In this document: one piece after another, positions 1 through 64,000 of the stretch
Position numbering within the stretch: the first letter of the stretch is position 1
How the letters are laid out: every line of letters starts with the position of its first letter
Assembly: GCA_044507735.1 (NCBI GenBank)
Contig: JBIQJB010000007.1
Span: 1 to 64,000 of the forward strand
Direction of reading: 5' to 3'
Length of the DNA stretch: 64,000 bases
Source: Nitrosopumilales archaeon
GTDB taxonomy: Archaea > Thermoproteota > Nitrososphaeria > Nitrososphaerales > Nitrososphaeraceae
Made by a program: the position numbers and the translations under genes
Notes under the pieces: generated by a model
The model's database searches: none
Seen by the model: the letters and a program-made list of their open reading frames with translations, nothing else
Told to the model about the DNA's origin: nothing

Positions 1-52
1 GATCTTCAAGGAAGAGAAAAAGTTGCAGTCAACGCTCACCGATTTCATCTAG
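1..52 (+). CDS. 3' end of an upstream gene ending in a PIP-box-like motif (IFKEEKKLQSTLTDFI*), possibly a replication protein such as PolD large subunit
   Basis: Frame 2 is open from the window edge to TAG 50-52; C-terminal QSTLTDF resembles the PCNA-interacting motif Qxx[LIM]xxF. Confidence 0.45.
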   Translation, partial: IFKEEKKLQSTLTDFI

Positions 53-413
53 CCAACTAGCGCATCCTGTCGCATCATTGCAGAGGGCCTGACAATTTGC
101 GGTGAGAATTGCTCGTCTTTACAAGCTCTGTCTCTTTTCCTTAGTAGTTTTGAGAATCTGACTGTATGGATATACTTGCGCAATAACTGCTGACCTGAAA
201 GCTTGCTCCGCCTGTAAGTAAGGTCTGGACATTCACATCTCCAACCATTGATGATCTTGAAAACCATGTACTACTTGCGTCAGTCTGCGAGTGTACTTTG
301 TAGGTCCGCTTGTTTAGTCTCCGAATTGATACGTCTGGCTCGTTCTTGGTTCTCATTCTACTAGCCATTTCAAGACCTTTCATTTCACGCATTGTCTTGG
401 GTTTCGTTATCAA
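49..413 (-). pseudogene. Decayed N-terminus of a SWIM-zinc-finger/IS6-like DDE transposase
   Basis: ORF 141..413 (REMKGLEMA..RRLNKRTYKVHSQTD) and ORF 49..267 (GWRCECPDLTYRR..RKYIHTVRFSKLLRK) join by a frameshift near 268; SWIM CxC...CxH is degenerated to RKY; no DDE core follows. Confidence 0.7.
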
Positions 414-468
414 CCCATAGGTAGATAACAGCAGGTTTATTCGATTATCTAATGGTATCTAATGATGT

Positions 469-611
469 ATGGTAATGCAAAAGATCGTGGTTAGCATGTC
501 TGAAGACATGGTCAAAGCTCTTAGACAGAGTGTAAAACACGCAAACTGGAAACGATACCTGAAGCTGCAAGAACTGTACTCGGAGAGTATTTCAAAATGA
601 AGGGGCAGTAA
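469..611 (+). pseudogene. Frameshifted small ribbon-helix-helix (CopG-like) regulator divergent from the transposase remnant
   Basis: MVMQKIVVSMSEDMVKAL then a 1-nt shift near 522 gives ECKTRKLETIPEAARTVLGEYFKMKGQ* (TAA 609-611); beta-strand plus two-helix RHH pattern. Confidence 0.6.
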
Positions 612-625
612 CTATAGCAGGGAAT

Positions 626-1888
626 CTAACTCTTACCGCGATTCTCCTTTAGCCTATTGAAAGTTTTTAATAGGTAGTCATGTTCGCTGATATACTCTGT
701 CGATTCCTGACTCGTAATCCGTTTTTGAACTGTTTCGAATTCTAGTGTACTTGACTTCAACTCATGAACTTTAGAAAAGGAACGCAGTACTGCCAGTTTA
801 TCCTGGTCCTTATCCATAATTGCGTAGTCTTTCAAGATCATTTCAAGATTCTTATTGCCTACTTCACCGATTTCATTTAGAAGGGAATTAGGATCCGTTA
901 CCCTTGAAGCGGAATCTTCAATAACTAGAGTTTTTGGATTGAAAAATTTTATTTTTTGCTTCTTTATTTCATACTTTGGTTTTTGCTTCATCATCACAAT
1001 TTTACCATGTCCATCTGTGGTTCGTACTGGCGGCTTTGGAAACATCTTTGGTGACTCTACCGCATAGACATCATTTCCCAGAAACGGAAGTTCATGCATA
1101 GTGGAGAGTGTGATCTCATCTTCCTCTTCTCTGGGCACATTATATGAGAGAAATGCAACATCCTTCTCGACATATCTAGAAATCTTGTCATATGACACTG
1201 CATGACGAGAATAGGACTTATGTGAAAATGCGATGAGTTTGACCCCTACTTGGTCAATTAATATAGCTAGAGCCTCTCCAAATTTCTCTGCACTATTTTG
1301 ATAGTCCAAGTCGAAAACGAACAGTGGTTCCAAATGTGAGTTTCTCAAAGTATCGGTAATACTCTTTGCCATTTGCTTATACTCTGAAAGTGGCAAGTTG
1401 AGATATGGTATGGCAATAACATCCATCCCTTCATCAGATTGTAATTTGATTAAGAATCGCAGAAATTGTTCTCTCTTTTCGGGATTCGATTGTAAGTATT
1501 CCATAGCTGAGTCAATGATGATCGGTTGACCTTTTTCGTCGTATGTTTTCATCTTGGTTGTAGTGGGCTGAATAATGTGAGCACGTAGGGGGGAATACTT
1601 CATAATATCATGGTTGGATGAAAGTCGTCGTGAGAGTCTGTGATACGTCCCATTCTCATTCAGCAGTGATTTAAGGTCATTTAGGTTCATCTTTGATAGG
1701 GATAAACTTACACTGTTCTGTACCAAAACTCTAGTCGGGACTGACGCTTTGTAATGATATTCTGTCAGTGTCGCCGCGCGAGTTGGAGTCGTGACTTTTT
1801 CATTGAGTATAATCTCAACCGTCCTGCTTGGATAGAAATACGGTGATTTGTCATCGATTGATCTAACTTTTACGTCTTTGAATGTCAG
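626..1888 (-). CDS. TGT/DpdA-like TIM-barrel protein without canonical catalytic and zinc residues (~420 aa, probable CTG start)
   Basis: Frame of ORF 626..1726 stays open to CTG 1888-1886, which overlaps the upstream TGA; motifs SRTVEI..TTPT, LQSDEGMDVIAIP, LGNDVYAVESP and KVHEL..EF..VQKRI..EYI parallel the TGT fold. Confidence 0.6.
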   Translation of the reverse strand: MTFKDVKVRSIDDKSPYFYPSRTVEIILNEKVTTPTRAATLTEYHYKASVPTRVLVQNSVSLSLSKMNLNDLKSLLNENGTYHRLSRRLSSNHDIMKYSPLRAHIIQPTTTKMKTYDEKGQPIIIDSAMEYLQSNPEKREQFLRFLIKLQSDEGMDVIAIPYLNLPLSEYKQMAKSITDTLRNSHLEPLFVFDLDYQNSAEKFGEALAILIDQVGVKLIAFSHKSYSRHAVSYDKISRYVEKDVAFLSYNVPREEEDEITLSTMHELPFLGNDVYAVESPKMFPKPPVRTTDGHGKIVMMKQKPKYEIKKQKIKFFNPKTLVIEDSASRVTDPNSLLNEIGEVGNKNLEMILKDYAIMDKDQDKLAVLRSFSKVHELKSSTLEFETVQKRITSQESTEYISEHDYLLKTFNRLKENRGKS

Positions 1889-2751
1889 CCTTTACCTCTC
1901 CCCCAAGTAATAAGTTTGTAACGATTCTTAATTTTGGATTTTGTTCTGAATTGATCATAATTTTGGTATACATCATGTAAGATGCCATCTACGCCATATT
2001 GATCAAGACCTTGCCTCAACCTCTCTAATTCAGTTCTTACTGCTGGATCAAGCTTTTGATATTTGGAACTAATGATTTTCTTGCCTTTTTCTGAAATCAG
2101 AAATTCTTCCGCATTTGTATTTTTCTTTCCCGTCTTTTCAATTAGACCCAAGCTTGCAAGATTGTCGATCTTGTTTGCGACATGGAAGCTATATGGACCA
2201 AAGAAATATGGTACAAACTTGCAATCTTCTAGATCGACTTTACGCGCAAGAATTTCTACGTCTCCATTCTTTATCCTTACAAAGAATGTATATAGCGGCT
2301 TCCACGAGTATTTTACATCATCTTTCAAGATTGCTTTTGTCTTTTCTTTATCAATACGGATAGTAGCCGAATTTTTATCATCATGAATTCTTATTCCATC
2401 GTGTTTCAATTTTGCTATTTTTGCCCTTGATACCCAATGCATTTGGAGCTTTTGTGACAAGAATTCCCGTAGATTATGTTCATCTTTGCCGGGCACATGC
2501 GTCCATCTGAAAAGTAATTCGGCAAACAAATCACGTTCTATCAAGAAGAGTTCTTTGAATATTGCCGTCCGACTCCGTATAGGCTTTGTCGGCTGAGCAT
2601 ATAGTAAGAACAATATCAAATCGTTAACAGAATACTCTACAGGTTTTATCTTCTTGATTTCGTTAGCTGCATTATCCAGTGAGAACGCGACCGTACCATC
2701 GGGCAATTCGATGATGCCGTCAGCAATTTTCTTAACTTTACTCACTCTCAT
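1885..2751 (-). CDS. Panacea/SocA (DUF4065)-like winged-helix antitoxin-family protein with a ~90-aa inserted domain
   Basis: LILFLLYA..PIRSRTAIFKELFLI and FVPYFFGPYSFHVANKIDNLASLGLI match the GPY-motif SocA/Panacea pattern. Confidence 0.7.
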   Translation of the reverse strand: MRVSKVKKIADGIIELPDGTVAFSLDNAANEIKKIKPVEYSVNDLILFLLYAQPTKPIRSRTAIFKELFLIERDLFAELLFRWTHVPGKDEHNLREFLSQKLQMHWVSRAKIAKLKHDGIRIHDDKNSATIRIDKEKTKAILKDDVKYSWKPLYTFFVRIKNGDVEILARKVDLEDCKFVPYFFGPYSFHVANKIDNLASLGLIEKTGKKNTNAEEFLISEKGKKIISSKYQKLDPAVRTELERLRQGLDQYGVDGILHDVYQNYDQFRTKSKIKNRYKLITWGRGKG

Positions 2752-3188
2752 GAATATATTTCCTCCACACTTATTGCAGCTACGGGCTTATCATATCTAA
2801 AACAATCAATAAATACCCTTTTGCCCTCTAATTCCATTATTAAATGAAAATTATTCTTGCTAATTCCGGTCACTTCAATGACCCTAGATACAAACTGCTT
2901 GCTCTTAAGGAAGCTGGTTACATCTAGTTCTGGAAATATTGACTGCATGTTTGAGATTGCAGAGTCAGTAAAGAAAATCTTGGTTATCCAATCCAAATTC
3001 TTCATTCCCAATTTTTCATACTTATGTAGACATTCCTTGCATTGAACGCAAATTGTCTTAGTGATTTTTTCTTTTGTATTCTTAGCGCGCATCTGTGAAA
3101 AGAACATGCCAATATGAAGATAGCGACGAGCAGACAATTTCTCCACTGCTTGAACATTATCTGATTTGCAATATGCACAAGTAATCAT
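2748..3188 (-). CDS. Zn-ribbon protein with a C-terminal RelE/DUF4258 (BECR)-like domain; candidate toxin
   Basis: CxxC (CAYC) and CxxCxxC (CVQCKEC); IFFTDSAISNM...helix...beta-meander ending in AAISVEE; ATGA overlap with the next gene. Confidence 0.5.
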   Translation of the reverse strand: MITCAYCKSDNVQAVEKLSARRYLHIGMFFSQMRAKNTKEKITKTICVQCKECLHKYEKLGMKNLDWITKIFFTDSAISNMQSIFPELDVTSFLKSKQFVSRVIEVTGISKNNFHLIMELEGKRVFIDCFRYDKPVAAISVEEIYS

Positions 3189-3282
3189 ACTCCACGCTCA
3201 GCTATATTCTCTTGCGAAACGAATAGAACTCTCTGCTAGAAAAGTTCTTCTATTATTGCCCATTATGTGACATTGGATATCA

Positions 3283-3702
3283 TTGGTTGAAAAGGAAAGT
3301 AGTTTTCACATTCATACGCTTACCGTTACCAGTTTCTTAGGTGGAATCACGTTTGCTGCTCTGATACTGTTAATCCAATCTAAGAACGATATCGCTATTC
3401 CTGCAGGGTTTCCTAACTATTATCTCGATGGCTTGATAACAGGCACCGCAGTTAGTACTGTCTTCTTAGTGATATCCTCTGTAGGTATGATTAGGACTGC
3501 TTCTGGCGAACGGTCGCCTGATGAACCGTTTTCAGATGCTATGTCTATATTCGGTTCACTCGGTTTCTTTGGGATAATCGCTCTATTGCCTTTCTTAGTC
3601 TTGCCTTTCTCGATCATTGGGGCAATCATAGTTGCTATGACGGAAGCTATTACAATCAGTATTTACCTGAGATATTACTTGCGACCTAAGTTGAAGGATT
3701 AA
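3283..3702 (+). CDS. Hypothetical integral membrane protein (~4 TM)
   Basis: 139-aa ORF with four hydrophobic segments; AT-rich island composition. Confidence 0.75.
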   Translation: MVEKESSFHIHTLTVTSFLGGITFAALILLIQSKNDIAIPAGFPNYYLDGLITGTAVSTVFLVISSVGMIRTASGERSPDEPFSDAMSIFGSLGFFGIIALLPFLVLPFSIIGAIIVAMTEAITISIYLRYYLRPKLKD

Positions 3703-3997
3703 TTTAGACCTATTACACTTCGTCAGACAATCGACAATATCGCCCGCGCTGCAACGCACCGAAAAATAGCTCGAGTACGCAATAGAACTTCTTTACAGCA
3801 GGGAATAAGCTCAATTTTCAATTGCTGATTTTCTCTGGGCAGAGGTAGTAGTCGAAAGACCAAGCTTGATCGCACGACAAGCAAAAATGGTGTATGAGAG
3901 TTCTTGGGACTGTGTGGAAAGATGAAAGCGCCAATCTCTCCACCAACATAAAATTGGGAGAGGTGTGTCTCCTCCGCTACCCGGGCTGTGGCGCCGC

Positions 3998-5326
3998 CTA
4001 GGAGGAGCCGTTAACAAAAGTCTTGTAGACCTTTACTGCGTCCTCTTCGTCCTTGGCGCCCACGATCGTGGCCGCGCCGCTTGAGAGAAAGCTGACGGAC
4101 ATCCTGCCCGAGTTGACCGCCGTGATGCCGAGGTTGCCCCTCGTCTTTACCTGGTATCCAAGCGACTCTGCAGTCTTGGTTATGCTGCCAAGGTTTACCG
4201 GAACTGGCTGGATTGGCGTCACAGTCCAGGTCCGCTTGCCCCTGTCCCTGCCGCAAAGCTCTTCGATAATCAGCTCTTTTGCAACCACGCCTGTTTCCTT
4301 GCGGGCCGTGCCACATGACGGACATTCCTCCTGTCTGAACATCTGGACCCTGTCAAACGACAGTTCGCTCAGGTCCATGTATAGCAGCCTGTTGACAAGA
4401 GCAGGCTCTTTTCCCATGATTATCTTGATAGCCTCTGATACCTGTATGCCTGCTACGAGGTAAAGTATCGAAGGGTGCACGCCTTCGGTGCTGCAGGCCG
4501 GCATCTCCTCTTCATTCAGCTCGGGGAACATGCAGCGCAAGCACGCCGACTTGTTTGGCAGGATCGTGCATACGGATCCTGTCACGCCGATTGCGCCGGC
4601 ATAGATTAGCGGAATGTTGTGCTTGATGCACGCGTCATTAAGCGCATAGCGCGCATCCACGCTGTCCAGCGCATCAATGACGATGTCAAAACCCTTCACG
4701 ACGTCTTCTGCAGTGTACTTTGTGACCGAAGTCGGCACTGGCTCTATCTCGACTGCAGGGTTGAGCTTGCGCAATCTTTCAGCAGCAGCCTCCACCTTGA
4801 CGCGGCCAATGTCCTCGTCGGTGTAAAGATGCTGCCTGTGCAAGTTGGTGACTTCAATCACGTCCCTGTCGACTATGCGCAGCTTGCCTATTCCCATCGC
4901 GGCCAGCTGAGTAATGACCGGGTTGCCGATGCCGCCTGCGCCCACGACGCAGACCTTGGCGCTCCTGATCTTCTCCATGCCCTCAAAGCCGATCTCTTCG
5001 AGCATTACCTGCCTTGAGTAGCGCTGGAGCTCTTCGCTTGTCAGCTCTGCGCCTCCTGCCACCGCTGGCAGGATGTAGACCGAGTCGCCGTCTTTGAGCT
5101 GCGTGCTCATGCCGCCGCTAAAGCGCATATTCTTGCCATTGATGTAGATGTTGATTAGCGACCTTGGCTTGCCGTTGTGGTCAAAAACCCGGCGCTTGAA
5201 ATCGTCGCCCATCTGCTCCGAGATTTTTGCAAAAGCGTCCTGCAGATCAGATGCTTCTAGCGGGACTTTTTTCTCGCCCTGTCCCTTGTTCAAAACTGAC
5301 GGAACAACAAATTCGACTTTGGCCAT
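3998..5326 (-). CDS. moeB: MoaD/ThiS (SAMP-like) ubiquitin-fold domain fused to a ThiF/MoeB E1-like adenylyltransferase
   Basis: N-terminal beta-grasp ending LPAVAGG; RYSRQ, GAGGIG, DRDVIEVTNLHRQ, CLRC and CPSC motifs. Confidence 0.92.
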   Translation of the reverse strand: MAKVEFVVPSVLNKGQGEKKVPLEASDLQDAFAKISEQMGDDFKRRVFDHNGKPRSLINIYINGKNMRFSGGMSTQLKDGDSVYILPAVAGGAELTSEELQRYSRQVMLEEIGFEGMEKIRSAKVCVVGAGGIGNPVITQLAAMGIGKLRIVDRDVIEVTNLHRQHLYTDEDIGRVKVEAAAERLRKLNPAVEIEPVPTSVTKYTAEDVVKGFDIVIDALDSVDARYALNDACIKHNIPLIYAGAIGVTGSVCTILPNKSACLRCMFPELNEEEMPACSTEGVHPSILYLVAGIQVSEAIKIIMGKEPALVNRLLYMDLSELSFDRVQMFRQEECPSCGTARKETGVVAKELIIEELCGRDRGKRTWTVTPIQPVPVNLGSITKTAESLGYQVKTRGNLGITAVNSGRMSVSFLSSGAATIVGAKDEEDAVKVYKTFVNGSS

Positions 5327-5337
5327 TTTTCTTTATA

Positions 5338-6555
5338 TCACCTTATCATCGCCGAAATTTCGGCTGCATCCGGTTTGACGACGTTTAGTTTCGGCAGCAG
5401 ACCTATAATCGCTTCTGTGGCTTTCAGGCCGTTGCCGGTGACATAACACACTGTGCGCTCATCTGACTTGATCTTGCCCTCTTCAACCAGCTTTCTGAGC
5501 ACTGCGACTGAGACGCCGCCTGCCGGTTCGGTGAAGATGCCTTCAGTCTGCGCAAGGAGCATGATGCCATCGGCTATTTCCCGGTCGTTCACTTCTTCTG
5601 CCAGCCCGTTGTACTGCTTCAGCCTCTTTATCACATAGATGCCGTCACCCGGATCCCCGATCGCCAGGCTCTTTGCAATCGTCTCTGGCCTCTCGACAGG
5701 GATGACTTCGTCACTGTTACGCTTCCACGCATCGACTACGGGCGCGCAACCGTGCGGCTGGGCTGCTATCACCTTCATGTTCTTGGGGCTGTCTATCAGG
5801 CCAAGCGCATGCATCTCTTCAAACCCTTTGCATATCGCATTCAGCATCGCTCCGCTGCCTACAGGGATTATCAGGTTGTCTGGAACTTTCCAGCCAAGCT
5901 GCTCCGCCACCTCGTAGGCCAGAGTCTTTGACCCTTCGACATAGTATGGCCTCATGTTGATGTTGACCACGCCGATGCCCTTCTTGTCGCCTATTATCGA
6001 CGCGATTCTGTTTGCGTCGTCGTAGGTGCCATCCACCGCGACAAACTCGGCGCCGTAGGAAAGAGCTTGCGCAATCTTTACGTGCTCTATATCGGAAGGC
6101 GCAAAAATGTAGCATGGCAATCCGCCTTTGGCCGCATGAGCTGCAGTGGCAGCGGCCAGGTTGCCGGTTGATGCGCAGCCTACCGCTTTGAGCATCGTTT
6201 CCTTGGCCCTTGATACAGCAACGCCGGCGGGCCTGTCTTTAAATGAAAACGTTGGGTTGACAGAATCGTTCTTGATGTACAAATTTTTCAGCCCGAGCTT
6301 TTTGCCAAGCTGCTCTGCGTTTTGCAGCGGGGTGAGCCCTGCGTTCAAACTGACGACATTGTTCTTGTCGGCAATCGGTAATAACTCGAAATACCGCCAG
6401 TAGGTCTTTTCCCTCGATTCAAAAGTGTGCCTGTTTATCGATTGTTCTTTGTACATCACGTCCAGAGGACCAAAACAATCTTCGCAAACATACCTGAACT
6501 GCGGCTCGTACTCTCTGCCGCATTCTCTACACTTTAATGACCTGATACTGCCCAT
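5338..6555 (-). CDS. thrC: Threonine synthase (PLP-dependent)
   Basis: NPTFSFKDR PLP-lysine, ASTGN, PVGSG, EPAGG and TGNGLK motifs; N-terminal Zn ribbon. Confidence 0.92.
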   Translation of the reverse strand: MGSIRSLKCRECGREYEPQFRYVCEDCFGPLDVMYKEQSINRHTFESREKTYWRYFELLPIADKNNVVSLNAGLTPLQNAEQLGKKLGLKNLYIKNDSVNPTFSFKDRPAGVAVSRAKETMLKAVGCASTGNLAAATAAHAAKGGLPCYIFAPSDIEHVKIAQALSYGAEFVAVDGTYDDANRIASIIGDKKGIGVVNINMRPYYVEGSKTLAYEVAEQLGWKVPDNLIIPVGSGAMLNAICKGFEEMHALGLIDSPKNMKVIAAQPHGCAPVVDAWKRNSDEVIPVERPETIAKSLAIGDPGDGIYVIKRLKQYNGLAEEVNDREIADGIMLLAQTEGIFTEPAGGVSVAVLRKLVEEGKIKSDERTVCYVTGNGLKATEAIIGLLPKLNVVKPDAAEISAMIR

Positions 6556-6722
6556 GGTTTTCTAGTCTCCATCTAAAAGAGCACGTGATTAAAACATCTC
6601 TAAGCGACATTTTAGTATTGCTTAACTTTTTCACGCATGTGTATTGTATTGCTAAACTGCAAATTTCTTGCATTTTTTCCAAGAATGATCTGCAATCCTG
6701 CAGATCATTCTCTTTCCAAGGG

Positions 6723-7052
6723 TCATTTTATTACATTATGGAAGCATGATCTATTGCCAGTGTGGCATGCTGGCTTGTCCGAATCAACCATGTACAGTAT
6801 GGCGTCTGAGTCACAGTCCACCAGTATTTCGTGCACCGGCTGGACATTGCCCGATTCCTCACCCTTCATCCACAGCTTGTTGCGCGAAGTGCTCCAGAAC
6901 CAAGCATTGCCAGTCTTGGCAGTGTTTGTGAGGGCCTCTCTGTTGGCATATGCCAGCATCAGAATGTCCTTGGTCTTTCTGTCCTGCACGACTACTGGCA
7001 AGAGCCCGTTGCGCTTTTCAAAATCAATGTCCTTGAGCGATCTGGTGTTCAT
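6723..7052 (-). CDS. hisI: Phosphoribosyl-AMP cyclohydrolase
   Basis: LWMKGEESGN, DCDSDAIL and ACHTGNRSCF motifs. Confidence 0.96.
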   Translation of the reverse strand: MNTRSLKDIDFEKRNGLLPVVVQDRKTKDILMLAYANREALTNTAKTGNAWFWSTSRNKLWMKGEESGNVQPVHEILVDCDSDAILYMVDSDKPACHTGNRSCFHNVIK

Positions 7053-7094
7053 ATGTTCGTGTGTGTCTTGATAAGAGCACGGACGGAAATAAAT

Positions 7095-7481
7095 CTAGCT
7101 AGCCTTTATGAGCATCTCTGCGAGGCTCCTTCCGCCAAATATCGCGCCTATTGACAGGCAGACATTTGCCAGTATGTTGACCGCCACGTTTCCAAACTGG
7201 CGGTTGTCAATCATGGCGCTTGTTTCAAGCGCAAATGATGACATGGTGGTGAGCGAGCCGCAGAACCCGATGGCTACCAGCAGCGAATAGCGTGAGTCGA
7301 GGTTCCACAACACCGCAACGGCGGAAAATATCCCCAGGATAAAACTGCCAACGACATTGACGATCAGGACGTTAACCGACAGCGTGCCGAGGATCACGGG
7401 CGACTCTGCAAGCTTGTACCTGAGAAATGCGCCAGCCACGGCGCCCGCCGCAAGAAATGCGAACTCGATTCCTTTCAACAA
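7095..7481 (-). CDS. crcB: Fluoride efflux channel CrcB/FluC
   Basis: GAVAGAFLRY, VNVVGSFILG and GFCGSLTTMSSF motifs. Confidence 0.95.
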   Translation of the reverse strand: MLKGIEFAFLAAGAVAGAFLRYKLAESPVILGTLSVNVLIVNVVGSFILGIFSAVAVLWNLDSRYSLLVAIGFCGSLTTMSSFALETSAMIDNRQFGNVAVNILANVCLSIGAIFGGRSLAEMLIKAS

Positions 7482-7515
7482 TTTTTTTGCCTACCCCGCT
7501 TCAATTCTCTTGTTG

Positions 7516-7589
7516 GTAGGCATTATCAGCTCCTTCAGAGGAAAGGGCGGTTCTGGCTACTACTTTACGCCACGGCTAATGCCATAGCC
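7516..7589 (-). ncRNA. Fluoride (crcB) riboswitch aptamer
   Basis: Minus strand reads GGCTATGGCATTAGCC...AACCGC...GCTGATAATGCCTAC directly upstream of crcB, matching the crcB-motif layout (P1, pseudoknot GGCATT/AATGCC, CUGAU). Confidence 0.88.
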
Positions 7590-7669
7590 ATCCATCTCTA
7601 CAAAGTGGCAGAGGATAAAAATCTAGCTCTGGCGCATTGAGATTGTTCTGGACAAAATAATGGACAGAG

Positions 7670-7675
7670 TTATAT
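7670..7675 (+). promoter_or_regulatory. TATA box of the tRNA gene
   Basis: TTATAT about 25 nt upstream of the tRNA 5' end. Confidence 0.55.
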
Positions 7676-7698
7676 CCCCCTTGTGTCAAGATGCTCAC

Positions 7699-7804
7699 AG
7701 CGAGGTGGGGAAGCCAGGTTATCCCGGCGGGCTCATAACCCGCAGAGCGGTTTCCACTTTTGCAAAATTGCAGGTGGCCGTAGGTTCAAATCAACCCCTC
7801 GCTA
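7699..7804 (+). tRNA. Initiator tRNA-Met(CAT) with a 31-nt intron (7753-7783) in the T-stem
   Basis: Acceptor AGCGAGG/CCTCGCT with A1-U72, anticodon stem GCGGG/CCCGC around CTCATAA (CAT 7734-7736); removing 7753-7783 restores GGTTG-TTCAAAT-CAACC; BHB motif present. Confidence 0.93.
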
Positions 7805-7878
7805 CTACTTCTCCTTCATTCCAAAAACACACACAAGATCAGGGCCAAACAACACATACATATGCAGCAACCTTGGTT

Positions 7879-9195
7879 CTAGGCAAGCTGCTGCTGTTGG
7901 TGGAATTCTGCCTTTTCGAGGCCGTACCTCTGCAGCGGCTTTGTTAGATGCCTGTGGGCCTTGGGTGTAGGAACATAGAGGCCTGCCTTGATTGCACGCT
8001 CCCTTGGAACCGTGATTTTCTTTGCGCCCGGGTCCCTGTGCTTGCATTTGTCGCACTGGTAGCCCTTGTTCTTGCCTTCTGACTTCATGCGCTTGCCGCA
8101 CATCTTGCACAGCGGATTCATCAGATCAAAAGCAGGCGCCAGCTCTTTCACCAAAAGATATTCCACGTTCAAGATCTTGGGGTGTTTTGTGGTCCCCTTC
8201 CTGACGCCTACTCCTATCTCGATAAAGTCGCCGGCTTCAAGACCGGCCGCTATTCCTGCCAGGCCAGTCGGCTCGTATACCGCTGCTGGCATCTCCGCAC
8301 CATCTTGTTCTACCATGAAAATCACGTGTCCTCCCTCCATCGCATGTGGCTTGCTTGCGACCCTGCACCGGACATAACCTGCAGTGTACGCCTTGGCCCC
8401 TGCAATTCTGATCTCGTTCTGCAGGTGCATGTTGGTTCCCTGGTTTGAGCGGAAAACAGTCCAGCCGTCCAGCTCTTCCTCGGGCTGCAGCGCAGCCAAT
8501 GCCGAGGTCACTATCTCGGGGGTCTCCCCCCTCACGCCAAAGAACACCGGGTCAGGCCCATGGGGCGCAACGAGCACCCTGTCGTGACTCTTGTCATAGT
8601 TGTTGAAGGTGTAAGGAAAAGTGTCTGCGCTGAATTTCACAACGCGCTCTTTGTTCACCATGCGCGGCGTGCCGCAGTTCTCCAATTTGCGATAGGCTAT
8701 CAACTCAAAGGTGTGGTCGCCCTGAAGCAGGCAGCCCATTGCGCCGAGGGAGCCTACGAGCCCCTGGCCGTTGCCAAGAGTGAAATACCGGACGCCGGCC
8801 GCCTTGGCCACCTTTTCAGCCATCTGTCTGCTCAACACATTGCACATCGCCATGGCGCTGAAACTTTGCAGCTCGGCCGGAATCTGATCCGCCTCCAAGA
8901 ACGCGATTCCCGGGTTTGCGCCGCCGCCAACGGCAGAGCCCTCTTCTACTGCCTGCCTGACATAGTCGATGACCCTGCCTACATCTTGCACTTGCAGCCG
9001 CAGGCAGACTGCGCCATTGCCCCTCGTCTTCCAAGGGATGTTGGGATTGAGCCTGATCAAGAGTGGGTAGTCAACAAGCCTTGCCCCCTCTTCCTTTTTG
9101 AGGTGCTCGGCTACCTTGAACGCAAGGTGTGTGGTGCACCTGCCGGCGCGAGAATCAGTGTCATCAAATGCAATGTGGAGCGTCTGCATGTGCAC
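7879..9195 (-). CDS. tiaS: tRNA(Ile2) agmatinylcytidine synthetase TiaS
   Basis: DDTDS..GRCTT, RLNPNIPWKTRGNGAV, PHGPDPVFFGVRG, RSNQGT, C-terminal Zn ribbon and RHLTKP. Confidence 0.95.
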   Translation of the reverse strand: MHMQTLHIAFDDTDSRAGRCTTHLAFKVAEHLKKEEGARLVDYPLLIRLNPNIPWKTRGNGAVCLRLQVQDVGRVIDYVRQAVEEGSAVGGGANPGIAFLEADQIPAELQSFSAMAMCNVLSRQMAEKVAKAAGVRYFTLGNGQGLVGSLGAMGCLLQGDHTFELIAYRKLENCGTPRMVNKERVVKFSADTFPYTFNNYDKSHDRVLVAPHGPDPVFFGVRGETPEIVTSALAALQPEEELDGWTVFRSNQGTNMHLQNEIRIAGAKAYTAGYVRCRVASKPHAMEGGHVIFMVEQDGAEMPAAVYEPTGLAGIAAGLEAGDFIEIGVGVRKGTTKHPKILNVEYLLVKELAPAFDLMNPLCKMCGKRMKSEGKNKGYQCDKCKHRDPGAKKITVPRERAIKAGLYVPTPKAHRHLTKPLQRYGLEKAEFHQQQQLA

Positions 9196-9482
9196 ATAGG
9201 AAAGTGAGCGCAGTAGCTATATAGACGGTTCTAGTTCCGGCTAGAAGACTACGTAAAACAGTTGAGAAGGGTTAATATCATGCAACTGTCGACTTTTATC
9301 CAGTACTATCTGCCCAGATAGACTGGCTGAAGGGAACAGGCGCTTTTGGCGTTGTACAGAAAAAGCCACGACCAATTGGCGGCTCACCACCGTCAGTATC
9401 CCTATGTGCAGGGCTGATTGGCCTGTTCTTTGTCAGTCTTTTTGCCGTTCCTATATCACACTGTTATAAAAATGGCATAGGG

Positions 9483-9490
9483 TTTAAATA
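9483..9490 (+). promoter_or_regulatory. TATA box upstream of ferredoxin
   Basis: TTTAAATA about 33 nt before the ATG. Confidence 0.5.
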
Positions 9491-9523
9491 GTTTCAGCAT
9501 GGATCGAAGGGTAAGTGAATTAG

Positions 9524-9817
9524 ATGCCAGTCGCAATACTTCCTGATGTTAGCGAACAACACTGCATCGGCTGTGCACTCTGTGTAGAGATTTGTACCGC
9601 TCTCGGTCCAGACGTACTCAGAGTAAAGCCAGTAGAAGGATGGAAGAGAGGCAAGGCTTTCGTCTTCTATCCGGAAAGATGCATCTCTGACGGAGCATGC
9701 ATCGGCGTTTGCCCAACAAAGGCAATCTTCTGGATGAGGCCGATGGACTACACCCCAGGACAGCCGATCCCGCTGAAGAAGCACGGCCTGTTCGTGAAGG
9801 GCTGGGAAGAAGGTTAA
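9524..9817 (+). CDS. 4Fe-4S dicluster ferredoxin
   Basis: CIGCALCVEIC and CISDGACIGVCP cluster motifs. Confidence 0.93.
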   Translation: MPVAILPDVSEQHCIGCALCVEICTALGPDVLRVKPVEGWKRGKAFVFYPERCISDGACIGVCPTKAIFWMRPMDYTPGQPIPLKKHGLFVKGWEEG

Positions 9818-9834
9818 GTCCCTTCCTAGAACAC

Positions 9835-9847
9835 TTTTTTCTTTTTT
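9835..9847 (+). terminator. Oligo-T archaeal terminator
   Basis: TTTTTTCTTTTTT shortly after the ferredoxin stop. Confidence 0.55.
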
Positions 9848-9911
9848 AGATTTTGATCCTCACTTTGCTGTCAATAAATTATTAATACTATCCACGATTC
9901 TCACTTAGATA

Positions 9912-10394
9912 GTGGTCGACTGGGACGAGGAGATCAAGGGTCATCTATTCTGGGTCTGGAAGGAAGGCGATGGCTTTCTCAAGCCAGGCAAGGAGTGCAT
10001 GCTGGTCATAACCGACAAGCGCATTGCCGTTATCACCAAGACCGACATGACTAGCAAGATGCACGACACCCACTCGCTCAGGCAGGCAAGGCGATTTGAT
10101 GCGGGCGAAAACGTCTTTCGGCCGGCAGAAGGCTACAAGCTCGAGCACCTCGAGCGCGACCTTGACAAGAGCCCCGATAATCTGGAGATACTGTTCGACC
10201 AGATCCTGGACATTTCATCTGAGGAGAAAGACTGGGGGACGCTTCTCAAGGTAACCGTAAAGTTTGGCGACAAGACCAAGACACACAAGTTCTCTATAGC
10301 AAAGGGCTGGATAAAATACCCCGCCAAGGAGCCCATGGGGTATCGGAAGATGGACTGGAGCCCAGTTATAAATTTAGTAAAAACTTCCACATAA
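9912..10394 (+). CDS. Hypothetical protein, possible PH-like fold
   Basis: 160-aa ORF with host-like codon usage; LVITDKRI motif. Confidence 0.75.
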   Translation: MVDWDEEIKGHLFWVWKEGDGFLKPGKECMLVITDKRIAVITKTDMTSKMHDTHSLRQARRFDAGENVFRPAEGYKLEHLERDLDKSPDNLEILFDQILDISSEEKDWGTLLKVTVKFGDKTKTHKFSIAKGWIKYPAKEPMGYRKMDWSPVINLVKTST

Positions 10395-10451
10395 TTTGAT
10401 AAAATTTATATTGCATCTGGACAGACAGAGCTTCAAGAAAAAGAGCAATTA

Positions 10452-10688
10452 ATGACCAAGACAAAGGCGTTTGTTCTGATAAAAACCGAGACAGGACTGG
10501 AAAAGCTCGTACATGAAGAGTTAAAGTCCCTTGAAGGCGTCAAGGCCGTCTACGACCTGTACGGCGAATATGACATCATGGTGATGATTGAGCAGGACAC
10601 CGACAAGGGCGTGGCAGAGGTTGTCTCGTGGGAGCTGCGCAAGATAAAGGGCATACGCAGCACCAATACATTGGTTGTCGCGAAGTAG
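10452..10688 (+). CDS. Lrp/AsnC ligand-binding (RAM) domain protein
   Basis: AFVLI..V..VYDLYGEYDIMV..LRKIKGIRSTNT. Confidence 0.88.
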   Translation: MTKTKAFVLIKTETGLEKLVHEELKSLEGVKAVYDLYGEYDIMVMIEQDTDKGVAEVVSWELRKIKGIRSTNTLVVAK

Positions 10689-10727
10689 TAATATTGGGCA
10701 GTTTTCTACCTGCGTGCGTATAGCATT

Positions 10728-11444
10728 TTGCCTAAAAAGCTGTTTGTGATTGGCGTAGGACCCGGGTCGCCAGCGTACCTGACCGACATCGCCAAACAGG
10801 CAATCAAAAAATCACACTACATAGTCGGCTACAAGTACACGCTGTCTACCATTGAAGGCGTCATAGACAGGAGCAGGCAGCAAGTGTTTGAAGTCACAAT
10901 GAAGACTCAGGAAGACGTCTACCAGGACGTCTATGGTAAAATGAAGGACGGCGAATACTGCACCGTGCCTTTCACCGGCGACGTCAATTTTTCCGAGTCA
11001 GAAGTTGTCGACAGGCTCCTGGAGATCTTTGGCGACGACAACGTGGAGGTTATCCCAGGCATAAGCTCTATTCAGGTTGCGGCCGCAAAGTCCCGCGTTC
11101 CTACCGACAAGGCGCTGGTGGTCACGTTCCACGTGACCGGCGACATCGAGCAGAAAAAGGCCGATCTGCTGCAGGCGGTAAGGCAGGGAAAGAGCGTCAT
11201 CCTGCTGCCAAGGCCGTGGCCGCGCGACCCGTCAAAGCATTTCATGCAGTCAGAGATTGCAAGGTTCCTGCGCGAGAACGGCATTGACACGACCAAGCTC
11301 AAGGTCTGGGTTTTTGAACACCTTACCACCGAAAAAGAGACCACATTCCGAGGAATGGTGGCAGACCTTGAGGGAAAAGAGTTCTCCGACCTCTCAGCCA
11401 TGGTAATAGACCAGACAAAGAGGCAGACATATCTCGAATTCTAG
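10728..11444 (+). CDS. cbiE: Precorrin-6Y/cobalt-precorrin-7 methyltransferase CbiE
   Basis: VIGVGPGS, TGD and VIPGISSIQVAAA tetrapyrrole-methylase motifs; VFEHLTTEKE. Confidence 0.85.
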   Translation: MPKKLFVIGVGPGSPAYLTDIAKQAIKKSHYIVGYKYTLSTIEGVIDRSRQQVFEVTMKTQEDVYQDVYGKMKDGEYCTVPFTGDVNFSESEVVDRLLEIFGDDNVEVIPGISSIQVAAAKSRVPTDKALVVTFHVTGDIEQKKADLLQAVRQGKSVILLPRPWPRDPSKHFMQSEIARFLRENGIDTTKLKVWVFEHLTTEKETTFRGMVADLEGKEFSDLSAMVIDQTKRQTYLEF

Positions 11445-11630
11445 CAGGCGCGCCGAATAGCTATGAAAATCGCTATTTCCATCTGAACTTAAAGCAATGC
11501 AGCAACTCTTTTCGTACTTGCGTATCGTATGCTAAGAACGATAATAGCCTTGGATTGATGGGTAACTGTAGTTATCCAACAAGTCAATTCGAGCCGGAAG
11601 TTTAAATATCAATTAAGCTTCACTTTTTCC

Positions 11631-11759
11631 ATGCCAATGGAAGAAAAGTCTGTTGGCATGCAGGACTCCGGCAAGGTGGCTGTCAGGTATTGCGTCGAAT
11701 GTGGCGCAAAGATGCTCAAATCGCAAAAAGTGTGCCCTGCATGTGGCGAGAGCCAGTAA
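11631..11759 (+). CDS. Small zinc-ribbon protein (42 aa; not in the ORF track)
   Basis: MPMEEKSVGMQDSGKVAVRYCVECGAKMLKSQKVCPACGESQ*; TTTAAATA at 11601-11608 and a T-tract downstream. Confidence 0.8.
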   Translation: MPMEEKSVGMQDSGKVAVRYCVECGAKMLKSQKVCPACGESQ

Positions 11760-12034
11760 CACTTTTCCCCTTTTTGTTGCAGTTTTTTTGGTGAAGAAGA
11801 ACAACAACAATAAGAGTAGCTAGCATGATGTTCGCATCAATTCAAAGGCACCACATCAACAACATTGCAGAACTACGGCGGCAAGAAAAAAACCCTCTAC
11901 AGCCTTCACAGCAGATCGAAGAATTCTGTCATTGTGCAGCGTCCAAAAAAACTCCTCTTGTTTCTGATCGTATGATGGTGCTGTTGATCCGATGTTCATT
12001 AAACATATTTAATGTCTGAATTGGAACCTAGATC

Positions 12035-12328
12035 ATGAGCGAAGAAAAGCGTTATCCTGTCTCTCAGACATTCACCGTTCTAGACGGCTATGACATTTAC
12101 CGCAGCAACAACCTGATAGTGGCTCTTGTAGTAGTCCAGAGTCAGTTTGGCAAGGACCTGAGGCTCTACCGGTGGATGAAGAGGAACGACCAGTGGAAGG
12201 TCGATCTCTGTAGAATGGGAGTTGGCAGGTGGAAATGGAATGAAGTGGCCGCAAAAGCCAACGAATTCATTGAAAAGTATGGCCTGAAGGGATCGCAGGC
12301 TGCTGCTGGTGCCAGCGCTGAAGAGTAA
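12035..12328 (+). CDS. Hypothetical protein
   Basis: 97-aa ORF with host-like codon usage and an upstream AT box. Confidence 0.8.
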   Translation: MSEEKRYPVSQTFTVLDGYDIYRSNNLIVALVVVQSQFGKDLRLYRWMKRNDQWKVDLCRMGVGRWKWNEVAAKANEFIEKYGLKGSQAAAGASAEE

Positions 12329-12357
12329 ATGATGTTGATGATATAATATCCTCTCGC

Positions 12358-12933
12358 CTAGGTCGACTCTGTTATGATGTTGACATTGTCAAGCCCGCCC
12401 AGCTGCTCTATCATCTGCCATTCTATCACCGCTGCCGCAAAGAGTACTACCGCAGCAATCCCGAGCTCGATGAGCGTAGGGACAGCGTACTCGCGCCACG
12501 GGCGCCTTTTCACAAAATAGTAAACCAGCATGCCGCTCCTTGATATTGCAAGGCCGTAGACAAATACTTCCATAATGCCAAACGGCGTGATTAGGATGAC
12601 AAGCGGCGGGACTTCTCCAAGCAAAGGCTCAGAGCTTGCAAGCGCCGCGAACACGGATCCGGTGGCAAAGCCGGAGAACCCTCCAAAGCCGGCACCAACA
12701 CCGGGGATGAACATGACTAGGGCTATTCGTATATTGTTGACGAATATGCCAAACTCGTCTATCCCAGCTATCTGATCTGAAAACTGCTCCCTGATGGTCT
12801 GCGCCTCTTCGTCGCTCAGCGGCAGGGCCGCGCCGACGGAATAAGCGATGAGAAATGTGGCCGCGCCAAATGCGAGATAGAGAAGGCGCCGCCTGGTGAT
12901 CGCAAAACGCAACAGGGTTGAATTGTGCGGCAT
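12358..12933 (-). CDS. SpoIIM (stage II sporulation protein M)-family membrane protein
   Basis: IFVNNIRIAL, PFGIMEV and AAVIE motifs; multiple TM helices. Confidence 0.85.
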   Translation of the reverse strand: MPHNSTLLRFAITRRRLLYLAFGAATFLIAYSVGAALPLSDEEAQTIREQFSDQIAGIDEFGIFVNNIRIALVMFIPGVGAGFGGFSGFATGSVFAALASSEPLLGEVPPLVILITPFGIMEVFVYGLAISRSGMLVYYFVKRRPWREYAVPTLIELGIAAVVLFAAAVIEWQMIEQLGGLDNVNIITEST

Positions 12934-13012
12934 CGTATAATTAGTTTTGTTGTCATTCTCGATCCTTGCATGACCCTGTCTTAATTTCTGCCGATAGCTG
13001 TGAAAAAAAAAT

Positions 13013-14743
13013 TTAGGCGATTTTGGGAGGCTGTATCTCCCTCACGCTCAGATACTTGAAGTTCCACGTTATGTCGTCAGTGCGAAACGCTGCAATGTTT
13101 TGCGTTGATGTGCCGCCTGGCATGTTGAGTATTTCATCACGCTGCCTGTACTTCTTTGTGCTGTCTTTGTTCAGCGGCGCACAGCTGGGGTTAAAGTCGC
13201 TGTCATTTGTGCTCCATCCGCCCCTGTCCTCCACTACTGAAGCGCGCTTCCAGTTGTTTTTAATTACCAGATTGCCCTTTGAATCAGTCACGTCGTCGTC
13301 GATATAGCTCTCCATCCTGACGTACGTCTTGCCGTTTTCCACAAAGTTGTAGATCACCGCCTTGAATCCAACCCATCTGCCCTTGAGTGGCTTGTCTGTA
13401 ACGTCTACAGTGCCCTTGTTGCTAGTGTATGCCGGGTGATTGACCTCCTTGACCCACTTTGCCTCGCCGTTGCCATACAGCCTTGCCTTGTACGCGCTGC
13501 CAAGACATACATCCTTTGACGTGTGGTGCCCACCTCTCGAATACAGCTGCAAGAGCTCGTTGGAGCCGCTCACTATCTTGGCATACATTGTTATCTCTAC
13601 GTTGACCCACTTTTGATTCACTGGCGACCACGCTTCCAGCCTTACCTGACCGTTGCTTCCCCCGTTTAACTGCCAAGATCCGTCAGGCTGCTTTTTCATG
13701 GTTTCCAGATTTCTGAACATGGGGTCGTTGGCTGGGTTTTCCATGTTGACGTACCACTCGTTTCCGCCCTTTGCAGTGGGGAAGATCTTTTTGACTCCAA
13801 ACTTGTCCACTGTGGTAGTTGTAGAAGATAGCGTACTCGTGCCTCCACCTCCACTTGAAGACAGAATGTTCACTGTAACATTTATCGAGTTCCATGCTTG
13901 GTTGCCGGCGCTGTCAGTCGCCCTTGAGGTTATTCTATGCTTGCCAGCTTTTGTCTGCATGACAACACTCCAGCTAGACCAGTCTCCCGCTGCCTTTGGA
14001 GTGGCTGCCACATATGCGCCATCGTCGACCCTCACCTCGACTATCTTGACTGCTTTGTTGTCGGTTGCTGTGCCTCGAATTGTGATCGTGCCGCTTGCAC
14101 TTGCAGTTACAGTCGAACCATCAGATGGACTCGTTATCTTGACTGTGGGAGCTGTTGTGTCTGCTACTGCCGCCTGAGTCGATGATGGGGTGTAGCCGTA
14201 CACATCGATTTCAGTGATGCTGACCCATTCGCCGTTGCTGCCCTTGTTGATGTCACTGACAGTGATTCTCACATATCTTGCTGTAACAGTCCCTTTGAGC
14301 GTGTACTTCTCTGGGTTTGCTGTCTTGCCACTGCTCTCTCCGGTATAGACCTTCGTATAGCTTTTACCGTCGCTTGAGACAGAGATGGTAAATTCATTTA
14401 CCCTTGTATCGCCCTTGTACCACGCAATGTTGACGCTGCAAATAGCCATTTGCTTCCCTAGGTCTGCCGTGATCCAAGAGCCAAACCCTAAGCTGGACCA
14501 TCTGGTTTTGAGGTTGTTGTCTATTGCATTTGCTGGCGGATTGGCTGCTTCATGACCTGACGCTGAGACACGCGCGATTCTTATGTCTTCGCAGGCGGGA
14601 GCAGCTTCAGCTGTCGGTGCGACCATCAAGCCAGTTGCTCCAAAAGTAAACACAGACGCTGCAATCAACACAATTGATGCAATTGCACTGATTTGCCTCC
14701 TTAATGTGGATCCTTTTTCTAGCAGTATCATGAGTAAGAACAT
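13013..14743 (-). CDS. Secreted protein: signal peptide + discoidin (F5/8 type C) + Ig-like + C-terminal beta-sandwich (lectin/lyase-like) domain
   Basis: NAIDNNLKTRWS..WITADLG..ARYVRITV..SITEIDVYG; DTTAPTVKITSP Ig repeat; DKFGVKKIFPT C-terminal domain. Confidence 0.85.
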   Translation of the reverse strand: MFLLMILLEKGSTLRRQISAIASIVLIAASVFTFGATGLMVAPTAEAAPACEDIRIARVSASGHEAANPPANAIDNNLKTRWSSLGFGSWITADLGKQMAICSVNIAWYKGDTRVNEFTISVSSDGKSYTKVYTGESSGKTANPEKYTLKGTVTARYVRITVSDINKGSNGEWVSITEIDVYGYTPSSTQAAVADTTAPTVKITSPSDGSTVTASASGTITIRGTATDNKAVKIVEVRVDDGAYVAATPKAAGDWSSWSVVMQTKAGKHRITSRATDSAGNQAWNSINVTVNILSSSGGGGTSTLSSTTTTVDKFGVKKIFPTAKGGNEWYVNMENPANDPMFRNLETMKKQPDGSWQLNGGSNGQVRLEAWSPVNQKWVNVEITMYAKIVSGSNELLQLYSRGGHHTSKDVCLGSAYKARLYGNGEAKWVKEVNHPAYTSNKGTVDVTDKPLKGRWVGFKAVIYNFVENGKTYVRMESYIDDDVTDSKGNLVIKNNWKRASVVEDRGGWSTNDSDFNPSCAPLNKDSTKKYRQRDEILNMPGGTSTQNIAAFRTDDITWNFKYLSVREIQPPKIA

Positions 14744-14872
14744 TCTGTATTGTTTCTATTTATCTTGGTCGCGGTAATCGCGTTAATCAGGCAATTCATC
14801 CAGAAATATGGAAAATGATTTCATTTTCCGTCATGCGATAGAATTCTAGAATATCTATACAGTTTCTCAGGA

Positions 14873-16036
14873 TTAGCTTCTGGGGTATTGCGTCCAGCTG
14901 ACCTTCTTTCTTCTTTCTTTATTATTTTTCTCGTCTTCCGCCGGCTTTCTCATTAGAAAGAGGTACTTGAAGCCGCGCAGATAAAAGTTGAAGCGCAATG
15001 CGCGGCTGTGCCAGATGCCGGTGTTCGATGTCTGGCTTCTCCTTGCCACGCAAATGATGTCGACGGTGTCGAAATACTTGCAGAGGCCGTCATAGACGTA
15101 AAAGCCGACTGGCGTGAACTTTTTCTTTACCCATTGGTCCCCTATCAGCCAGCCAAGAACCTTTCCAGGCTTCAATACCCTGTGACATTCGGCCATCACC
15201 ATGTCGAGGGCCTTGTAAAACTCGTCGCTTTCAGCGGAAAGCTTGCCGATGTTGTCCTGCTGGTCGTTGTAGTCGATGTTGTCGCCGTACGGCGAATCGA
15301 TGAACACCATGTCCACGCTCTCGTCGGCAAGTGGAATCTTGCGCGCATCGTTCTGCTTGATGTCCGGCCTTGTCGGCGATATGTCAAAGGCAATGCACCT
15401 GCGGCCCTCTTCTTGGCACACGTCGATGGTAGTGCCGCTGCCGGCCATCGGGTCAAGCACAAGGTCGCCCGGCTCTGTATAGCGCTTGACCATGTTGTAA
15501 ATTACAAAAGCAGGGGTAACGCCGGCGTACTTGTTGCTGCCCTTTTGCGTCTTGCCATAGCTCTGCCTGGGATAATCCCAGAGGGTGGTAGACTCGAGTC
15601 TGGGCTTATCCTCGGCATCAGTAGCGATCTTTCTTGCTGCCTTGAGCTTGTTGCTGCCTGGGTCCTCCAGATATCGAGAAAGGGAGTGCGCGAGTTCGCC
15701 GTCCAGAGCGTCGCGCCAGTTGCTAACACCTATTGTGGACAGGATCTTTTTTGCTCCTGTAATTGAATGCACAGCGCCGTTCTGTGACACTCGAACCTGA
15801 TACGGGTACCTGCCTTTCCATGCTTCCGGTACGATGTCTTTTGCACCGTCGGACTTGGCACGGAATGTTCCGTAGAGCGTATCTGTGTCTAGGTTGAGCA
15901 GAAAGAGCAGGTCGCCCTTCTTTATCTTGAGGACATTCTCGCCATATATCCTGCCTGCAGCAAAGAGCATCCTGTCAAAGCATTCCCGTTCGCTCTTGCT
16001 TGTACATGCGAAAATGTGCCCGGCCGCCTGCCCCAT
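14873..16036 (-). CDS. DCD (PUA-like) domain fused to an amino-methyltransferase (N4C/N6A type)
   Basis: N-term GHIFAC..ECFDRMLF..IKKGDLLFLLN..LYGTFRA..AW..YPYQVRV (DCD); VLDPMAGSGTT (motif I) followed by VFIDSPY (motif IV). Confidence 0.8.
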   Translation of the reverse strand: MGQAAGHIFACTSKSERECFDRMLFAAGRIYGENVLKIKKGDLLFLLNLDTDTLYGTFRAKSDGAKDIVPEAWKGRYPYQVRVSQNGAVHSITGAKKILSTIGVSNWRDALDGELAHSLSRYLEDPGSNKLKAARKIATDAEDKPRLESTTLWDYPRQSYGKTQKGSNKYAGVTPAFVIYNMVKRYTEPGDLVLDPMAGSGTTIDVCQEEGRRCIAFDISPTRPDIKQNDARKIPLADESVDMVFIDSPYGDNIDYNDQQDNIGKLSAESDEFYKALDMVMAECHRVLKPGKVLGWLIGDQWVKKKFTPVGFYVYDGLCKYFDTVDIICVARRSQTSNTGIWHSRALRFNFYLRGFKYLFLMRKPAEDEKNNKERRKKVSWTQYPRS

Positions 16037-16357
16037 GATGCAAGTTGGCAGTTTGGCAGTACTTAAAAATATTTAGATGCTATCAATGACCTGCCAAGTC
16101 ACAATCGTTGTCCTGAATGTCATAGGGCAATGGGGACCGTGCTCAGGCCACGTCACTCAGATTTTATCGGGCTATCAAGACAGCAGCAAAAGGTGCCGCA
16201 ATGCAGTCTCTATCTACATGAGAATTTTGATTCCCCTGATGGTAAACAAGTCCATCCCTCATCTACCTCCAAAGAATATGTGGGGCTTTTCCTGTTTTCT
16301 CTGCTTTTCGTGAATGCCAAACCTTTTACGTTACCAGTGCGTATATTACTACGCCAT

Positions 16358-16537
16358 ATGACACTCTGCTACCTTTGTAACATGCGTACTGCAGCAATGG
16401 ACTGCCCTGAATGCAAGAGGCCTGTTTGCAAAAAGTGCACAAAGGACTTTCCGTTTTCAAGGAGCGCGTGTCTGGAATGCGCTGCCAGCATCAAAACGGG
16501 CCTCGGCGGAATAAGAAAGGACGAAGAGATCTTTTAG
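16358..16537 (+). CDS. Small Cys-rich zinc-finger protein (59 aa)
   Basis: MTLCYLC..DCPECKRPVCKKC..ACLEC; the internal ATG of ORF 16130..16537 is the plausible start. Confidence 0.75.
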   Translation: MTLCYLCNMRTAAMDCPECKRPVCKKCTKDFPFSRSACLECAASIKTGLGGIRKDEEIF

Positions 16538-16749
16538 TGCGATGAGCACAGCATGAGGGTCAAAAACCCCCAAATCCTCTTTTAGCATGCTATCGCAGAA
16601 ATATATTCTTGCTATGTCGAGCGGCTTCTCTGTCTCTCCATGTTAGACAAACGTGCTTCTGATGTGTAGCTCTGCATGTGTACGTCGTGCCGGCATTTGG
16701 GAAAAACATGTCATGAAGCAACAAATGGTCTTGGAACCATCAAGACATG

Positions 16750-16775
16750 TGCATATGCATATGCATATGCATATG
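16750..16775. repeat. (TGCATA)4 tandem palindromic microsatellite
   Basis: tgcatatgcatatgcatatgcatatg. Confidence 0.9.
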
Positions 16776-16849
16776 ATCAATCAAATTGTAGATAATTCTC
16801 ATAGTTTGTCTTAAAGTCAATAATAGGCCGGCATGCCCATCTAGAGTAT

Positions 16850-17020
16850 ATGGTATTAGGTGCTGTAGCTGCTATCGCTATTGCAATTGTCATTCTTGTG
16901 ATATTCTTCGCCATAGCCGGCTTTCTCATTCAGCTCCTTGCTCCGGTCATTGCAGTCATAATAATAGCGATCGTGGTAATCGGAGGCGGCATATGGCTAT
17001 ACACAAAATACAAGTCTTGA
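16850..17020 (+). CDS. Small two-TM membrane protein (56 aa; not in the ORF track)
   Basis: MVLGAVAAIAIAIVILVIFFAIAGFLIQLLAPVIAVIIIAIVVIGGGIWLYTKYKS*. Confidence 0.75.
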   Translation: MVLGAVAAIAIAIVILVIFFAIAGFLIQLLAPVIAVIIIAIVVIGGGIWLYTKYKS

Positions 17021-17023
17021 TTG

Positions 17024-17491
17024 CTAACGCACTCTCTTGACAAAGTGAATTCTCGAATCCACCACGCTGATCTGTTCCTCAATGAGTTTCTTGTAGCCCG
17101 TCAGCAATTTGACCTGTTCTTCATATGAGTGGTCTTGAATGACCGTCATCGTATCTTCAAACATGGTGGCAAGTTCTGTAACTAGCGGACCGAGACGGCC
17201 AATGTCTGCCGAGTCCTTCTTGGCTGCTGCGTAACCTGGCTTCAAGGCTCCTGACTTTCTGAATTCATCTGTCTTGGTCTTTACCATATCCGCTGCCTTG
17301 TCAAGCGCAGAATCTACAAGGTCAGTGACTGCATCGCCGGCGCGCAGCGCTTTAACCTTCAATTCCTCATCATCGTTCGTCATTATGTGCGTGGTGCCTC
17401 TTACCTCTGTTTCTTTGTAGGTTGCCGTTGAACCATCCTTGGTCACTCTAACAACATTCTCTTTCTCAGTCACAGTGTACCTATTGCACAA
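17024..17491 (-). CDS. Hypothetical helical protein
   Basis: 155-aa ORF converging on the small membrane gene; the true start may be downstream. Confidence 0.7.
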   Translation of the reverse strand: MCNRYTVTEKENVVRVTKDGSTATYKETEVRGTTHIMTNDDEELKVKALRAGDAVTDLVDSALDKAADMVKTKTDEFRKSGALKPGYAAAKKDSADIGRLGPLVTELATMFEDTMTVIQDHSYEEQVKLLTGYKKLIEEQISVVDSRIHFVKRVR

Positions 17492-18347
17492 CCGACCTAT
17501 AGAAGATATCTGGCTTCAAAAGAGGAGTCATTTCATATGGCTGCTCTTCAAACTATGCAAACAACAGGTGCTTGACCTCGAGAGGATGTGGTACACTTTG
17601 CTGGGGTGTGGGGGATTGTTTTGGCAAGGTTGTTGCATCCCCTTATAGAAGAGGAGAGGGAGGACCGTTGCCATTATTCGACACAAGAGATTCGCACAAG
17701 TCCACCATGCAATAATAGGAAATCAAAAGAGCCCAAGAAGTATCCCTGAAGACAAACCCGGCAGGACTGTCTTCTATGCTTTCAGCCCTGCAGGATGATG
17801 TGAATTGCCAGTCAGCCCTCTGCTACGCTTGCAAGCTGGCCTTTGATCTGGACAAGCCCGGGTAGCGCAAAAAAGCGATCAGACACAGCCAGCAATGTCA
17901 CAGAATCGACGCGATGCTTCAGAGCCTAAACGTTCTGGCAGTCGTGCCACTCACCGCATGATCTGCAATGATGCTGTTTGCATATCTTGCAAAAGTAGCG
18001 CGCTTCCTCGAAAGGGGTCAAGCTAGAACCGCACGCAGAGCATGCCTGTTCGGGGTTCATCCCTTCCTCACTTTTTCTAATTCGTTAATGTATGTTGCGC
18101 TCCTCCTTCATAAATCGCTGCCTGTCGATGTTATTTTCCATGCCGTCAGGATGCAACTTGAGACGCTTTGCCCAAAAAACATGCTTGCCTGGACGGCTGT
18201 TTTAGCGCATAACCTTGGTCTTGCAGGTTAGGAAGTACACGGAGCGCCACTGGGGAAACGTTTAAAACAGCTGTTTGAAAAGCAACCTTTGACGGACGTC
18301 TCGATTCTTCACTGAAGTGACGATTTGGACGGAGTTGAAAATAGATA

Positions 18348-18602
18348 ATGAAAGCAACAATTACCACTACTCCAAAAATTAGAAAGGAAAGGATCTCAAA
18401 GCAAGTCTACTTTACGCTGTGTGGCTCATGTTACTGGTGCGCTTCGTACCTGGACGGCCGTGGAATCGAAAGCCTCTGCCCCGCCTGCAAGAGCGGCAAG
18501 GTCGAAACCATCCCGGTAGCCGGCAACGAAATGTACGTGTTTGACTATGACCAAAAGCGCGGCGTAACTGTGGACTTCATGCCGATAAAGGCCCTTGCCT
18601 GA
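18348..18602 (+). CDS. Small zinc-ribbon protein
   Basis: LCGSCYWCAS..CPACK motifs. Confidence 0.8.
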   Translation: MKATITTTPKIRKERISKQVYFTLCGSCYWCASYLDGRGIESLCPACKSGKVETIPVAGNEMYVFDYDQKRGVTVDFMPIKALA

Positions 18603-18855
18603 TTGCGCAGGGGCTCATCAAGAGATTCTTCAGTCATGCAGCAGCCGCCGTTCAAATGCACTGCAGCAGTAACGGAAGATGTGCTACCGGGCTACCGAGC
18701 CCGATGTGTGGCAGGCAAGAAAGATCCTTTGGACATAGCATGATGGCCCCGCGTTGGTCATCATGGGAATAAACATCCGCGGCTCTGTTCGTGACATTAT
18801 TGCTGCTGTCGACGGCGGGCCGCAACCCCGACTTTTTTCTTGAATAGGATTTTTC

Positions 18856-20865
18856 TTATTTCCTCAGAGAGCTGAAAAAGATGTACAGTATCGCTATTAT
18901 CTCGAACCTGCCAACTATCATGTTTGCAGTCAGCATCAGCTTTGAAACTGCGTCAAGCTGCAGCGAAGTTATCCCTACGCTTGTGCCTGTCGTCGAAAGT
19001 GCCGAGACTGACTCAAACAGGCCGTCCTCAAAGCTCCTGCCGGTGTTATAGCTCAATACAGATCCGGTCAATATGGAGATGCCGATAAAGAGCCCGGTTA
19101 CGAGCAGGATCTCCCTCACCAGTTTTATGCTCAGCACCTCTTTGATCACCTGAAATAGCTCGCCCTGCTTCTCCAGGATTTCCTTGATATCGCGGATGCG
19201 GTAGTAGTATCTTTCCGTCATGTCCCGCATACCGCCGTCCTCGGAGCTTCTGTGAGGGTTTGCGGTGAACGAAATCGAGCTGTATGTTTCCTGACCTGGT
19301 GTGAAGGACTCGTGGTGCATCTCCTCTTCCTCGCTCCTCTTTTTTCCAATCCTCTTTGCAAACTCCTGATACAGGATGAGGAAACGGCCCACCTTGATGC
19401 CGCCTGCTGTAGAGAATGCGGTTCCGCCTACCAGCATTGTGGCTATCAAGAATCCCTTGGCGGCCGGCGGAACTGCAGACATGTCTATGTACTGGAACCC
19501 TGTGGTGGTAGACGCGCTTATTGTATGGAATGCAGCCGTTCCAATGTCAATACCCGGGATCAATAGGTAGAGGATGGGGACCGAGGCAGCCATCATTATA
19601 AGATAAACTGTTACCTCCGGCCCGAGCGTCTTTTTGCTGATAAGGCCCTTCTTGCTGAAAATGTAGTAGTGGAAAGCAAATGGAAGAGCTGATAGGATCA
19701 TGCCCGCACTGACTATCATCAGGAAATACAGGTGGTCCGGCGAAACAAGGTTCGACGTTGGAGCAAAGCCTCCACCAGTTATGCTAGAGAGGATTGCCGC
19801 AACCGAATAGAGATCCCCTATCTCCTCTGCGGACATGAGCAGGAGCACCAGTATGATCGTATACACCGAAAATATCCCGACCAGCGTTACGATGAACTCC
19901 TTTAGGCGCATCATGCCACCGCCGATCACGCTCTTCCACGCGCTCAGCTTTTCCTCAGGGAAGAAGAGGATCATAACCAGATACACAAAAGAAAGGCCGC
20001 CGACCCATTGCGTATATGACCGGTAAAAATTAAAGCTCTGCGGAAGGTTCTCCGGTTGCGTTATTGTTGAAAGCCCGGTGGTGGTAAATCCAGAGGCACT
20101 TTCAAACAGGCTGTTGACAAAGAGCGAGCCGGCATCCATGTCGGGAGCAAAAGGATTGAGGTAAATGTATGGAAGTGAGCCGAAAAGCGACATCACGATA
20201 AAGCTTGCCACTATGAAGATTGAGGCCTGCTTCAGGTTCATCTGACCCTTCTCGCCGTACGCCATCAGGAAAAACCCGGTAAACGAGAGACCTACAACCT
20301 CAAGATAGACGCCCGTAATGTTTCCGGCCTCGCCAAGGGCTGTACCAACCAGAGCCGGCACTACCAGCAGCACTGCAGAGAACTGAAGAAGCACACCGAG
20401 GTTGCCCAGAACCGGCTTGTACTGTATCTTGAACGTGTTCTTGGCCCGTGCTAGTGTTCTTTCCAGCACCGACTTGCTGATTGCGTCTGCCAGCGACCGC
20501 TGCGTAACTATTCCAATCACGCCAGTGTCGTTGGTCACGGGAACGCGCTTTATCTTGTTCACCCGCATAAGCTGCAGCGCCTGTTTGACTGTTCCTGCCG
20601 ACGACATTGTCACTAGAGGTGACGACATGATCGACTTGATCGCAGTCATCTTGGAATCTTCGCCCTTGAGCACCACCCTTTCGACGACGTCACTGTTGGT
20701 GACGATTCCAACCGGGGACCCGCCTCTTGTCACAATGATCGAGTCAAGCTTTTGCTCCTGCATCTGCTCGACTGCCGTAGCGACAGTCGCCTCTTCTTCC
20801 AGAGTCAGGAAATGCCTCTCAATGTATGTGAGAGCTAGCCTTTCTAGAACGTCTTGATGCTGCAC
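18856..20865 (-). CDS. trkH: TrkH-type K+ transporter with an N-terminal CBS domain pair
   Basis: CBS repeats (PVGIVT..D, RVPV..VIGIVT); pore motifs FESASGFTTTG, STTTGF, STAGGIK, SALSTTG and GRFEI. Confidence 0.9.
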   Translation of the reverse strand: MQHQDVLERLALTYIERHFLTLEEEATVATAVEQMQEQKLDSIIVTRGGSPVGIVTNSDVVERVVLKGEDSKMTAIKSIMSSPLVTMSSAGTVKQALQLMRVNKIKRVPVTNDTGVIGIVTQRSLADAISKSVLERTLARAKNTFKIQYKPVLGNLGVLLQFSAVLLVVPALVGTALGEAGNITGVYLEVVGLSFTGFFLMAYGEKGQMNLKQASIFIVASFIVMSLFGSLPYIYLNPFAPDMDAGSLFVNSLFESASGFTTTGLSTITQPENLPQSFNFYRSYTQWVGGLSFVYLVMILFFPEEKLSAWKSVIGGGMMRLKEFIVTLVGIFSVYTIILVLLLMSAEEIGDLYSVAAILSSITGGGFAPTSNLVSPDHLYFLMIVSAGMILSALPFAFHYYIFSKKGLISKKTLGPEVTVYLIMMAASVPILYLLIPGIDIGTAAFHTISASTTTGFQYIDMSAVPPAAKGFLIATMLVGGTAFSTAGGIKVGRFLILYQEFAKRIGKKRSEEEEMHHESFTPGQETYSSISFTANPHRSSEDGGMRDMTERYYYRIRDIKEILEKQGELFQVIKEVLSIKLVREILLVTGLFIGISILTGSVLSYNTGRSFEDGLFESVSALSTTGTSVGITSLQLDAVSKLMLTANMIVGRFEIIAILYIFFSSLRK

Positions 20866-21367
20866 TATGCAGGCTATCAGCTATTGCCATTTCTAATATT
20901 CTTTCTGGTAGCAGGAAAGGCAGTTGCGTGGGACAATCAACCAACCGGCCAGCCAGTGCCATCTATTGACCGTGTCCTTCCCACCCTTGCTACCGCGCAT
21001 GTGTTCCCGGTCTCTCTTGCAATTGCCGTATAGCTACACATGACCTATGCTAGAGGGCGCTTTCTCTTAGGCGGAAACATGTCGATGCTGCAAGAAAGAA
21101 CATGTCACTGGCAGCGGCTGATCTGCACTGATGTCTGATCTGTAGACCGCGGTAATCTTGCGACATCAACAGATCCAAAATGGGCCCAAGCGCCAACTGC
21201 ATGCATCGCAGGAGGTTCTTGACGTAAACACGCATCAACAAGGTAAGAGCCAAGATCAAGACAGTCAAAGATCACTCTGCTAGTGCCATGGGCCATTCTG
21301 TGAAAATTCTACAAACAGCCAGCGCGCTAGGTTCATATCGGTATTTCCCATGCCTGTACACACATAA

Positions 21368-22033
21368 TTGGCCATATACCGCTATACGTTCTACAAGAGC
21401 CCAAACATAGGCATCTTTGTCAAGACGAACGACACGCTGGTGCTCGTCCCACCTGGCTTTTCCGAGACAAAGTCGGAGAAGCTTGCCGACTACCTTCAGG
21501 TGAGCGAGGTACATACCTCGGTGGCCGGCACCCGATTACTTGGGCCAATGACAGTCATGAACAACAATGGCATCCTGTTGCCCTCCATAGCTTCTGACGA
21601 GGAGGTCGAGACCATCCGGCAGGCAAGCAAGCTCAACGTGGATCGGCTAAAGAGCCGGCTCACTGCGATAGGCAACCTCATTGTGGCAAACGACAACGGT
21701 GCCATTGTCTCCCCCCTTCTCAAAGGGGAGGTCAGCCATCAGGTGCAGGATGTCCTTGGAGTGCCTGCTCACACCATGGCAGTGGGCGGCTTTGTGCAGG
21801 CAGGGTCTATGATAGTGGCTACAAATGTAGGCGCAGCCGTGACTCCGAGGGCAAGCGAGGGAGAAGTCAAGCTAGTTTCTGAAATACTGCAGGTGCCGGC
21901 AGAGCCGGTGACTGTGAACAACGGCATGCCTTTCTTGTCGTCCGGTATAGTCGCAAACAGCAAGACAGTGATTGTAGGCACGCTTACAACCGGCCCCGAG
22001 CTTATTATGATGAGCAGGGTCTTTAACGCATGA
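21368..22033 (+). CDS. eif6: Translation initiation factor 6 (aIF6)
   Basis: SPNIGIF, NNNGILLP, GNLIVAND, TVNNG and TTGPEL motifs. Confidence 0.93.
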   Translation: MAIYRYTFYKSPNIGIFVKTNDTLVLVPPGFSETKSEKLADYLQVSEVHTSVAGTRLLGPMTVMNNNGILLPSIASDEEVETIRQASKLNVDRLKSRLTAIGNLIVANDNGAIVSPLLKGEVSHQVQDVLGVPAHTMAVGGFVQAGSMIVATNVGAAVTPRASEGEVKLVSEILQVPAEPVTVNNGMPFLSSGIVANSKTVIVGTLTTGPELIMMSRVFNA

Positions 22034-22833
22034 TAGTTGAAATCCTGTGCGTCGGCAACGAGCTTCTCTCGGGCATTACACTCAACTCTAATGCTCACTG
22101 GCTCGCAGGTCAGATTGCCGCCGCGGGCGGTACGCTGAAAAGGGTGACAGTGGTGGGCGACGACCTTGTCGAAATATCGACTGCAGTCAGGGAGTCGCTT
22201 GCAAGAAAGCCTGACATCTTGGTAACCACTGGAGGACTAGGCGCAACCTATGACGATCTGACACTTGAAGGTGTGGCGCAGGCGCTTGGTGTAGGGACCG
22301 TGCTTGACGAGCGCGCCGTGGAGATGCTGAGGAAGAGCTACGCCATACGCAAGCTCAACTATGAGCTGACCAGCGAGCGGCTGAAGATGGCCAGAATACC
22401 CGAAGGCTCGACCCCAATACAGAACCTCCTTGGCAGCGCGCCAGCAGTATTCGTGCAGGCTGGTAACACCAAGATCTTCTGCTTGCAGGGGGTCCCCTCG
22501 GAAATGAAAGCGATCTTTGAAGAGAAGGTCCTCCCGCTGATAAGAGAAGGTGCAGGTTCCTTTGTGGCAAAAGAGATCAACTATAATGTGAGAGGAGTGA
22601 GCGAGTCAATGATAGCGCCTGCTCTGTTGAAAATAGTCGGGTCGCACCCCAAGGACTCGATCTACCTGAAAACACACCCGCAAGGGTATTACCGCAAAAA
22701 GACCCCTCAGATAAGGATCCAGTTGATATCTCGCGGAAGCGACAGCAAGGAGGTAAAGAAAAGGCTGGATGCAATAGCAAAAGTGATTGAAAAAGAAGTG
22801 GCAGCTCTTGGCGGAAGGATACTGCGCTCATGA
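22030..22833 (+). CDS. CinA N-terminal/molybdopterin-binding-domain protein
   Basis: VGNELLSG..NSNAHWL, VVGDD, TTGGLGATYDDLT and GVPSEM. Confidence 0.88.
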   Translation: MIVEILCVGNELLSGITLNSNAHWLAGQIAAAGGTLKRVTVVGDDLVEISTAVRESLARKPDILVTTGGLGATYDDLTLEGVAQALGVGTVLDERAVEMLRKSYAIRKLNYELTSERLKMARIPEGSTPIQNLLGSAPAVFVQAGNTKIFCLQGVPSEMKAIFEEKVLPLIREGAGSFVAKEINYNVRGVSESMIAPALLKIVGSHPKDSIYLKTHPQGYYRKKTPQIRIQLISRGSDSKEVKKRLDAIAKVIEKEVAALGGRILRS

Positions 22834-23117
22834 TGATGATCTATCTTGTTCTTGGAATTGCAGCCGGCGTCGCAAGCGCCCTTTATCTCTTCTACAATTA
22901 TCATCCATTGCTGCCCAACGGCGCGATCCATGCCGCAATCTTTGGCTCCGGGCTAGTCGCAATGTATTTTGCGAAAAGGCTGAATGCCAGAAGTGCTGGG
23001 TGGTATCTGTCTGGCGCTCTGCCTGTGCATCTGGCCATCCATTTTTTGGTAATAGGAGATCTTGCTCAGTTGACGGGAGTCAGCCACATCTTGCTGAACT
23101 TTTCGTCTTTGCCGTGA
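22830..23117 (+). CDS. Hypothetical small membrane protein
   Basis: ATGA-coupled to the CinA-like gene; hydrophobic; overlaps the ilvE 3' end. Confidence 0.55.
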   Translation: MMMIYLVLGIAAGVASALYLFYNYHPLLPNGAIHAAIFGSGLVAMYFAKRLNARSAGWYLSGALPVHLAIHFLVIGDLAQLTGVSHILLNFSSLP

Positions 23118-23980
23118 ACCACAGCTTCGAACAGCTCTTTCAGCTGCTTTGTCATCTTGCCCGTGCGGCCGTCGCCAATCGCCCTGTTGTCAATCTCTCC
23201 GACTGGCTTTATCTCCGCTGCCGTTCCTGTCAGGAATACTTCGTCTGCTGTGTATAGCTCATCCCGGGCAATGTCGCGTATTTCACAGCCAATGTCGTTT
23301 TCCTTTGCTATCTTTATGACGCTATCCCTGGTGATGCCTTCAAGGGCTCCCGATGTTGCCGGCGGCGTCGCAAGCGCTCCATCCTTTACGATGAAAACGT
23401 TCTCGGCGCTTGCCTCTATCACCCTGCCGGAGGAGTTGAGCATAATGGCTTCGTCAAAGCCAGCCTTTAGCGCTTCTACCCTTGCAAGGGCCGAGTTGGC
23501 ATAGTTGGCAGTTGCCTTTGCCCGCATCGGAAGTGCTCTTGCGTCAATCCTTGCCCATGACGACACCATGAGACGCGCGCCTTTTTCTGCGCTGCCTTTC
23601 AGGTACTCGTCCCACTTCCATACAGCGATGGCAACCGAAACCTTGTTTGGCATCGGGTTGACGCCCATCTTGCCATAGCTGTAGTATGCTATTGGTCTGA
23701 TGTAGCACTCTTCCATCCCGTTAGCCTTCACAGTTTCAATTACAGCTCTTTCCAGCTCTGGTTTTGAGTACCCGAGATCCATAAAGTAACACTTGCCACT
23801 ATCTATCAGACGCTGTATGTGATCGCCCAGTCTGAATATTGCGCTGCCGTTGATGGTCTTGTAGCACCGGATGCCCTCAAAGACGCCGGTCGCATAGTGC
23901 AGCGCATGCGTCAGCACGTGGATTTTTGCGTCGTCAAAATCGACTAGCGAGCCGTTAAGCCAGATCTTGCCATCTGTCAT
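23066..23980 (-). CDS. ilvE: Branched-chain amino acid aminotransferase
   Basis: HALHYATGVFEGIRCY, AKATANY, LEGITR and EVFLTGTAAEI. Confidence 0.95.
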   Translation of the reverse strand: MTDGKIWLNGSLVDFDDAKIHVLTHALHYATGVFEGIRCYKTINGSAIFRLGDHIQRLIDSGKCYFMDLGYSKPELERAVIETVKANGMEECYIRPIAYYSYGKMGVNPMPNKVSVAIAVWKWDEYLKGSAEKGARLMVSSWARIDARALPMRAKATANYANSALARVEALKAGFDEAIMLNSSGRVIEASAENVFIVKDGALATPPATSGALEGITRDSVIKIAKENDIGCEIRDIARDELYTADEVFLTGTAAEIKPVGEIDNRAIGDGRTGKMTKQLKELFEAVVHGKDEKFSKMWLTPVN

Positions 23981-25392
23981 GTGCGGATCTTCTTCCTTGT
24001 AGAGTGAATAGCCTTGACCGCATCAGCGACACTTGAACCCTTGTCCTCGACGACTATCAGTATCCTGGATGTCTCTTCCTGGGCGTCAAGGTTGAGGATG
24101 TTGATGTCGTGCTCGCTGACGATGCTGCTGGCAGTCGAGGCTATTTTTGGAACCTTCCACATTTCGTCCCCTATGAGCGTGACAACTCCCCTGTCATACA
24201 CGATGTCGGCCTTTGGATAATAGGCGCGGATATGCCTTTCATGACGCCGGACATAGTCAGCATCAAGGAACAGCAACCGCGTCATCTCTGTATCGTCTAT
24301 TTTGTACGGCGATAGCTTTACGAAATCGTGGTACTGCCTGTCAAGCTCAAGCGACGCTACAAGGTGAGACGCTGCAGTGCTCTCCATCCTCACCATCGAG
24401 CAGTTCCTTTTGCCAGTGACTATTTTTATCGGGTTGCCGGTATCTGAAGGCGGCTTTCTCTGTATCATGGTCACGCCGTCAGGCTTGGCCATATCTGTTA
24501 TGACAATCGGAATGTCAAGGTCGTTATCATCGATCTCCTTTATCGCGATCGGGTCAAGGATTTTCATGCCAAACATACCAGCGATCTTGGCTTCATTATA
24601 AGACAAATACTGGATGAACTCCAGGTCTTCCTTCACGATCCTCGGGTCTGCACTCAATACCACGCTGTCCTTTTCAAGATCGATCTTGACGTCATAGCTG
24701 TCATTGAGCAGTATCGCAATGTCGGCTGCGGTGCGGTCAGAGCCACCGCGTTCGTATGTAGTTTCAAGCCCATCTACTGTCCTGCCAATAAAGCCTCCTA
24801 TCGATACTACATCGTTGTGCTCCACGAGCTCGATCAGATGATCGGCATGCTGCTTTGACTCGTTTATCATAAAGTTGGCGGCTTCAAAGTTATCGTCAGT
24901 GATTATCGGCCATTTTTCTATTGGAACATGTGCTGATTTGATCCCTGCAGTCTGCATTACATAGTCCATCAGGTACGACATCGTCACTTCGCCGCTATAT
25001 GCAAGCGTCCTCGACCTTATCACATCGACAAAGCGCTTGTTCTCTGCAGCTTGCTTTAACGAAATTATTACCTGCCTGTAGAACTTGTCAAGAATATCAA
25101 GAAACTCTTGTCGGCGGCTTTCCTGTACATACTTGCTCGCTATTCTCTCGTACACTTCTCGCAGGATTTCTATCTCCACAGGCATTGATGCGGCATAGCT
25201 CCTGCCAACCTGTATCGCGACATCGGTCATGGAGCTGACCTTTCCGTTGTACTCGACTAGCGGCGCGGAAAATACTGTGACCACCTTGGACTCTTGCTGC
25301 AGCTGCTTTATCCTGTCGATAATCTTGGGGATCAAGTTCCCGTCCACCCCAAGGGCGCTGCCGCCGAACTTGGCCACCGTGATAGAAGTCAT
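23977..25392 (-). CDS. lysC: Aspartate kinase
   Basis: KFGGS, GGFIG, RGGSDRTAA, SADPRIV and LSYNEA; C-terminal ACT domain. Confidence 0.9.
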   Translation of the reverse strand: MTSITVAKFGGSALGVDGNLIPKIIDRIKQLQQESKVVTVFSAPLVEYNGKVSSMTDVAIQVGRSYAASMPVEIEILREVYERIASKYVQESRRQEFLDILDKFYRQVIISLKQAAENKRFVDVIRSRTLAYSGEVTMSYLMDYVMQTAGIKSAHVPIEKWPIITDDNFEAANFMINESKQHADHLIELVEHNDVVSIGGFIGRTVDGLETTYERGGSDRTAADIAILLNDSYDVKIDLEKDSVVLSADPRIVKEDLEFIQYLSYNEAKIAGMFGMKILDPIAIKEIDDNDLDIPIVITDMAKPDGVTMIQRKPPSDTGNPIKIVTGKRNCSMVRMESTAASHLVASLELDRQYHDFVKLSPYKIDDTEMTRLLFLDADYVRRHERHIRAYYPKADIVYDRGVVTLIGDEMWKVPKIASTASSIVSEHDINILNLDAQEETSRILIVVEDKGSSVADAVKAIHSTRKKIRT

Positions 25393-25694
25393 CGATATGT
25401 CTCTCGGGCTAGTTCGTCCAATTCCCTATATTAAAGATGGGGCACGACAGGACGCGCTCTATTATGTGTGATTCATATACTGCTGAGAACAGATTTCGCT
25501 GTGAGATGTGAGGTAGTGGGATGGGCACAAGAGATCGTGACAGAAGACACGTCAAAAAAAGATCTCATATGCTGTGACGATTGGTGGGTGTTTGTGGGGG
25601 TGCTATTTCCGCTCTTGAGTTATTCTTGCGCTCCAACTCTCTACATACAGGCAATATGGAGTCTCTATAACTGTTCAAGGGGTACTGACTCTCG

Positions 25695-26156
25695 TTAATG
25701 CTGCAGCTGCCTATCAAAGAGCAGTTGTCCCAAATTCCAGCTCAAGGAAAGCTTTCTAGCCTGCTTGCTATCATCGTCAGCGGTAATGATCTTGCTGCAG
25801 CCAAGCGTGGCTGCCCCATCGGGCGTCATCTCAAGTATGTATTCGGAATCACGAGTTTTGCGCGTGATAAGCAAGCGCGGCGAAAAGGACTCTTCAAATT
25901 TGCGAACTTCTTTGCTAGCGCTTGCCTTCCCTCCTCTGATGTTTCTTGGAATTCCATGCGCGGCCTCAAAGATAATGGTTGACAGAAACGGAGCCAAATC
26001 TGCGATAAATCGTCTGAGGCTTGAGACCTCCCTTTCTGGTATTCCATATGAAGAATGGTCCCATTCCAGAAAATAGTTCCCAACCCTGATATCCGGTTTA
26101 ACATAATCTCCCGGGATTAGATATTCATCTATCACACTGGCTGGTATTTCCAACAA
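25695..26156 (-). CDS. Hypothetical protein
   Basis: 153-aa ORF; no recognisable motif. Confidence 0.5.
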   Translation of the reverse strand: MLEIPASVIDEYLIPGDYVKPDIRVGNYFLEWDHSSYGIPEREVSSLRRFIADLAPFLSTIIFEAAHGIPRNIRGGKASASKEVRKFEESFSPRLLITRKTRDSEYILEMTPDGAATLGCSKIITADDDSKQARKLSLSWNLGQLLFDRQLQH

Positions 26157-26256
26157 GCCTACAACCCGTGGCGATCGACTGATAAGTATATCTACATCCG
26201 GTATATGGTGTCACAATTTTTCGCGCGTCCTTCTGATCCACCCTTCTTCGCAACTC

Positions 26257-27801
26257 TCAGGATCCAAGGTATTTGGTCTCTATGTAGTTTGTAAAGTAAT
26301 TTGGATCATATCCTTCAATGTTGAAGGCGTTTCTGAGAAGCACCTTGGGTGCATAAACAGATCCGTGTTGGTGTATCTTTGCCCTTAGCCATTCCTTGAT
26401 GGGACCAAAGTCTCCCTTCCTGATGTCCTCTTCGTAAGAGCTCAGCTCTTTTCGCATCTTTGAAGCTATGATCGCTGAAATCAAGTTGCCCAAAGTGTAA
26501 GTAGGAAAATATCCAAACAGGCCACTGCTCCAGTGGGTATCCTGAAGCACGCCTTGCGAATCCTGAGCCGGTCTTACTCCAAGCAGCTGCTCCATTCTAT
26601 CGTTCCAAAATTGAGGGATCTCAGAGACGCTTAGCTCGTCTCCGAAAATCTTCTTCTCTATCTCGTACCTAATTGCTATGTGTAGGTTGTAGGTCACTTC
26701 ATCGGCATCTACTCGTATGTAATCAGGCTTGACGCTGTTGAAGTAGAGGTACAACTCCTCATCTGTTGATTGGTTTGCAAAGCTTACGTGCTTTCTAATC
26801 AAGGGCGCGATCAATTGGATAAAAGGCTGACTTCTGCCTACAATATTTTCCCAAAACCTTGATTGAGATTCATGAAGTCCCAGGGAAGATCCGCCTTCCA
26901 CAGGAGTGACCGACAATGACTGATCGCACTGCAAGTGATACAAGGCATGTCCGGCTTCATGAATTGTGCTAGATATCGATCTCTTAAAATCAGTCCCTTC
27001 ATACCGGGTTGTTATCCTGACGTCGTTGAGGCCGAGGGATTCAGTAAAAGGATGTGTGGATACATCCATTCTAAAGCGATCCATGTCGTATTGCAAAAGT
27101 TTCAAAATTTCACGGTTGAGCTCATCCACCTCTTGAACGTCATATTTTGATTTTCCAAGATGATTGTTATCGCTGCTCTCTTTGCAAAACGGGCTGTCCG
27201 AATCTACTAGCTTTTTCAATGTCTTTTGGATATGTGGAGTCAGCACTCCAAATACCTCGTCCAAATCGTCCACCGTAAGGTCTTCTTCAAACTGATCCAA
27301 GAGCGCGTCGTACGGGTGCTTTTCGTAGCCTATTTTCTCTGCAATTTTCTTCTTTATTTCTATCATGTTTTTGAGATGGGGCTCGTACATCTTGAAATCG
27401 GACTTTTCTCTGGCCTGCCTCCAGACCATATTGCCCCTTATTCTTTCCAGAGACTCTGCTTCGGTCAGTTCCTTTGGTATCTTTAGCTGCCTGGTTATCT
27501 CCCTGTCAAGCACCCGTATGATGCCCTTCTCTACATCATTGAGGCCTTCCTTCTGTTTCTTGGCCGACTCGACAAGATCTACAAAATTTTTGCTGAGCAA
27601 AAGTTCCTTATACAGCAGGTGAAGCTGAGAATCAGCCACCCCTCTTTCTTCCGTGCCCTTCCTAGGCATGTAAGTCTCAAAATCCCAGCCCATTAGAGAA
27701 ACGGCGTGACCTAGGGACCACATGGGCTTGTAAGCATCAAGAATCTGGTTTATGACGGGTCTCTCAGATTTCATATTGGCTTTATCACACACACCTTTCA
27801 A
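26257..27801 (-). CDS. Carboxypeptidase, peptidase family M32
   Basis: HPF, DVRITTRY, HEAGH, HESQSRFWEN, IRVDADE and GYFPTYTLG. Confidence 0.95.
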   Translation of the reverse strand: MKGVCDKANMKSERPVINQILDAYKPMWSLGHAVSLMGWDFETYMPRKGTEERGVADSQLHLLYKELLLSKNFVDLVESAKKQKEGLNDVEKGIIRVLDREITRQLKIPKELTEAESLERIRGNMVWRQAREKSDFKMYEPHLKNMIEIKKKIAEKIGYEKHPYDALLDQFEEDLTVDDLDEVFGVLTPHIQKTLKKLVDSDSPFCKESSDNNHLGKSKYDVQEVDELNREILKLLQYDMDRFRMDVSTHPFTESLGLNDVRITTRYEGTDFKRSISSTIHEAGHALYHLQCDQSLSVTPVEGGSSLGLHESQSRFWENIVGRSQPFIQLIAPLIRKHVSFANQSTDEELYLYFNSVKPDYIRVDADEVTYNLHIAIRYEIEKKIFGDELSVSEIPQFWNDRMEQLLGVRPAQDSQGVLQDTHWSSGLFGYFPTYTLGNLISAIIASKMRKELSSYEEDIRKGDFGPIKEWLRAKIHQHGSVYAPKVLLRNAFNIEGYDPNYFTNYIETKYLGS

Positions 27802-27919
27802 AAAATGAAGCGCATCATCAGTCTATTAATCATTATCTTGCATGAGAGAAGAGGGGGGGAGAAAAATGAGGGAGAAAATGGAAGAAGGATATACACGCAC
27901 ACAGATACATCCATCTATC

Positions 27920-28765
27920 CTAGTCTTCGTCTTCTATTTCTCGTACCGAGAGGTTCTTGAACTCGAACACCGAGTCATCGATCCTGTAGGTGACTCTCGG
28001 CTGTGCTTCGTCAATCACGTAATCTCTTGGCCTATCACAGTCGCCCTCATTTACTTTAAGGTCGCCATCATCTGTGTACTCTGTGAGTAGTTTCCAATCG
28101 TTGGTTTCATCCCCTTCGTCCGCGTACAGCTCAAGTTTTACTTCGTCGTCGCCAGTGTTGTAGACAACGAACTTGAGGCCCACCCATTCGTCCTCAAGGT
28201 CATCAACAGCATCCTCTACCACTGCCACCTTATCAGAGTAGCCGCCATCCTCGTGATGCAACTTCTTCTTAAAGTAAGCATTGCCGTCCATGTCAACCAT
28301 CGCATAATATCCCATCGCCTCGCAGCCGCCATTGTCGTGGTAACTCCTGCCGTGCCTCGCTATCATGGTGATCTGGTCATCTCCTTCCAGCATCTTGAAG
28401 TAACCTGTCATCTCGACATTCTTCCAATCTTCGCCATCCGGCCTGTAAACGTGCATCCTGGCCCCGTGTTCATGAGAGCCGGTTGTTACATCCATTTTCC
28501 AGATTCCATTCTTCTTGTAGTCGAGTTCCTCTATGTTCTTGTTTGTACCAAATCGGAAGACCTGATCATCGTCGTCTCCGTCTCTTGCTTTCTCGGGATC
28601 GTCATCTTGCATCTCCCAAGTCTCATCGCCTGTTGGGTATAGCTTTTCAATGCCGAACTCATCCTCGTCCGCATACGCCGACATTACTAGACTTGACGGC
28701 GTAAAAACAATGCAGGCCAGAATAATGAGTCCTATGGTTATTGTTCGCTGCATCGGCCAATACAT
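27920..28765 (-). CDS. Secreted acidic protein; stand-alone paralog of the C-terminal domain of 13013..14743
   Basis: Signal peptide; DEFGIEKLYPT, WKNVEMTGY, WVGLKFVVYN and FKNLSVREI shared with the discoidin protein. Confidence 0.85.
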   Translation of the reverse strand: MYWPMQRTITIGLIILACIVFTPSSLVMSAYADEDEFGIEKLYPTGDETWEMQDDDPEKARDGDDDDQVFRFGTNKNIEELDYKKNGIWKMDVTTGSHEHGARMHVYRPDGEDWKNVEMTGYFKMLEGDDQITMIARHGRSYHDNGGCEAMGYYAMVDMDGNAYFKKKLHHEDGGYSDKVAVVEDAVDDLEDEWVGLKFVVYNTGDDEVKLELYADEGDETNDWKLLTEYTDDGDLKVNEGDCDRPRDYVIDEAQPRVTYRIDDSVFEFKNLSVREIEDED

Positions 28766-29108
28766 CGGATGGAGGATTAATATTATTCTGGAAGGCTTTT
28801 CGGAATGCGAAATCGAAAATGTATTAATGCCTGAATTTTTCAGCAGATTTGTAGATTGATATTTTCTGCCTGATTCTGTGCGAGAGAAATATTACGCAGC
28901 AAGCCCATGACCTGTGCCAGTACTTGCAAGGCATTATGCCGGGTTCGAATCGAGACATGCCGTCATTGCCTGATGGAGTTGAGCCTAGGCATATTGAATA
29001 TCTGCATGGCAGCACGGCAGTAAAAAATGCAATAGGGCGGATGCCTGCGGCCCGCCAGCCTCATTACCGTGTTGCAGATTATGCGAGGAGACGCTCCAAG
29101 TATTACTA

Positions 29109-30428
29109 CTATGCAATGGCTCTTCTCAAGAAAGTCTCGGCATAGCTGTTGGCGGCCCTCTCCTCACGCTCATTTCTTGCATAATATCCGGTTACTGGAT
29201 CGGGGATCATCTGGTAGTCCAGCATATCCCTGACGCCATAGCAGCTGACAAGATGATGATAAAATTCATGTAGTATCGTCCGCATGCTCGTGCCTTCAGG
29301 CTTAAAGTATGCTATCATGTCGTCGGAATAATAGACTGCTATTGCATCCCTGCAGACCATGTCATTAATGGGAAACCTGTGCTGGAATACAAGCCTCATT
29401 GAGGGGACGCCGTATATCTTGCAGAGCATGTCGATTGCTGCCTGCGCCGACTTTGTCCTACAGATGTTTGCAAAGGTGGCGCATACTTCTTTTGGTGGAA
29501 GCCTGAGCTCGCTTATGTGCTTGACCGGCTGGAACATGGTTGCCGGCTCCATCTCTTCCTGTGGCACTTCGATGGTGGTGCCCTCAAGCTCCGAACGAAT
29601 TATGCTGCTGATAGCGTCCCTCAGCTTTGTGTAAAAGTCAAGGGTGATCTCATGGCTGGCGTTGTGGTACTTTGCACCGTGGAGGTAAAGGTACGGCAGA
29701 CCGTTGATGATTGTAAAGCTCATGGAGCTGTAGCAGTAGAGCGACACATTTGTCTGCCCTCTATTCCAGAACCTTGCATCGAAATGTGCGCGCATCTCCG
29801 GTTTGCCTATGACCTCTAGGTCGTCCAGCTTTTCTTTGGGGTCCATCAATTTGTAAATGGCCCTGAAGAGGCGCTCAAATGCCACGTCGGTGTATATCGA
29901 ATACTGCTTCTGGGTTCCGTTGGTGTGTATCCAAATAGTGGGGATTGTAACGCTGTTTTCAAACACGATCGCCTCGTCAGAGTCCATGATGCTAATGACC
30001 GCAATGTCGTCCATCACGTATCCTTCTGTGAATGCGCCTTCAAGCTCAACCTTGATCGTAGTCTGTTGGATGCTGCCAAGCGCTGGTATGGTGGAATCGT
30101 ACTGCCGTCTCCTGCCTCTGTCTATGAGGGTGTCGTAGGCCATCTGTATGACAGTAAAGATTGCGGTAGCCTCGGGCGACTTGTTCCTGTCAGGGTGGTA
30201 TTGGAGGGCAAGCCTCCTATACGCACGCTTGATTTCCTCTTCAGTGGCATTGTGGGTTATGCCTAGGATGGAATAGCAATCATACTTGTTGAGGTTAGCC
30301 GGGTCCTTGCGCTCGTATGTATTTCTTGCTGAGGGTTCTTCTTCTCTGCCGTCATCGTAGTCCTGCTTGCCCCTCGATTCCCCGTGATCGTCGCTGCCGG
30401 ACTTTTTTCTTCCCCTCCACCACTTCAC
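29109..30428 (-). CDS. DnaJ (J-domain) protein with a C-terminal HExxH zincin (ImmA/IrrE-like) domain
   Basis: YSILG..IKRAYRRLALQYHPDRN; TILHEFYHH...EERAANSYA. Confidence 0.8.
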   Translation of the reverse strand: MKWWRGRKKSGSDDHGESRGKQDYDDGREEEPSARNTYERKDPANLNKYDCYSILGITHNATEEEIKRAYRRLALQYHPDRNKSPEATAIFTVIQMAYDTLIDRGRRRQYDSTIPALGSIQQTTIKVELEGAFTEGYVMDDIAVISIMDSDEAIVFENSVTIPTIWIHTNGTQKQYSIYTDVAFERLFRAIYKLMDPKEKLDDLEVIGKPEMRAHFDARFWNRGQTNVSLYCYSSMSFTIINGLPYLYLHGAKYHNASHEITLDFYTKLRDAISSIIRSELEGTTIEVPQEEMEPATMFQPVKHISELRLPPKEVCATFANICRTKSAQAAIDMLCKIYGVPSMRLVFQHRFPINDMVCRDAIAVYYSDDMIAYFKPEGTSMRTILHEFYHHLVSCYGVRDMLDYQMIPDPVTGYYARNEREERAANSYAETFLRRAIA

Positions 30429-30763
30429 TGAGAATTGCTACACGATAATTGTATATAATCTTGGTAGCACAAAATGCTCCAATTATTCGGACGTGCCTGT
30501 TTGCTTTCCACAAGAATGTACAATCTTATTCCTACCTCATCAGCTGAGATGCTATGCAGAGTTGCACATCAAGAGTCCCGCATGCCCTGCAAGAACCTGC
30601 CTCTAACAAAAAAGAGCGCTGCACAGCAAATTCACTGGCGAGAAAGTGCCAGAATGTGTGAAAGAAGATGAAGAAAAAGAAGGCACAGGGGGTAGACGGG
30701 TGATGGTCAGAGGCTGGATTGCTCTGCCACGTCCACCGCCGCTGTATCGTCCTGCTCTACCGG

Positions 30764-31630
30764 TTAGCAGATGCCTCCCGGAAGACCAATTCCGCAGTTG
30801 TTGTTCTCTCCAAAGTTGTTGCGGTTTACGTTCACTGGCATTCCGTTAGCATTGTTGATGTCTGCCTTCGTGTGGCCAAATACGTTGTTCAAGTCTACAA
30901 AGTTGTCAAAGCTCTGCGCATCCACGAATATCCCGTTGTTACCGTTGGCAAACACTGTGTTTCCGAATATCAGATCGTCGTCGCTATCTGTAAGGACTAT
31001 GCCTTGCTTTTCATTGGCAGCTATCAGGTTAAATATCACTTGATTCTCTTGACTCGATTCCGATACCACGCCAAACCTGTTATTGTCGATGGTGTTCGTA
31101 GTCACCGAGATCTTGCTTGAGCCAGTTATGAAAACGGCAGCATCATTGTCTCTCAGAACAATGTCCTTCACCAGCCCACCTTTGCTACCTGTAAATGTGA
31201 CTGCCCTGTCAAAGCCAGATATCGAGCCTGGGCCGATTATCGAAACGTTGTTTGAGTCTGCAACCAGTATGCCATTGTTATCGCCATACTTCACTGTCAG
31301 ATTCACTGAGTCGTCATCTTCCTCTCCGATGGACCTTATTGTATGACCATTGAGGTTAATTGTCACGTCACTCGCGCCCACTATCAGCCCATTCCCTGCA
31401 CATTCTAGGTCTTGGTTCAAGCTCACATCTTCTGTCACCACAGCGCCACATGCGGGTACTCCTTGTACAGTGCTGGGGAGATCCAGGCCAAGATCTTCGA
31501 CGGCGTTGTTCCCGTTGCCATTTTGCCCTGATTCATCTTGGGCCGCCACAGGCAAAGTACTCGAAAATGCCCCTGCGACGACGATCGCCCCAATCACTAA
31601 GGCATAGTACATCGCAAATTTAGATTTCAT
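30764..31630 (-). CDS. Secreted right-handed parallel beta-helix (NosD-like) protein
   Basis: Signal peptide; TINLNGHTI and repeated N..GI PbH turns. Confidence 0.85.
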   Translation of the reverse strand: MKSKFAMYYALVIGAIVVAGAFSSTLPVAAQDESGQNGNGNNAVEDLGLDLPSTVQGVPACGAVVTEDVSLNQDLECAGNGLIVGASDVTINLNGHTIRSIGEEDDDSVNLTVKYGDNNGILVADSNNVSIIGPGSISGFDRAVTFTGSKGGLVKDIVLRDNDAAVFITGSSKISVTTNTIDNNRFGVVSESSQENQVIFNLIAANEKQGIVLTDSDDDLIFGNTVFANGNNGIFVDAQSFDNFVDLNNVFGHTKADINNANGMPVNVNRNNFGENNNCGIGLPGGIC

Positions 31631-31985
31631 ATTGAGAGAGACCCTCGTTTTTGACTATTTATGCAATGGGCAATGTCATACCCTACCAGTCATCTTGAGT
31701 ATACTTCTACGGCTTAACAATTGGGCCATCATCTTTCTGATGTTGTTGGCGATGATAACAATTTGTGGTGATACTCTGTGACGCTATAGAGCATAGAACC
31801 GACATGCTACGGTTCCAAGCAGACCGCCCCGCAAAAATCAGTCCCTTTTCTCTTGTTTGATCATGAAATATCTTGCTCCCATCACGCTGCATGCATGTCG
31901 CCATAAAAGAAAATTGACAAAATGTCCAAATTTTTAGCAGTACGAAGGTTATCATTCTACCAAGGATCGCAAGCCGAAGAACAAA

Positions 31986-32270
31986 ATGGTCAGGGTGTTA
32001 GAACATGCCCCTAATGCTCCTACTCACAATCGCGACAGAATTGATATTATTTCAAGTATTATAGATAGCACAAATGGCGGGTCGTCCAGAAGAAGAATAT
32101 TGTTGACGACGGGTCTATCCAGCACCCAATTCAAGAGATATCTTTCGCTGTTGGTGCAAAGCGGTTACATAGAGGTAGTAGAAGATAACAGGCAAAAAAT
32201 CTATAGGGCAACAGAGAAAGGAATCGCTCTCTTGAACGTGTACAACAACATTAAGGAGCTCTTGCAGTAG
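31986..32270 (+). CDS. Winged-helix DNA-binding protein
   Basis: RDRIDIISSII..LSSTQFKRYL..L..GYI..YRATEKG. Confidence 0.85.
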   Translation: MVRVLEHAPNAPTHNRDRIDIISSIIDSTNGGSSRRRILLTTGLSSTQFKRYLSLLVQSGYIEVVEDNRQKIYRATEKGIALLNVYNNIKELLQ

Positions 32271-32492
32271 AACATAACACCGCGAGGTGGTTATTTGCAG
32301 GGTACAATTCAGAATCTCTCATACCCTCTTCTACGTGGTTTTCCTCTGCAGACTGCCCGCAGCTCTTGCATGACAGTTCCTCATAGCAAAAGAAGGCAGC
32401 AATAACATGATCCTCCGCGGTCTTCTGAAAAATTTGCAGGAATGGGAATGCCCATTGCATATATGCACACGTAGATTTCTTCACTTGCGAGC

Positions 32493-33650
32493 ATGCGGCG
32501 GCTTGCCGGGTATCAAAGCCCCAGGCTTACAATGACGTTGGGAGCGGTAGCCTTGGTGATATTATCATCAATAGTGGGGATGATGTCGATCTTCAAGCAA
32601 CAAGAACAGGAAGAAGAGGAAGAAGAAGACGAAACAACAACAGCAGCAACAGCAGCAACAACAACAGCAAGACAACAACAGGAAATACCCTCGCAAGGCG
32701 AGGCTGGATCGATCCCAAGGGCTTCCCGTTCGATGAATTATGTAAGAGCGGACGCACGCATAGCTCTCACGACTCTAGATCATCCGGATCAACAGACCCC
32801 CGCCGATGTAGTAGCTAATGCCACCACTAGCAACTCTGCCAGCAACAGTGTTGCAAATAGCAACGCTAGCGACAATAATGGAAAGCAAAAAGAAGACAAT
32901 GATGACGATAATAACAGCAACAGACGTCCAATTTCCGCATCATGCGGCCAGGTCTTGACAGAGGATGCCATTCTATCGCATGATCTTGAGTGCACTGGCA
33001 TTGGAATGATTGCTGGCAAGGATGGAATAACGATACGGCTCAACAATCACAAATTATCGTCGTTGATCAACACCAACAATAACAACAGTAATCATAATAA
33101 TCATACAAACTCAACAATGATTCTCGAACTAGAAAGTATCGGGATATCAATCCCAAATGCAAATAATGTCACAATAGTTGGGCCGGGTGTCATTACAGGC
33201 TTTAACACCGCAATCGAATTTGCGGGCAGCGAAGTGGGACGTGTCTTGGATCTCAAGCTAGCTGATAACAAGATTGGCATCATGCTTAAAGCCTCTAATA
33301 ATATAGCAATCCAATCGACATCCATCGAGGGGAACGCTGTTGGCATAGCGTCCCAATCGAGCAGGGCAGGCAAGATAAATTTTAACCAAATATTTCAAAA
33401 TACGGACCAGGGAATTGTGCTCATAGATTCTGACTACTTTACCATAAGTTCCAATAGCGTTATTGATAGTGGGGATAATGGCATCTTTCTCGATATTCAG
33501 AGCTTCAACAACACTATATCCTATAACAACCTCTTCAACCAGACGTCCGTAGATATTAACAACGCCAATGGAGTACCGAACGACATATTGTCAAACGAAT
33601 TTGTGGGAAATATTTGTCGCAAGACTGAGCCAGCTGGGCTATGCCATTGA
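32493..33650 (+). CDS. Membrane-anchored parallel beta-helix (NosD-like) protein with a low-complexity linker
   Basis: N-terminal TM, E/T/N-rich runs, CG..LT.D..L..DL.C and PbH repeats; paralog of 30764..31630. Confidence 0.82.
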   Translation: MRRLAGYQSPRLTMTLGAVALVILSSIVGMMSIFKQQEQEEEEEEDETTTAATAATTTARQQQEIPSQGEAGSIPRASRSMNYVRADARIALTTLDHPDQQTPADVVANATTSNSASNSVANSNASDNNGKQKEDNDDDNNSNRRPISASCGQVLTEDAILSHDLECTGIGMIAGKDGITIRLNNHKLSSLINTNNNNSNHNNHTNSTMILELESIGISIPNANNVTIVGPGVITGFNTAIEFAGSEVGRVLDLKLADNKIGIMLKASNNIAIQSTSIEGNAVGIASQSSRAGKINFNQIFQNTDQGIVLIDSDYFTISSNSVIDSGDNGIFLDIQSFNNTISYNNLFNQTSVDINNANGVPNDILSNEFVGNICRKTEPAGLCH

Positions 33651-34102
33651 CTACTCTCGCCCATAAACGGTGTGGATTTCTTCTGTGATCAATATGCCTA
33701 TCCTGCAGCTGCAATCGCCAGAGGCTCGGGGATAGTCAACGTGACACTCTTTATTCTTGAAGGCATCCCAAGAGCTCGTCACATTACGTGCATATGCTGC
33801 CGATACACTCGACATTCTTCCTTTCATGCTGGCCAACAGATACCGCTATCCTAGTCTGGCTGATCCTATCCTTGCTGATTCTGATGACAGGATCCGTTCC
33901 AGCGTCATGTGACAAGTGTCATGTACTTTTTGGCCGGATATGCGCTGCAGTTTCGTCTTCTCTCTATACAACATAATCAAATGTCATATTACATAATATC
34001 GGATTCAGATTCAATTTTGGTTGGAACATAAATTAACAAAAGGAGCTCAATCACTTGCGTGGGGGCAATATCCGGTGTACTTGAGCCACCGGTTGGTTCA
34101 AA

Positions 34103-37100
34103 ATGATCCGTCGAAGCTATTCCGCGGCAGCCATCGCTTGCTTTTCGCTCTTGCTTGCTGCCGCCATCCAGCCATCTATGCCTTTTGCAAGCGCCCAGCT
34201 TGCTAGTGATGCGCATCAACCTGAAGGGTCAGTGCGGTTTGCATTTGTGGATTCCTTTTGGACAGATTCTGTCGCGCTTGGTTCGGTCGTTGCGAGCACA
34301 TCTTCTGAAAACATTTCGGTAAACCCTCTGCCGCCCGCTGCCAAGAGGGAAACTGAGCCGGGACAAGGCGAGGCCATCCTTGCAGTTGTACTGGTTAACA
34401 GGGGTTCTGCCGACGCGACCAGCATAAGGGCATCATTGGATTTTCCATCCGGCTTTAATGCGATTGTCACCCCTGAGGACGTGGACTCGGACACTGCGCT
34501 GGCAAGCTACAACGGCGTGGTGGCGGCTGGTCGAACATTTACGCTGTATTTCCGAGTCGAGATCACCGACGACGCCGATGTGGACAAGGAGTACGAGGGC
34601 GACCTTCGCATACGCTACGTCATGGTGGGAGACCCTGAAGATACCAGATCTACAACCATTGAAGTTCCGTTCAGGCTGACAGGAACGGCAATCCTGAGCG
34701 CACATGCAGTCGAGTCAGACGAATCACGGGAGTCTGACCTGGGCGTCGTAAGCGTTTCCCCCGGCTCGTCCAGCACCCTCGAGATTGAGATAAGAAATGA
34801 CGGGACTGCGCCAGCAACTCGGGTGGTCGCAAGCATCGCGGCTGGCGGCCAAGAGACTCCAGCGACTGGCGGCAACAACAGCCAGGTCGTGCCGCCTAGG
34901 TCTGTCCCGCTTGTAATTGTCGGCAGCCCGACGTTTAACATCGGCAGATTGGAAGCCGACGATGACGAGGAGATAAAACCCGTCGTCTTTGCCGCTGACG
35001 CGGCTGCAGGAACCCTGACAACCCTGAACATCCAGATCACGTACAACGACGCATACGGGAACCAAAGGGTTGCAAACCAAATAGTGGGCATACAGGTGTC
35101 ACCCAAATCGCCGCAGTCTGGGCTGAACATCTCGCCATCTGTCCTGGATGCGCCCTCCAGGCAGCCAGAGGTGCCCCTGACGCTAACTACTCTGAGTCCT
35201 TCTGCCGCCGGAAACGTCACTGCCCCGGCCGGCAACGGTACTGCGGCATTGCCGCAGACTGCTACTGCATCGCAGCCAATCAAGATACAGGCAGGCAGCA
35301 TACAGGATCTGAAATTTGCGATCACCAACGACGAGACTGTCGGTGGGTCCATAACCGACGTCACAGTGACGCTCACATCTGGATCGAACGAAGTCAGGAT
35401 CCTGGGCGATTCCCGGTGGAACCTGCAGAGCCTGCCGGAGGGGTCGCGGCAGCAACTGTCAACCCAGGTGTACGCCTCTACCGCCGTCATCGGAAGTCCT
35501 GTGTTCTTTACGGTGACCATGGAGTACATACGGGATGGCGATGAGCTTAGGACAGAGACATTCCAGCTTGGGGCGGTTGTGGTCGGCGAAATCAGGATAA
35601 GCGCAAACGACCTTGCGATAAGCTACATCGGAGATACCCCGAACCTGGCGGGGAATCTCTTGAACACCGGCAACACGCCGGCGCTCTTTACCAGCATAGA
35701 GCTGGTGGCGCAGGAGGGCCAGAGCCTGCAGCCAGCCACATCTTCTCAGTATCTCGGCGACCTGCCGGTGAATTCCCCTGTTGCATTCAACATCCCTCTG
35801 GCATTGCCGGAGAACGCCACAGGGCAGACATATCCAGTATTGCTCCGCATTACGTACAGCGACGAGCTTAGAAACAATCAAGAGCAGATCGTCAATGGGA
35901 CGGTCAGTTTGGGGAATTTGCTTGCGGGGGATGCGCTCGGTCCGGGTGCAGCCAACACCGGGTTTGTCGACGCGTACTGGGCGCAGTCCGCATCGCCTGC
36001 AGCCACCGCGTCAAACACATCGGAGCAGGCAGCAGGCCAAGGCCTTCCTTCCGAGCGTGAGGTCGGGCCGGGAGAGGGGCCGGCCTTTCTTGCAGTGGTG
36101 CTGAGCAACACCGCGTTTTCAGACATTACGGGGATAATCGGGTATCTCCGGCTACCTGAAGGATTTACAGCCGCGACCTTGGATCAGGGGCAGACTGCGA
36201 TTGCAAGCCTGAGCGGGGTGGTCAGGGCCGGCCAGACGTATACTCTCTACTTCCGGGTGAATGTGCAGGAGGGGGCACAGATAGGCGTGCACAACGCCCT
36301 CCTTGAAATAAACTACTTCAAGGTGCCCGAGCCCCAGCCGGGGAGATACAGGGTGCAGACCATAACAGTGCCCTTTGAGCTTGCAGGCAAGGTGGTTCTA
36401 GACGCGTCGCCGGAGACAAGCAACCTAGTACCGGGGGAGACAAACGAGGTGAAAATCAACATCAGAAACAGGGGATCCGCAGACGCCCGAAGCGTCATAG
36501 TAACCCTTGACTCGATTGGCGGCAGCATCATTACAGGCGACAGCAGCAACCGGCAGACAAGCGGCAACGCTCAACGCAACGAAACAGGAGAGGCTTCTGC
36601 CTCCGCCGTCAGCCTCGGCGCAAGAACATTCAACATCGGAACCATTCCTGCCGGCGGAGCCGCAGAGATAACGACCACCGTGTTTCCGTCAAGCACCGCA
36701 GGCGGGACTCTCCAGAACCTAGATGTTACTATATCGTACAACGACGCAAACGGAGATGCTAAATCGACAGCCGTTTCGCTTGGATTCAGGGTGTCGCCAA
36801 ATCCGCCTGACGGCGGCCTGAGCGTGACCCCATCTGCGGCAGAGGGCGCGCAGGCAGGAAGAATCATTTTCGGAACGACAATCACCGGCTCGCCGGCCGG
36901 TAGCGCCGGCAATGCAAGCGGCGGCGCCACTTCCAAGGCAGCCATTGTCGCAGGCAGGGTGGACGACCTGAATTTCAACATCACGAACAACAACAATAAC
37001 CCCGTAACCGATGTCGTGGTTACGCTCACCCCAAGGTCGGGCTCGCTTGAAATTCTCGGAGATTCCCGATGGACGCTGCCGTCGCTTGAGCCGCGTACAA

Positions 37101-37804
37101 CCGCGCGGTTCTCCACCACCGTGTTTGCTTCAGAATCCTTGATTGGAAATCCTGTATCCTTTGAGGTAGGGATACAATACATATCGGGAGATGAGGCAAA
37201 GTCAGAGACCCTGTCGCTTGGGGCAAACGTGATGGGCGAGATCAGGATAACTGTAACCGACCTGCAGGTGAGCTATATAGGAGGCACTCCAAACCTGGCA
37301 GGGAATCTGCTGAACCAGGGAAACACAATGGCGTTCTTTACGACCATAGCAATGGAAAAACCTGCCTCAAACAGCAGCAGCAACAGCCTCATGCCGCTGA
37401 CAGACGATCCGCAGTATCTGGGCGACCTGGAGGAAAACTCGCCCCTCCCATTCACGATCCCGCTTGCATCCGACGGCGGCAGAATCCCGGCAGGCCAGTA
37501 CCCTGTCTCGCTTCTGATCAAGTATAGCGACGAGCTGAGGGACGAATACGAGTTTGAAATAAACTCGGTTGTTCCAGTTGAGCCGCCCGCGCAAGAAGGG
37601 CCTGCCCAGAGCGGTGGGATGCCTGACGGCACGACCAACATGATAGTCATCGGCCTGATATTGGTGGCCGTGGCAGTCATTGCCGTCATAGTCATCACGA
37701 GGAGGCGGAGACAAAGGGTGTCAAGATTGGTGAGCAAGGACGAAGAAGATTATGAACGTCTGGACGAGTACCGCCGATCCGAGCGCGATTCAGCAGGCCT
37801 GTAA
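34103..37804 (+). CDS. COG1361 S-layer-family surface protein with an internal duplication and C-terminal TM anchor
   Basis: Signal peptide; duplicated FVD.[FY]W, PGxG.A.LAVVL.N, ILGDSRW.L and PNLAGNLLN.GNT; TM followed by RRRR. Confidence 0.88.
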   Translation: MIRRSYSAAAIACFSLLLAAAIQPSMPFASAQLASDAHQPEGSVRFAFVDSFWTDSVALGSVVASTSSENISVNPLPPAAKRETEPGQGEAILAVVLVNRGSADATSIRASLDFPSGFNAIVTPEDVDSDTALASYNGVVAAGRTFTLYFRVEITDDADVDKEYEGDLRIRYVMVGDPEDTRSTTIEVPFRLTGTAILSAHAVESDESRESDLGVVSVSPGSSSTLEIEIRNDGTAPATRVVASIAAGGQETPATGGNNSQVVPPRSVPLVIVGSPTFNIGRLEADDDEEIKPVVFAADAAAGTLTTLNIQITYNDAYGNQRVANQIVGIQVSPKSPQSGLNISPSVLDAPSRQPEVPLTLTTLSPSAAGNVTAPAGNGTAALPQTATASQPIKIQAGSIQDLKFAITNDETVGGSITDVTVTLTSGSNEVRILGDSRWNLQSLPEGSRQQLSTQVYASTAVIGSPVFFTVTMEYIRDGDELRTETFQLGAVVVGEIRISANDLAISYIGDTPNLAGNLLNTGNTPALFTSIELVAQEGQSLQPATSSQYLGDLPVNSPVAFNIPLALPENATGQTYPVLLRITYSDELRNNQEQIVNGTVSLGNLLAGDALGPGAANTGFVDAYWAQSASPAATASNTSEQAAGQGLPSEREVGPGEGPAFLAVVLSNTAFSDITGIIGYLRLPEGFTAATLDQGQTAIASLSGVVRAGQTYTLYFRVNVQEGAQIGVHNALLEINYFKVPEPQPGRYRVQTITVPFELAGKVVLDASPETSNLVPGETNEVKINIRNRGSADARSVIVTLDSIGGSIITGDSSNRQTSGNAQRNETGEASASAVSLGARTFNIGTIPAGGAAEITTTVFPSSTAGGTLQNLDVTISYNDANGDAKSTAVSLGFRVSPNPPDGGLSVTPSAAEGAQAGRIIFGTTITGSPAGSAGNASGGATSKAAIVAGRVDDLNFNITNNNNNPVTDVVVTLTPRSGSLEILGDSRWTLPSLEPRTTARFSTTVFASESLIGNPVSFEVGIQYISGDEAKSETLSLGANVMGEIRITVTDLQVSYIGGTPNLAGNLLNQGNTMAFFTTIAMEKPASNSSSNSLMPLTDDPQYLGDLEENSPLPFTIPLASDGGRIPAGQYPVSLLIKYSDELRDEYEFEINSVVPVEPPAQEGPAQSGGMPDGTTNMIVIGLILVAVAVIAVIVITRRRRQRVSRLVSKDEEDYERLDEYRRSERDSAGL

Positions 37805-37865
37805 AGACAGCTTTGTCGAACTCTTATTATTTGATAAGTGTACATTTTTTTGCAGCATTCTATTG

Positions 37866-39047
37866 TTGGATTACAGGCTCAAAGTTGCAGTCAGCATGCT
37901 GTTCAAAAAGAAAAGCAGCATGTTCGCAGCAGTCATCGCCGTTGCAATCGCGGTGCTTGTCATAGTGATAAACTATGTCACATTTGACGGGGTGGCAAAC
38001 GCAATCATACGCGATCTGGTCGACTACAGGTTTGGGCACATCCAGATATCAGACAGAAATGGCGACATCGAAAGGCCGGAAAGCGAGCTGATAGGATTCT
38101 TGGAAAGCACGGGGATGGTCAAGGGGGCGACCGTGAGGCTGAATGACGTTGCATCGATAAACAACACCAGAACCTCTGTCCCGGTCAGAGTCTACGGCGT
38201 CCCTATTGTGGGGGTTCTTCCGCAGGAGGAAGAGGACGCAACGCGTTTGGCAGACACCGTGGTGCAAGGGACGTTTCTCACATCCCGCGATTCAATAGTG
38301 CTTGGCGCCAGCGTTGCAGAAGACCTTGAGGCCAGAATCGGCGACCCGGTAAGGGTGAAGGTGACTGACGAATCCGGAAACGAGCAGACAAAGAGGTTCA
38401 CTGTAGTCGGGATATCAGAGACTGCCGGCGGGCTTGGTTTTGACACGTCTGCGATCGTTCACATCGAAGCTTTGCGCGACTTGAACGGCAGGGATGACAG
38501 CAGCAGCGAGCTGATAGTGAGGCTCTATGACCAGCGGGACTCTGACAATGTATCCCGGGCGTTTTCCACAAGATACGCAGGCGAGCACTTTAAAATACAG
38601 ACGATCGAGGAGTCCGCTGAGGGCATCCTCCAGGGGATACGCTCCGGAATCGCATTCATAAACCTGGTGGGATATTTCGGGATGCTGTCATCGGCCTTTG
38701 GCATCATTACGATAATGATGATGATTGTAACAAGCAAGATAAGGGAGATAGGAGTGATGCGGGCTTTAGGCTCGAGCAAGAGCGATGTCATGATAATCTT
38801 TCTGCTGCAGGGAACAATCATCGGGGCAATGGGCGCCGCGCTTGGGTTTCTGCTTGGGTCATCCTATGCCCTCTACGCACAGAACTCGGATCTTTCATTT
38901 GGGGAGAGCCTGTCGCTTGCAGTGCGCTACGACCCGGTGTTTGTGGCAAACACCGCGCTCACCGGCCTTGTAATGGGGGTTGCTGCTTCGATCTATCCGG
39001 CATGGCGCACCACAAAGCTAGAACCGGCGGAGGCGACTCGCTATTAG
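37866..39047 (+). CDS. ABC exporter permease (FtsX/MacB/LolC-E type)
   Basis: TTG start giving MDYR.. (paralog starts MDFR); REIGVMRALG and YPAWR..KLEP. Confidence 0.9.
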   Translation: MDYRLKVAVSMLFKKKSSMFAAVIAVAIAVLVIVINYVTFDGVANAIIRDLVDYRFGHIQISDRNGDIERPESELIGFLESTGMVKGATVRLNDVASINNTRTSVPVRVYGVPIVGVLPQEEEDATRLADTVVQGTFLTSRDSIVLGASVAEDLEARIGDPVRVKVTDESGNEQTKRFTVVGISETAGGLGFDTSAIVHIEALRDLNGRDDSSSELIVRLYDQRDSDNVSRAFSTRYAGEHFKIQTIEESAEGILQGIRSGIAFINLVGYFGMLSSAFGIITIMMMIVTSKIREIGVMRALGSSKSDVMIIFLLQGTIIGAMGAALGFLLGSSYALYAQNSDLSFGESLSLAVRYDPVFVANTALTGLVMGVAASIYPAWRTTKLEPAEATRY

Positions 39048-39063
39048 GGATAGGTCAAGGATT

Positions 39064-39738
39064 GTGGAAGCACACGGCCTGACCAAGATATACGGGACAG
39101 GCGATGTCTCCACGCTCGCGCTCAGAAACGTATCGTTTGACATACGCAGGGGCGAATTTGTCCTGATAGTGGGCCAGTCCGGCTCTGGCAAGTCAACGCT
39201 GCTGCACATAATCGGGCTACTTGACAAGCCCACTGCAGGTAGGATCGTAATTGATGGGATAGACACAACCCGTCTCTCCGACGCTGACAGGTCAATAGTG
39301 CGGCGGCGCAAGATTGGATTTATCTTTCAGGCATACAACCTCCTGTCCGACCTCACCGTGGTGGAAAACGTGATGCTGCCGCTAATGATGACAAACAGAG
39401 GCTCGTCTTCTACGATGCGGAGAGAGGCTGAAAGGTTGCTTGGGAAGGTGGGCCTTGCCCGGCAAGTAGACAAGCAGTCAAACCAGCTGTCAGGGGGACA
39501 GATGCAGCGGGTTGCGGTGGCAAGGGCGCTGGTCAGCAGGCCGGCGCTTGTCCTTGGCGACGAGCCGACTGGAAACCTGGATTCAAAGTCGTCGCAAGAT
39601 GTCATTACGCTGATGAAGGAGCTGAACAAAGAGCTGAACCAGACGTTTGTCATTGTGACCCACTCAAGGGAGTCTTTTGGCAGGGTAGACAGGACAATCG
39701 TACTGAGGGACGGGAGGATCGAAAAGATTGTGGAGTAG
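39064..39738 (+). CDS. ABC ATP-binding protein (LolD/MacB type)
   Basis: GQSGSGKST, LSGGQMQRVAVARAL and DEPTGNLD. Confidence 0.95.
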   Translation: MEAHGLTKIYGTGDVSTLALRNVSFDIRRGEFVLIVGQSGSGKSTLLHIIGLLDKPTAGRIVIDGIDTTRLSDADRSIVRRRKIGFIFQAYNLLSDLTVVENVMLPLMMTNRGSSSTMRREAERLLGKVGLARQVDKQSNQLSGGQMQRVAVARALVSRPALVLGDEPTGNLDSKSSQDVITLMKELNKELNQTFVIVTHSRESFGRVDRTIVLRDGRIEKIVE

Positions 39739-39788
39739 TATTGGGGTTCAGGGGCGCAGCTCAATTTTGTCATGGGAGGCTAAGCGAA

Positions 39789-40973
39789 ATGGACTTTAGG
39801 GTAATCCTGGCGACAAGGCTCCTGTTAAAGAGAAGGGGCAACTTCATTGCGTCCATAACCGCGCTGGTAATTGGCATCATGGTAATCCTCTTTAATTCTC
39901 TGATATTCAACGGGGTTGCCTTGGGGATACTCCGAGACCTTGGCGACTACAGGTTTGGCAACGTGCTGGTGACAAAGAACGAAGGTAACTTTCACAACGA
40001 AGCCACACAGATCATTAGGTACGCGCAGACCTTCCCGTATGTCGACGGGGCCGCGCCCCGGCTCCAATCGATAGCGTGGATGAATTCAACTGAAGGCAAT
40101 ACTAGGAATGAAGCTGACAAGGTGCCGGTTGTAGGGGTGGACCCGATGAGGGACCCGACGGCTTCGCGGCTCTTTGAGACCGTGACGGAGGGCTCGTTTG
40201 TGGATTCCAGGGGTGAAATCGTACTTGGAAGAAATGTAGCCGACGATCTAAAGGCCAAGGTCGGAACAAGGCTGGACCTCCGGATGGTCACGGCAGGCGG
40301 CGAGGACGCCACGAGGCGGCTCATAGTTGTCGGGATTTCAAGCTCACCTGGCGGCCTCGCCTTTGACGACTCTGCGATAATGACAATCGAAGATGTCAGG
40401 GAGATAACCGGAAGGCGGGGCGAGACTGACCAGATACTCATCAAGCTGGCGGACGCGTCGTTTCAAGAGGATCTGAAGGCCAGGCTGGGCGAGGCCTATC
40501 GCGAGGAGAACCTGAAGGTTCAGACACTTGAAGAGGCTGGGGAAGAGACCCTCTCCGGCATCCGGTCCGGGATCGCTTTCATAAACCTTGTAGGATACTT
40601 TGGGCTGCTCTCTGCCTCCTTTGCGATCGTAACGATAATGATGCTCATGGTGTCAAGCAAGACTCGCGACATCGGCATCATAAAGTCTCTTGGCGGCAAG
40701 AGCACAGACATCCTTTTGATATTTGTCTTGCAGGGGTTGATTATCGGTTCCATCGCAGCTGCAAGCGGATTCGTTGTGGGTTCGTTCGTAGGCATCTACT
40801 TTCAATCGGTTGAATTTTCATTTGGGCCGGGACTTGTCCTTGAAGTAGTCTATGACCCCCTGTTCACCCTGACGTCGTCTCTTTCTGCCATACCACTTGG
40901 AACGGCTGCAGCGGTCTACCCGGCATACCGGGCTTCCAAGCTGGAGCCAATCGGAGCCATCGGGCGTGCCTGA
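39789..40973 (+). CDS. Second ABC exporter permease (FtsX/MacB/LolC-E type)
   Basis: MDFR start; RDIGIIKSLG and YPAYRASKLEP; paralog of 37866..39047. Confidence 0.9.
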   Translation: MDFRVILATRLLLKRRGNFIASITALVIGIMVILFNSLIFNGVALGILRDLGDYRFGNVLVTKNEGNFHNEATQIIRYAQTFPYVDGAAPRLQSIAWMNSTEGNTRNEADKVPVVGVDPMRDPTASRLFETVTEGSFVDSRGEIVLGRNVADDLKAKVGTRLDLRMVTAGGEDATRRLIVVGISSSPGGLAFDDSAIMTIEDVREITGRRGETDQILIKLADASFQEDLKARLGEAYREENLKVQTLEEAGEETLSGIRSGIAFINLVGYFGLLSASFAIVTIMMLMVSSKTRDIGIIKSLGGKSTDILLIFVLQGLIIGSIAAASGFVVGSFVGIYFQSVEFSFGPGLVLEVVYDPLFTLTSSLSAIPLGTAAAVYPAYRASKLEPIGAIGRA

Positions 40974-41196
40974 AACAACAGGCTCAGCCCCCTGACCTCG
41001 GCAATACCATGGATCATTCTTGTTTTCACGCTCAAAATATAGCAGCAGAACATTGCAGAATCTTGGGCACTGCAAAGTACTAGGATGGTCACACTAGATG
41101 GCATCATCAATTTCTCACGAGTGTACAGCTCTTTTTTGAAGCGTGAGTCTGGGGGATTTTTTCCCCTCGCAGCCTCTGCAGTGGAAGCGCACACAG

Positions 41197-42519
41197 CTAC
41201 CTGTTTGTCAGGCTGATATACTCGTACGCCTTGACAGCGTTGTCAAACGCGTACTGCACTTTCTGGAACTGCTTTCTAAACTCTGCAACATCCTTGGCCA
41301 CGATTGACGGATCCTGCTTGTCCACAACTACCCGCTTGATGAAGGTGGCGATCTCTTTCATCTCGCTCTCCTTCATGCCAAGGCGTGTAGTCTCCGGCAC
41401 CCCGATCCTGACACCGCTTGGGTGCATATAGTGCCTGCCTGCCTTGATGTCGCCTGGCAGAAGCTGCCTGTTCAATATGATGCCTGCCTTTTCCAGGTCC
41501 TTTTCAATTGTACCGCCATCTCCAAACTTCATGACATCGACGGCTATCTGGTGAGATGCTGTATAGCCGCGCTTTTCCCCCAAAACTCCAAATCCATATC
41601 CTGCCAGAGCTTCTGCTAATGCTTTTGCGTTCTTGATCACCTGCTTGGCATACTGCTTGCCAAATTCAAGCGATTCTGCAAGTGCAATTGCCTTTCCTGC
41701 TACATGATGCAGGTGGTGGCTACTTGTGTTTCCCGGAAATATGCCCTTCTTGATGGCTTCAGCGTGCTTTTCTAGAGATACAATAATTCCGCCCTGCGGA
41801 CCCCAGAGTGTCTTGTGCGAGCTCATGGTCATCGAGTCAACACCTTCTCCCAGTGGGTCTTGGAATTCTCCACCCGCTATCAGGCCGGCGACATGCGCTC
41901 CATCATAGTTGATATACATGCCGTGGTCATGCATAAAGCCGGCAAGCTCTTTTACTGGGTGTGGAAACAAGAACAAGCTGCCGCCAAACATGGCCATCTT
42001 GGGTGCCCTGCCTTCGCGGGCCATCTCTTCAATCTTCTTCTTTGTAGCGTCAACGTCGATGGTCATCTCCTCCTTTGAAAATGGATAGTGCTCTATGTTC
42101 AGGCCGTGAACCAACCCTGCAGTGCCGGCATGCTCTTTCTTACCGTGAGAGATGTGACCGCCAGATGGTATGGAAGCGGCCATCATCCAATCGCCCGGAC
42201 TCGAAAATGCTGAATATATCGCAAGGTTTGCCACGACGCCAGAAGTAGCGCGGCAGTCTGCAAACTCTGCATGGAATACTTTGCGTGCAAGGTCGTTGCA
42301 TATCATTTCAACTTGGTCAATGTAAATGCAACCAGCGTAAACGCGCTCGCCAGGCCATCCCTCTGCATAGCGGTTGCCAAAGTCGGATATCACAGCTTCC
42401 CTTACGGCCGGGCTTGGGATGTTCTCGCTTGCAATGAGCGGTATAGACCTGTTAAACCAGTCGTGATGCTCACGCATCAGTCTCAAAACGTCATCATACG
42501 CTTTCTTGCTGTCACTCAT
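41197..42519 (-). CDS. glyA: Serine hydroxymethyltransferase
   Basis: LIASEN, RYAEG, GGHISH, YDGAHVAGL and SSHKTLWGPQGG. Confidence 0.96.
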   Translation of the reverse strand: MSDSKKAYDDVLRLMREHHDWFNRSIPLIASENIPSPAVREAVISDFGNRYAEGWPGERVYAGCIYIDQVEMICNDLARKVFHAEFADCRATSGVVANLAIYSAFSSPGDWMMAASIPSGGHISHGKKEHAGTAGLVHGLNIEHYPFSKEEMTIDVDATKKKIEEMAREGRAPKMAMFGGSLFLFPHPVKELAGFMHDHGMYINYDGAHVAGLIAGGEFQDPLGEGVDSMTMSSHKTLWGPQGGIIVSLEKHAEAIKKGIFPGNTSSHHLHHVAGKAIALAESLEFGKQYAKQVIKNAKALAEALAGYGFGVLGEKRGYTASHQIAVDVMKFGDGGTIEKDLEKAGIILNRQLLPGDIKAGRHYMHPSGVRIGVPETTRLGMKESEMKEIATFIKRVVVDKQDPSIVAKDVAEFRKQFQKVQYAFDNAVKAYEYISLTNR

Positions 42520-42569
42520 ATTCGATATGTCCTCTACGACTCTTTGAGGGGAGCGCTGGTTCTTTTAAG

Positions 42570-43442
42570 TTATCGCTTTTCCTCTTCAAACAGAAACTTG
42601 TGAAGAAGCTCGCATATTATGGCTGGCTTTTCTGCGAACGGCGCATGACCCGCATCTTCCACTATCGCTACTTCAGAGCCATCTATCGATTCTTGAAAAG
42701 TTTGAAGATATTCAAGCGGGATTAGCTCGTCGCGCTTTCCCCATATTATCAACGTTGGCGCCTTTATCTGACCTAGTCGGTCAATGCCTATCTGCGTGTT
42801 GACGCTATTTTCGTACGCTGACTTGAAGGCATGTTTTGCACCTGTCTGGTGCATCTTGTAGATAAAGCCATCAACCAGCACTTCTGGTATTCTTACCGGA
42901 TCTGCTACCATCTGCTCAAGGACTGCTCTCACATTCTTTTTATCCGGATTCATGGCAGCCTCAAGGTACTGCTTGAGCAAAGGCGTAGGGCCGTTGAGCA
43001 TACCTGATGTGTCTATCAAAACCAGCCTCTCTATCAGATCAGGATGTTCTGCAGCCAGGCGCGCTGCAATGTATCCACCAAGTGAGTGACCTACAACGCT
43101 TGCCCTTTCCATCTTGGTTGTACGGATAAACTCTGCAACAACTTGTACAAACTTTGCAATGGTATAGTCAATTTCAGGCTTGGCGCTCAGCCCAAAGCCG
43201 GGAAGGTCCACCGCGACAGAGTGCAGACCGAGGAGAGACATTGCATCCGGTATGTCAAGCCATCGGTCCGCCGAAGAGCCAAGACCGTGGATGAATATCA
43301 CATGGTGTCCTCCTCTTGTATCTTGGAGGGGGCCAGCCGCAGAACCTTCGCTACCTAGAACACCGCTGCCGCCCTCAAGATAGTGCATCTTCAAGCTGGC
43401 CACATCTACAAAGCCTTGCCTCAACACCGTATCCTCACACAT
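42570..43442 (-). CDS. Alpha/beta hydrolase
   Basis: HGLG, DLPGFGLS, GHSLGG and AGHAP. Confidence 0.92.
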   Translation of the reverse strand: MCEDTVLRQGFVDVASLKMHYLEGGSGVLGSEGSAAGPLQDTRGGHHVIFIHGLGSSADRWLDIPDAMSLLGLHSVAVDLPGFGLSAKPEIDYTIAKFVQVVAEFIRTTKMERASVVGHSLGGYIAARLAAEHPDLIERLVLIDTSGMLNGPTPLLKQYLEAAMNPDKKNVRAVLEQMVADPVRIPEVLVDGFIYKMHQTGAKHAFKSAYENSVNTQIGIDRLGQIKAPTLIIWGKRDELIPLEYLQTFQESIDGSEVAIVEDAGHAPFAEKPAIICELLHKFLFEEEKR

Positions 43443-43503
43443 ATTGGGCGGCAGAACTAAACAACGTTTCTAATCTTTGTTGCATCATGCACAGACAAAC
43501 TTT

Positions 43504-43722
43504 TCAGGTATGCCACAATCTCTTTTTCAGCTCTTTTAGGCGGTAATAGATGTTGCAAGAACTGCATGTCCACACAGGATTCTTGTCTGCAATCCAGTAC
43601 TGGCTATCAAAGTGCTTTTTAGCCATCATGTTGCCGCACTGAGGGCACGCAAATAACGGTGATAGGAGTGGGGCAGTGTTCTGTGGCATGGTTTCTAAGT
43701 TATGAATGCAATATAATAGCAA
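43504..43722 (-). CDS. Small zinc-finger protein
   Basis: CPQCG...WTCSSC; probable start at MPQN. Confidence 0.6.
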   Translation of the reverse strand: MLLYCIHNLETMPQNTAPLLSPLFACPQCGNMMAKKHFDSQYWIADKNPVWTCSSCNIYYRLKELKKRLWHT

Positions 43723-44168
43723 GTATCATAGAAAAATGAAATTCTATGATAATTGCATGATTGTTGATCTGATTGTTGTTATTGGTGGTTGGTTCGTTCA
43801 GTTCTTGGACAATGCGGGTACACGATATATGAGAGTACACTCTGTTCAACTAGCGTAAGTAACGAAATCAGACTGCACCGGTACCTTTTGAGCCCGGTGC
43901 GCAGAGTGCTCAAACCTCTCACTTTTTGCTCGTGCATCTTTTGCCCTGTTGGATTTTTGCATATGTCTTTTTTGTCGGGCCGACAGATCTTCCGATATTT
44001 GGATAATGTGTTATACTATTACTATCAAATGCATATAGAAATTACAATGTGTCTGCTAATAGATCCAAAAATGTACATCTAAACCTAGTATGATTGGTGA
44101 TCCAATTATGATTATAACATAAAACACTAATTTTATGATAAACTCTAAATACATGCTCTACGCCATAG

Positions 44169-44345
44169 ATGGTGGAAATGCCGGTTACTGTAAGAAGACA
44201 ACAACATCCACAACAGCATGTGGGCGGTGGCAAGAACTACGATCCTGACTATTCTAGGCGAAAGTACCAACAATATGTACAGCACAAATGCAACCACAAT
44301 CGCCTAAACAAATGCCACGTCTGCAATAATTACTGCCATTGTTAA
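44169..44345 (+). CDS. Small Cys/His-rich protein (58 aa; not in the ORF track)
   Basis: MVEMPVTVRRQQHPQQHVGGGKNYDPDYSRRKYQQYVQHKCNHNRLNKCHVCNNYCHC*. Confidence 0.5.
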   Translation: MVEMPVTVRRQQHPQQHVGGGKNYDPDYSRRKYQQYVQHKCNHNRLNKCHVCNNYCHC

Positions 44346-44547
44346 AAGAAGGTAGGAAGGAGAGAAAGGGCGGATATGTCGTTACTGAATCTCCGTCCTT
44401 CTTTTTCTCCTTCTCTTTCTGCCTGCCCGGAATTACCAAAGATTGATGGATTGATGGATGGATTCTTTGAGCAACATAAACAGCTGAGAACTCCATCTAT
44501 GCAGTTTGCAGTACCCTATTCGCTGTCATTTCATTGTTCTTGTCTCC

Positions 44548-44742
44548 CTATGCTCCAGCAGATCTAAACAATGTTTTTCTAACCTTTGGGTTATTCCTGC
44601 CATAATTTCTCGGTCCGGCTATCCAGACAGTCTCATTGCATTGCGGGCAATGTGTGAAGAACTTTGCCCTACCCTCGTATTGGAATACTCTTTTGCAGTT
44701 CTTGCACCGCAGCTCTACCATACCAACAACTGTGGCGTACAT
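44548..44742 (-). CDS. Small zinc-ribbon protein
   Basis: LRCKNCKRVFQY..HCPQC. Confidence 0.6.
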   Translation of the reverse strand: MYATVVGMVELRCKNCKRVFQYEGRAKFFTHCPQCNETVWIAGPRNYGRNNPKVRKTLFRSAGA

Positions 44743-45192
44743 TGGATTTAACTCCTAAGTAGGAGCTGCGTTACAATTCGAATGGAGCCTCAACAATCAA
44801 GACTGCATCCTGCACTGCCACATTGCACACCTTCTGCCCCTCGTCCTTGTTTGCCCGTATTCTGCTGTGAGAGCAGCAACACAGTTTAATCTCTATTGCA
44901 TATCGGATTAATTTTGGTTCTACATTTCTTGCGGTTATGTTTCCAATTTCCATTCTCAAAACATTCTAGATGCTTGATGTCGTCTTTGTCCGACACTATT
45001 CGTTCGTCGCCGTCCTTTGGACCGCCTGACAGAATGCGCCTTATGCCTGACAATGATGGTGGAGGAGGAGGTCTAAGCTGCGACATGTTGCTAGCTGCAT
45101 GATATCCTACTTAATTAGATCTGATTGCATATGTAGGGACACAAGCACGCAAGTATCAACTCACCGGGATGTTAGGCCAAGGTAGTGCTGTA

Positions 45193-45678
45193 TCAGCGGA
45201 CCACCATTACTGGGCACTTGGCCCGCTCTAGAACCCCTCTTGACACACTACCAAGTAACTTTAGCTTCTTGGCAATGGTTCCATACCTTGTACTACCTAT
45301 GATTATCAACTCCACCCCTTTGCTTTCCGCATATTCCAATATCTTGTCAATAGGTCTGCCCAGAACTACGTCTATCCTGATTTTTTTCAATCCTTCTTTC
45401 TGTTCGTATTCGCGTTTTTTCTCTTCAAGCATCTTGATAACTTGGTCCTTAATTGCTGAATAGACATACTGTACGTGTTCTTCAACAGCTGTAAGTTTGG
45501 AGTCTTTTCTTGATTTGATTGCATGCTCCATCAAGGGATAGATGGGAATTTCGGTTATAACATGCAAGAGAATGATCTCTGTATCGGGGTTTGCTCTTGC
45601 AAGTTTGGCGGCGTGCTCTAGCGCATCGTCAGCAGGATTGTAAGTATCGTACGGAACTAGGATTTTCCTATACGCCAA
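45193..45678 (-). CDS. Universal stress protein (UspA family)
   Basis: YRKILVPYD, LIIIGS and LLGSVSRGVL...CPVMVVR. Confidence 0.93.
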   Translation of the reverse strand: MAYRKILVPYDTYNPADDALEHAAKLARANPDTEIILLHVITEIPIYPLMEHAIKSRKDSKLTAVEEHVQYVYSAIKDQVIKMLEEKKREYEQKEGLKKIRIDVVLGRPIDKILEYAESKGVELIIIGSTRYGTIAKKLKLLGSVSRGVLERAKCPVMVVR

Positions 45679-46004
45679 GGTAATCTAACATGTGAGCGAG
45701 TTTATTTAAGCCGATTGCCTCAGTATACGAAAATTCAAGTCAATTACAGTCTTTTGTGGCACGGTGCAGAATTGACGCATCTGCCAAAATGATAGGGAGG
45801 AAAATAGTGTGTGTATGCGCATACAGCAAAAGCACAATGTCACCAAACTCGCACTCCAAAATACCAGGAGTATTAGTCCCGCACAGCTGAAAGATTGAAC
45901 GAATTTCTTCCAATAGTCCACATGATATTCAATTATGCAATTTGCGGCATGCACCTGCACCATGTTGATGTTGCCATCCTCTCCAATCTGCAGCGCGTCT
46001 GCCA

Positions 46005-46379
46005 AAGAGACCTATGCACAGGTTTTGCAGCTTGATAGGTAAATCAGATTTGCGCGGGATCGCCAGCAACTAGGGCACCTCGTCTGTGCATTGATGGCAA
46101 AAGGATGTAGAGCCTCTGTTCAATGAAGATGAGCTTCGTGACAACATAATGAAATCTGTCCTCCGGATGAAAACGAGAGAAGATTACGAATCAAAATTGG
46201 GAAGAGTGATGTACACGTTTGCGCATTACGAGAAGGTCAAGAGGGCTACCATCCCGCTTTCAGGTCATCATCCATATCTGGCGGTTCTGGCAGTGTCCTT
46301 TGAGATAAATGCTGATCATGAAAATATCATTCTGGGCAAAATTCTGCCCACGATAGGACGACAAAAAAGCAAAGCGTAG
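46005..46379 (+). pseudogene. Degraded roadblock-like (DUF6659-type) protein
   Basis: Intact 3' part KSVLRMKTREDYESKLGRVMYTFAHYEKVKRATIPL; the 5' part (QVLQLDR*IRFA..) has stops and frameshifts. Confidence 0.55.
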
Positions 46380-46440
46380 CTGCTGAGTCTCGAATTAACC
46401 CGGCAGATATAAGTGGGAGTTGGGATAATCAAAGACAGCG

Positions 46441-46773
46441 ATGGATGAAAGTACGAAGCGTTTCCTCCGCGTCCAGCTGATGTGGATGGGGATCTATTTC
46501 GGGATCGCAATCGCGATATCTCTCCTACTTCCCTTTCCATACTCCTTCATTGTGCTTATCGGGGTAATCATGGGCCTTGCCTTCTGGAGGAGGCGAAGGA
46601 TGTTTCGGCAAATGGGCGGCAGGGGAGGCTATGGCGGCTCCTTCTTTGGAGGTGGCGGCATGTTTGGGCAACGGGACGGAGGTATCAGCTATTACTGCAT
46701 GAATTGCGGCACAAAACACAACCAAATCTCTTGTCCCAAGTGCGGGTCGAAGCTGAAAAAGGCTGGCTTTTAG
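46441..46773 (+). CDS. Small membrane protein with Gly-rich linker and C-terminal zinc ribbon
   Basis: Two TM segments; YYCMNCG..CPKCGSK. Confidence 0.85.
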   Translation: MDESTKRFLRVQLMWMGIYFGIAIAISLLLPFPYSFIVLIGVIMGLAFWRRRRMFRQMGGRGGYGGSFFGGGGMFGQRDGGISYYCMNCGTKHNQISCPKCGSKLKKAGF

Positions 46774-47121
46774 CCCTTGTGAATGGTGTGAGAAACAAAT
46801 TCATCACACACGTAAACAGTAGGTCAAATATCTCGATGTCGATGTCGTGATAGTTCCACAGCTTTCAGCTGTCCATTTACACACACACATGTACACAGCT
46901 AAGAAAAGCGCCGGAGACGCATCTGCAGAGGGTGAAGAATGTGGGACAGGGGCAAGCTCTAACTACCTTTCACACTTCAAGCATTTGTTGGCCGGGTATC
47001 AGAATTGTCGGCGTGTACGTGCATACGCTTGGAAGCAGAGAGGATCTGACAGCCTGCAAACTGACAAAATTTTGATCAAATGTAACTGGCAAGTCCTTTT
47101 CTTCAGAAGACAATCATGGTA

Positions 47122-48087
47122 TCATGCTTTCCCCATAGCAAATGACTTTACAACCTCCGTCCAGGCTGCCCCAATATTGGTTCTGTTGTATCCACCGCCG
47201 CCTAGCGCAATTATCCTGCCCTGACAGTGCTTGTGCGCCAGCTGGTGTAGCACGTCCGCTGCGTGTCTGTGCGCTTTCGGCGAATAGCGCAGATCCGTTA
47301 TGGGGTCACCGGCCAGTCCGTCGGCGCCACACTGGAGTATTATCAACTCAGGCCTGGCGCTGTCCACAAACTGTTCAACCTTGTCAAATGCCTCGATGAA
47401 TTCAGCATCGCCAGCTTCCGGTTCAAGTGGAAGGTTCAATTTTGTACCAGCTGCATCGCCCTTGCCCGTCTCCATCGCAAAACCTGTTCCTGGAAACAAG
47501 TACCGGCCATCTTCGTGTATGTCTGCAAAGAACAATAATGGATCATCTTCAAATTCATAAAAGACTCCGTCACCATGGTGCGCGTCAATGTCTACATACA
47601 TTACACGCTTTATCCCGTACTTTTTGCGAGCAACAATTATTGCCACTCCGATGTCGTTGAACACACAAAAGCCACCAGCAGTGTCGCGCCGAGCATGGTG
47701 CAGTCCGCCAATTGGGTTGAACGCGTGATCTATTCTTGTCTCCTTGCCGTCTTTGCCGGCAACTGTCATGTCAAGTGCTGCCAAGGTTGAGCCGACAACG
47801 TATAGTGATGCTTCAAAGACTCCTTTGAATGCTGGCGTGTCTCCCTTATCTAACGGCACACCTCCATGCTTTGATGCCATTCTCACAAGATCTACGTACT
47901 CTTTGTCGTGGAATAACAATGCGTCCTGCTCGGTTCCAAGCGCAGGCTCTTCTATCACAACATTTTCGATATACTCGCTTTGCAGTCTTCTCCAGAAAGC
48001 ATCCAGCCGGTCAGTGCCAAATGGGTGTGAACCACCAAATCCATATCTTGCGAGCGCCTCGCCATAAAAAACGGCTGTCTGGCACAT
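47122..48087 (-). CDS. Histone deacetylase/AcuC-family deacetylase
   Basis: GGLHHA, GFCVFND, DIDAHHGDG, FPGTG, GADG..GDP and GGGGY. Confidence 0.95.
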   Translation of the reverse strand: MCQTAVFYGEALARYGFGGSHPFGTDRLDAFWRRLQSEYIENVVIEEPALGTEQDALLFHDKEYVDLVRMASKHGGVPLDKGDTPAFKGVFEASLYVVGSTLAALDMTVAGKDGKETRIDHAFNPIGGLHHARRDTAGGFCVFNDIGVAIIVARKKYGIKRVMYVDIDAHHGDGVFYEFEDDPLLFFADIHEDGRYLFPGTGFAMETGKGDAAGTKLNLPLEPEAGDAEFIEAFDKVEQFVDSARPELIILQCGADGLAGDPITDLRYSPKAHRHAADVLHQLAHKHCQGRIIALGGGGYNRTNIGAAWTEVVKSFAMGKA

Positions 48088-48157
48088 GACTTACAATAAG
48101 GGAGATTGCAAATAAATATTCAACACATAAACACATAATCTGGTAGGATGTTGTTGC

Positions 48158-48754
48158 ATGTTCACAGGCATAGTCGAAGGGACGGGCAAGGTTAAGTCCA
48201 TATCAAAGAGCAAAAAGGGCGCCGACACGGTGATGAGAGTCGGTCTTGGCAGGCTTGCACGCGGTCTCAAGCGGGGCGATAGCGTTTGCATAAACGGCGC
48301 ATGCCTGACAGTCACAAAGCTATCAAAAGGCGATGCAGAATTTGAGATGGTGGCAGAGACTATTAGACGTACAAACCTAGGCAATGTGAAGCCTGGAGAC
48401 AAGGTGAACATCGAGAGATCCATGAAAGTGGGTGACAGAATTGAGGGTCATTTTGTCTTGGGCCACGTTGATGGAACCGGCATAATTGAGGATGTGCAAA
48501 GCCTACCATCTGAGACCAAAGTGTGGATCAAGCTCGGCGAAGGGCTGGCAAGAACCCTGGTTCCAAAAGGTTCCATTGCAGTGGATGGCGTAAGCCTCAC
48601 TCTGGTTGACATCAAGGGAGATTTGGTCTCTGTATCTCTGATACCTCATACCCTTGGAGCTACGACCCTTGGACTGAGAAAAAAGGGTGATATCGTAAAC
48701 ATTGAGACAGATATTCTAGGCAAGTATGTAGCAAATAACCTGCCAATAAAATAG
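48158..48754 (+). CDS. ribE: Riboflavin synthase (bacterial-type alpha chain)
   Basis: MFTGIVE N-terminus, NGACLTV, GHFVLGHVDG, GSIAVDGVSLT and VNIETD. Confidence 0.95.
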   Translation: MFTGIVEGTGKVKSISKSKKGADTVMRVGLGRLARGLKRGDSVCINGACLTVTKLSKGDAEFEMVAETIRRTNLGNVKPGDKVNIERSMKVGDRIEGHFVLGHVDGTGIIEDVQSLPSETKVWIKLGEGLARTLVPKGSIAVDGVSLTLVDIKGDLVSVSLIPHTLGATTLGLRKKGDIVNIETDILGKYVANNLPIK

Positions 48755-49010
48755 GGCGCGAGGAGGACAGGCGCTTCCGCAGAAAACCAAGAACAAGAAT
48801 TTGAATCAAAAAGTTCATCAGCGAAAGGGCAAGATTTTGCTGTAAGGCAATTCGATAAAAATACAACGGGTCATTGAAGTATTCTTGTGCTTCGCTATCG
48901 GAAATGTCACATGCACGTTGCCGTCTGAGCAGGACCCCAGAAATTGATGAAATACGGTTGTAGATCAATTGTAGAACTGCGTATATCCTACAAGTGGGAA
49001 GATCAGATAG

Positions 49011-49235
49011 ATGACTGGGATTCTGGCATATTGCGAAGGGTGCAAACACGCATTGTATGAATCTGACATTTCTGTCAATACCTATGATTTGGCAGTGGAT
49101 GATGGAACGATCTTGACCTGCCCCAATTGCGATCGGGTAAATGAAGTGTACTCCCACACAGTCACAAAAGAACGACACAGTCCTGCAATGCGGAGCGACG
49201 ATACAAGACACCACACAAGGCAGCACTACCAATAA
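49011..49235 (+). CDS. Small zinc-finger protein
   Basis: YCEGCKH...TCPNCDR. Confidence 0.55.
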   Translation: MTGILAYCEGCKHALYESDISVNTYDLAVDDGTILTCPNCDRVNEVYSHTVTKERHSPAMRSDDTRHHTRQHYQ

Positions 49236-49239
49236 AGTG

Positions 49240-49625
49240 ACAACACTGTTGCAGCATTTGAAGAGGCCAAATCAAACACACATGGAATAGGACCTGAGCA
49301 GATGTCCCCTAATTCGCTCAGACATTGCAATAGCGGAGTTAAGGTATTTGCAAACGCAAAGCGCGTTGATTACTGCGGGCTAGGCAAAAAAACAGGACAA
49401 CCACGTCAACCCCTTAGAGTGCTTGAACACAACGCTGCGCGAAAGGCTAAAGGTGTAGCACGGATAGAAAACAGCAAAGACACTGCTAGCGGAAGGCAAC
49501 TGCATATACAGTACAATTTCGTAAAGCCATATGTGGTTCTAGACGGTCAGACACCAGCTCAAGCGGCGGGATTGAAAGTGAGAGGGGTGGAAAGAATCGT
49601 TGACGCTGGCTGTCAAGGACGATGC
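49240..49625 (+). pseudogene. C-terminal remnant of an IS6-like DDE transposase
   Basis: Across frames: AFEEAK..., LNTTLRERLKV*HG*K.., IQYNFVKPY..LDGQTPAQAAGL; in-frame stops and frameshifts. Confidence 0.8.
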
Positions 49626-49850
49626 GTAAAGAATTTCATGAGGATTACACTTGTTGCACCCGCAGCTATTGCGACAATGCTAAAGGGGAAAAGAATCCAA
49701 ACTCCTAAACATACAGTCCATGAAAGGTAGAATAGAACTAACCCAAATGCAAAAAAGGAGATAGCAAGTACCATAGTCTCCAATTGCGTCTTTAATTATC
49801 AAGAACTGTTAAATTCCTTTATCAATTCCATAAAAATTAGTCACATCATT

Positions 49851-51020
49851 TTGTCCAGCCAGGAGCAAATAGAAGATACGCCCAGTGATCCTCTGGTAGC
49901 AGCAGAAGTTAATGATGACAAGTTTTGGTTTTCACATTGGACGCACGAATATGAGGTCAAAGAGACTGGACCGATGAAGAAGGAATTCTTCTTGCTGAAA
50001 AATAAACCGCAGATAAAGATGGATTGGGACAATTGTACAATAAATATTGCGACAGCACTTGGCGATGGCAAGATAAGGCTTGTTGTACGAAGCAAGACTG
50101 ATAGAAATAGCGACTACATGGGTGACAAGCCTGTACAGATCCGGTTTATGCTAGGCATTGACGTTTCTCCAGATTCAATTTCAGAAGTACGCGCAGAACC
50201 ATACAAAATAGCTCGGGATTCCAAACGAAAAGATCTGAATTCCCTGAAAGAGGAAGAAGAGCGCGAGCGATGGGTGTTTAATTTGGGAAAAGAGGCAGAG
50301 GTGTGGCAGTGGGCCAACAATAATCAAGACATGAGATCAAGCAAGGTATTTGCGCTTCGAGAAAGGATAAGAAAGTTTCTAGACCTGCCAGAGGAACCCA
50401 GTGGGGGCAAGATATTCCGAGTAAAGGTAGAACAGCTTGACAAGGTAATACCAGTCATATATCAGCCAGCAGTAGATTCACTCGATAACTTTTTGCGCGA
50501 CGTGCACTGCCATATAAAGAATGAACAAGACAGCGATAATGTTGTTGATGTTGAAGTAACTCTAGTGTTCAATAATGAATATCTGCGCAGATTTTGGATA
50601 CTTGATCACAGCTACAAATGGTTCAGAAAAATAAAGTATGGAAGAATGTTGGATATCGAGACTTTTCACATTCATTTCGTCAAAGACAAGCTGAACGAAA
50701 ATTATTTCTTGTTTGAAGGGATCTATAGTGGATCCCACGACTTGCAGCAGGACGCTACTCACTTTGATGTGGGGAAACGTGTAGAACATGAAATAGCATA
50801 CTATTTGGCGGATCAATTCCATCCGATAGTGTTTGTCAATACATCCAACCATGCAATGTCGGAGCACGATAATAACCATGGGCTATGGAAATGGGAGTAT
50901 ATTCCATGGATAAAAAAGGCTCCCATAAAGCTTGGCAACAAGAGCCGAAAGCAGATAGATGCAGAGTATCTGACAATATTTGATAGGTTTATCAGACTGT
51001 TAAGCAAGCTTGGAAATTGA
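49851..51020 (+). CDS. Hypothetical protein with a conserved-looking His/Asp-rich C-terminal domain
   Basis: 389-aa intact ORF; YGR..DIETF, HPIVFVNTSNHAM and WKWEY. Confidence 0.8.
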   Translation: MSSQEQIEDTPSDPLVAAEVNDDKFWFSHWTHEYEVKETGPMKKEFFLLKNKPQIKMDWDNCTINIATALGDGKIRLVVRSKTDRNSDYMGDKPVQIRFMLGIDVSPDSISEVRAEPYKIARDSKRKDLNSLKEEEERERWVFNLGKEAEVWQWANNNQDMRSSKVFALRERIRKFLDLPEEPSGGKIFRVKVEQLDKVIPVIYQPAVDSLDNFLRDVHCHIKNEQDSDNVVDVEVTLVFNNEYLRRFWILDHSYKWFRKIKYGRMLDIETFHIHFVKDKLNENYFLFEGIYSGSHDLQQDATHFDVGKRVEHEIAYYLADQFHPIVFVNTSNHAMSEHDNNHGLWKWEYIPWIKKAPIKLGNKSRKQIDAEYLTIFDRFIRLLSKLGN

Positions 51021-51084
51021 TCTTTCATTGGCATCGCACCATTATTCTCGTTTTTGGAAAAAAGATATAGCATGCGTGTAATAA

Positions 51085-51272
51085 GCGAGGATATATCATT
51101 TCGGCATAGCATGATTCAAGCCTGGAGTTTGAGTTAGTAGGGTCTTTTTTACAAAATAGAGCTCTAATGGAGCACATATTGCCGCTCTAGCGGCTATATT
51201 GATATTATATCTCGCCTGCAATAACATTGCCCCTAAATTGTCAAGAGACCTACTGTAACAAGAATAGCCAAA
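51085..51272 (+). repeat. ~190-bp imperfect direct repeat, copy 1
   Basis: GCGAGGATATATCATT...TGGAGTTTGA...GCCTGCAATAA...TGTCAAGAGACCT.CTGTAACAAGAATAGCCAAA shared with 52847-53035. Confidence 0.9.
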
Positions 51273-51422
51273 TGAGATAGAAATATTGTTGGGTTTCTAC
51301 GTCAAGATTGGCAAGAGACCATCCCAATACAGCACGGTCTCCATTTCATCAACAATTTCCAATTCGCTGGCAAAAGTGCCAGAATGTCTTGCCAGCAGGA
51401 TAGAAATTTGAATATGAAAAGG

Positions 51423-51443
51423 TGTGAAGTGCGGGATTTGAAC
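51423..51443 (-). repeat. tRNA 3'-end-like fragment (att-like), copy 1
   Basis: Minus strand GTTCAAATCCCGCACTTCACA = T-loop, 3' T-stem and acceptor strand. Confidence 0.6.
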
Positions 51444-51466
51444 AAACCCCGCATGTCGCCTCTCTA

Positions 51467-52549
51467 TTATTGGGCCACTTCCTGCGTTTCTTCACGCGGT
51501 CCTTCGGTAGGTATCTGTATGAAGGGAGTGCCTCCTTCACCTACGACCAGGGGAAGCCTTCCATCCCACTGCTGAGTCTTGAGCCACTCCAGATAATGCG
51601 GGTTGTTCCTTAGCTGCTCGTCGATAATCCTTATGGCTTCGGCTTCTCCTTGCGCTTCAAGGATGTTTGCCTGCCTCAGGCCCTCTGCGCGAGCAATGTT
51701 TGCCTGCTGCTCTCCGATGGCTCTTGCTTCTGCCTGCTGGGCTTCTATTTCGATCCTGCGAAGCTCGTTGCTGGCCTGAAGCGCCCTCTGCTCTGCTTCA
51801 ACCTTGGCCTCGACAGCCCTTGTGAACTGGTCAGAGAACTTGAATTCTGTGATTGAAATGGTTTCTACGATTACATTGTATGTTGCAAGCCTCTGCTTTA
51901 TCTGCTGCTCAATCTCTGTTTTCACCGTCTCTCTTTTTGTAATCAGTTCCTCCGCGTTGAACCTGGCTGTTACCTGCTTTACCGATTCCTGGATTGCAGG
52001 GCTTATGACTCTGGTTCCATATTCATATCCCAGCTGCTGGTACAGTATCTGAGCATTTTCTGGGCTCACATGATAGTTCAGTGCAACTTCTGTCCTGACG
52101 TCCTGCAGGTCCTTGGATGCCGAAGCTGCGCTCTCGACTGTCTTGAGCGTCCTAACTTCTACTTGTATGACGTTATCTCTAAACGGCGTCACAAGATGAA
52201 GTCCTTCAGGTAACGAACGTGTTGTATCCACAGCTCCAAACTGGAGCAAGACTCCTCTGTGACCCGCTTCGACTATCTTGATGCTTGACGCAAGCACTAT
52301 TGACAGCACTATCACTCCAATGACAGCAGGTATCGCTATCTTCGTTATCTTCTTTGGATAGCCGTTGCTTATGCCCCTGTAAGAACGCGGGTCTTCTAAC
52401 GGCTCTCCTTCCGGGGTGGTGTTTCTGCCCGGATATATTTTTCTTCCATAGGATCGCGCTAAAGATATCCGCCTGTAGGCGATGAATCCAATGATTCCAA
52501 GTATTATGACAGTGATTGCAATCGAAATTATAGTGCCTGCTTCAACCAT
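51467..52549 (-). CDS. Prohibitin/SPFH (band 7) family protein
   Basis: IVEAGHRGV..FG, EGLH..PF, ASKDLQ, FNAEELITKR, EAKVEAEQ and WDGRLP. Confidence 0.93.
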   Translation of the reverse strand: MVEAGTIISIAITVIILGIIGFIAYRRISLARSYGRKIYPGRNTTPEGEPLEDPRSYRGISNGYPKKITKIAIPAVIGVIVLSIVLASSIKIVEAGHRGVLLQFGAVDTTRSLPEGLHLVTPFRDNVIQVEVRTLKTVESAASASKDLQDVRTEVALNYHVSPENAQILYQQLGYEYGTRVISPAIQESVKQVTARFNAEELITKRETVKTEIEQQIKQRLATYNVIVETISITEFKFSDQFTRAVEAKVEAEQRALQASNELRRIEIEAQQAEARAIGEQQANIARAEGLRQANILEAQGEAEAIRIIDEQLRNNPHYLEWLKTQQWDGRLPLVVGEGGTPFIQIPTEGPREETQEVAQ

Positions 52550-52710
52550 TGTTCAGCTCCTCCGAGCAACAGTTTCTGTCTAGAAATCTATTAGACAAAA
52601 TGTTTCTTACTCTAACCATTAGTAAAATGATCTACAGTCATCATTATTAAGTTCTTGCAGTGAGAGCATTCTGATTACTACTACTACAACATTTATTTTG
52701 TTAAAGTGAA

Positions 52711-52732
52711 TGCGAAGTGCAGGATTTGAACC
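52711..52732 (-). repeat. tRNA 3'-end-like fragment (att-like), copy 2
   Basis: Minus strand GGTTCAAATCCTGCACTTCGCA. Confidence 0.62.
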
Positions 52733-52846
52733 TCGCATTATAGTCGTTGTCATCCTTCTCCGAAATATCGTCATCGTTCAATAGCCTATTTTCAAAAACC
52801 GTTCGAGCAAGAAGGAAATGTAATAATGTCAAATGCTTACGGATTT

Positions 52847-53035
52847 GCGAGGATATATCATTGCGGCACGGCATGACTCATACCTTGGAGTTTGAATTAG
52901 CAAGGTCTTCTTTTTACAGAATATAGATCTAGTAGAGTATATTGCCGCAATCGATTTTGACGACAGCATCATTGCCTGCAATAATGCTGCTCCCAAAAAA
53001 ATGTCAAGAGACCTCCTGTAACAAGAATAGCCAAA
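52847..53035 (+). repeat. ~190-bp imperfect direct repeat, copy 2 (leader of the DUF4157 gene)
   Basis: Aligns with 51085-51272; ends 40 nt before ATG 53075. Confidence 0.9.
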
Positions 53036-53074
53036 ACTTATCTAGAAGAGCCAAGTAAGGGAACAACAATATCG

Positions 53075-54673
53075 ATGTCGTTCATTTTGCATCGCACAGA
53101 GAAGAATAAGGCGGCCAACAGCAAATCATCAGATGCTGCCAAAACCCATATCCAAAATAGTTTGGTCAATAATGGTCCTCAGGAATCTGTTGTTAATCTA
53201 CAACGATTCAATCGCAGCCAAGAATCACTAATAACAAGACTCCGCTCAAATGAAAGCTTGTTTGATTTCTCCACAATTCGTATTCAACCAAAGCTAAAAG
53301 TGAGCCAGCCAGGAGATGCCTATGAACAAGAGGCTGACAGAATTGCTGATGCGGTAATCGCAACTCCCGTTACCAATCCTGCTCCCGTCACAGTCACACA
53401 TACTCAGCCCAAGTTGCATGCGAGGCGCAGTTGTAGTACTTGCAAGGGCGCCAGAAAAGATAAGGATGAAAAATTTCAGACATCAAATCTTGAGATAGGA
53501 AGAAAAGCTACCAACAACAACTCCTCTAGCCTCAAGACATCTGATCAAATAACCAATGAGATCAACACTGCTATCAAGTCTGACAGTGGTAAAGCGCTTG
53601 ATCCTTCAACAAGACATTTCATGGAAACTCAATTTGGTCATGATTTTTCAACCGTTCGGATACATACTGATCAGAAAGCAGTTCAATCAGCCCAACTCCT
53701 TAACGCACATGCCTATACTGTAGGAACTGATATCGTATTTGACGATGCTCAATATCAACCTGATACGACTGAAGGAAAAAGACTGCTTGCTCATGAACTG
53801 ACGCATGTAGTGCAGCAAAGCTCGGCACCGCTGCAAGAATCGCAGCCAGGAGCATCATACGGATCTGCTGCCGCAGCCTCGCTTTATGTACAGCGCGACC
53901 TTGCTCGCCCGCCCACGGGGGCACCTGATGCACTGGTTGAACTGACACCGGAGCAGATTGAAGAAGCAATAGCGTTTAATGAGTCTCAATTTACAGACCC
54001 ATACTCTATTCTTCGGATCCGCGACGTGCTGGGAATCGAACCAATAGGAATAGTAGATGAAGCTCTAATTAGAGCTGTAGTTCAGTGGCAGTCAGAGTTT
54101 CATCTACAACAAGACGGTAAAATCGGCTTGGCAACATTTCGGTCAATAATAAGGGAGCTGCAGGCAGAAGGTCAGCGCGATGATGTTATCGTACTCATAA
54201 TCGACTTTTTCCACATGCCCACCCGCGGACTGGTTTCCATCCGTTTTGACTCTACAGTTGCGGCTAATGCTTCTACAAGCGGACCAATTCCAGGCAATTC
54301 CACAGTACGTGTTGGACCTGCCGCCTTTGCACAGGGGTTCGCCGGCCTGGTACATACCATTAGACACGAACTAGAACACGTGCAGCAGCGCCGAGCTGGA
54401 ATGTTGAACCAAAACTTGCGCGAGTTCCTTGCAGAGTCTGTTGAGATACTTAGCGTTGGAATGCCTCGGGAAAATGTGGCCGGCTTTATGGATGATGCAG
54501 GTCGCGCTCTGCATTTCTGGAATCTGCTTTCAGTTGCAGAACAGAGGGCAAACTGGGCGCAATTTGAGCGTGTAAGAGATGAGGTTCGTCGCAGATTCAA
54601 TGGCGCACCTGCAGCAGAGCAGGCAACGCATCAAGCTCTAATGGATTCATACAATGCAGTAGTTCAACCATGA
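53075..54673 (+). CDS. DUF4157 (eCIS core domain) effector with a peptidoglycan-binding-like domain and C-terminal HExxH metallopeptidase
   Basis: IQPKLKVSQPGDAYEQEAD; G..LD..TR.FME.QFGHDFSTVRIHTD..AHAYTVG.DIVF..LLAHELTHVVQQ; AVVQWQ..L.QDGKIGLAT; HTIRHELEHVQQ. Confidence 0.88.
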   Translation: MSFILHRTEKNKAANSKSSDAAKTHIQNSLVNNGPQESVVNLQRFNRSQESLITRLRSNESLFDFSTIRIQPKLKVSQPGDAYEQEADRIADAVIATPVTNPAPVTVTHTQPKLHARRSCSTCKGARKDKDEKFQTSNLEIGRKATNNNSSSLKTSDQITNEINTAIKSDSGKALDPSTRHFMETQFGHDFSTVRIHTDQKAVQSAQLLNAHAYTVGTDIVFDDAQYQPDTTEGKRLLAHELTHVVQQSSAPLQESQPGASYGSAAAASLYVQRDLARPPTGAPDALVELTPEQIEEAIAFNESQFTDPYSILRIRDVLGIEPIGIVDEALIRAVVQWQSEFHLQQDGKIGLATFRSIIRELQAEGQRDDVIVLIIDFFHMPTRGLVSIRFDSTVAANASTSGPIPGNSTVRVGPAAFAQGFAGLVHTIRHELEHVQQRRAGMLNQNLREFLAESVEILSVGMPRENVAGFMDDAGRALHFWNLLSVAEQRANWAQFERVRDEVRRRFNGAPAAEQATHQALMDSYNAVVQP

Positions 54674-54723
54674 TGATGATAATGGGCATTATTATTCGCT
54701 AGAATGGTGGGAACAAACAAATC

Positions 54724-55173
54724 ATGACATCGGGTCCTCTAAGACTGGAAATAAGCGTACAAAAACAAGTTATTCACTTTGGAGCACCTTGCCAAGTCCT
54801 AGTCAAACTTTCAAATGAAGGGCTGAAATCCCAAATGGTCAATAAACGCCTGGCTATAGGCTATAGAGACAACATTTCTCGCGAAATATTTGCAGATCTA
54901 ATAAATCTCGATACGGGCGAGCCTGCCAGAATAGATGCAGTTGATTACAACAGAAATTTTTCCCCCGCTTCTGATTATGTTTACTTGCAACCGGGTGAAA
55001 CTATATCGACATTATTTGACCTTTTCGAGTGGTATCCTCCAGTATATGATGGGACTTACAGATTAGTTGTATACTATCAAGCAGACGAACCGATGGCCAC
55101 AGCGGCTCCACCAGATGTAGTTTCAGGAGTAATTGAGAGCAATCAAATTGTCTTGACCATCACTAAGCAGTAA
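54724..55173 (+). CDS. Ig-like protein resembling metalloprotease propeptide/inhibitor domains; candidate immunity protein
   Basis: LRLEISV..VLVKLSNEG..DYVYLQPGETISTLFDL..Y..GTYRL..IESN.IVLTI; immediately downstream of the effector. Confidence 0.7.
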   Translation: MTSGPLRLEISVQKQVIHFGAPCQVLVKLSNEGLKSQMVNKRLAIGYRDNISREIFADLINLDTGEPARIDAVDYNRNFSPASDYVYLQPGETISTLFDLFEWYPPVYDGTYRLVVYYQADEPMATAAPPDVVSGVIESNQIVLTITKQ

Positions 55174-55371
55174 GAAAACTTCTTGAACATCTATGGTTCA
55201 CAGAACAATGCGGCAATTGCGAAAGTGACACGATGTATTCCTCCTCAGAAATGTACACACATAGCTGATCACGCTTTTGTAGTTCTCGATCGATATGGCA
55301 GAGATATTTGCATCAGACCGCATCAAAAGTGACAACACTTTTCTAGTCCATCGAATTATGATATCATCGCT

Positions 55372-56898
55372 GTGGCATTGCACGCATTGGCAAAAAGTGT
55401 GAATAAGGAAAAAATGGGCAATGCGTATTGGTCAAAAGAACCAATGTATCCCAGCTTGTCTCGGTCTGCCAATCCTACGAGACATTCTCAGAATTCTACC
55501 CATTATTATTACCAAAAATCATCGTCATCTATCAGTGACGGGGAAAAGGCCATTCATAGCAGTACATCTTCATCTTCATCATCATTTGATTTTTCAAAAA
55601 TTGGAATCCAACCAAAGTTAAGAATCAGCCAGTCAGATGATGTCTATGAAAAAGAAGCCGATGAAATTGCTGGCCAAATAGTAGGAAGTGGCGCAGACTC
55701 TGCTTACTATCCTAGTGTAGCCGCGGTTGGAGCAAGAAACCTTCAGCAATCACCATCAAGTGACATGGATGATGGAAATCTACATGAGGATCTCTCTGAT
55801 CATAACGCTAATAGGGTAAAGAGCGTACTCAACTCAGGAGGACAACCACTTGATTCATCGACGCGCTTGTTGATGGAATCGCGATTTGGCTACGACTTTG
55901 GTCAAATAAGGATACATACGGGAAGTGACGCCTCGGCTTCTGCAGAGTCGGTAGGAGCCTTGGCGTATACTGCGGGACAGGATATTGTTTTTCGTGAAGG
56001 AATGTACTCGCCACTGACAGACGCAGGTCAAAGGTTGATTGCACATGAACTGGTGCACGCCATACAGCAGGAAAAAGCCAGCACAAAGGCCGTGACGACG
56101 ATGACGGCAGCAGGTAATAATAGTCTTCTGCTGCAGCGCCAAGAAGCAAAAGAAGAAAGCCAAGGTAAGAAAAAAGAGGATGATAATAATACAGGCGAAG
56201 TCATAGCAGAAGGATTAAAGACTGTGGCAGAACAGGCGGTGGATAACAATCCCAAAGTCAAAAAAGAGATAATAGAACCGTTGGAAAAGGCTGCGAAGAA
56301 AAAGGTGGAGAGCATGTCGACAGGAGAAAAGGCAGCGGTTGTGAGTTTTGGTGTCGCAACAGTTGGTCTTGCAGGCGGTGCGCTATTATCTGATCCAAAG
56401 GGGCGCGAGCTTTTAGAGGGGATAAATCTGGGCGCTCCACTTGCACTCATTCCATACATGCCCTTGACAGGTTTTAGCTATAAACTGCCAAGCGGTGATA
56501 CGGGAGAAAAAAGTCAGTTTAGGTTTGAAACGACTTTTTCCGGTAATGACTATCTAAAGTTACTTACCGAGCGCAAGGATTTTCCCAAAATGTCACTGGG
56601 AGTCAAGATGCAGTGGGGATATGACCCCAATACAGAACAACTAAGAGTGCTTGGAGCTCAGGCTCAACTTGGTCTTATGCCTGGAGTGAGCATAGCTGGC
56701 GGCACTTATCCTAACATACTTTCGATGCCTCAGACTTTTATAACTCCAGAAGGGCAGATGGTAACGAGTAAAAAGCGGATCCCAGATGTGGGCGGAGAGT
56801 CCATTCCCGATACGCGTGTAATGCTGAGCATAGACTTGCTCAAACTGGACAAGCGGATAATAGGCAAGAGACTTTACAATATTTTGCACTCCTTTTAG
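55372..56898 (+). CDS. Second DUF4157 (eCIS core domain) protein with an unrelated C-terminal payload
   Basis: FDFSKIGIQPKLRISQSDDVYEKEAD; GQPLD..MESRFGYDFGQIRIHT..ALAYTAGQDIVF..LIAHELVHAIQQ; the start may be ATG 55414. Confidence 0.88.
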   Translation: MALHALAKSVNKEKMGNAYWSKEPMYPSLSRSANPTRHSQNSTHYYYQKSSSSISDGEKAIHSSTSSSSSSFDFSKIGIQPKLRISQSDDVYEKEADEIAGQIVGSGADSAYYPSVAAVGARNLQQSPSSDMDDGNLHEDLSDHNANRVKSVLNSGGQPLDSSTRLLMESRFGYDFGQIRIHTGSDASASAESVGALAYTAGQDIVFREGMYSPLTDAGQRLIAHELVHAIQQEKASTKAVTTMTAAGNNSLLLQRQEAKEESQGKKKEDDNNTGEVIAEGLKTVAEQAVDNNPKVKKEIIEPLEKAAKKKVESMSTGEKAAVVSFGVATVGLAGGALLSDPKGRELLEGINLGAPLALIPYMPLTGFSYKLPSGDTGEKSQFRFETTFSGNDYLKLLTERKDFPKMSLGVKMQWGYDPNTEQLRVLGAQAQLGLMPGVSIAGGTYPNILSMPQTFITPEGQMVTSKKRIPDVGGESIPDTRVMLSIDLLKLDKRIIGKRLYNILHSF

Positions 56899-57206
56899 GA
56901 GAGAAAAACTATTGATTGCAAATGCCCCTAAATTGAGCTAGATAATCCTCAAGGCTAGTGAACAGGTTGAATTATGTGAAATATGCGATGATGTATTAAT
57001 TACTACAAGTGTAAGTGTCTAATCTCATTGCAAGACATTCTATATGAATGGGAAGACATCCCAGTGCAACATTTATCACGAATCCTTTTTGAGTCAAGCG
57101 TAGCCCAAGGATCATATTGATGTGGAGCATCGAATCGCAAATTCAAAAATAAAAGATGCGACAATGATCCTTACTATGTTGCTTAGACTACAACCTTGCA
57201 AATGAT

Positions 57207-57413
57207 GTGATCAATGCCAACCTGAGCCTTGACACCGTTTCTGGATCGTGTGATGCTGCTTCATTCCTTGACCACTTCTCGTTCACTCCTGTCAAAAAGG
57301 ACTTGCCGACTGGCGCAGCAATCAGCCCGGGCTCGGTGACGATCTATGTCAATGTGTACGACCTAGTAGGCGACATAGTGAAGTCAAAAGAGTTCAGAGA
57401 CCCAGACGTTTGA
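57207..57413 (+). pseudogene. Gene fragment near the right island end
   Basis: 68-aa ORF that looks like a truncated C-terminus; identity unknown. Confidence 0.3.
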
Positions 57414-57678
57414 GATAGAGAAGGATTTTACAGAGCAACTGTTGTTCGAGTCTGATCGACGGCGATACGTACAGGATGAGGGTATTCACCATCAGGGTGT
57501 GGCAGCACTCCGATAAAGTTCGGAGATAAAGATTACATGACGATTGTAGTCTAGCGGTCCTCTTTTCACAGTATTTGGCAGTACCTGCCGAGGCTTTGAT
57601 AGAAGGATTCAACCAATAAATTGGTATTAACCAACATTTTAGTAATCTTTTAATAACAAAAACCTACAACAACTGTCA

Positions 57679-58359
57679 TTGTCTCTTGCTGAAGCAATGG
57701 CAGCACTCAAGGCTGGGAAATTCGTTCTGGTCCACGACGACAAGGGACGCGAGAACGAGATTGATATGGTAGTAGCCGCGGAGCACGTCAAGCCGCACCA
57801 TGTTGCTACAATGAGAGAGGCTGCTGGTGGCTTGCTGTGCCTTGCAATTGCAAACGAGATCACCACAAAGCTTGGGCTGGTCTACATGCATGACATGATA
57901 GACAGGATGGGCAAAGTCAACCCGATATTTTCAAAGTTAACAGAGGGAAAAGCAGCATATGGCGACAAGCCTTCATTTTCGATCTCTATCAACCATCGCT
58001 CGACCTTTACCGGCATTACCGATAACGACAGGGCTCTAACGATATCCAAGATGGCAGAAGTCTGCAGAAATATTGATTTCGGAGGCGTTGAAGACTTTGC
58101 GAATAGCTTTCGCGCCCCTGGCCACGTTCCAATCCTGATAGCGTCAAGACGCCTGTTGCATGATCGGATGGGCCACACCGAGCTGTGCATCTATCTTGCA
58201 AAGCTCGCCGGAATCGTACCTGCAGTGGCCATGTGCGAAATGATGGATTCAGCTACACATGGGGCGCTTTCAATTGAAGCGGCACAGGAATACGCAGACA
58301 AATTCGGCATCCCGCTGGTTGATGCAAGCGAGCTCAAAGCTCACGCCAGGGTGGCATAA
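57679..58359 (+). CDS. ribB: 3,4-dihydroxy-2-butanone-4-phosphate synthase
   Basis: DDKGRENEID, TGITDNDRALT, FRAPGHV, RMGHTE and CEMM. Confidence 0.95.
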   Translation: MSLAEAMAALKAGKFVLVHDDKGRENEIDMVVAAEHVKPHHVATMREAAGGLLCLAIANEITTKLGLVYMHDMIDRMGKVNPIFSKLTEGKAAYGDKPSFSISINHRSTFTGITDNDRALTISKMAEVCRNIDFGGVEDFANSFRAPGHVPILIASRRLLHDRMGHTELCIYLAKLAGIVPAVAMCEMMDSATHGALSIEAAQEYADKFGIPLVDASELKAHARVA

Positions 58360-58365
58360 GCAAGA

Positions 58366-58845
58366 TTGGTAGTACGCATTGCAATAGTTGTTTCCGAGTT
58401 TAACAGCGAAGTCACTTTCAAGATGCTCGAACGCGCAAGGAACCATGCAGAAAAGGCAGGCGCCAAGGTCAGTCATGTCTTTTACGTGCCCGGTGCATTT
58501 GACATGCCGCTTGCAGTAGAGCAATTGCTAAGGAAAAGGAGCGTGGACGCAGTAGTCACGCTTGGCGCGGTGATAAAGGGGGATACGCGGCATGACGACA
58601 TTGTTGCAGAAAACGCTGCGAGGTTGATAGCTGACCTATCGCTAAAGTATGGAAAACCAGTCGCGCTTGGCATAACGGGACCCGGCATGACCGTCAACCA
58701 GGCAATAGAAAGGGTTAATCCCGTGCCTATCAGAGCAGTTGAGGCAGCAGCGAACATGGTTGTGCGTTTGAGAAAGCTACAAAAGGCAGCCAACAAGGGA
58801 ACTGTGGTAATAATAAATGATACAGCTTACAATAATCAGGATTGA
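58366..58845 (+). CDS. ribH: 6,7-dimethyl-8-ribityllumazine synthase
   Basis: IVVSEFN, VPGAFDMP, LGAVIKGDTRHD and KPVALG. Confidence 0.95.
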   Translation: MVVRIAIVVSEFNSEVTFKMLERARNHAEKAGAKVSHVFYVPGAFDMPLAVEQLLRKRSVDAVVTLGAVIKGDTRHDDIVAENAARLIADLSLKYGKPVALGITGPGMTVNQAIERVNPVPIRAVEAAANMVVRLRKLQKAANKGTVVIINDTAYNNQD

Positions 58846-59569
58846 AGGATACGGGCCTTGGACGGTCACCCTCGGTTACGACAGGGAAGCCCAGCTGCAG
58901 ATGCTCCAGGCAAGAATCTATCATGATGTGCAACGGCTATTTTCATCCAAGGACGGCATCGTGTTCTTTAACAGGTTTGATGAATACTTTGCGATAACAA
59001 ACGGCCTCGATGCTGACGACCACCGGGAAATCCAGCGCGAGCTAGCAAAGTCGTACAAGAACCTGGTGATGTCAATGGCGATCGGGTCTGGCGAGACTGC
59101 ATTTGAGGCAAACCTGAACGCATATCGCGCAAGAAAAGAAGACAAGATGCTGGACAGAGAGGCGAGAATATTTGGCAGCGTAAATGAATCAGCAGGCTTG
59201 GCCCAGATCATGCACGTTGACGTTGATAGCTCGACAAAAGTGGGCAACAGGCTTTCGCCGTATGAAGTGACTGCACTTGTAATGAAAATCTACAGCAGGC
59301 TTGCCGAAGAATTCCTGAAATACAATTCCCTTGCATTTTTTCTTGGCGGTGACAACGTCATGGTGATTTCAAACGGCATGACCAAAGAACAGGCTGACGA
59401 AGTAATAAAGAAAGTGACATCCGGCATAGAAATCAAGCTCAACTGCGGCATCGGGATCGGGAAAAACGGAAGAAGGGCCGCCGAGGCTGCTACAACAGCG
59501 CTTGACACGATCAGGGACCTGCGGAGAGAAGGAAAAATCCAGACAATATACGAGATACGATGTCCATAG
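58817..59569 (+). CDS. gch3: GTP cyclohydrolase III (IIa)
   Basis: YGPWTVTLG..REAQLQ.LQ, RFD, HVDVD and GGDN. Confidence 0.92.
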   Translation: MIQLTIIRIEGYGPWTVTLGYDREAQLQMLQARIYHDVQRLFSSKDGIVFFNRFDEYFAITNGLDADDHREIQRELAKSYKNLVMSMAIGSGETAFEANLNAYRARKEDKMLDREARIFGSVNESAGLAQIMHVDVDSSTKVGNRLSPYEVTALVMKIYSRLAEEFLKYNSLAFFLGGDNVMVISNGMTKEQADEVIKKVTSGIEIKLNCGIGIGKNGRRAAEAATTALDTIRDLRREGKIQTIYEIRCP

Positions 59570-60756
59570 CCATAACCAACGTCAGCCTGCTCTTGAACAA
59601 AGAGCTCGACTATGTCGAGACTGGCTATGTTGAGATTGATGAGTGTGGCAAGATAAAAAGCGCAGGTGAAGGGAGCTACGGGGGCTCCGGCAAGCAGCTC
59701 AGCGCAAAAGGGTTTCTCGTGATTCCGGGGCTCATCAATTCGCATACTCACATTGGAGATTCTATAGGAAAGGACATTGCAGCCGGCCACAAGCTCGACG
59801 CGCGGGTCCATCCCGTGTTTGGAGCAAAAAAGAAGATTCTGCAAAATAGCCCGCCAGAGCACCTAAAGGCATTCATAAGAAACTCTGCTATATCGATGAT
59901 GAAGAAAGGCATTGTAGCTTTTGCAGATTTTCGGGAAGATGGTCCAGAAGGCGTAAAGCTATTGAAAGAGGCGATAGCCGGCCTGCCTATAAAGTGCATA
60001 GCACTTGGCAGAACAAACCATCACAGCGATCCAAACGATGTGGCGGGCCTTCCTCCGGAAGCGTTAGAGCAAGCCCGGCAGGTACTGGAAATGGCAGATG
60101 GACTTGGGATCAGCGGTGCCAACGAAAACACCGACGAATCTCTTTCGCAATATAGGAAACTTGCAGGAGACAAGATAGTTGCCATACACGCTGCCGAATC
60201 AAGAGAAACTGTTGAATTTTCAAAAGCGCGCACTGGCAGAAGCGAAGTCGAAAGGATAATCGAGCGGCTAAAACCGGACTTTATTGTGCATATGACAAAT
60301 GCGTCAGAAGACGAAATCTCGCTTGTCGCGAAAAGCAGGGCAGGAATAGTAATCTGCCCCAGGGCAAACGGTGTGCTTGGCGCGGGCATTCCAAAGGTTG
60401 CCCAGATGCTCAGGCAAGGCTGCCTGGTGGCCATAGGAACGGACAATGTTATGTTGAATTCGCCAGATTTATTGAGAGACTTGGATTACATCTGGAAAGC
60501 GTCAAGGGCAGTCGAGGGTGAGATGGTACCGCCCCGTGAATTTCTGAAAATGGCGACTATCAACGGAGCGCAAATTCTCCGACTAAATTCTGGATGCATT
60601 GAAGCTGGCCGCTCAGCAGATCTGTTATTCATTGATAAGATGCATGCCGATCTCTATCCTGTGCACGATCCTTATGCAGCAATAGTTCACAGGCTGAGCC
60701 AGAGTTCCATCAGATCGGTCATGATAAACGGCAAGTTTGTAGAGGATGTAAATTGA
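59560..60756 (+). CDS. Metal-dependent amidohydrolase (cytosine/MTA deaminase superfamily)
   Basis: PGLINSHTHIGD, IHAAE, VHMT, CPRAN and GTDN. Confidence 0.9.
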   Translation: MSIAITNVSLLLNKELDYVETGYVEIDECGKIKSAGEGSYGGSGKQLSAKGFLVIPGLINSHTHIGDSIGKDIAAGHKLDARVHPVFGAKKKILQNSPPEHLKAFIRNSAISMMKKGIVAFADFREDGPEGVKLLKEAIAGLPIKCIALGRTNHHSDPNDVAGLPPEALEQARQVLEMADGLGISGANENTDESLSQYRKLAGDKIVAIHAAESRETVEFSKARTGRSEVERIIERLKPDFIVHMTNASEDEISLVAKSRAGIVICPRANGVLGAGIPKVAQMLRQGCLVAIGTDNVMLNSPDLLRDLDYIWKASRAVEGEMVPPREFLKMATINGAQILRLNSGCIEAGRSADLLFIDKMHADLYPVHDPYAAIVHRLSQSSIRSVMINGKFVEDVN

Positions 60757-61457
60757 AAGTAATGATCAATGGCGCAATGACAGTTGACGGCAAGATCGCA
60801 ACTGCAAGCGGAGATTCAAAAATTTCCTCAAAGGAAGACCTTATCAGGGTACACAAACTCCGGGCCTCGGTTGACGCAGTAATAGTGGGCATCTCAACCA
60901 TCTTGGCAGACGATCCTAGGCTTACTGTCAGGCACGTGAATGGAAAAAACCCTGCCCGAGTAATAGTTGACAGCAAGGCCAGAATCCCAATCGACTCGCA
61001 GATAATGCGCACTGCGCCGAAGATCAGGACAATTATAGCAGTAACTGACCAGGCTCCAGAAGAAAAGGTACACAAGCTAGAGGATATGGGCGCGGAGGTG
61101 CTGGTTATCCGAGAAGGGAAAAGAGGCGAGAGTGCTGCAGTACCTCATGGCGTGGATCTAAAAGAGCTCTTTCGCAGGCTGGACGAGATGGGAATGAAAA
61201 AGATCCTGGTCGAGGGTGGAGGGGAGCTCAACTGGTCCCTGTTGCATCTGGGGCTGGTAGACGAGCTCACGGTGACGGTAGCACCCAAGATCGCTGGCGG
61301 CAGGCTGGCAACCACGCTTGTAGAAGGCGATGGGGTGGATGAAATGTCGCAGGGAATCAAGTTGAAGTTAAAGCACGTTGAGCAAGACAAGAAAACGGGT
61401 GAGCTTGTATTGCACTACAGGCTGGTAGACGGGTTATCGAACAAGGAGCGACAATAA
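60753..61457 (+). CDS. ribD: 2,5-diamino-6-ribosylamino-4(3H)-pyrimidinone 5'-phosphate reductase (RibD C-terminal/Rib7-type)
   Basis: TVDGKIA, LRASVDAVIVG..T..ADDPRLTVR, LVEGGG and LVDEL; no deaminase domain. Confidence 0.9.
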   Translation: MKVMINGAMTVDGKIATASGDSKISSKEDLIRVHKLRASVDAVIVGISTILADDPRLTVRHVNGKNPARVIVDSKARIPIDSQIMRTAPKIRTIIAVTDQAPEEKVHKLEDMGAEVLVIREGKRGESAAVPHGVDLKELFRRLDEMGMKKILVEGGGELNWSLLHLGLVDELTVTVAPKIAGGRLATTLVEGDGVDEMSQGIKLKLKHVEQDKKTGELVLHYRLVDGLSNKERQ

Positions 61458-61902
61458 CTGAGGCATGCCATGATATGCATATTCCCGCGCTCCCGCGGAA
61501 AGCCATGTAACGCGTTGCAGAGCGTAAATAATGCGAGACCAAGATACAGGGTCATTTCATCATCTAACGTGGAAGTTCAATGCAATTAGCGCGGCAATGG
61601 ATCTGCAGTCTTGCTGAAATTTGATATTGCCAATTTTGTTGGAGCGAATCTCTCCTTCAGCGAAATCTCGCGATAGCCGGCGAACTCTCCCACCGATCTA
61701 ACTTATTAACTCCCATACCTTATCATTTCAGCTGGACAGAGCAACTCTTGGTCAATTGGAGCTACATCGTTGTTTGCAAACATTGTGGATATATTTCGGC
61801 AGAAAAGTTGCCTGAAAAGGAAGCTAAGGATCTGATGCATGCACATGAGAAGAGTAATACCGGGTGCACAATAGGCCATATACAGTTGATGAAAGTGAGG
61901 GC

Positions 61903-62115
61903 CTAGGCAACTCCTGCCTTCTTGTACAGCATCTTTACGCATTCAGAATATGTGCGGTACTTGAATTTGATCTCGTCTATCGGGACATCTTGCTTCAAGA
62001 GATCTTTGTTAGTATCAATCTTGTATTTCTTGCCAATGTCCTGCAAGATAGTATTTACAGTGGAGTTGCGATACGATTCATCTATTAATTCCGCCACAAT
62101 ATACAATTGTGTCAT
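61903..62115 (-). CDS. Hypothetical small protein or gene fragment
   Basis: 70-aa AT-rich ORF divergent from the ATPase. Confidence 0.4.
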   Translation of the reverse strand: MTQLYIVAELIDESYRNSTVNTILQDIGKKYKIDTNKDLLKQDVPIDEIKFKYRTYSECVKMLYKKAGVA

Positions 62116-62202
62116 GCTTGCATATCAAACTATGCTCCATTACATGCGCAGGCAGCATGGCAACCTTATGTCCTTTGTCGGAATTCCATAGCACTTTTTA
62201 AG

Positions 62203-64000
62203 ATGTCAATTATATTGGAATCATCCTTGGACGGCCCTGGAAAATTCAACATAGGAAAAACCATGGACGGCATGAAATTTGAGCTTGACCGGGCATCGCT
62301 TACAAAGCATGCAATAGTTCTGGGCGCAACTGGCTCCGGCAAGACTGTGCTTTCAAAAGTTATTGTAGAAGAAGCTGCCCTGCAGGGCATCCCGACATTT
62401 GCCATCGATCCAAAAGGAGACATTGGCAACCTTGCATTCAAGTCTGCCACGTTTGACTTCTCAAAATGGTGCGGAAAAGAGGCTGATGCTCTGAAAATCG
62501 ACAGGGCGCAATATGCCGCCCACCTTCAAGAGACTTACCAAGAAAAGGCACGCGAATTCAGCATGGAATCAACTTCCGTTGCCAAGAACTTTGAAAAGGT
62601 TACAGTCAGGATATTTACTCCAAAGTCATCAGCCGGACTTGCGGTTGGGATATCGCCTGATCTCTCTGCCCCAAAAGACTTTGACAAGCTGCTCAGCAAT
62701 GACATTTCGTCTGCAGCCGATCTCCTCGACCTCACTTCGTTTAACTTGCTAAGGCTGGCCGGGTATGGCGAAGGCGACAGAAAGCAGGTAACCTTTGTTT
62801 CTGCAATCCTGGAGAACGCATGGAAAAATGGCGAAAACCTCAAGATAAGGGACCTTATCAAAAATATCGAGAACCCCTCGTTCAGCTACATCGGATCGCT
62901 GCCGGTCTCAAAAGTGGTGTCCGAAAAGGAAAGAAAGGACCTTGCAACGAGGATTAACCTGCTAATATCGGATCCAAAGCTCCGTTCCTGGTCGTCCGCA
63001 GAATCTATCAATTTTTCAGAACTGTTCAGCAGTCCCTCAATCAACATACTTGACCTCCGAAACATCCAGTCAGAGCAGGAAAAACACCTGTTTGTCGAGC
63101 TGATACTTCAGCGGCTGTTTCAGTGGCTCATCAAGCAGGGCAGTGCTCAGACTCTGCGTTACCTGCTGTATTTCGATGAAATCGCCGGCTACTGCCCGCC
63201 TGTAAGGGAACCTGCGTCCAAGAAGCTGCTTCTGCTCCTGATTAAACAGGCAAGGGCCTTTGGTCTTGGGATGATACTTGCAAGCCAGAATGCAGTAGAT
63301 CTCGACTACAAAGTGATCTCCAACGCTAATGTCCGCTTCATAGGAAGGCTGGGCGCGCAGCGCGATATCCAACGCGTAAGCGTTGGGCTGGAGCTTGATT
63401 CTGACGCAGAAAGAGAAATTGCAAGACTGCGTCCAGGTGAATTCTTTTGCAACACGTTTGACCCCAAATTCAGATCGGTCATTAGATCCAGGTGGACCTT
63501 GACGTATCACAGGGGGCCACTTGAAGACAACGAGATTGCCGAACTCATGGCAGAATTCAAGAAGAAGAGCGAGGCGATCGTCAGCCAAGAGCAAGAAGAG
63601 GGGGAGGACGGGCCTGAAATCAAAGAAGAGGCAATTGAAGAAGATCTAGAAGAGCCAACCAAATTCCTGCCTGTCGTGGCACCCGAGAGCGAGATAGTGG
63701 CAGCGAGCGATGACGAGACGTTCTTCTTGTTAGAAAGGAAATTTGAGCCAAAGAACCTTCCTGCCTTTATCAAGCTTGGAAGTAATCTCAAGTCAGTCAA
63801 AGTACTGTCTGTAGAACCTGAAGAAAGGTTCTCTCCTGTCTTTGAACTGAGTGTTTCAGTTTTTGAAAAGGGCTACGTCAAGCAGACGCTCGACAAGATT
63901 GTCGAGCTTGCAGCATTTAACGACGGACTTGTTGAGCTGCCAGAGGAGCATTCCATAACATCGCACCGAATTGTTCCTGCAGAAGACCGCGGCAAAGCTG
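62203..64000 (+). CDS. HerA/FtsK-superfamily ATPase (DUF87/DUF853-like), truncated by the window end
   Basis: Open frame from ATG 62203 to the edge (absent from the ORF track because it has no stop); HAIVLGATGSGKT, IDPKGD, LLYFDE and KQARAFGLGMILASQN. Confidence 0.9.
   Translation, partial: MSIILESSLDGPGKFNIGKTMDGMKFELDRASLTKHAIVLGATGSGKTVLSKVIVEEAALQGIPTFAIDPKGDIGNLAFKSATFDFSKWCGKEADALKIDRAQYAAHLQETYQEKAREFSMESTSVAKNFEKVTVRIFTPKSSAGLAVGISPDLSAPKDFDKLLSNDISSAADLLDLTSFNLLRLAGYGEGDRKQVTFVSAILENAWKNGENLKIRDLIKNIENPSFSYIGSLPVSKVVSEKERKDLATRINLLISDPKLRSWSSAESINFSELFSSPSINILDLRNIQSEQEKHLFVELILQRLFQWLIKQGSAQTLRYLLYFDEIAGYCPPVREPASKKLLLLLIKQARAFGLGMILASQNAVDLDYKVISNANVRFIGRLGAQRDIQRVSVGLELDSDAEREIARLRPGEFFCNTFDPKFRSVIRSRWTLTYHRGPLEDNEIAELMAEFKKKSEAIVSQEQEEGEDGPEIKEEAIEEDLEEPTKFLPVVAPESEIVAASDDETFFLLERKFEPKNLPAFIKLGSNLKSVKVLSVEPEERFSPVFELSVSVFEKGYVKQTLDKIVELAAFNDGLVELPEEHSITSHRIVPAEDRGKA

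Follow-up and report, generated by a model that had tools for sequence, protein, structure and literature searches.

The gene for a DCD-methyltransferase fusion in the 64,000-nucleotide stretch of DNA analysed here (the window) probably encodes a domesticated orphan type II DNA amino-methyltransferase of one Nitrososphaera clade. The gene goes back to a mobile cassette of two genes, in which a DCD-methyltransferase gene was followed by the gene for a BsaWI/CCGG-family nuclease, and both domains of the protein, as judged from substitution rates, are under purifying selection in the orphan clade. The DCD domain may read a methylated base and bias the enzyme towards hemimethylated DNA, a reading which is held at somewhat less than even confidence. 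Fusions of this type were already described in 2020 by Bell, Wolf and Koonin (BMC Biol 18:159, PMC7641849), who reported them as frequent in prokaryotes and usually followed by a PD-(D/E)XK nuclease, and the statement of the first-pass annotation that DCD is known mainly from plants is corrected by that report. The present fusion shares with theirs the architecture (a Rossmann-fold methyltransferase with the DCD at its N-terminus), the bias towards archaea and thermophilic or anaerobic bacteria and, in its relatives, the nuclease directly downstream; it differs in that the window copy and the whole Nitrososphaera clade are without the PD-(D/E)XK nuclease of the cassette. Relative to the available text of that paper, the assignment of the nuclease to the BsaWI/CCGG-family type II enzymes and the orphan lineage, with its signs of purifying selection, are added here.

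The boundaries of the gene were confirmed exactly by the ORF list and the translation (Table 1), and this is the only full-length copy of the DCD-methyltransferase in the genome to which the window belongs (the window's genome). The AlphaFold2 model of the 387-aa fusion was obtained with a mean pLDDT of 91.6 and a pTM of 0.87. In the linker, pLDDT drops to about 70 near residue 135 and dN/dS is 0.32; dN/dS of the C-terminal tail is 0.38, and a W-x-x-Y-x-R ending is the conserved part of this otherwise variable segment. The GC content of the gene had been called host-like, which is roughly right, yet the gene lies on the high side (0.532 against 0.486 for the genome, the 93.8th percentile among same-size windows of the genome). 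A claim of transcription was rejected for too little evidence: one RNA run had 1/10 of the sampled words and yielded no more than one contig of 152 nt (14757-14908) and a partial match of 33 nt, so that the RNA evidence is negligible.

Table 1. Features of the DCD-methyltransferase locus in the window (positions are those of the window).
Feature	Position	Strand	Remark
Whole gene, DCD-methyltransferase fusion (P0001)	14873..16036	-	387 aa, stop codon included
DCD (PUA-like) domain, residues 1-110	15707..16036	-	PF10539 match and fold
Variable helical linker, residues 111-143	15608..15706	-	Gapped, variable alignments
Amino-methyltransferase core (predicted), residues 144-366	14939..15607	-	Motif order X-I-II-III-IV-VIII
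Motif I, AdoMet-binding loop DPMAGSGTT, residues 195-203	15428..15454	-	Translation checked
Motif IV, DSPY, residues 247-250, predicted catalytic	15287..15298	-	Family variant of DPPY; translation checked
Basic C-terminal tail, residues 367-387, and stop codon	14873..14938	-	Variable
Small zinc-ribbon/B-box-like ORF, divergent	16130..16537	+	Conserved part 16310-16534

The N-terminus, in which a DCD pattern had been noticed, was matched by PF10539 (Dev_Cell_Death) at residues 5-90 with a score above the gathering cut-off (Pfam; E 7.9e-19, 68.1 bits against 27.8), and the genome scan gave a result identical to that of the single-protein search. The match spans profile positions 1-89 of 126, and the last third of the profile is unmatched. 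The domain modelled alone reached a pLDDT of 90.6, with a strand at residues 6-11, a helix at 13-22, a strand at 24-27, a helix at 29-36 and strands at 43-48, 53-60 and 79-93, respectively. This order of strands and helices, together with fold matches of the model to EVE, YTH and ASCH readers (the best being EVE and YTH domains), bears out the PUA-like fold proposed in the first-pass annotation. None of the YTH or EVE Pfam models matched the 387-aa protein at E up to 1, and neither YTH nor EVE proteins were among the PDB matches of the DCD profile up to E 10; a relationship in sequence of the DCD to the YTH, EVE and ASCH readers, VcaM4I and the McrB N-domains was thus not detectable in the PDB. 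The mapping of the DCD by sequence onto the methyl-binding cages of YTH and EVE domains was rejected, the PDB profile search having given a chance match (E 1.7). The similarity to YTH and EVE domains, as seen in the models, is one of fold only. Nearly invariant residues of the DCD include F9, C11, E18, F25, Y31, F45, N48, F58, W73, Y77, P78, Y79 and Q80, and F25, W73, Y77 and Y79 may be guessed to be candidate cage residues.

The C-terminal core is predicted to be an intact amino-methyltransferase. It was matched by PF01555 (N6_N4_Mtase) in two stretches (Pfam; E 1.3e-24, 87.9 bits against a cut-off of 26.7), the best of which, residues 144-223, covers positions 135-215 of the 221 in the profile, its C-terminal end. 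The enzyme is aligned to TTHA0409 (2zie) with its two halves swapped, query residues 229-308 to chain residues 27-108 and query residues 135-235 to chain residues 180-282, and the PADLOC model MTase_II (PDLC03376) is colinear with residues 143-364. The beta-class arrangement, with the IV-VIII block N-terminal to X-I-III and the target-recognition domain (TRD) between them, was not found in the protein, and Foldseek aligned 2zie over only 142 columns, against more than 200 for canonical-order methyltransferases. The arrangement of its motifs is what we take to be a gamma-like order after the Malone classification. The order of motif I before an atypical motif IV, noted in the first pass, stood in the translation; the types expected in this family are FxGxG for motif I and (D/S)PP(Y/F) for motif IV. 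Across 84 sequences D195, G199, S200, G201 and T202 of motif I and D247, P249 and Y250 of motif IV are nearly invariant, and DPPY is found instead at the motif IV position in distant DCD-less relatives (P0130 and P0132). The best sequence matches are beta-class N4/N6 enzymes (PF01555: TTHA0409/2zie, M.RsrI, CcrM, M.PvuII and the rotifer N4CMT), with 2zie, RsrI, N4C methyltransferases, CcrM and PvuII, all of them DNA methyltransferases, at the top of the PDB sequence matches. Three parts align with these enzymes, namely the stretch ahead of motif I, the motif I region itself and the surroundings of motif IV, whereas the window enzyme differs in its permuted order, in DSPY, in having no internal TRD insert and in its N-terminal DCD.

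The substrate, given in the first-pass annotation as DNA or RNA, is very probably DNA, with tRNA and other RNAs unlikely, because the origin of the gene lies in a mobile type II restriction-modification cassette. An RNA substrate (tRNA or rRNA) for the orphan-lineage enzyme, with the DCD as an RNA-binding PUA-like domain, is suggested by the Foldseek search with the full-length model, in which the best structural neighbours were RNA methyltransferases of the Trm11 m2G10 tRNA type (E 2e-8). Trm11 shares the same linear topology with the enzyme; weak motif-IV matches to UPF0020 and TIGR01177, and the binding of RNA by YTH domains, point the same way. This explanation is nevertheless extremely unlikely, since the NCBIfam RNA-methyltransferase models scored far below their cut-offs (TIGR01177, 22.1 bits against 316.55; Trm14, 11.8 against 280), no THUMP domain was found in the Pfam search of the protein, all significant PDB sequence matches of the protein are DNA methyltransferases, and the orphan enzymes are 63-66% identical to the nuclease-linked ones, with the core as the most constrained part of the protein. 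The likeness to Trm11 and Trm14, as far as the model indicates, is one of fold and topology only.

The descent from a cassette was established with 80 related loci, kept of 288 found, 46 of which lie outside the orphan clade and 34 inside. At 33 of the 46 outer loci a BsaWI-family (CCGG-family) type II nuclease is encoded directly downstream (25 near-full-length same-strand matches, 3 in two pieces, 4 divergent copies of about 35% identity and 1 cut by a contig end). One further locus outside the clade has a weak convergent nuclease copy. In genome G122 only 3 nt separate an orthologue with 66% identity from the gene that comes next, which encodes a 239-aa PF18643 (RE_BsaWI) protein (E 1e-33), and a resolvase is encoded 2 kb away; a PADLOC scan of the window neighbours and of the G122 nuclease gave no defence-family match. 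The hosts of the cassette are archaeal (Bathyarchaeia, Archaeoglobales, Thermoplasmata and Asgard archaea) and bacterial (Thermodesulfovibrio, Deltaproteobacteria and Dehalococcoidia), and the DCD is kept across these very distant hosts at 54-90% overall identity.

The window itself had been described as free of a restriction nuclease near the gene, and the flanking ORFs are indeed other proteins, namely a secreted F5/8-type-C protein (downstream), a SpoIIM-like protein and small zinc-ribbon ORFs. No match to PF18643 was found in the whole window genome (97% complete), and its 31,045 open frames contained nothing better than E 1.2 for an HMM of 29 partner nucleases. The nuclease was absent at all of the 34 Nitrososphaera clade loci, in the window and in genome G184, and no relics of it were found near the gene at any of the 34 loci or in the window; at the sister-group loci L055 and L056 there are nuclease fragments only. 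In the midpoint-rooted trees the orphan sequences form one clade (36 tips, support 0.939). Its median dN/dS, calculated from about 157 non-independent pairs at a dS of about 0.9, was 0.145 for the DCD and 0.075 for the methyltransferase core. These values bear on the explanation that a dead restriction-modification system has left the gene behind to decay, without any present function, for which the loss of the nuclease, the absence of the gene from many relatives and the negligible RNA evidence might be adduced; with the frame intact in all 36 clade sequences, the low dN/dS of both domains at this dS and the catalytic motifs invariant, it is scarcely credible.

The distribution of the gene is patchy, 2 of 14 other family genomes carrying it. 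G200, a same-genus genome with a completeness of 98%, has neither the methyltransferase nor a remnant of it (best tblastn E 1.3), and different genes lie between the same flanking genes; the gene is therefore not essential. Absence of the nuclease, vertical inheritance and purifying selection, by which a persistent orphan methyltransferase is recognised, were all found here, with the caveat of the same-genus genome without the gene. Persistent orphan methyltransferases of Nitrososphaerota have been reported for GATC (HG3), GTAC (HG10), AGCT (HG19), CGCG (HG12) and an unknown site (HG21) (PMC10609329). As in those reported cases, a nuclease-less type II methyltransferase has been kept within an archaeal lineage; in comparison with them, the window gene is patchier and carries a putative reader domain.

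The small zinc-ribbon/B-box-like ORF was found upstream in 31 of 31 orphan-clade loci having at least 600 nt of upstream sequence, and its G184 copy gave a weak B-box match. It was rejected as a functional partner, because G200 has it but no methyltransferase, and G122 has it on a separate contig; it is treated as a resident gene by which the stable place of the orphan gene on the chromosome can be recognised. Nor did any other conserved partner gene of the DCD-methyltransferase emerge. This has to be weighed with the explanation that the DCD is a protein-interaction module for partner docking or oligomerisation and not a nucleic-acid reader. According to the available text of PMC13570309, a plant DCD domain is treated as a protein-binding surface, its affinity for the proteins PevD1 and CRY2 being micromolar or tighter; our literature search turned up no solved DCD structure or ligand study, and none of the papers found described a DCD domain with a demonstrated nucleic-acid ligand. 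A protein module is, however, very unlikely here, since purifying selection on the DCD persists after the loss of its only obvious partner, the nuclease, the fold family is dominated by nucleic-acid readers, and the one constant neighbour occurs without the methyltransferase.

For the sequence specificity, the nucleases of the relatives were used. They match PF18643 and, like the BsaWI/CCGG family, have retained the catalytic Lys and an uninterrupted R-E-R: their SK...RER segment aligns to K165 and R169-D170-R171 of BsaWI, and all but one of the 29 partner nucleases conserve it. In BsaWI the motif at R169-D170-R171 reads CCGG (PMC4652773), and the archaeal CCGG methyltransferases appear as m4C in a review table (PMC11033074). 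Since the CCGG-reading R-E-R motif and the catalytic Lys are both retained in these partner nucleases, m4C at a CCGG-core site is the most likely mark, and about an even chance is given to it. Set beside the BsaWI/CCGG-family systems and the archaeal m4C methyltransferases of CCGG sites (M.MjaVI, for example), the window lacks a nuclease, and its site and base are putative. Avoidance of CCGG in the window's genome was looked for and rejected (O/E 1.18, the highest of 16 four-base palindromes; NCCGGN hexamers, O/E 0.89 to 1.13); the CCGG counts are uninformative on specificity and are consistent with no restriction. Autoregulation through methylation sensing at a promoter CCGG was likewise rejected, the site being present in 4 of 26 nuclease-linked loci (-200..+30) with no fixed position.

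The role of the DCD can be approached from relatives in which it is missing. Complete DCD-less relatives of the core exist with 43-66% identity, among them a DCD-less 262-aa gene, 62% identical, which lies on a viral contig in overlap with the gene of a BsaWI-like nuclease, and on the core tree the enzymes with a DCD fall into one clade. Dispensability of the DCD had been named in the first-pass annotation as a point against its reader-writer reading; in relatives the DCD is dispensable for the core enzyme, because complete DCD-less relatives exist, one of them beside the same nuclease family. From these comparisons the DCD appears to be accessory, and not the catalytic or target-recognition core. 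The explanation that it is a DNA-binding or target-recognition clamp for unmodified DNA, reading no modification, draws on the architecture: the permuted order puts the N-terminus before motif X and the C-terminus after motif VIII, the two ends which flank the target-recognition domain in beta-class enzymes, so that the DCD stands at that place; the AlphaFold2 model shows no other large insert in the core; and the pTM of 0.87 suggests a fixed packing of the two domains. A clamp is still unlikely, because the core of the relatives recognises its target without a DCD, in one case paired with the same nuclease family, and because many of the closest folds of the DCD are dedicated modified-base readers (YTH, VcaM4I, THYN1 and McrB-N).

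If the DCD is a reader, the mark could be that of another enzyme. In the hypothesis printed by Bell and colleagues for this architecture (PMC7641849), the DCD reads some other modification already present in the DNA, to which the enzyme adds a further methyl group, and in the relatives this shields the DNA from the adjacent nuclease. Other marks may well be available, given the GATC, GTAC, AGCT and CGCG orphans of Nitrososphaerota (PMC10609329) and four further methyltransferase-like matches in the window's genome. The cassette, however, crosses hosts with different methylomes while the DCD is retained, which fits the reading of the enzyme's own mark better than that of a host-specific one, and the partner is an ordinary type II CCGG-family nuclease and not a modification-dependent one; the hypothesis is distinctly unlikely for the present family.

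The preferred reading, that the DCD recognises methylated DNA and the core writes, is a reasonable reader-writer interpretation of the fusion. The core would bind AdoMet through motif I and methylate an exocyclic amino group through DSPY of motif IV, and the DCD, as a PUA-like pocket domain, would bind a flipped or modified base in DNA, most likely the methyl mark of the enzyme itself on the parental strand, by which the enzyme would be held on already-marked (hemimethylated) DNA. The fuller proposal of a single-polypeptide maintenance methyltransferase, in which the DCD captures its own m4C (or m6A) and the core methylates the daughter strand, is tentative and rather doubtful. In the mobile cassette such a maintenance mode would keep the host DNA protected, with incoming unmethylated phage DNA seldom methylated. 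In an ancestor of one Nitrososphaera clade the nuclease was probably lost and the methyltransferase kept at a fixed chromosomal position by vertical inheritance; on the maintenance proposal, the same property would there give a heritable mark, and the enzyme would have been retained as an epigenetic device in ammonia-oxidising archaea.

In eukaryotic maintenance methylation a PUA-like pocket domain, the SRA of UHRF1, is coupled to the DNA methyltransferase DNMT1. The likeness to the window enzyme would be one of working and not of membership, namely that a hemimethylated site is recognised first and its second strand then methylated; the window enzyme differs in being one polypeptide with an unrelated amino-methyltransferase (not a C5 one), and the role of its DCD is putative. 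From the modification-dependent nucleases VcaM4I and McrB it differs in that its DCD is fused to a writer and not to a nuclease.

The family offers a compact, soluble-looking 387-aa enzyme together with natural controls (DCD-less, nuclease-linked and orphan relatives), with which one can ask directly if a bacterial-type methyltransferase is given a preference for already-marked DNA by a reader domain. Without such an effect the gene would be one more solitary methyltransferase left by a restriction-modification system. With it, the retention of DCD in plants and other eukaryotes would be explained, a prokaryotic counterpart of UHRF1-SRA with DNMT1 would be at hand, and a maintenance-type methyltransferase would be added to prokaryotic epigenetics, in soil nitrifiers with several persistent orphan methyltransferases.

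The 387-residue open reading frame was recovered exactly where the first-pass annotation had placed it, and both architectural features claimed for it, an N-terminal DCD-pattern domain and a motif I ahead of an atypical motif IV, were borne out (table). The better PF01555 stretch fell on the C-terminal third of the Pfam profile, and the PADLOC type II methyltransferase model was colinear with residues 143-364. Because the two halves aligned to TTHA0409 (2zie) in swapped order, residues 229-308 with chain residues 27-108 and residues 135-235 with 180-282, the enzyme is related to the beta-class arrangement by circular permutation. By Foldseek with the predicted model, canonical-order Rossmann methyltransferases (e.g. 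Trm11) aligned over at least 200 columns and 2zie over only 142, which agrees with a permuted core. Every score of the NCBIfam DNA and RNA methyltransferase models for the 387-residue protein was far under its cut-off.

Coordinates of the fusion protein, its motifs and the neighbouring or related features
Feature	Sequence	Position	Remark
DCD-methyltransferase	window	14873..16036 (-)	387 residues
DCD (Development-and-Cell-Death, PF10539)	fusion protein	residues 5-90	Pfam E 7.9e-19, 68.1 bits, cut-off 27.8
N6/N4 DNA methylase (PF01555)	fusion protein	residues 144-223 (better of two stretches)	Pfam E 1.3e-24
Motif I, DPMAGSGTT	fusion protein	residues 195-203	N-terminal of motif IV
Motif IV, DSPY	fusion protein	residues 247-250	C-terminal of motif I
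Zinc-ribbon/B-box-like ORF	window	16130-16537 (+)	small, Cys-rich; conserved part 16310-16534
TiaS (tRNA-Ile2 agmatidine synthetase) gene	window	7879-9195 (-)	three of three Pfam domains
CBS-TrkH transporter gene	window	18856-20865	
CBS-TrkH paralogue	G184:C1	2643317-2645305 (-)	three separate matches with in-frame stops
eIF-6 gene	window	21368-22033	
Nuclease and DCD-less methyltransferase genes	L115, viral contig	1-937	order nuclease, methyltransferase
Second complete R-M pair	L051, Thermodesulfovibrio MAG	3572-5196 (+)	R.HinP1I-family nuclease, ordinary beta-class PF01555 methyltransferase
S-adenosylhomocysteine hydrolase gene	L084, Archaeoglobales MAG	7664-8899 (-)	
SIR2-like (PF13289) gene	L066, Nitrososphaera MAG	6946-8118 (+)	

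AlphaFold2 models were obtained for the full-length protein, with an alignment of 84 sequences as input (mean pLDDT 91.6, pTM 0.87), and separately for the N-terminal 135 residues (pLDDT 90.6). In the PDB, the DCD model was matched by Foldseek to the YTH domains of Mmi1, MRB1, Pho92, YTHDF2 and YTHDC1 (TM 0.63-0.70, E from 1e-5), to the archaeal EVE-like proteins MJECL36 and PH1033 and to the reader domain of VcaM4I, and therefore the earlier claim of a PUA-like N-terminus stands at the level of fold. Neither YTH nor EVE was retrieved by sequence when the DCD-domain profile was searched against PDB chains, and no solved DCD structure was found; a 2026 paper (PMC13570309) reports that attempts to crystallise a plant DCD domain failed.

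Complete cores without DCD were found in five proteins (P0123, P0124, P0126, P0130 and P0132). On a 24-kb archaeal-virus-like contig from IMG/VR (L115), a BsaWI-like nuclease gene overlaps at its end with a DCD-less gene (262 aa, 62% identical); a 711-aa ORF follows the pair. Since such cores exist, one of them overlapping the nuclease gene, the core enzyme can, as predicted from these sequences, serve the BsaWI-like family without DCD. On the midpoint-rooted core tree, one clade held the proteins with DCD, and the DCD-less ones branched off outside it except for one nested within. DCD seems to have been added once, at a later stage, and then retained in mobile cassettes and orphans, which argues for an accessory role and against an essential target-recognition domain. 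From its fold family, the most economical predicted role for DCD would be to bind a DNA base that is flipped or methylated, one rival being a plain DNA clamp. Bell, Wolf and Koonin (2020; PMC7641849) present both the architecture and the reader-writer idea, which thus are already in print, and propose that DCD recognises modified DNA, which would then receive supplementary methylation; this reading of a foreign mark is another rival. The ligand tentatively favoured here would be the mark that the enzyme itself sets, on hemimethylated DNA, since DCD is kept in hosts whose methylomes are unrelated. A protein-interaction module is a further rival, the plant domain being treated as a protein-binding surface in PMC13570309. 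The reader-writer reading of the first-pass annotation is a fair hypothesis of predicted function.

The window's genome (2.33 Mb, 55 contigs, 97% complete) carries one full-length copy, and four more of its methyltransferase genes match around motif I only. Among 201 genomes of the class, a match including the DCD part was found only there, in G184 (same genus, 85% identical) and in G122 (another genus of the family, 66%), i.e. in 2/14 other genomes of the family; G200 (same genus, 98% complete) has no DCD-methyltransferase. One genome per prokaryotic species was scanned for relatives, and the best 80 of 288 were kept, all full-length fusions with 54-90% identity. Their hosts are archaeal (Nitrososphaera, Nitrosopolaris, Bathyarchaeia, Archaeoglobales, Thermoplasmata, Micrarchaeota, Caldarchaeum, Alkanophaga, Baldrarchaeota and an Asgard archaeon) and bacterial (Thermodesulfovibrio/Nitrospirae, Deltaproteobacteria, Syntrophorhabdaceae and Dehalococcoidia/Chloroflexota), a range across distant archaea and bacteria that points to spread by horizontal transfer.

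In G122, a 239-aa protein of the BsaWI restriction endonuclease family (PF18643, E 1e-33) is encoded 3 nt past the gene, with a serine recombinase 2 kb away. With this nuclease as tblastn query, the best 80 of the 288 related loci were divided into the Nitrososphaera clade (34 loci, at least 69.5% identity to the query of the scan) and 46 others. No nuclease match was obtained at any of the 34, the downstream sequence available being 364 nt for L110 and 900 nt or more for the other 33. Among the others, a single near-full-length match lay directly downstream on the same strand with a gap of 6-105 nt in 25/46 (including L109, with an open frame of only 103 aa); the match was split in two pieces in three, a divergent copy (about 35% identity) in four, cut by the contig end in one (L073), a weak convergent BsaWI-like gene in one (L101; Pfam E 3e-4, under the cut-off), fragments only in two (L055, L056), not assessable in one (L108) and absent in nine. 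When the 1.5 kb downstream of the gene was searched with a nuclease HMM, the fragments at L055 and L056 were the only hits, and neither the window nor any of the 34 clade loci showed a relic, in keeping with the earlier statement that no restriction nuclease is nearby. At L051, the second R-M pair lies directly upstream of the DCD-methyltransferase/BsaWI-like pair, forming a small R-M island. At L084, the hydrolase gene lies shortly downstream of a nuclease-less DCD-methyltransferase, with a 135-aa ORF without family match between them; this copy may be a second, independent orphan beside methyl-cycle metabolism. The L066 copy, nuclease-less and outside the main orphan clade, is followed at about 1 kb by the SIR2-like gene.

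In a midpoint-rooted FastTree phylogeny built from 82 full-length proteins, a single 36-tip clade comprised the window, G184 and the Nitrososphaera sequences that lack the nuclease. This clade was nested within bacterial and archaeal sequences linked to a nuclease; its support on the core-domain tree was 0.939. The chromosomal position is stable, since the divergent zinc-ribbon ORF is upstream in 31/31 clade loci whose upstream sequence spans 600 nt or more. This ORF (61-88% identity beside the orphan gene in Nitrososphaera) probably has an internal start, because alignment to its homologues starts only near residue 60. It is taken as a resident neighbour, not a partner, as it occurs in G200 without the methyltransferase; in G122 it is on another contig. 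Between it and the SpoIIM-like gene, G200 has other genes and no methyltransferase remnant. The TiaS and eIF-6 genes mark the neighbourhood as ordinary chromosomal housekeeping sequence; the G184 paralogue of the CBS-TrkH gene is apparently a pseudogene. Median dN/dS values within the clade (Nei-Gojobori, about 157 non-independent pairs, dS 0.15 to 1.5) were 0.075 (core), 0.145 (DCD), 0.32 (linker) and 0.38 (tail), and because of the values for DCD and core both domains are, by this measure, still selected after nuclease loss. According to an archaeal R-M survey (PMC10609329), persistent orphan m4C methyltransferases abound in Nitrososphaerota, and its label HG21 denotes one Nitrososphaera group (5/5 genomes, site unknown).

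The best PDB sequence match of the G122 nuclease was BsaWI, a weak one (E 0.18), with its SK...RER segment, kept in 28/29 partner nucleases, aligned to K165 and R169-D170-R171. In PMC4652773, K165 is described as the catalytic lysine and R-(D/E)R as the motif that reads the CCGG tetranucleotide throughout the CCGG family; a review table (PMC11033074) gives m4C for the CCGG methyltransferases of archaea, M.MjaVI and two putative enzymes. The product of an amino-methyltransferase guarding a CCGG-core site would most simply be N4-methylcytosine. Action on RNA is a further rival; the substrate, named earlier as "DNA or RNA", should be restricted to DNA. CCGG avoidance was not found in the window's genome, which fits the absence of the nuclease and has no bearing beyond that. 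Genome-wide, CCGG is the most enriched four-base palindrome (O/E 1.18), the most depleted palindromes being CGCGCG (0.61), TATA (0.71), CTCGAG (0.74), CGGCCG (0.76) and GGCC (0.82).

New here are the assignment of the partner nuclease to a family, the recognition that the methyltransferase core is permuted, the natural controls without DCD and a Nitrososphaera lineage that keeps the enzyme as a selected orphan.

Follow-up and report, generated by a model that had tools for sequence, protein, structure and literature searches.

Two adjacent genes of an ammonia-oxidizing archaeon, ORF A and ORF B, probably encode a cargo effector of a contractile injection system (CIS) and its cognate inhibitor. 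We hold with moderate confidence that the pair was acquired horizontally and is most likely aimed at the bacterial envelope. Both genes lie in a 64,000-nt stretch of DNA (hereafter the window) from a genome that contains two archaeal amoA genes, which bears out the earlier assignment of the host as an ammonia oxidizer. ORF A joins a DUF4157 domain to a peptidoglycan (PG)-binding-type domain and a second metallopeptidase. This architecture had been put forward in a preliminary description of the DNA and is backed here by profile matches, conserved residues, and fold matches. The description had also correctly placed the VQR boundary, the AVVQWQSEFHLQQDGKIGLAT string, the HELEH motif, and the start of ORF B, 50 nt past the ORF A stop. 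The features of the two genes are as follows.

53075..54673, + strand: ORF A, 532 aa, DUF4157 cargo-type protein with a peptidase payload
53075..53596, + strand: N-terminal region of ORF A (aa 1-174), polar, without signal peptide, candidate loading sequence
53597..53827, + strand: DUF4157/eCIS_core domain (aa 175-251), profile match, HELTH inside
53882..53965, + strand: start of the payload (aa 270-297), conserved [VI]QRDLARPP...LT..Q...AI.FN stretch
53966..54175, + strand: PG_binding_1-type three-helix domain (aa 298-367), from profile scores and fold matches
54188..54484, + strand: small zincin core (aa 372-470) made of three strands, the helix with HELEH, and a helix with E450 and E457
54485..54670, + strand: C-terminal helical bundle of the payload (aa 471-532), from the model, generic three-helix matches only
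54724..55173, + strand: ORF B, 149 aa, leaderless β-sandwich, predicted active-site inhibitor (immunity protein or trans-propeptide)
54934-54957, + strand: predicted plug loop of ORF B (aa 71-78) with D74, Y75, and R77, from the complex model

Domain architecture of ORF A

The DUF4157 domain named in the preliminary description was recovered by the DUF4157/eCIS_core profile (PF13699) with an E-value of 3.4e-35 (120.5 bits; the cut-off is 22), and it contains an HExxH motif, HELTH (aa 240-244, 53792-53806). The preceding N-terminal region harbors the motif STIRIQPKLKVSQPGDAYEQEADRIADAV (aa 66-97, 53270-53365); motif and N-terminal layout are common to all three DUF4157 proteins of the genome, ORF A included. 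An N-terminal hydrophobic stretch is absent from the sequences of both ORF A and ORF B, in agreement with the earlier statement that the small downstream gene lacks a signal peptide. AlgoCIS cargo of the type NTD-DUF4157-CTD is reported to be loaded through its NTD (bioRxiv 10.64898/2026.05.27.728243), and by analogy the ORF A N terminus is a candidate loading region. Like ORF A, the AlgoCIS proteins Cgo1 and Cgo2 combine a disordered N terminus, DUF4157, and a variable C-terminal effector, with N termini that are similar within one system. They differ in that they are bacterial and that their loading was measured, and the sections of the preprint considered here mention no partner that inhibits them.

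The payload of ORF A (aa 270-532) consists of a PG_binding_1-type domain, a small HExxH zincin, and a helical bundle, with the VQR boundary at aa 272-274 (53888-53896). The AVVQWQSEFHLQQDGKIGLAT string (aa 334-354, 54074-54136) had been read as a PG_binding_1 pattern. Scored on the ORF A protein alone, the PG_binding_1 profile (PF01471) is borderline (20.8 bits, below the cut-off of 23; 23.7 bits for the region in a six-frame scan), and the assignment holds by way of homologues and fold. Precomputed domain annotation places PF01471 in most payload homologues, and many bacterial homologues contain two PG_binding_1 units, or PG_binding_3 (PF09374) as well. The structural model of the payload (pLDDT 96.9, pTM 0.91) presents the PG-binding-type domain and the peptidase as one rigid body. 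Model residues 24-93 match the PG-binding domain of the Streptomyces albus zinc D-Ala-D-Ala peptidase (PDB ID 1lbu; Z is 6.8, r.m.s.d. is 1.8, comparing 63 aligned residues with 22% identity), followed by 8da2 (Z 6.6), 6tci (Z 6.5), and 5nm7 (Z 6.4), all of them modest matches; across solved relatives, the r.m.s.d. is 1.8-2.0. A sequence-profile search of the PDB with the payload returned the PG-binding region of phiKZ gp144 as its sole match (E 0.03). In 1lbu and in the endolysins 5nm7 and phiKZ gp144, a PG_binding_1 domain is likewise joined to an enzyme, which in their case is wall-active; their catalytic domains have other folds, and the ORF A domain, a predicted HExxH zincin, did not match them.

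In the predicted zincin core, the HELEH motif (aa 431-435, 54365-54379) is followed by E450 (54422-54424) and E457 (54443-54445). The search for payload homologues found 69. In two alignments of homologues, H431, E432, H435, E450, and E457 are the same in every sequence (28 of 28 and 29 of 29), and thus the second HExxH of ORF A is not a chance occurrence. The motif together with the conserved downstream acids Glu-450 and Glu-457 marks the domain as a putative zincin metallopeptidase, and the model of the catalytic domain shows three strands and then the HExxH helix. The region appears to resemble DUF4157 itself distantly, as it scores weakly against the eCIS_core profile (E 0.0088, 16.6 bits) and aligns with DUF4157 in hhalign at a probability of 85-88% over only 35-36 columns. 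Fold comparisons returned weak similarities to SPRTN (Z 6.8-6.9, a range that the tool rates as common) and abylysin (Z 5.7). Foldseek found no match for the payload in the PDB at E <= 0.001, with ProMMP-9 present as a weak row. The catalytic domain matched none of the known wall-peptidase families in the searches run, and aspzincin membership was unsupported by every test applied. Neither this domain nor ORF B scored over a curated cut-off in Pfam, NCBIfam, or PADLOC; NCBIfam profiles gave no match to ORFs A, B, or C (for ORF C see below), and PADLOC gave none to the ORFs of the surrounding island.

The arrangement recalls the C-terminal "PVC-metallopeptidase" toxin domains described by Zhang et al. 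2012 (PMC3482391), in which a second, DUF4157-like HExxH also occupies the C-terminal toxin position. The ORF A domain differs in being weakly DUF4157-like, in having extra conserved glutamates and a helical bundle, and in being paired with an inhibitor of its own. The same study lists Tox-OmpA with the same N-terminal domain, and the archaea in the portion of it used here are euryarchaeota only.

ORF B as a conserved partner of the payload

Of 21 bacterial loci with a payload homologue, 18 have a homologue of ORF B directly 3' of it (phmmer E 8e-44 to 4e-5). An exhaustive search returned 115 ORF B representatives at E <= 0.001; as judged by this search and by the locus scan, the yield of only three homologues in a word-indexed search reflects the sensitivity limit of that method. 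Profile searches, including NCBIfam and PADLOC, matched ORF B to no sequence family. Its structural model (pLDDT 95.2) is closest to residues 23-155 of AsaP1 (PDB ID 2x3a; Z is 11.3, r.m.s.d. is 3.0, comparing 118 residues with 19% identity), a segment that forms the inhibitory propeptide of the enzyme. The second match is the Bacillus subtilis intracellular proteinase inhibitor (PDB ID 3isy; Z 9.3, 113 of 117 residues aligned), and generic sandwiches score Z 9.0 or less. As modeled, ORF B appears to be a protease-inhibitor-like β-sandwich, with a similarity above that of generic sandwiches. It shares its β-sandwich with 3isy and with the zymogen of AsaP1, an M35 aspzincin, but differs from them in being encoded by a separate downstream gene rather than forming an N-terminal propeptide, and its sequence identity to them does not exceed 19%. 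By the tests run, the peptidase of ORF A does not belong to the aspzincins.

A complex model of the ORF A payload with ORF B scored an ipSAE of 0.82 (0.80, 0.83, and 0.82 in the individual runs), compared with 0.21 for the best of three controls. The ipSAE mark used is attained by 58 of 80 solved complexes and by 2 of 110 mismatched pairs, a calibration that holds only roughly because scoring used custom alignments. Contacts agree to at least 96% in the complex models, and the pLDDT of the partner is at least 91. The modeled interface comprises His-431, Glu-432, His-435, and Glu-450 of ORF A and residues 71-78 of ORF B, with the Asp-74 loop of ORF B placed on the HExxH site and the PG-binding-type domain outside the interface. 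Conservation in the ORF B family centers on the predicted interface loop: among 59 aligned members, R77 is found in 58, Y75 in 41, and D74 in 40. The model thus predicts that ORF B physically binds the payload, and structure prediction, which the preliminary description had named as a check on toxin-partner contact, favors such contact. Conserved adjacency, the inhibitor-like fold, and modeled active-site binding all speak for the earlier proposal that the downstream gene encodes a cognate partner.

A genomic island and a contractile injection system

ORFs A and B are part of an island that is inserted between two riboflavin genes, with a third gene of interest, ORF C, following ORF B.

48158-48754: riboflavin synthase-like gene, flank of the island
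48755..57678, no strand assigned: insertion of 8.9 kb between the riboflavin synthase-like gene and ribB
55372..56898, + strand: ORF C, 508 aa, second DUF4157 protein (E 9.8e-29) with a different, unnamed C-terminal domain
57679-58359: ribB, flank of the island

Besides ORFs A, B, and C, the island contains an SPFH gene and two unnamed ORFs (142 and 389 aa). In all four same-genus genomes in which both flanking riboflavin genes were found, the gap between them is 66-660 nt. ORF C, the DUF4157 gene right after ORF B, had been missed in the preliminary description. Its C-terminal domain has one hydrophobic segment near aa 320-340 and matched its own kind alone in the protein atlas (score 0.80, under the trusted level); no partner gene is evident downstream of it.

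The window had been noted to lack eCIS structural genes, which we confirm: genome-wide, sheath, tube, gp25, and Baseplate_J genes are found only on contig C53 and the cap gene only on contig C42, with none on C33, the contig of ORF A. A delivery system elsewhere in the genome had been named beforehand as a test on which the proposal could fail, and the genome search located a CIS locus on C42 and C53. Contig C53 encodes a tube protein (E 1.7e-41), a sheath, gp25, two large Baseplate_J proteins, PAAR, and DUF6519. The end of C42 carries a CIS_tube-like gene, a Phage_base_V spike, an AAA+WHD ATPase, a Pvc16_N cap, and a DUF4157+OmpA+reprolysin gene, which is the third cargo gene of the genome. 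The two contig ends share an overlap of exactly 55 nt, with a 292-aa ORF running across the junction; the complete locus of ∼24.9 kb is thus split over two contigs, and ORF A is neither within nor adjoining it. We considered a prophage reading; the Pvc16_N cap, the AAA+WHD ATPase, and the DUF4157 genes appear to match an eCIS-type set. A 230-aa ORF after the in-locus cargo was rejected as a gene, as it overlaps the ATPase gene in antisense and its apparent homologues are antisense frames of the ATPase.

Cargo pairs away from a CIS cluster are on record in archaea. In Halogeometricum borinquense, DUF4157 proteins, two of them encoded outside the cluster, are reported to be secreted in a sheath-dependent manner, and the toxic ones are neutralized by a downstream gene (PMC11566945). 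These haloarchaeal T6SS-like CIS pairs resemble ORF A/B in the archaeal producer, the N-terminal DUF4157 domain, the small downstream partner, and the off-cluster position of some pairs. They differ in phylum and payload, the ORF A payload having a wall-binding-type domain, and in that contact killing of another archaeon was demonstrated. Our literature search for CIS or CIS cargo in ammonia-oxidizing archaea returned nothing except one tabulated sheath protein, from Ca. Nitrososphaera evergladensis (PMC9230969).

In bacteria, the payload module is accompanied by an eCIS ATPase homologue in 10 of the 21 loci, and a sheath (locus L018), a cap (L034), and a Baseplate_J gene (L014) also occur by it. 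Effectors predicted to act on the wall have been described among eCIS-associated toxins: Geller 2021 reports higher toxicity of EAT10 in the periplasm (PMC8213781), and Danov 2024 counts 68 predicted toxins with a peptidoglycan-binding domain (PMC11297309). The bacterial ORF A homologues likewise adjoin an eCIS ATPase gene; as far as these reports describe them, most eCIS-associated toxins are without a recognizable immunity gene, in contrast to the conserved partner in the ORF A family. Within the archaeal family, a second genus has a cargo with OmpA-like and Aspzincin_M35 domains. Judged by domain content, this cargo and the in-locus OmpA+reprolysin protein would follow the same wall-anchor-plus-zinc-peptidase plan as ORF A. 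Tube and cap genes were undetectable in two relatives that have DUF4157 genes (G014, which is complete, and G016). In a complete same-genus genome (G101), a single contig carries cap and DUF4157 genes at a spacing of 20-25 kb. The ORF B family profile found no match in five relatives, in a scan from which the positive control was absent, and was positive in the host genome itself.

All 21 species-genome loci with a payload homologue are bacterial, and the family extends over many bacterial phyla near eCIS genes. Among 121 genomes of the archaeal family, that of the host is the only one with the payload. In a quick tree, the three archaeal-type rows form one clade (aLRT 97) within a radiation in which each of the 18 named rows is bacterial. 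The closest ORF A homologues share 93% (P0002) and 84% (P0003) identity, the values from which they were labeled archaeal; ORF B has homologues with 68% identity, one of which comes from a contig whose size of 19,568 nt is shared with that of the 84% homologue. The two-gene module, and probably the CIS as well, would have reached the archaeon by horizontal transfer from bacteria, probably onto an island in the riboflavin genes.

Proposed mode of action and alternative readings

For loading, delivery, catalytic activity, inhibition, and target of the pair we infer the following scheme. ORF A would be a cargo effector of the host CIS encoded on contigs C42 and C53, with the polar N-terminal region and the DUF4157 domain serving as its delivery part. 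The C-terminal 260 residues would be the payload, in which a small HExxH zinc peptidase is rigidly attached to a targeting domain of the PG_binding_1 type. The ORF B loop D74-Y75-x-R77 is predicted to run along the substrate-binding edge strand (aa 396-405) and to position Asp-74 over the HExxH/Glu-450 site, and ORF B would silence the peptidase in a propeptide-like manner, in the producer cytoplasm or in a sibling-hit cell. Because the producer is without peptidoglycan of its own (PBP transpeptidase and SEDS genes were not found in the 97%-complete genome; controls were positive in 10 of 14 genomes), the target is most likely the bacterial cell envelope, either peptidoglycan stem peptides or wall-associated proteins, and bacterial peptidoglycan may be what is cleaved. 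Hydrophobic leaders occur in 25 of the 59 aligned ORF B homologues (13 of them lipobox-like) and in 10 of 16 displayed locus partner homologues, which fits a periplasmic site of action for the bacterial proteins. Archaea are reported in a 2025 study to make peptidoglycan hydrolases that kill bacteria. In its fullest form, the ammonia oxidizer would inject wall-anchored zinc peptidases into bacteria, and a propeptide-like plug from a gene of its own would hold the enzymes inactive; this version of the scheme is tentative, and we regard it as less likely than not.

The earlier proposal of an anti-bacterial weapon with an immunity protein stands in part. The ammonia-oxidizing host, the architecture, the cognate partner, and the CIS agree with it. 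Against it, 24 of the 59 ORF B family members are leaderless (leader <12 aa), including locus copies from Desulfobacteraceae and Anaerolineales; a producer without peptidoglycan synthases keeps an intact, leaderless, presumably cytoplasmic inhibitor, which would be needless for a purely wall-directed enzyme; and a six-frame scan of 121 genomes from this wall-less archaeal family detected PG_binding_1 domains in 19, so that the ligand of the domain there may not be peptidoglycan.

The same observations would suit a peptidase that is a general protein-cleaving toxin in the cytoplasm of archaea, bacteria, or small eukaryotes, delivered as CIS cargo with the same inhibitor; we consider this rather unlikely. 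ORF B would then be a classical immunity protein against self- or sibling intoxication, and its leaderless state, here and in the 24 family members, fits cytoplasmic action. The PG_binding_1-type domain would be structural or regulatory, akin to an MMP prodomain: Pfam PG_binding_1 also takes in MMP prodomains, the domain is modeled as rigid with the peptidase, and PG_binding_1 domains are common in the wall-less family. Haloarchaeal DUF4157 toxins, moreover, are reported to kill another archaeon and to have downstream immunity partners (PMC11566945). On the other hand, the export- and lipoprotein-type leaders of the 25 partners suggest a periplasmic location in many bacteria. PG_binding_1 is doubled, or joined by PG_binding_3, in many bacterial homologues, and the sister cargoes bear OmpA-type domains. 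The predicted inhibitor interface excludes the PG-binding-type domain, which is thus no prodomain plug in the complex model.

We judge it improbable that the island is a passenger of horizontal transfer, a toxin-inhibitor module from bacteria that is maintained as a selfish, addiction-like pair or merely drifts, without being used by the archaeal CIS. The island interrupts a conserved operon with a GC content of 0.443 (49302-57600) compared with 0.486 for the genome, and the payload is present in one of 121 family genomes, namely that of the host. Gene decay in the group is apparent from the short DUF4157 frames (315, 197, and 102 aa) of the complete relative G014, which is without a CIS. Yet all three DUF4157-related ORFs of the island are intact, and ORF A has the same N-terminal layout as the in-locus cargo of its own genome. 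The 93% and 84% ORF A homologues and the 68% ORF B homologues are full length and keep all catalytic residues. The stretch 53075-55173 occurs in metagenome runs of eight studies, and the carrying lineage is thus widespread; no RNA datasets covering it are listed.

A CIS acting in or on the producer, as reported for Streptomyces differentiation and cell death, with ORF A/B as a regulated, self-directed protease-inhibitor pair, is very improbable. CIS with intracellular roles are reported (PMC11126660), and the mode is unreadable from the genes, since a cap, an ATPase, PAAR, and two large Baseplate_J proteins occur in systems of several modes. But no substrate for the PG-binding-type and OmpA domains is evident in the producer, and the export leaders on many bacterial partners fit defense against an incoming toxin.

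Under our preferred reading of a CIS effector with its cognate inhibitor, the locus defines an effector-inhibitor family in which PG_binding_1 is combined with a small zincin and paired with a β-sandwich partner. Immunity genes are described as hard to find for eCIS toxins (PMC8213781), and a partner that is conserved and is predicted to plug the active site should thus be useful for eCIS biology and engineering. ORF A/B is a concrete, cloneable candidate for an archaeal weapon against bacteria in the ecologically dominant ammonia oxidizers. If this is true, it would be the first case of archaea attacking bacteria, across the domain boundary, with a contractile weapon, and its cargo plan, which recurs in a second genus, could shape how archaeal and bacterial nitrifiers compete in soil.

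The DUF4157 gene cluster and its archaeal host

The window contig (C33) belongs to a 2.33-Mb, 97%-complete genome that encodes archaeal amoA twice (E 3e-120 and 2e-115). Both copies are full-length, in a genome with an estimated contamination of 0.48%:

C17:115287-115835, amoA
C9:29699-30247, amoA

Neither a PBP transpeptidase nor a SEDS protein was found in this genome by searches that were positive in 10 of 14 control genomes. The host is thus an ammonia-oxidizing archaeon, as the preliminary description had proposed, without detectable peptidoglycan (PG) synthases. Riboflavin genes of archaeal type, GTP cyclohydrolase III among them, lie in the window, together with three ORFs central to this analysis:

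53075-54673, + strand, ORF A, 532 aa, Pfam eCIS_core/DUF4157 at residues 175-251 (E 3.4e-35)
54724-55173, ORF B, 149 aa, starting 50 nt after ORF A
55372-56898, ORF C, second DUF4157 protein (E 9.8e-29), 198 nt after ORF B

A sequence check located every motif of the preliminary description at the coordinates given there, confirming its observation, and found no N-terminal hydrophobic segment in either protein. ORF C is a DUF4157 gene absent from that description; its C-terminal 260 residues have 153 homologues, nearly all DUF4157 fusions, and match no Pfam family. It contains a single hydrophobic segment near residues 320-340, and no partner-sized ORF is present between ORF C and ribB.

In this genome, 8,925 nt separate the riboflavin synthase-like gene from ribB, compared with 66-660 nt in the four same-genus genomes where both genes were found, and ORFs A-C therefore reside on an inserted island (GC 0.443; genome 0.486). 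An imperfect direct repeat (∼190 nt, ∼80% identity; 51085-51272 and 52847-53035) flanks an SPFH/Band 7 gene (51467-52549, minus strand); its second copy ends 40 nt upstream of the ORF A start and may thus carry the promoter. The NCBIfam model for Leptospira adhesin Lsa23 matches a 389-aa island ORF (49851-51020) below its threshold (E 1e-20; 73.9 bits, cut-off 270), and no Pfam family does; no family was found for a 142-aa island ORF (49302-49730). Elsewhere, at 34103-40973 in a stretch of higher GC (0.54-0.57), a 1233-aa protein carrying domains of NEW3/CARDB type precedes a set of MacB-type ABC transporter genes (FtsX/MacB_PCD, ABC_tran, FtsX/MacB_PCD).

Payload of ORF A and predicted inhibition by ORF B

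The C-terminal part of ORF A, its payload (residues 275-532), has 69 homologues. In an alignment of 28 of these, His-431, Glu-432, His-435, Glu-450, and Glu-457 are invariant, as are Ala-399 and Thr-401 in a strand with the conserved pattern NA.TSG. The very confident AlphaFold model (pLDDT 96.9, pTM 0.91) comprises three parts. Residues 298-367 can be superposed on PG_binding_1 domains of known structure (1lbu, Z 6.8, r.m.s.d. 1.8; also 8da2, 6tci, and 5nm7), residues ∼372-470 are predicted to form three strands and an HExxH helix, and the last 60 residues are modeled as a helical bundle. The middle part weakly matches small zincins (SPRTN, Z 6.8-6.9; abylysin, Z 5.7), and Foldseek returned no match for the payload at E ≤ 0.001. 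Searched alone against Pfam, the catalytic fragment matches DUF4157 itself best, below the cut-off (E 0.0088); in a profile-profile comparison, the probability is 85-88% over 35-36 columns around the strand and the HExxH helix. This likeness, although distant, recalls the second PVC-metallopeptidase that Zhang et al. 2012 (PMC3482391) noted in the position of the toxin.

A word-indexed search returned 3 homologues of ORF B and an exhaustive one 115 representatives. We scanned 21 species-genome loci encoding a payload homologue, all bacterial (Desulfobacteraceae, many Bacteroidota, Anaerolineales, Actinomycetota, Myxococcota, and Acidobacteriota among them). An ORF B homologue directly follows the payload gene on the same strand in 18 of these (L023 ends at a contig end, and L026, L027, and L031 are fragmentary or in overlapping long ORFs); none was found in L032-L034, which hold the most distant payload homologues.

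The ORF B model is a β-sandwich (pLDDT 95.2). Its top fold match is AsaP1 residues 23-155 (Z 11.3, r.m.s.d. 3.0, 118 residues), which we take to be the inhibitory propeptide of the AsaP1 zinc endopeptidase, followed by the Bacillus subtilis intracellular proteinase inhibitor (Z 9.3); no generic sandwich exceeds 9.0. The predicted payload-ORF B complex supports binding (ipSAE 0.82, best of three controls 0.21; contact agreement at least 96%, ORF B pLDDT at least 91). Of 80 solved complexes, 58 attained this ipSAE mark, as did 2 of 110 mismatched pairs; these counts are only rough because our own alignments were used. In the model, the edge strand Ala-396 to Ile-405 of ORF A, His-431, Glu-432, His-435, Glu-450, and neighboring residues face Ala-44 to Ile-51 and Asp-71 to Asn-78 of ORF B, with Asp-74 contacting His-435, Glu-432, and Glu-450. 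Conservation within the partner family lies in the interface loops (Arg-77 in 58, Tyr-75 in 41, and Asp-74 in 40 of 59 rows, namely ORF B and 58 of the 115 matches picked for near-full length). Conserved pairing, fold, and complex model together suggest that ORF B would act as an inhibitor of the payload.

A contractile injection system and the origin of the module

Absence of a delivery system from the genome would have been the main refutation of the preliminary description; we located a contractile injection system (CIS) there, on contigs C42 and C53. C42 at its right end and C53 at its left end share an exact 55-nt overlap, unique among contig ends. The join is crossed by a 292-aa ORF, and the assembly breaks inside the tandem peptide repeat of this ORF. 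The two pieces thus form one locus of ∼24.9 kb:

C42:60291-69305 plus C53:1-15898, complete CIS locus (L011 and L009)
C42 end, CIS_tube-like gene; Phage_base_V spike
C42 end, L011:10978-12771, third DUF4157 protein, 597 aa, with OmpA and reprolysin-type domains, then a 108-aa ORF
C42 end, AAA ATPase with winged-helix domain, 701 aa
C42 end, Pvc16_N cap protein
C53, CIS genes between ∼15.9 kb and the start of the contig, all minus strand
C53, PAAR; gp25
C53, two large Baseplate_J proteins, 905 and 934 aa
C53, 867-aa protein; DUF6519 protein, 1137 aa
C53, sheath, 559 aa; gp19-type tube (E 1.7e-41)
C53, T4_baseplate/DUF6760 protein

The genome's three DUF4157 proteins have a common N-terminal layout (polar stretch, motif, spacer, DUF4157), in which the motif is [FY]DFS.I.IQP[KR]L..S...D..E.EA. 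The two native cargoes of AlgoCIS show the same N-terminal pattern, and their N-terminal part is needed for loading, according to a preprint (bioRxiv 10.64898/2026.05.27.728243). DUF4157 marks extracellular CIS (eCIS) toxins in bacteria, and a haloarchaeal study (PMC11566945) describes DUF4157 proteins as toxins whose secretion depends on the sheath and which have immunity partners encoded downstream, some of them outside the CIS cluster. These strong analogies suggest that ORF A may be CIS-delivered cargo.

Among the bacterial payload loci, 10 of 21 have an eCIS ATPase homologue within the fetched flanks, and three have a sheath, cap, or Baseplate_J gene, partly perhaps the same loci. Occurrence in the archaeal family is patchy, with DUF4157 in 7, a cap gene in 4, and the payload in 1 of 121 genomes, namely the one studied here. 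In a quick maximum-likelihood tree with arbitrary root, three archaeal-type payloads (two so labeled solely by identity to ORF A) form one clade (aLRT 97), and the surrounding 18 named rows are all bacterial. Transfer of the module from bacteria is the simplest reading.

Candidate target and relation to known systems

The interpretation as an antibacterial weapon with an immunity protein is partly supported: the delivery system and the evidence for the partner speak for it, and the bacterial envelope as target is its weak link. Consistent with this target, many bacterial homologues carry the PG-binding-type domain twice or together with PG_binding_3, the producer has no wall of its own, and two sister cargoes combine an OmpA-type domain with a zinc peptidase, one in the same genome and one, CIS-linked, in another genus of the family (L036, G044:C73, 994-2796; DUF4157, OmpA-like E 0.001, Aspzincin_M35 E 7e-9). 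Aspzincin_M35 is the peptidase family whose propeptide best matches the ORF B fold. Export or lipoprotein-type leaders, present on 25 of 59 partner-family members and 10 of 16 displayed locus partners, also point to the envelope; however, ORF B is leaderless, as are 24 of 59 members. The catalytic domain is moreover unlike any known wall peptidase, and 19 of 121 genomes from the host's own family encode PG_binding_1 domains. A substrate on both membrane sides, such as a wall-precursor stem peptide, would reconcile leadered and leaderless partners, which is speculation.

ORF A and ORF B represent a new family of predicted effectors and inhibitors, which falls into the known class of CIS cargo marked by DUF4157; their host is unusual. 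Earlier work lists 68 predicted bacterial PG-binding eCIS toxins (PMC11297309) and reports archaeal CIS bioinformatically in several phyla (PMC11566945); a Nitrososphaera sheath protein has been listed (PMC9230969). Our search of the literature other than Makarova et al. 2019 and supplementary files returned no published description of CIS cargo in ammonia oxidizers.

The PG_binding_1 domains of this wall-less family are strong and often tandem (G070, G078, G118, G060, and others; one 518-aa frame of G070 has four), and their presence bears on whether such archaea commonly engage bacterial walls. A 2025 report that archaeal PG hydrolases kill bacteria left the link to CIS open; with the ORF A/B locus, a question explicitly left open becomes one that cloning can address.
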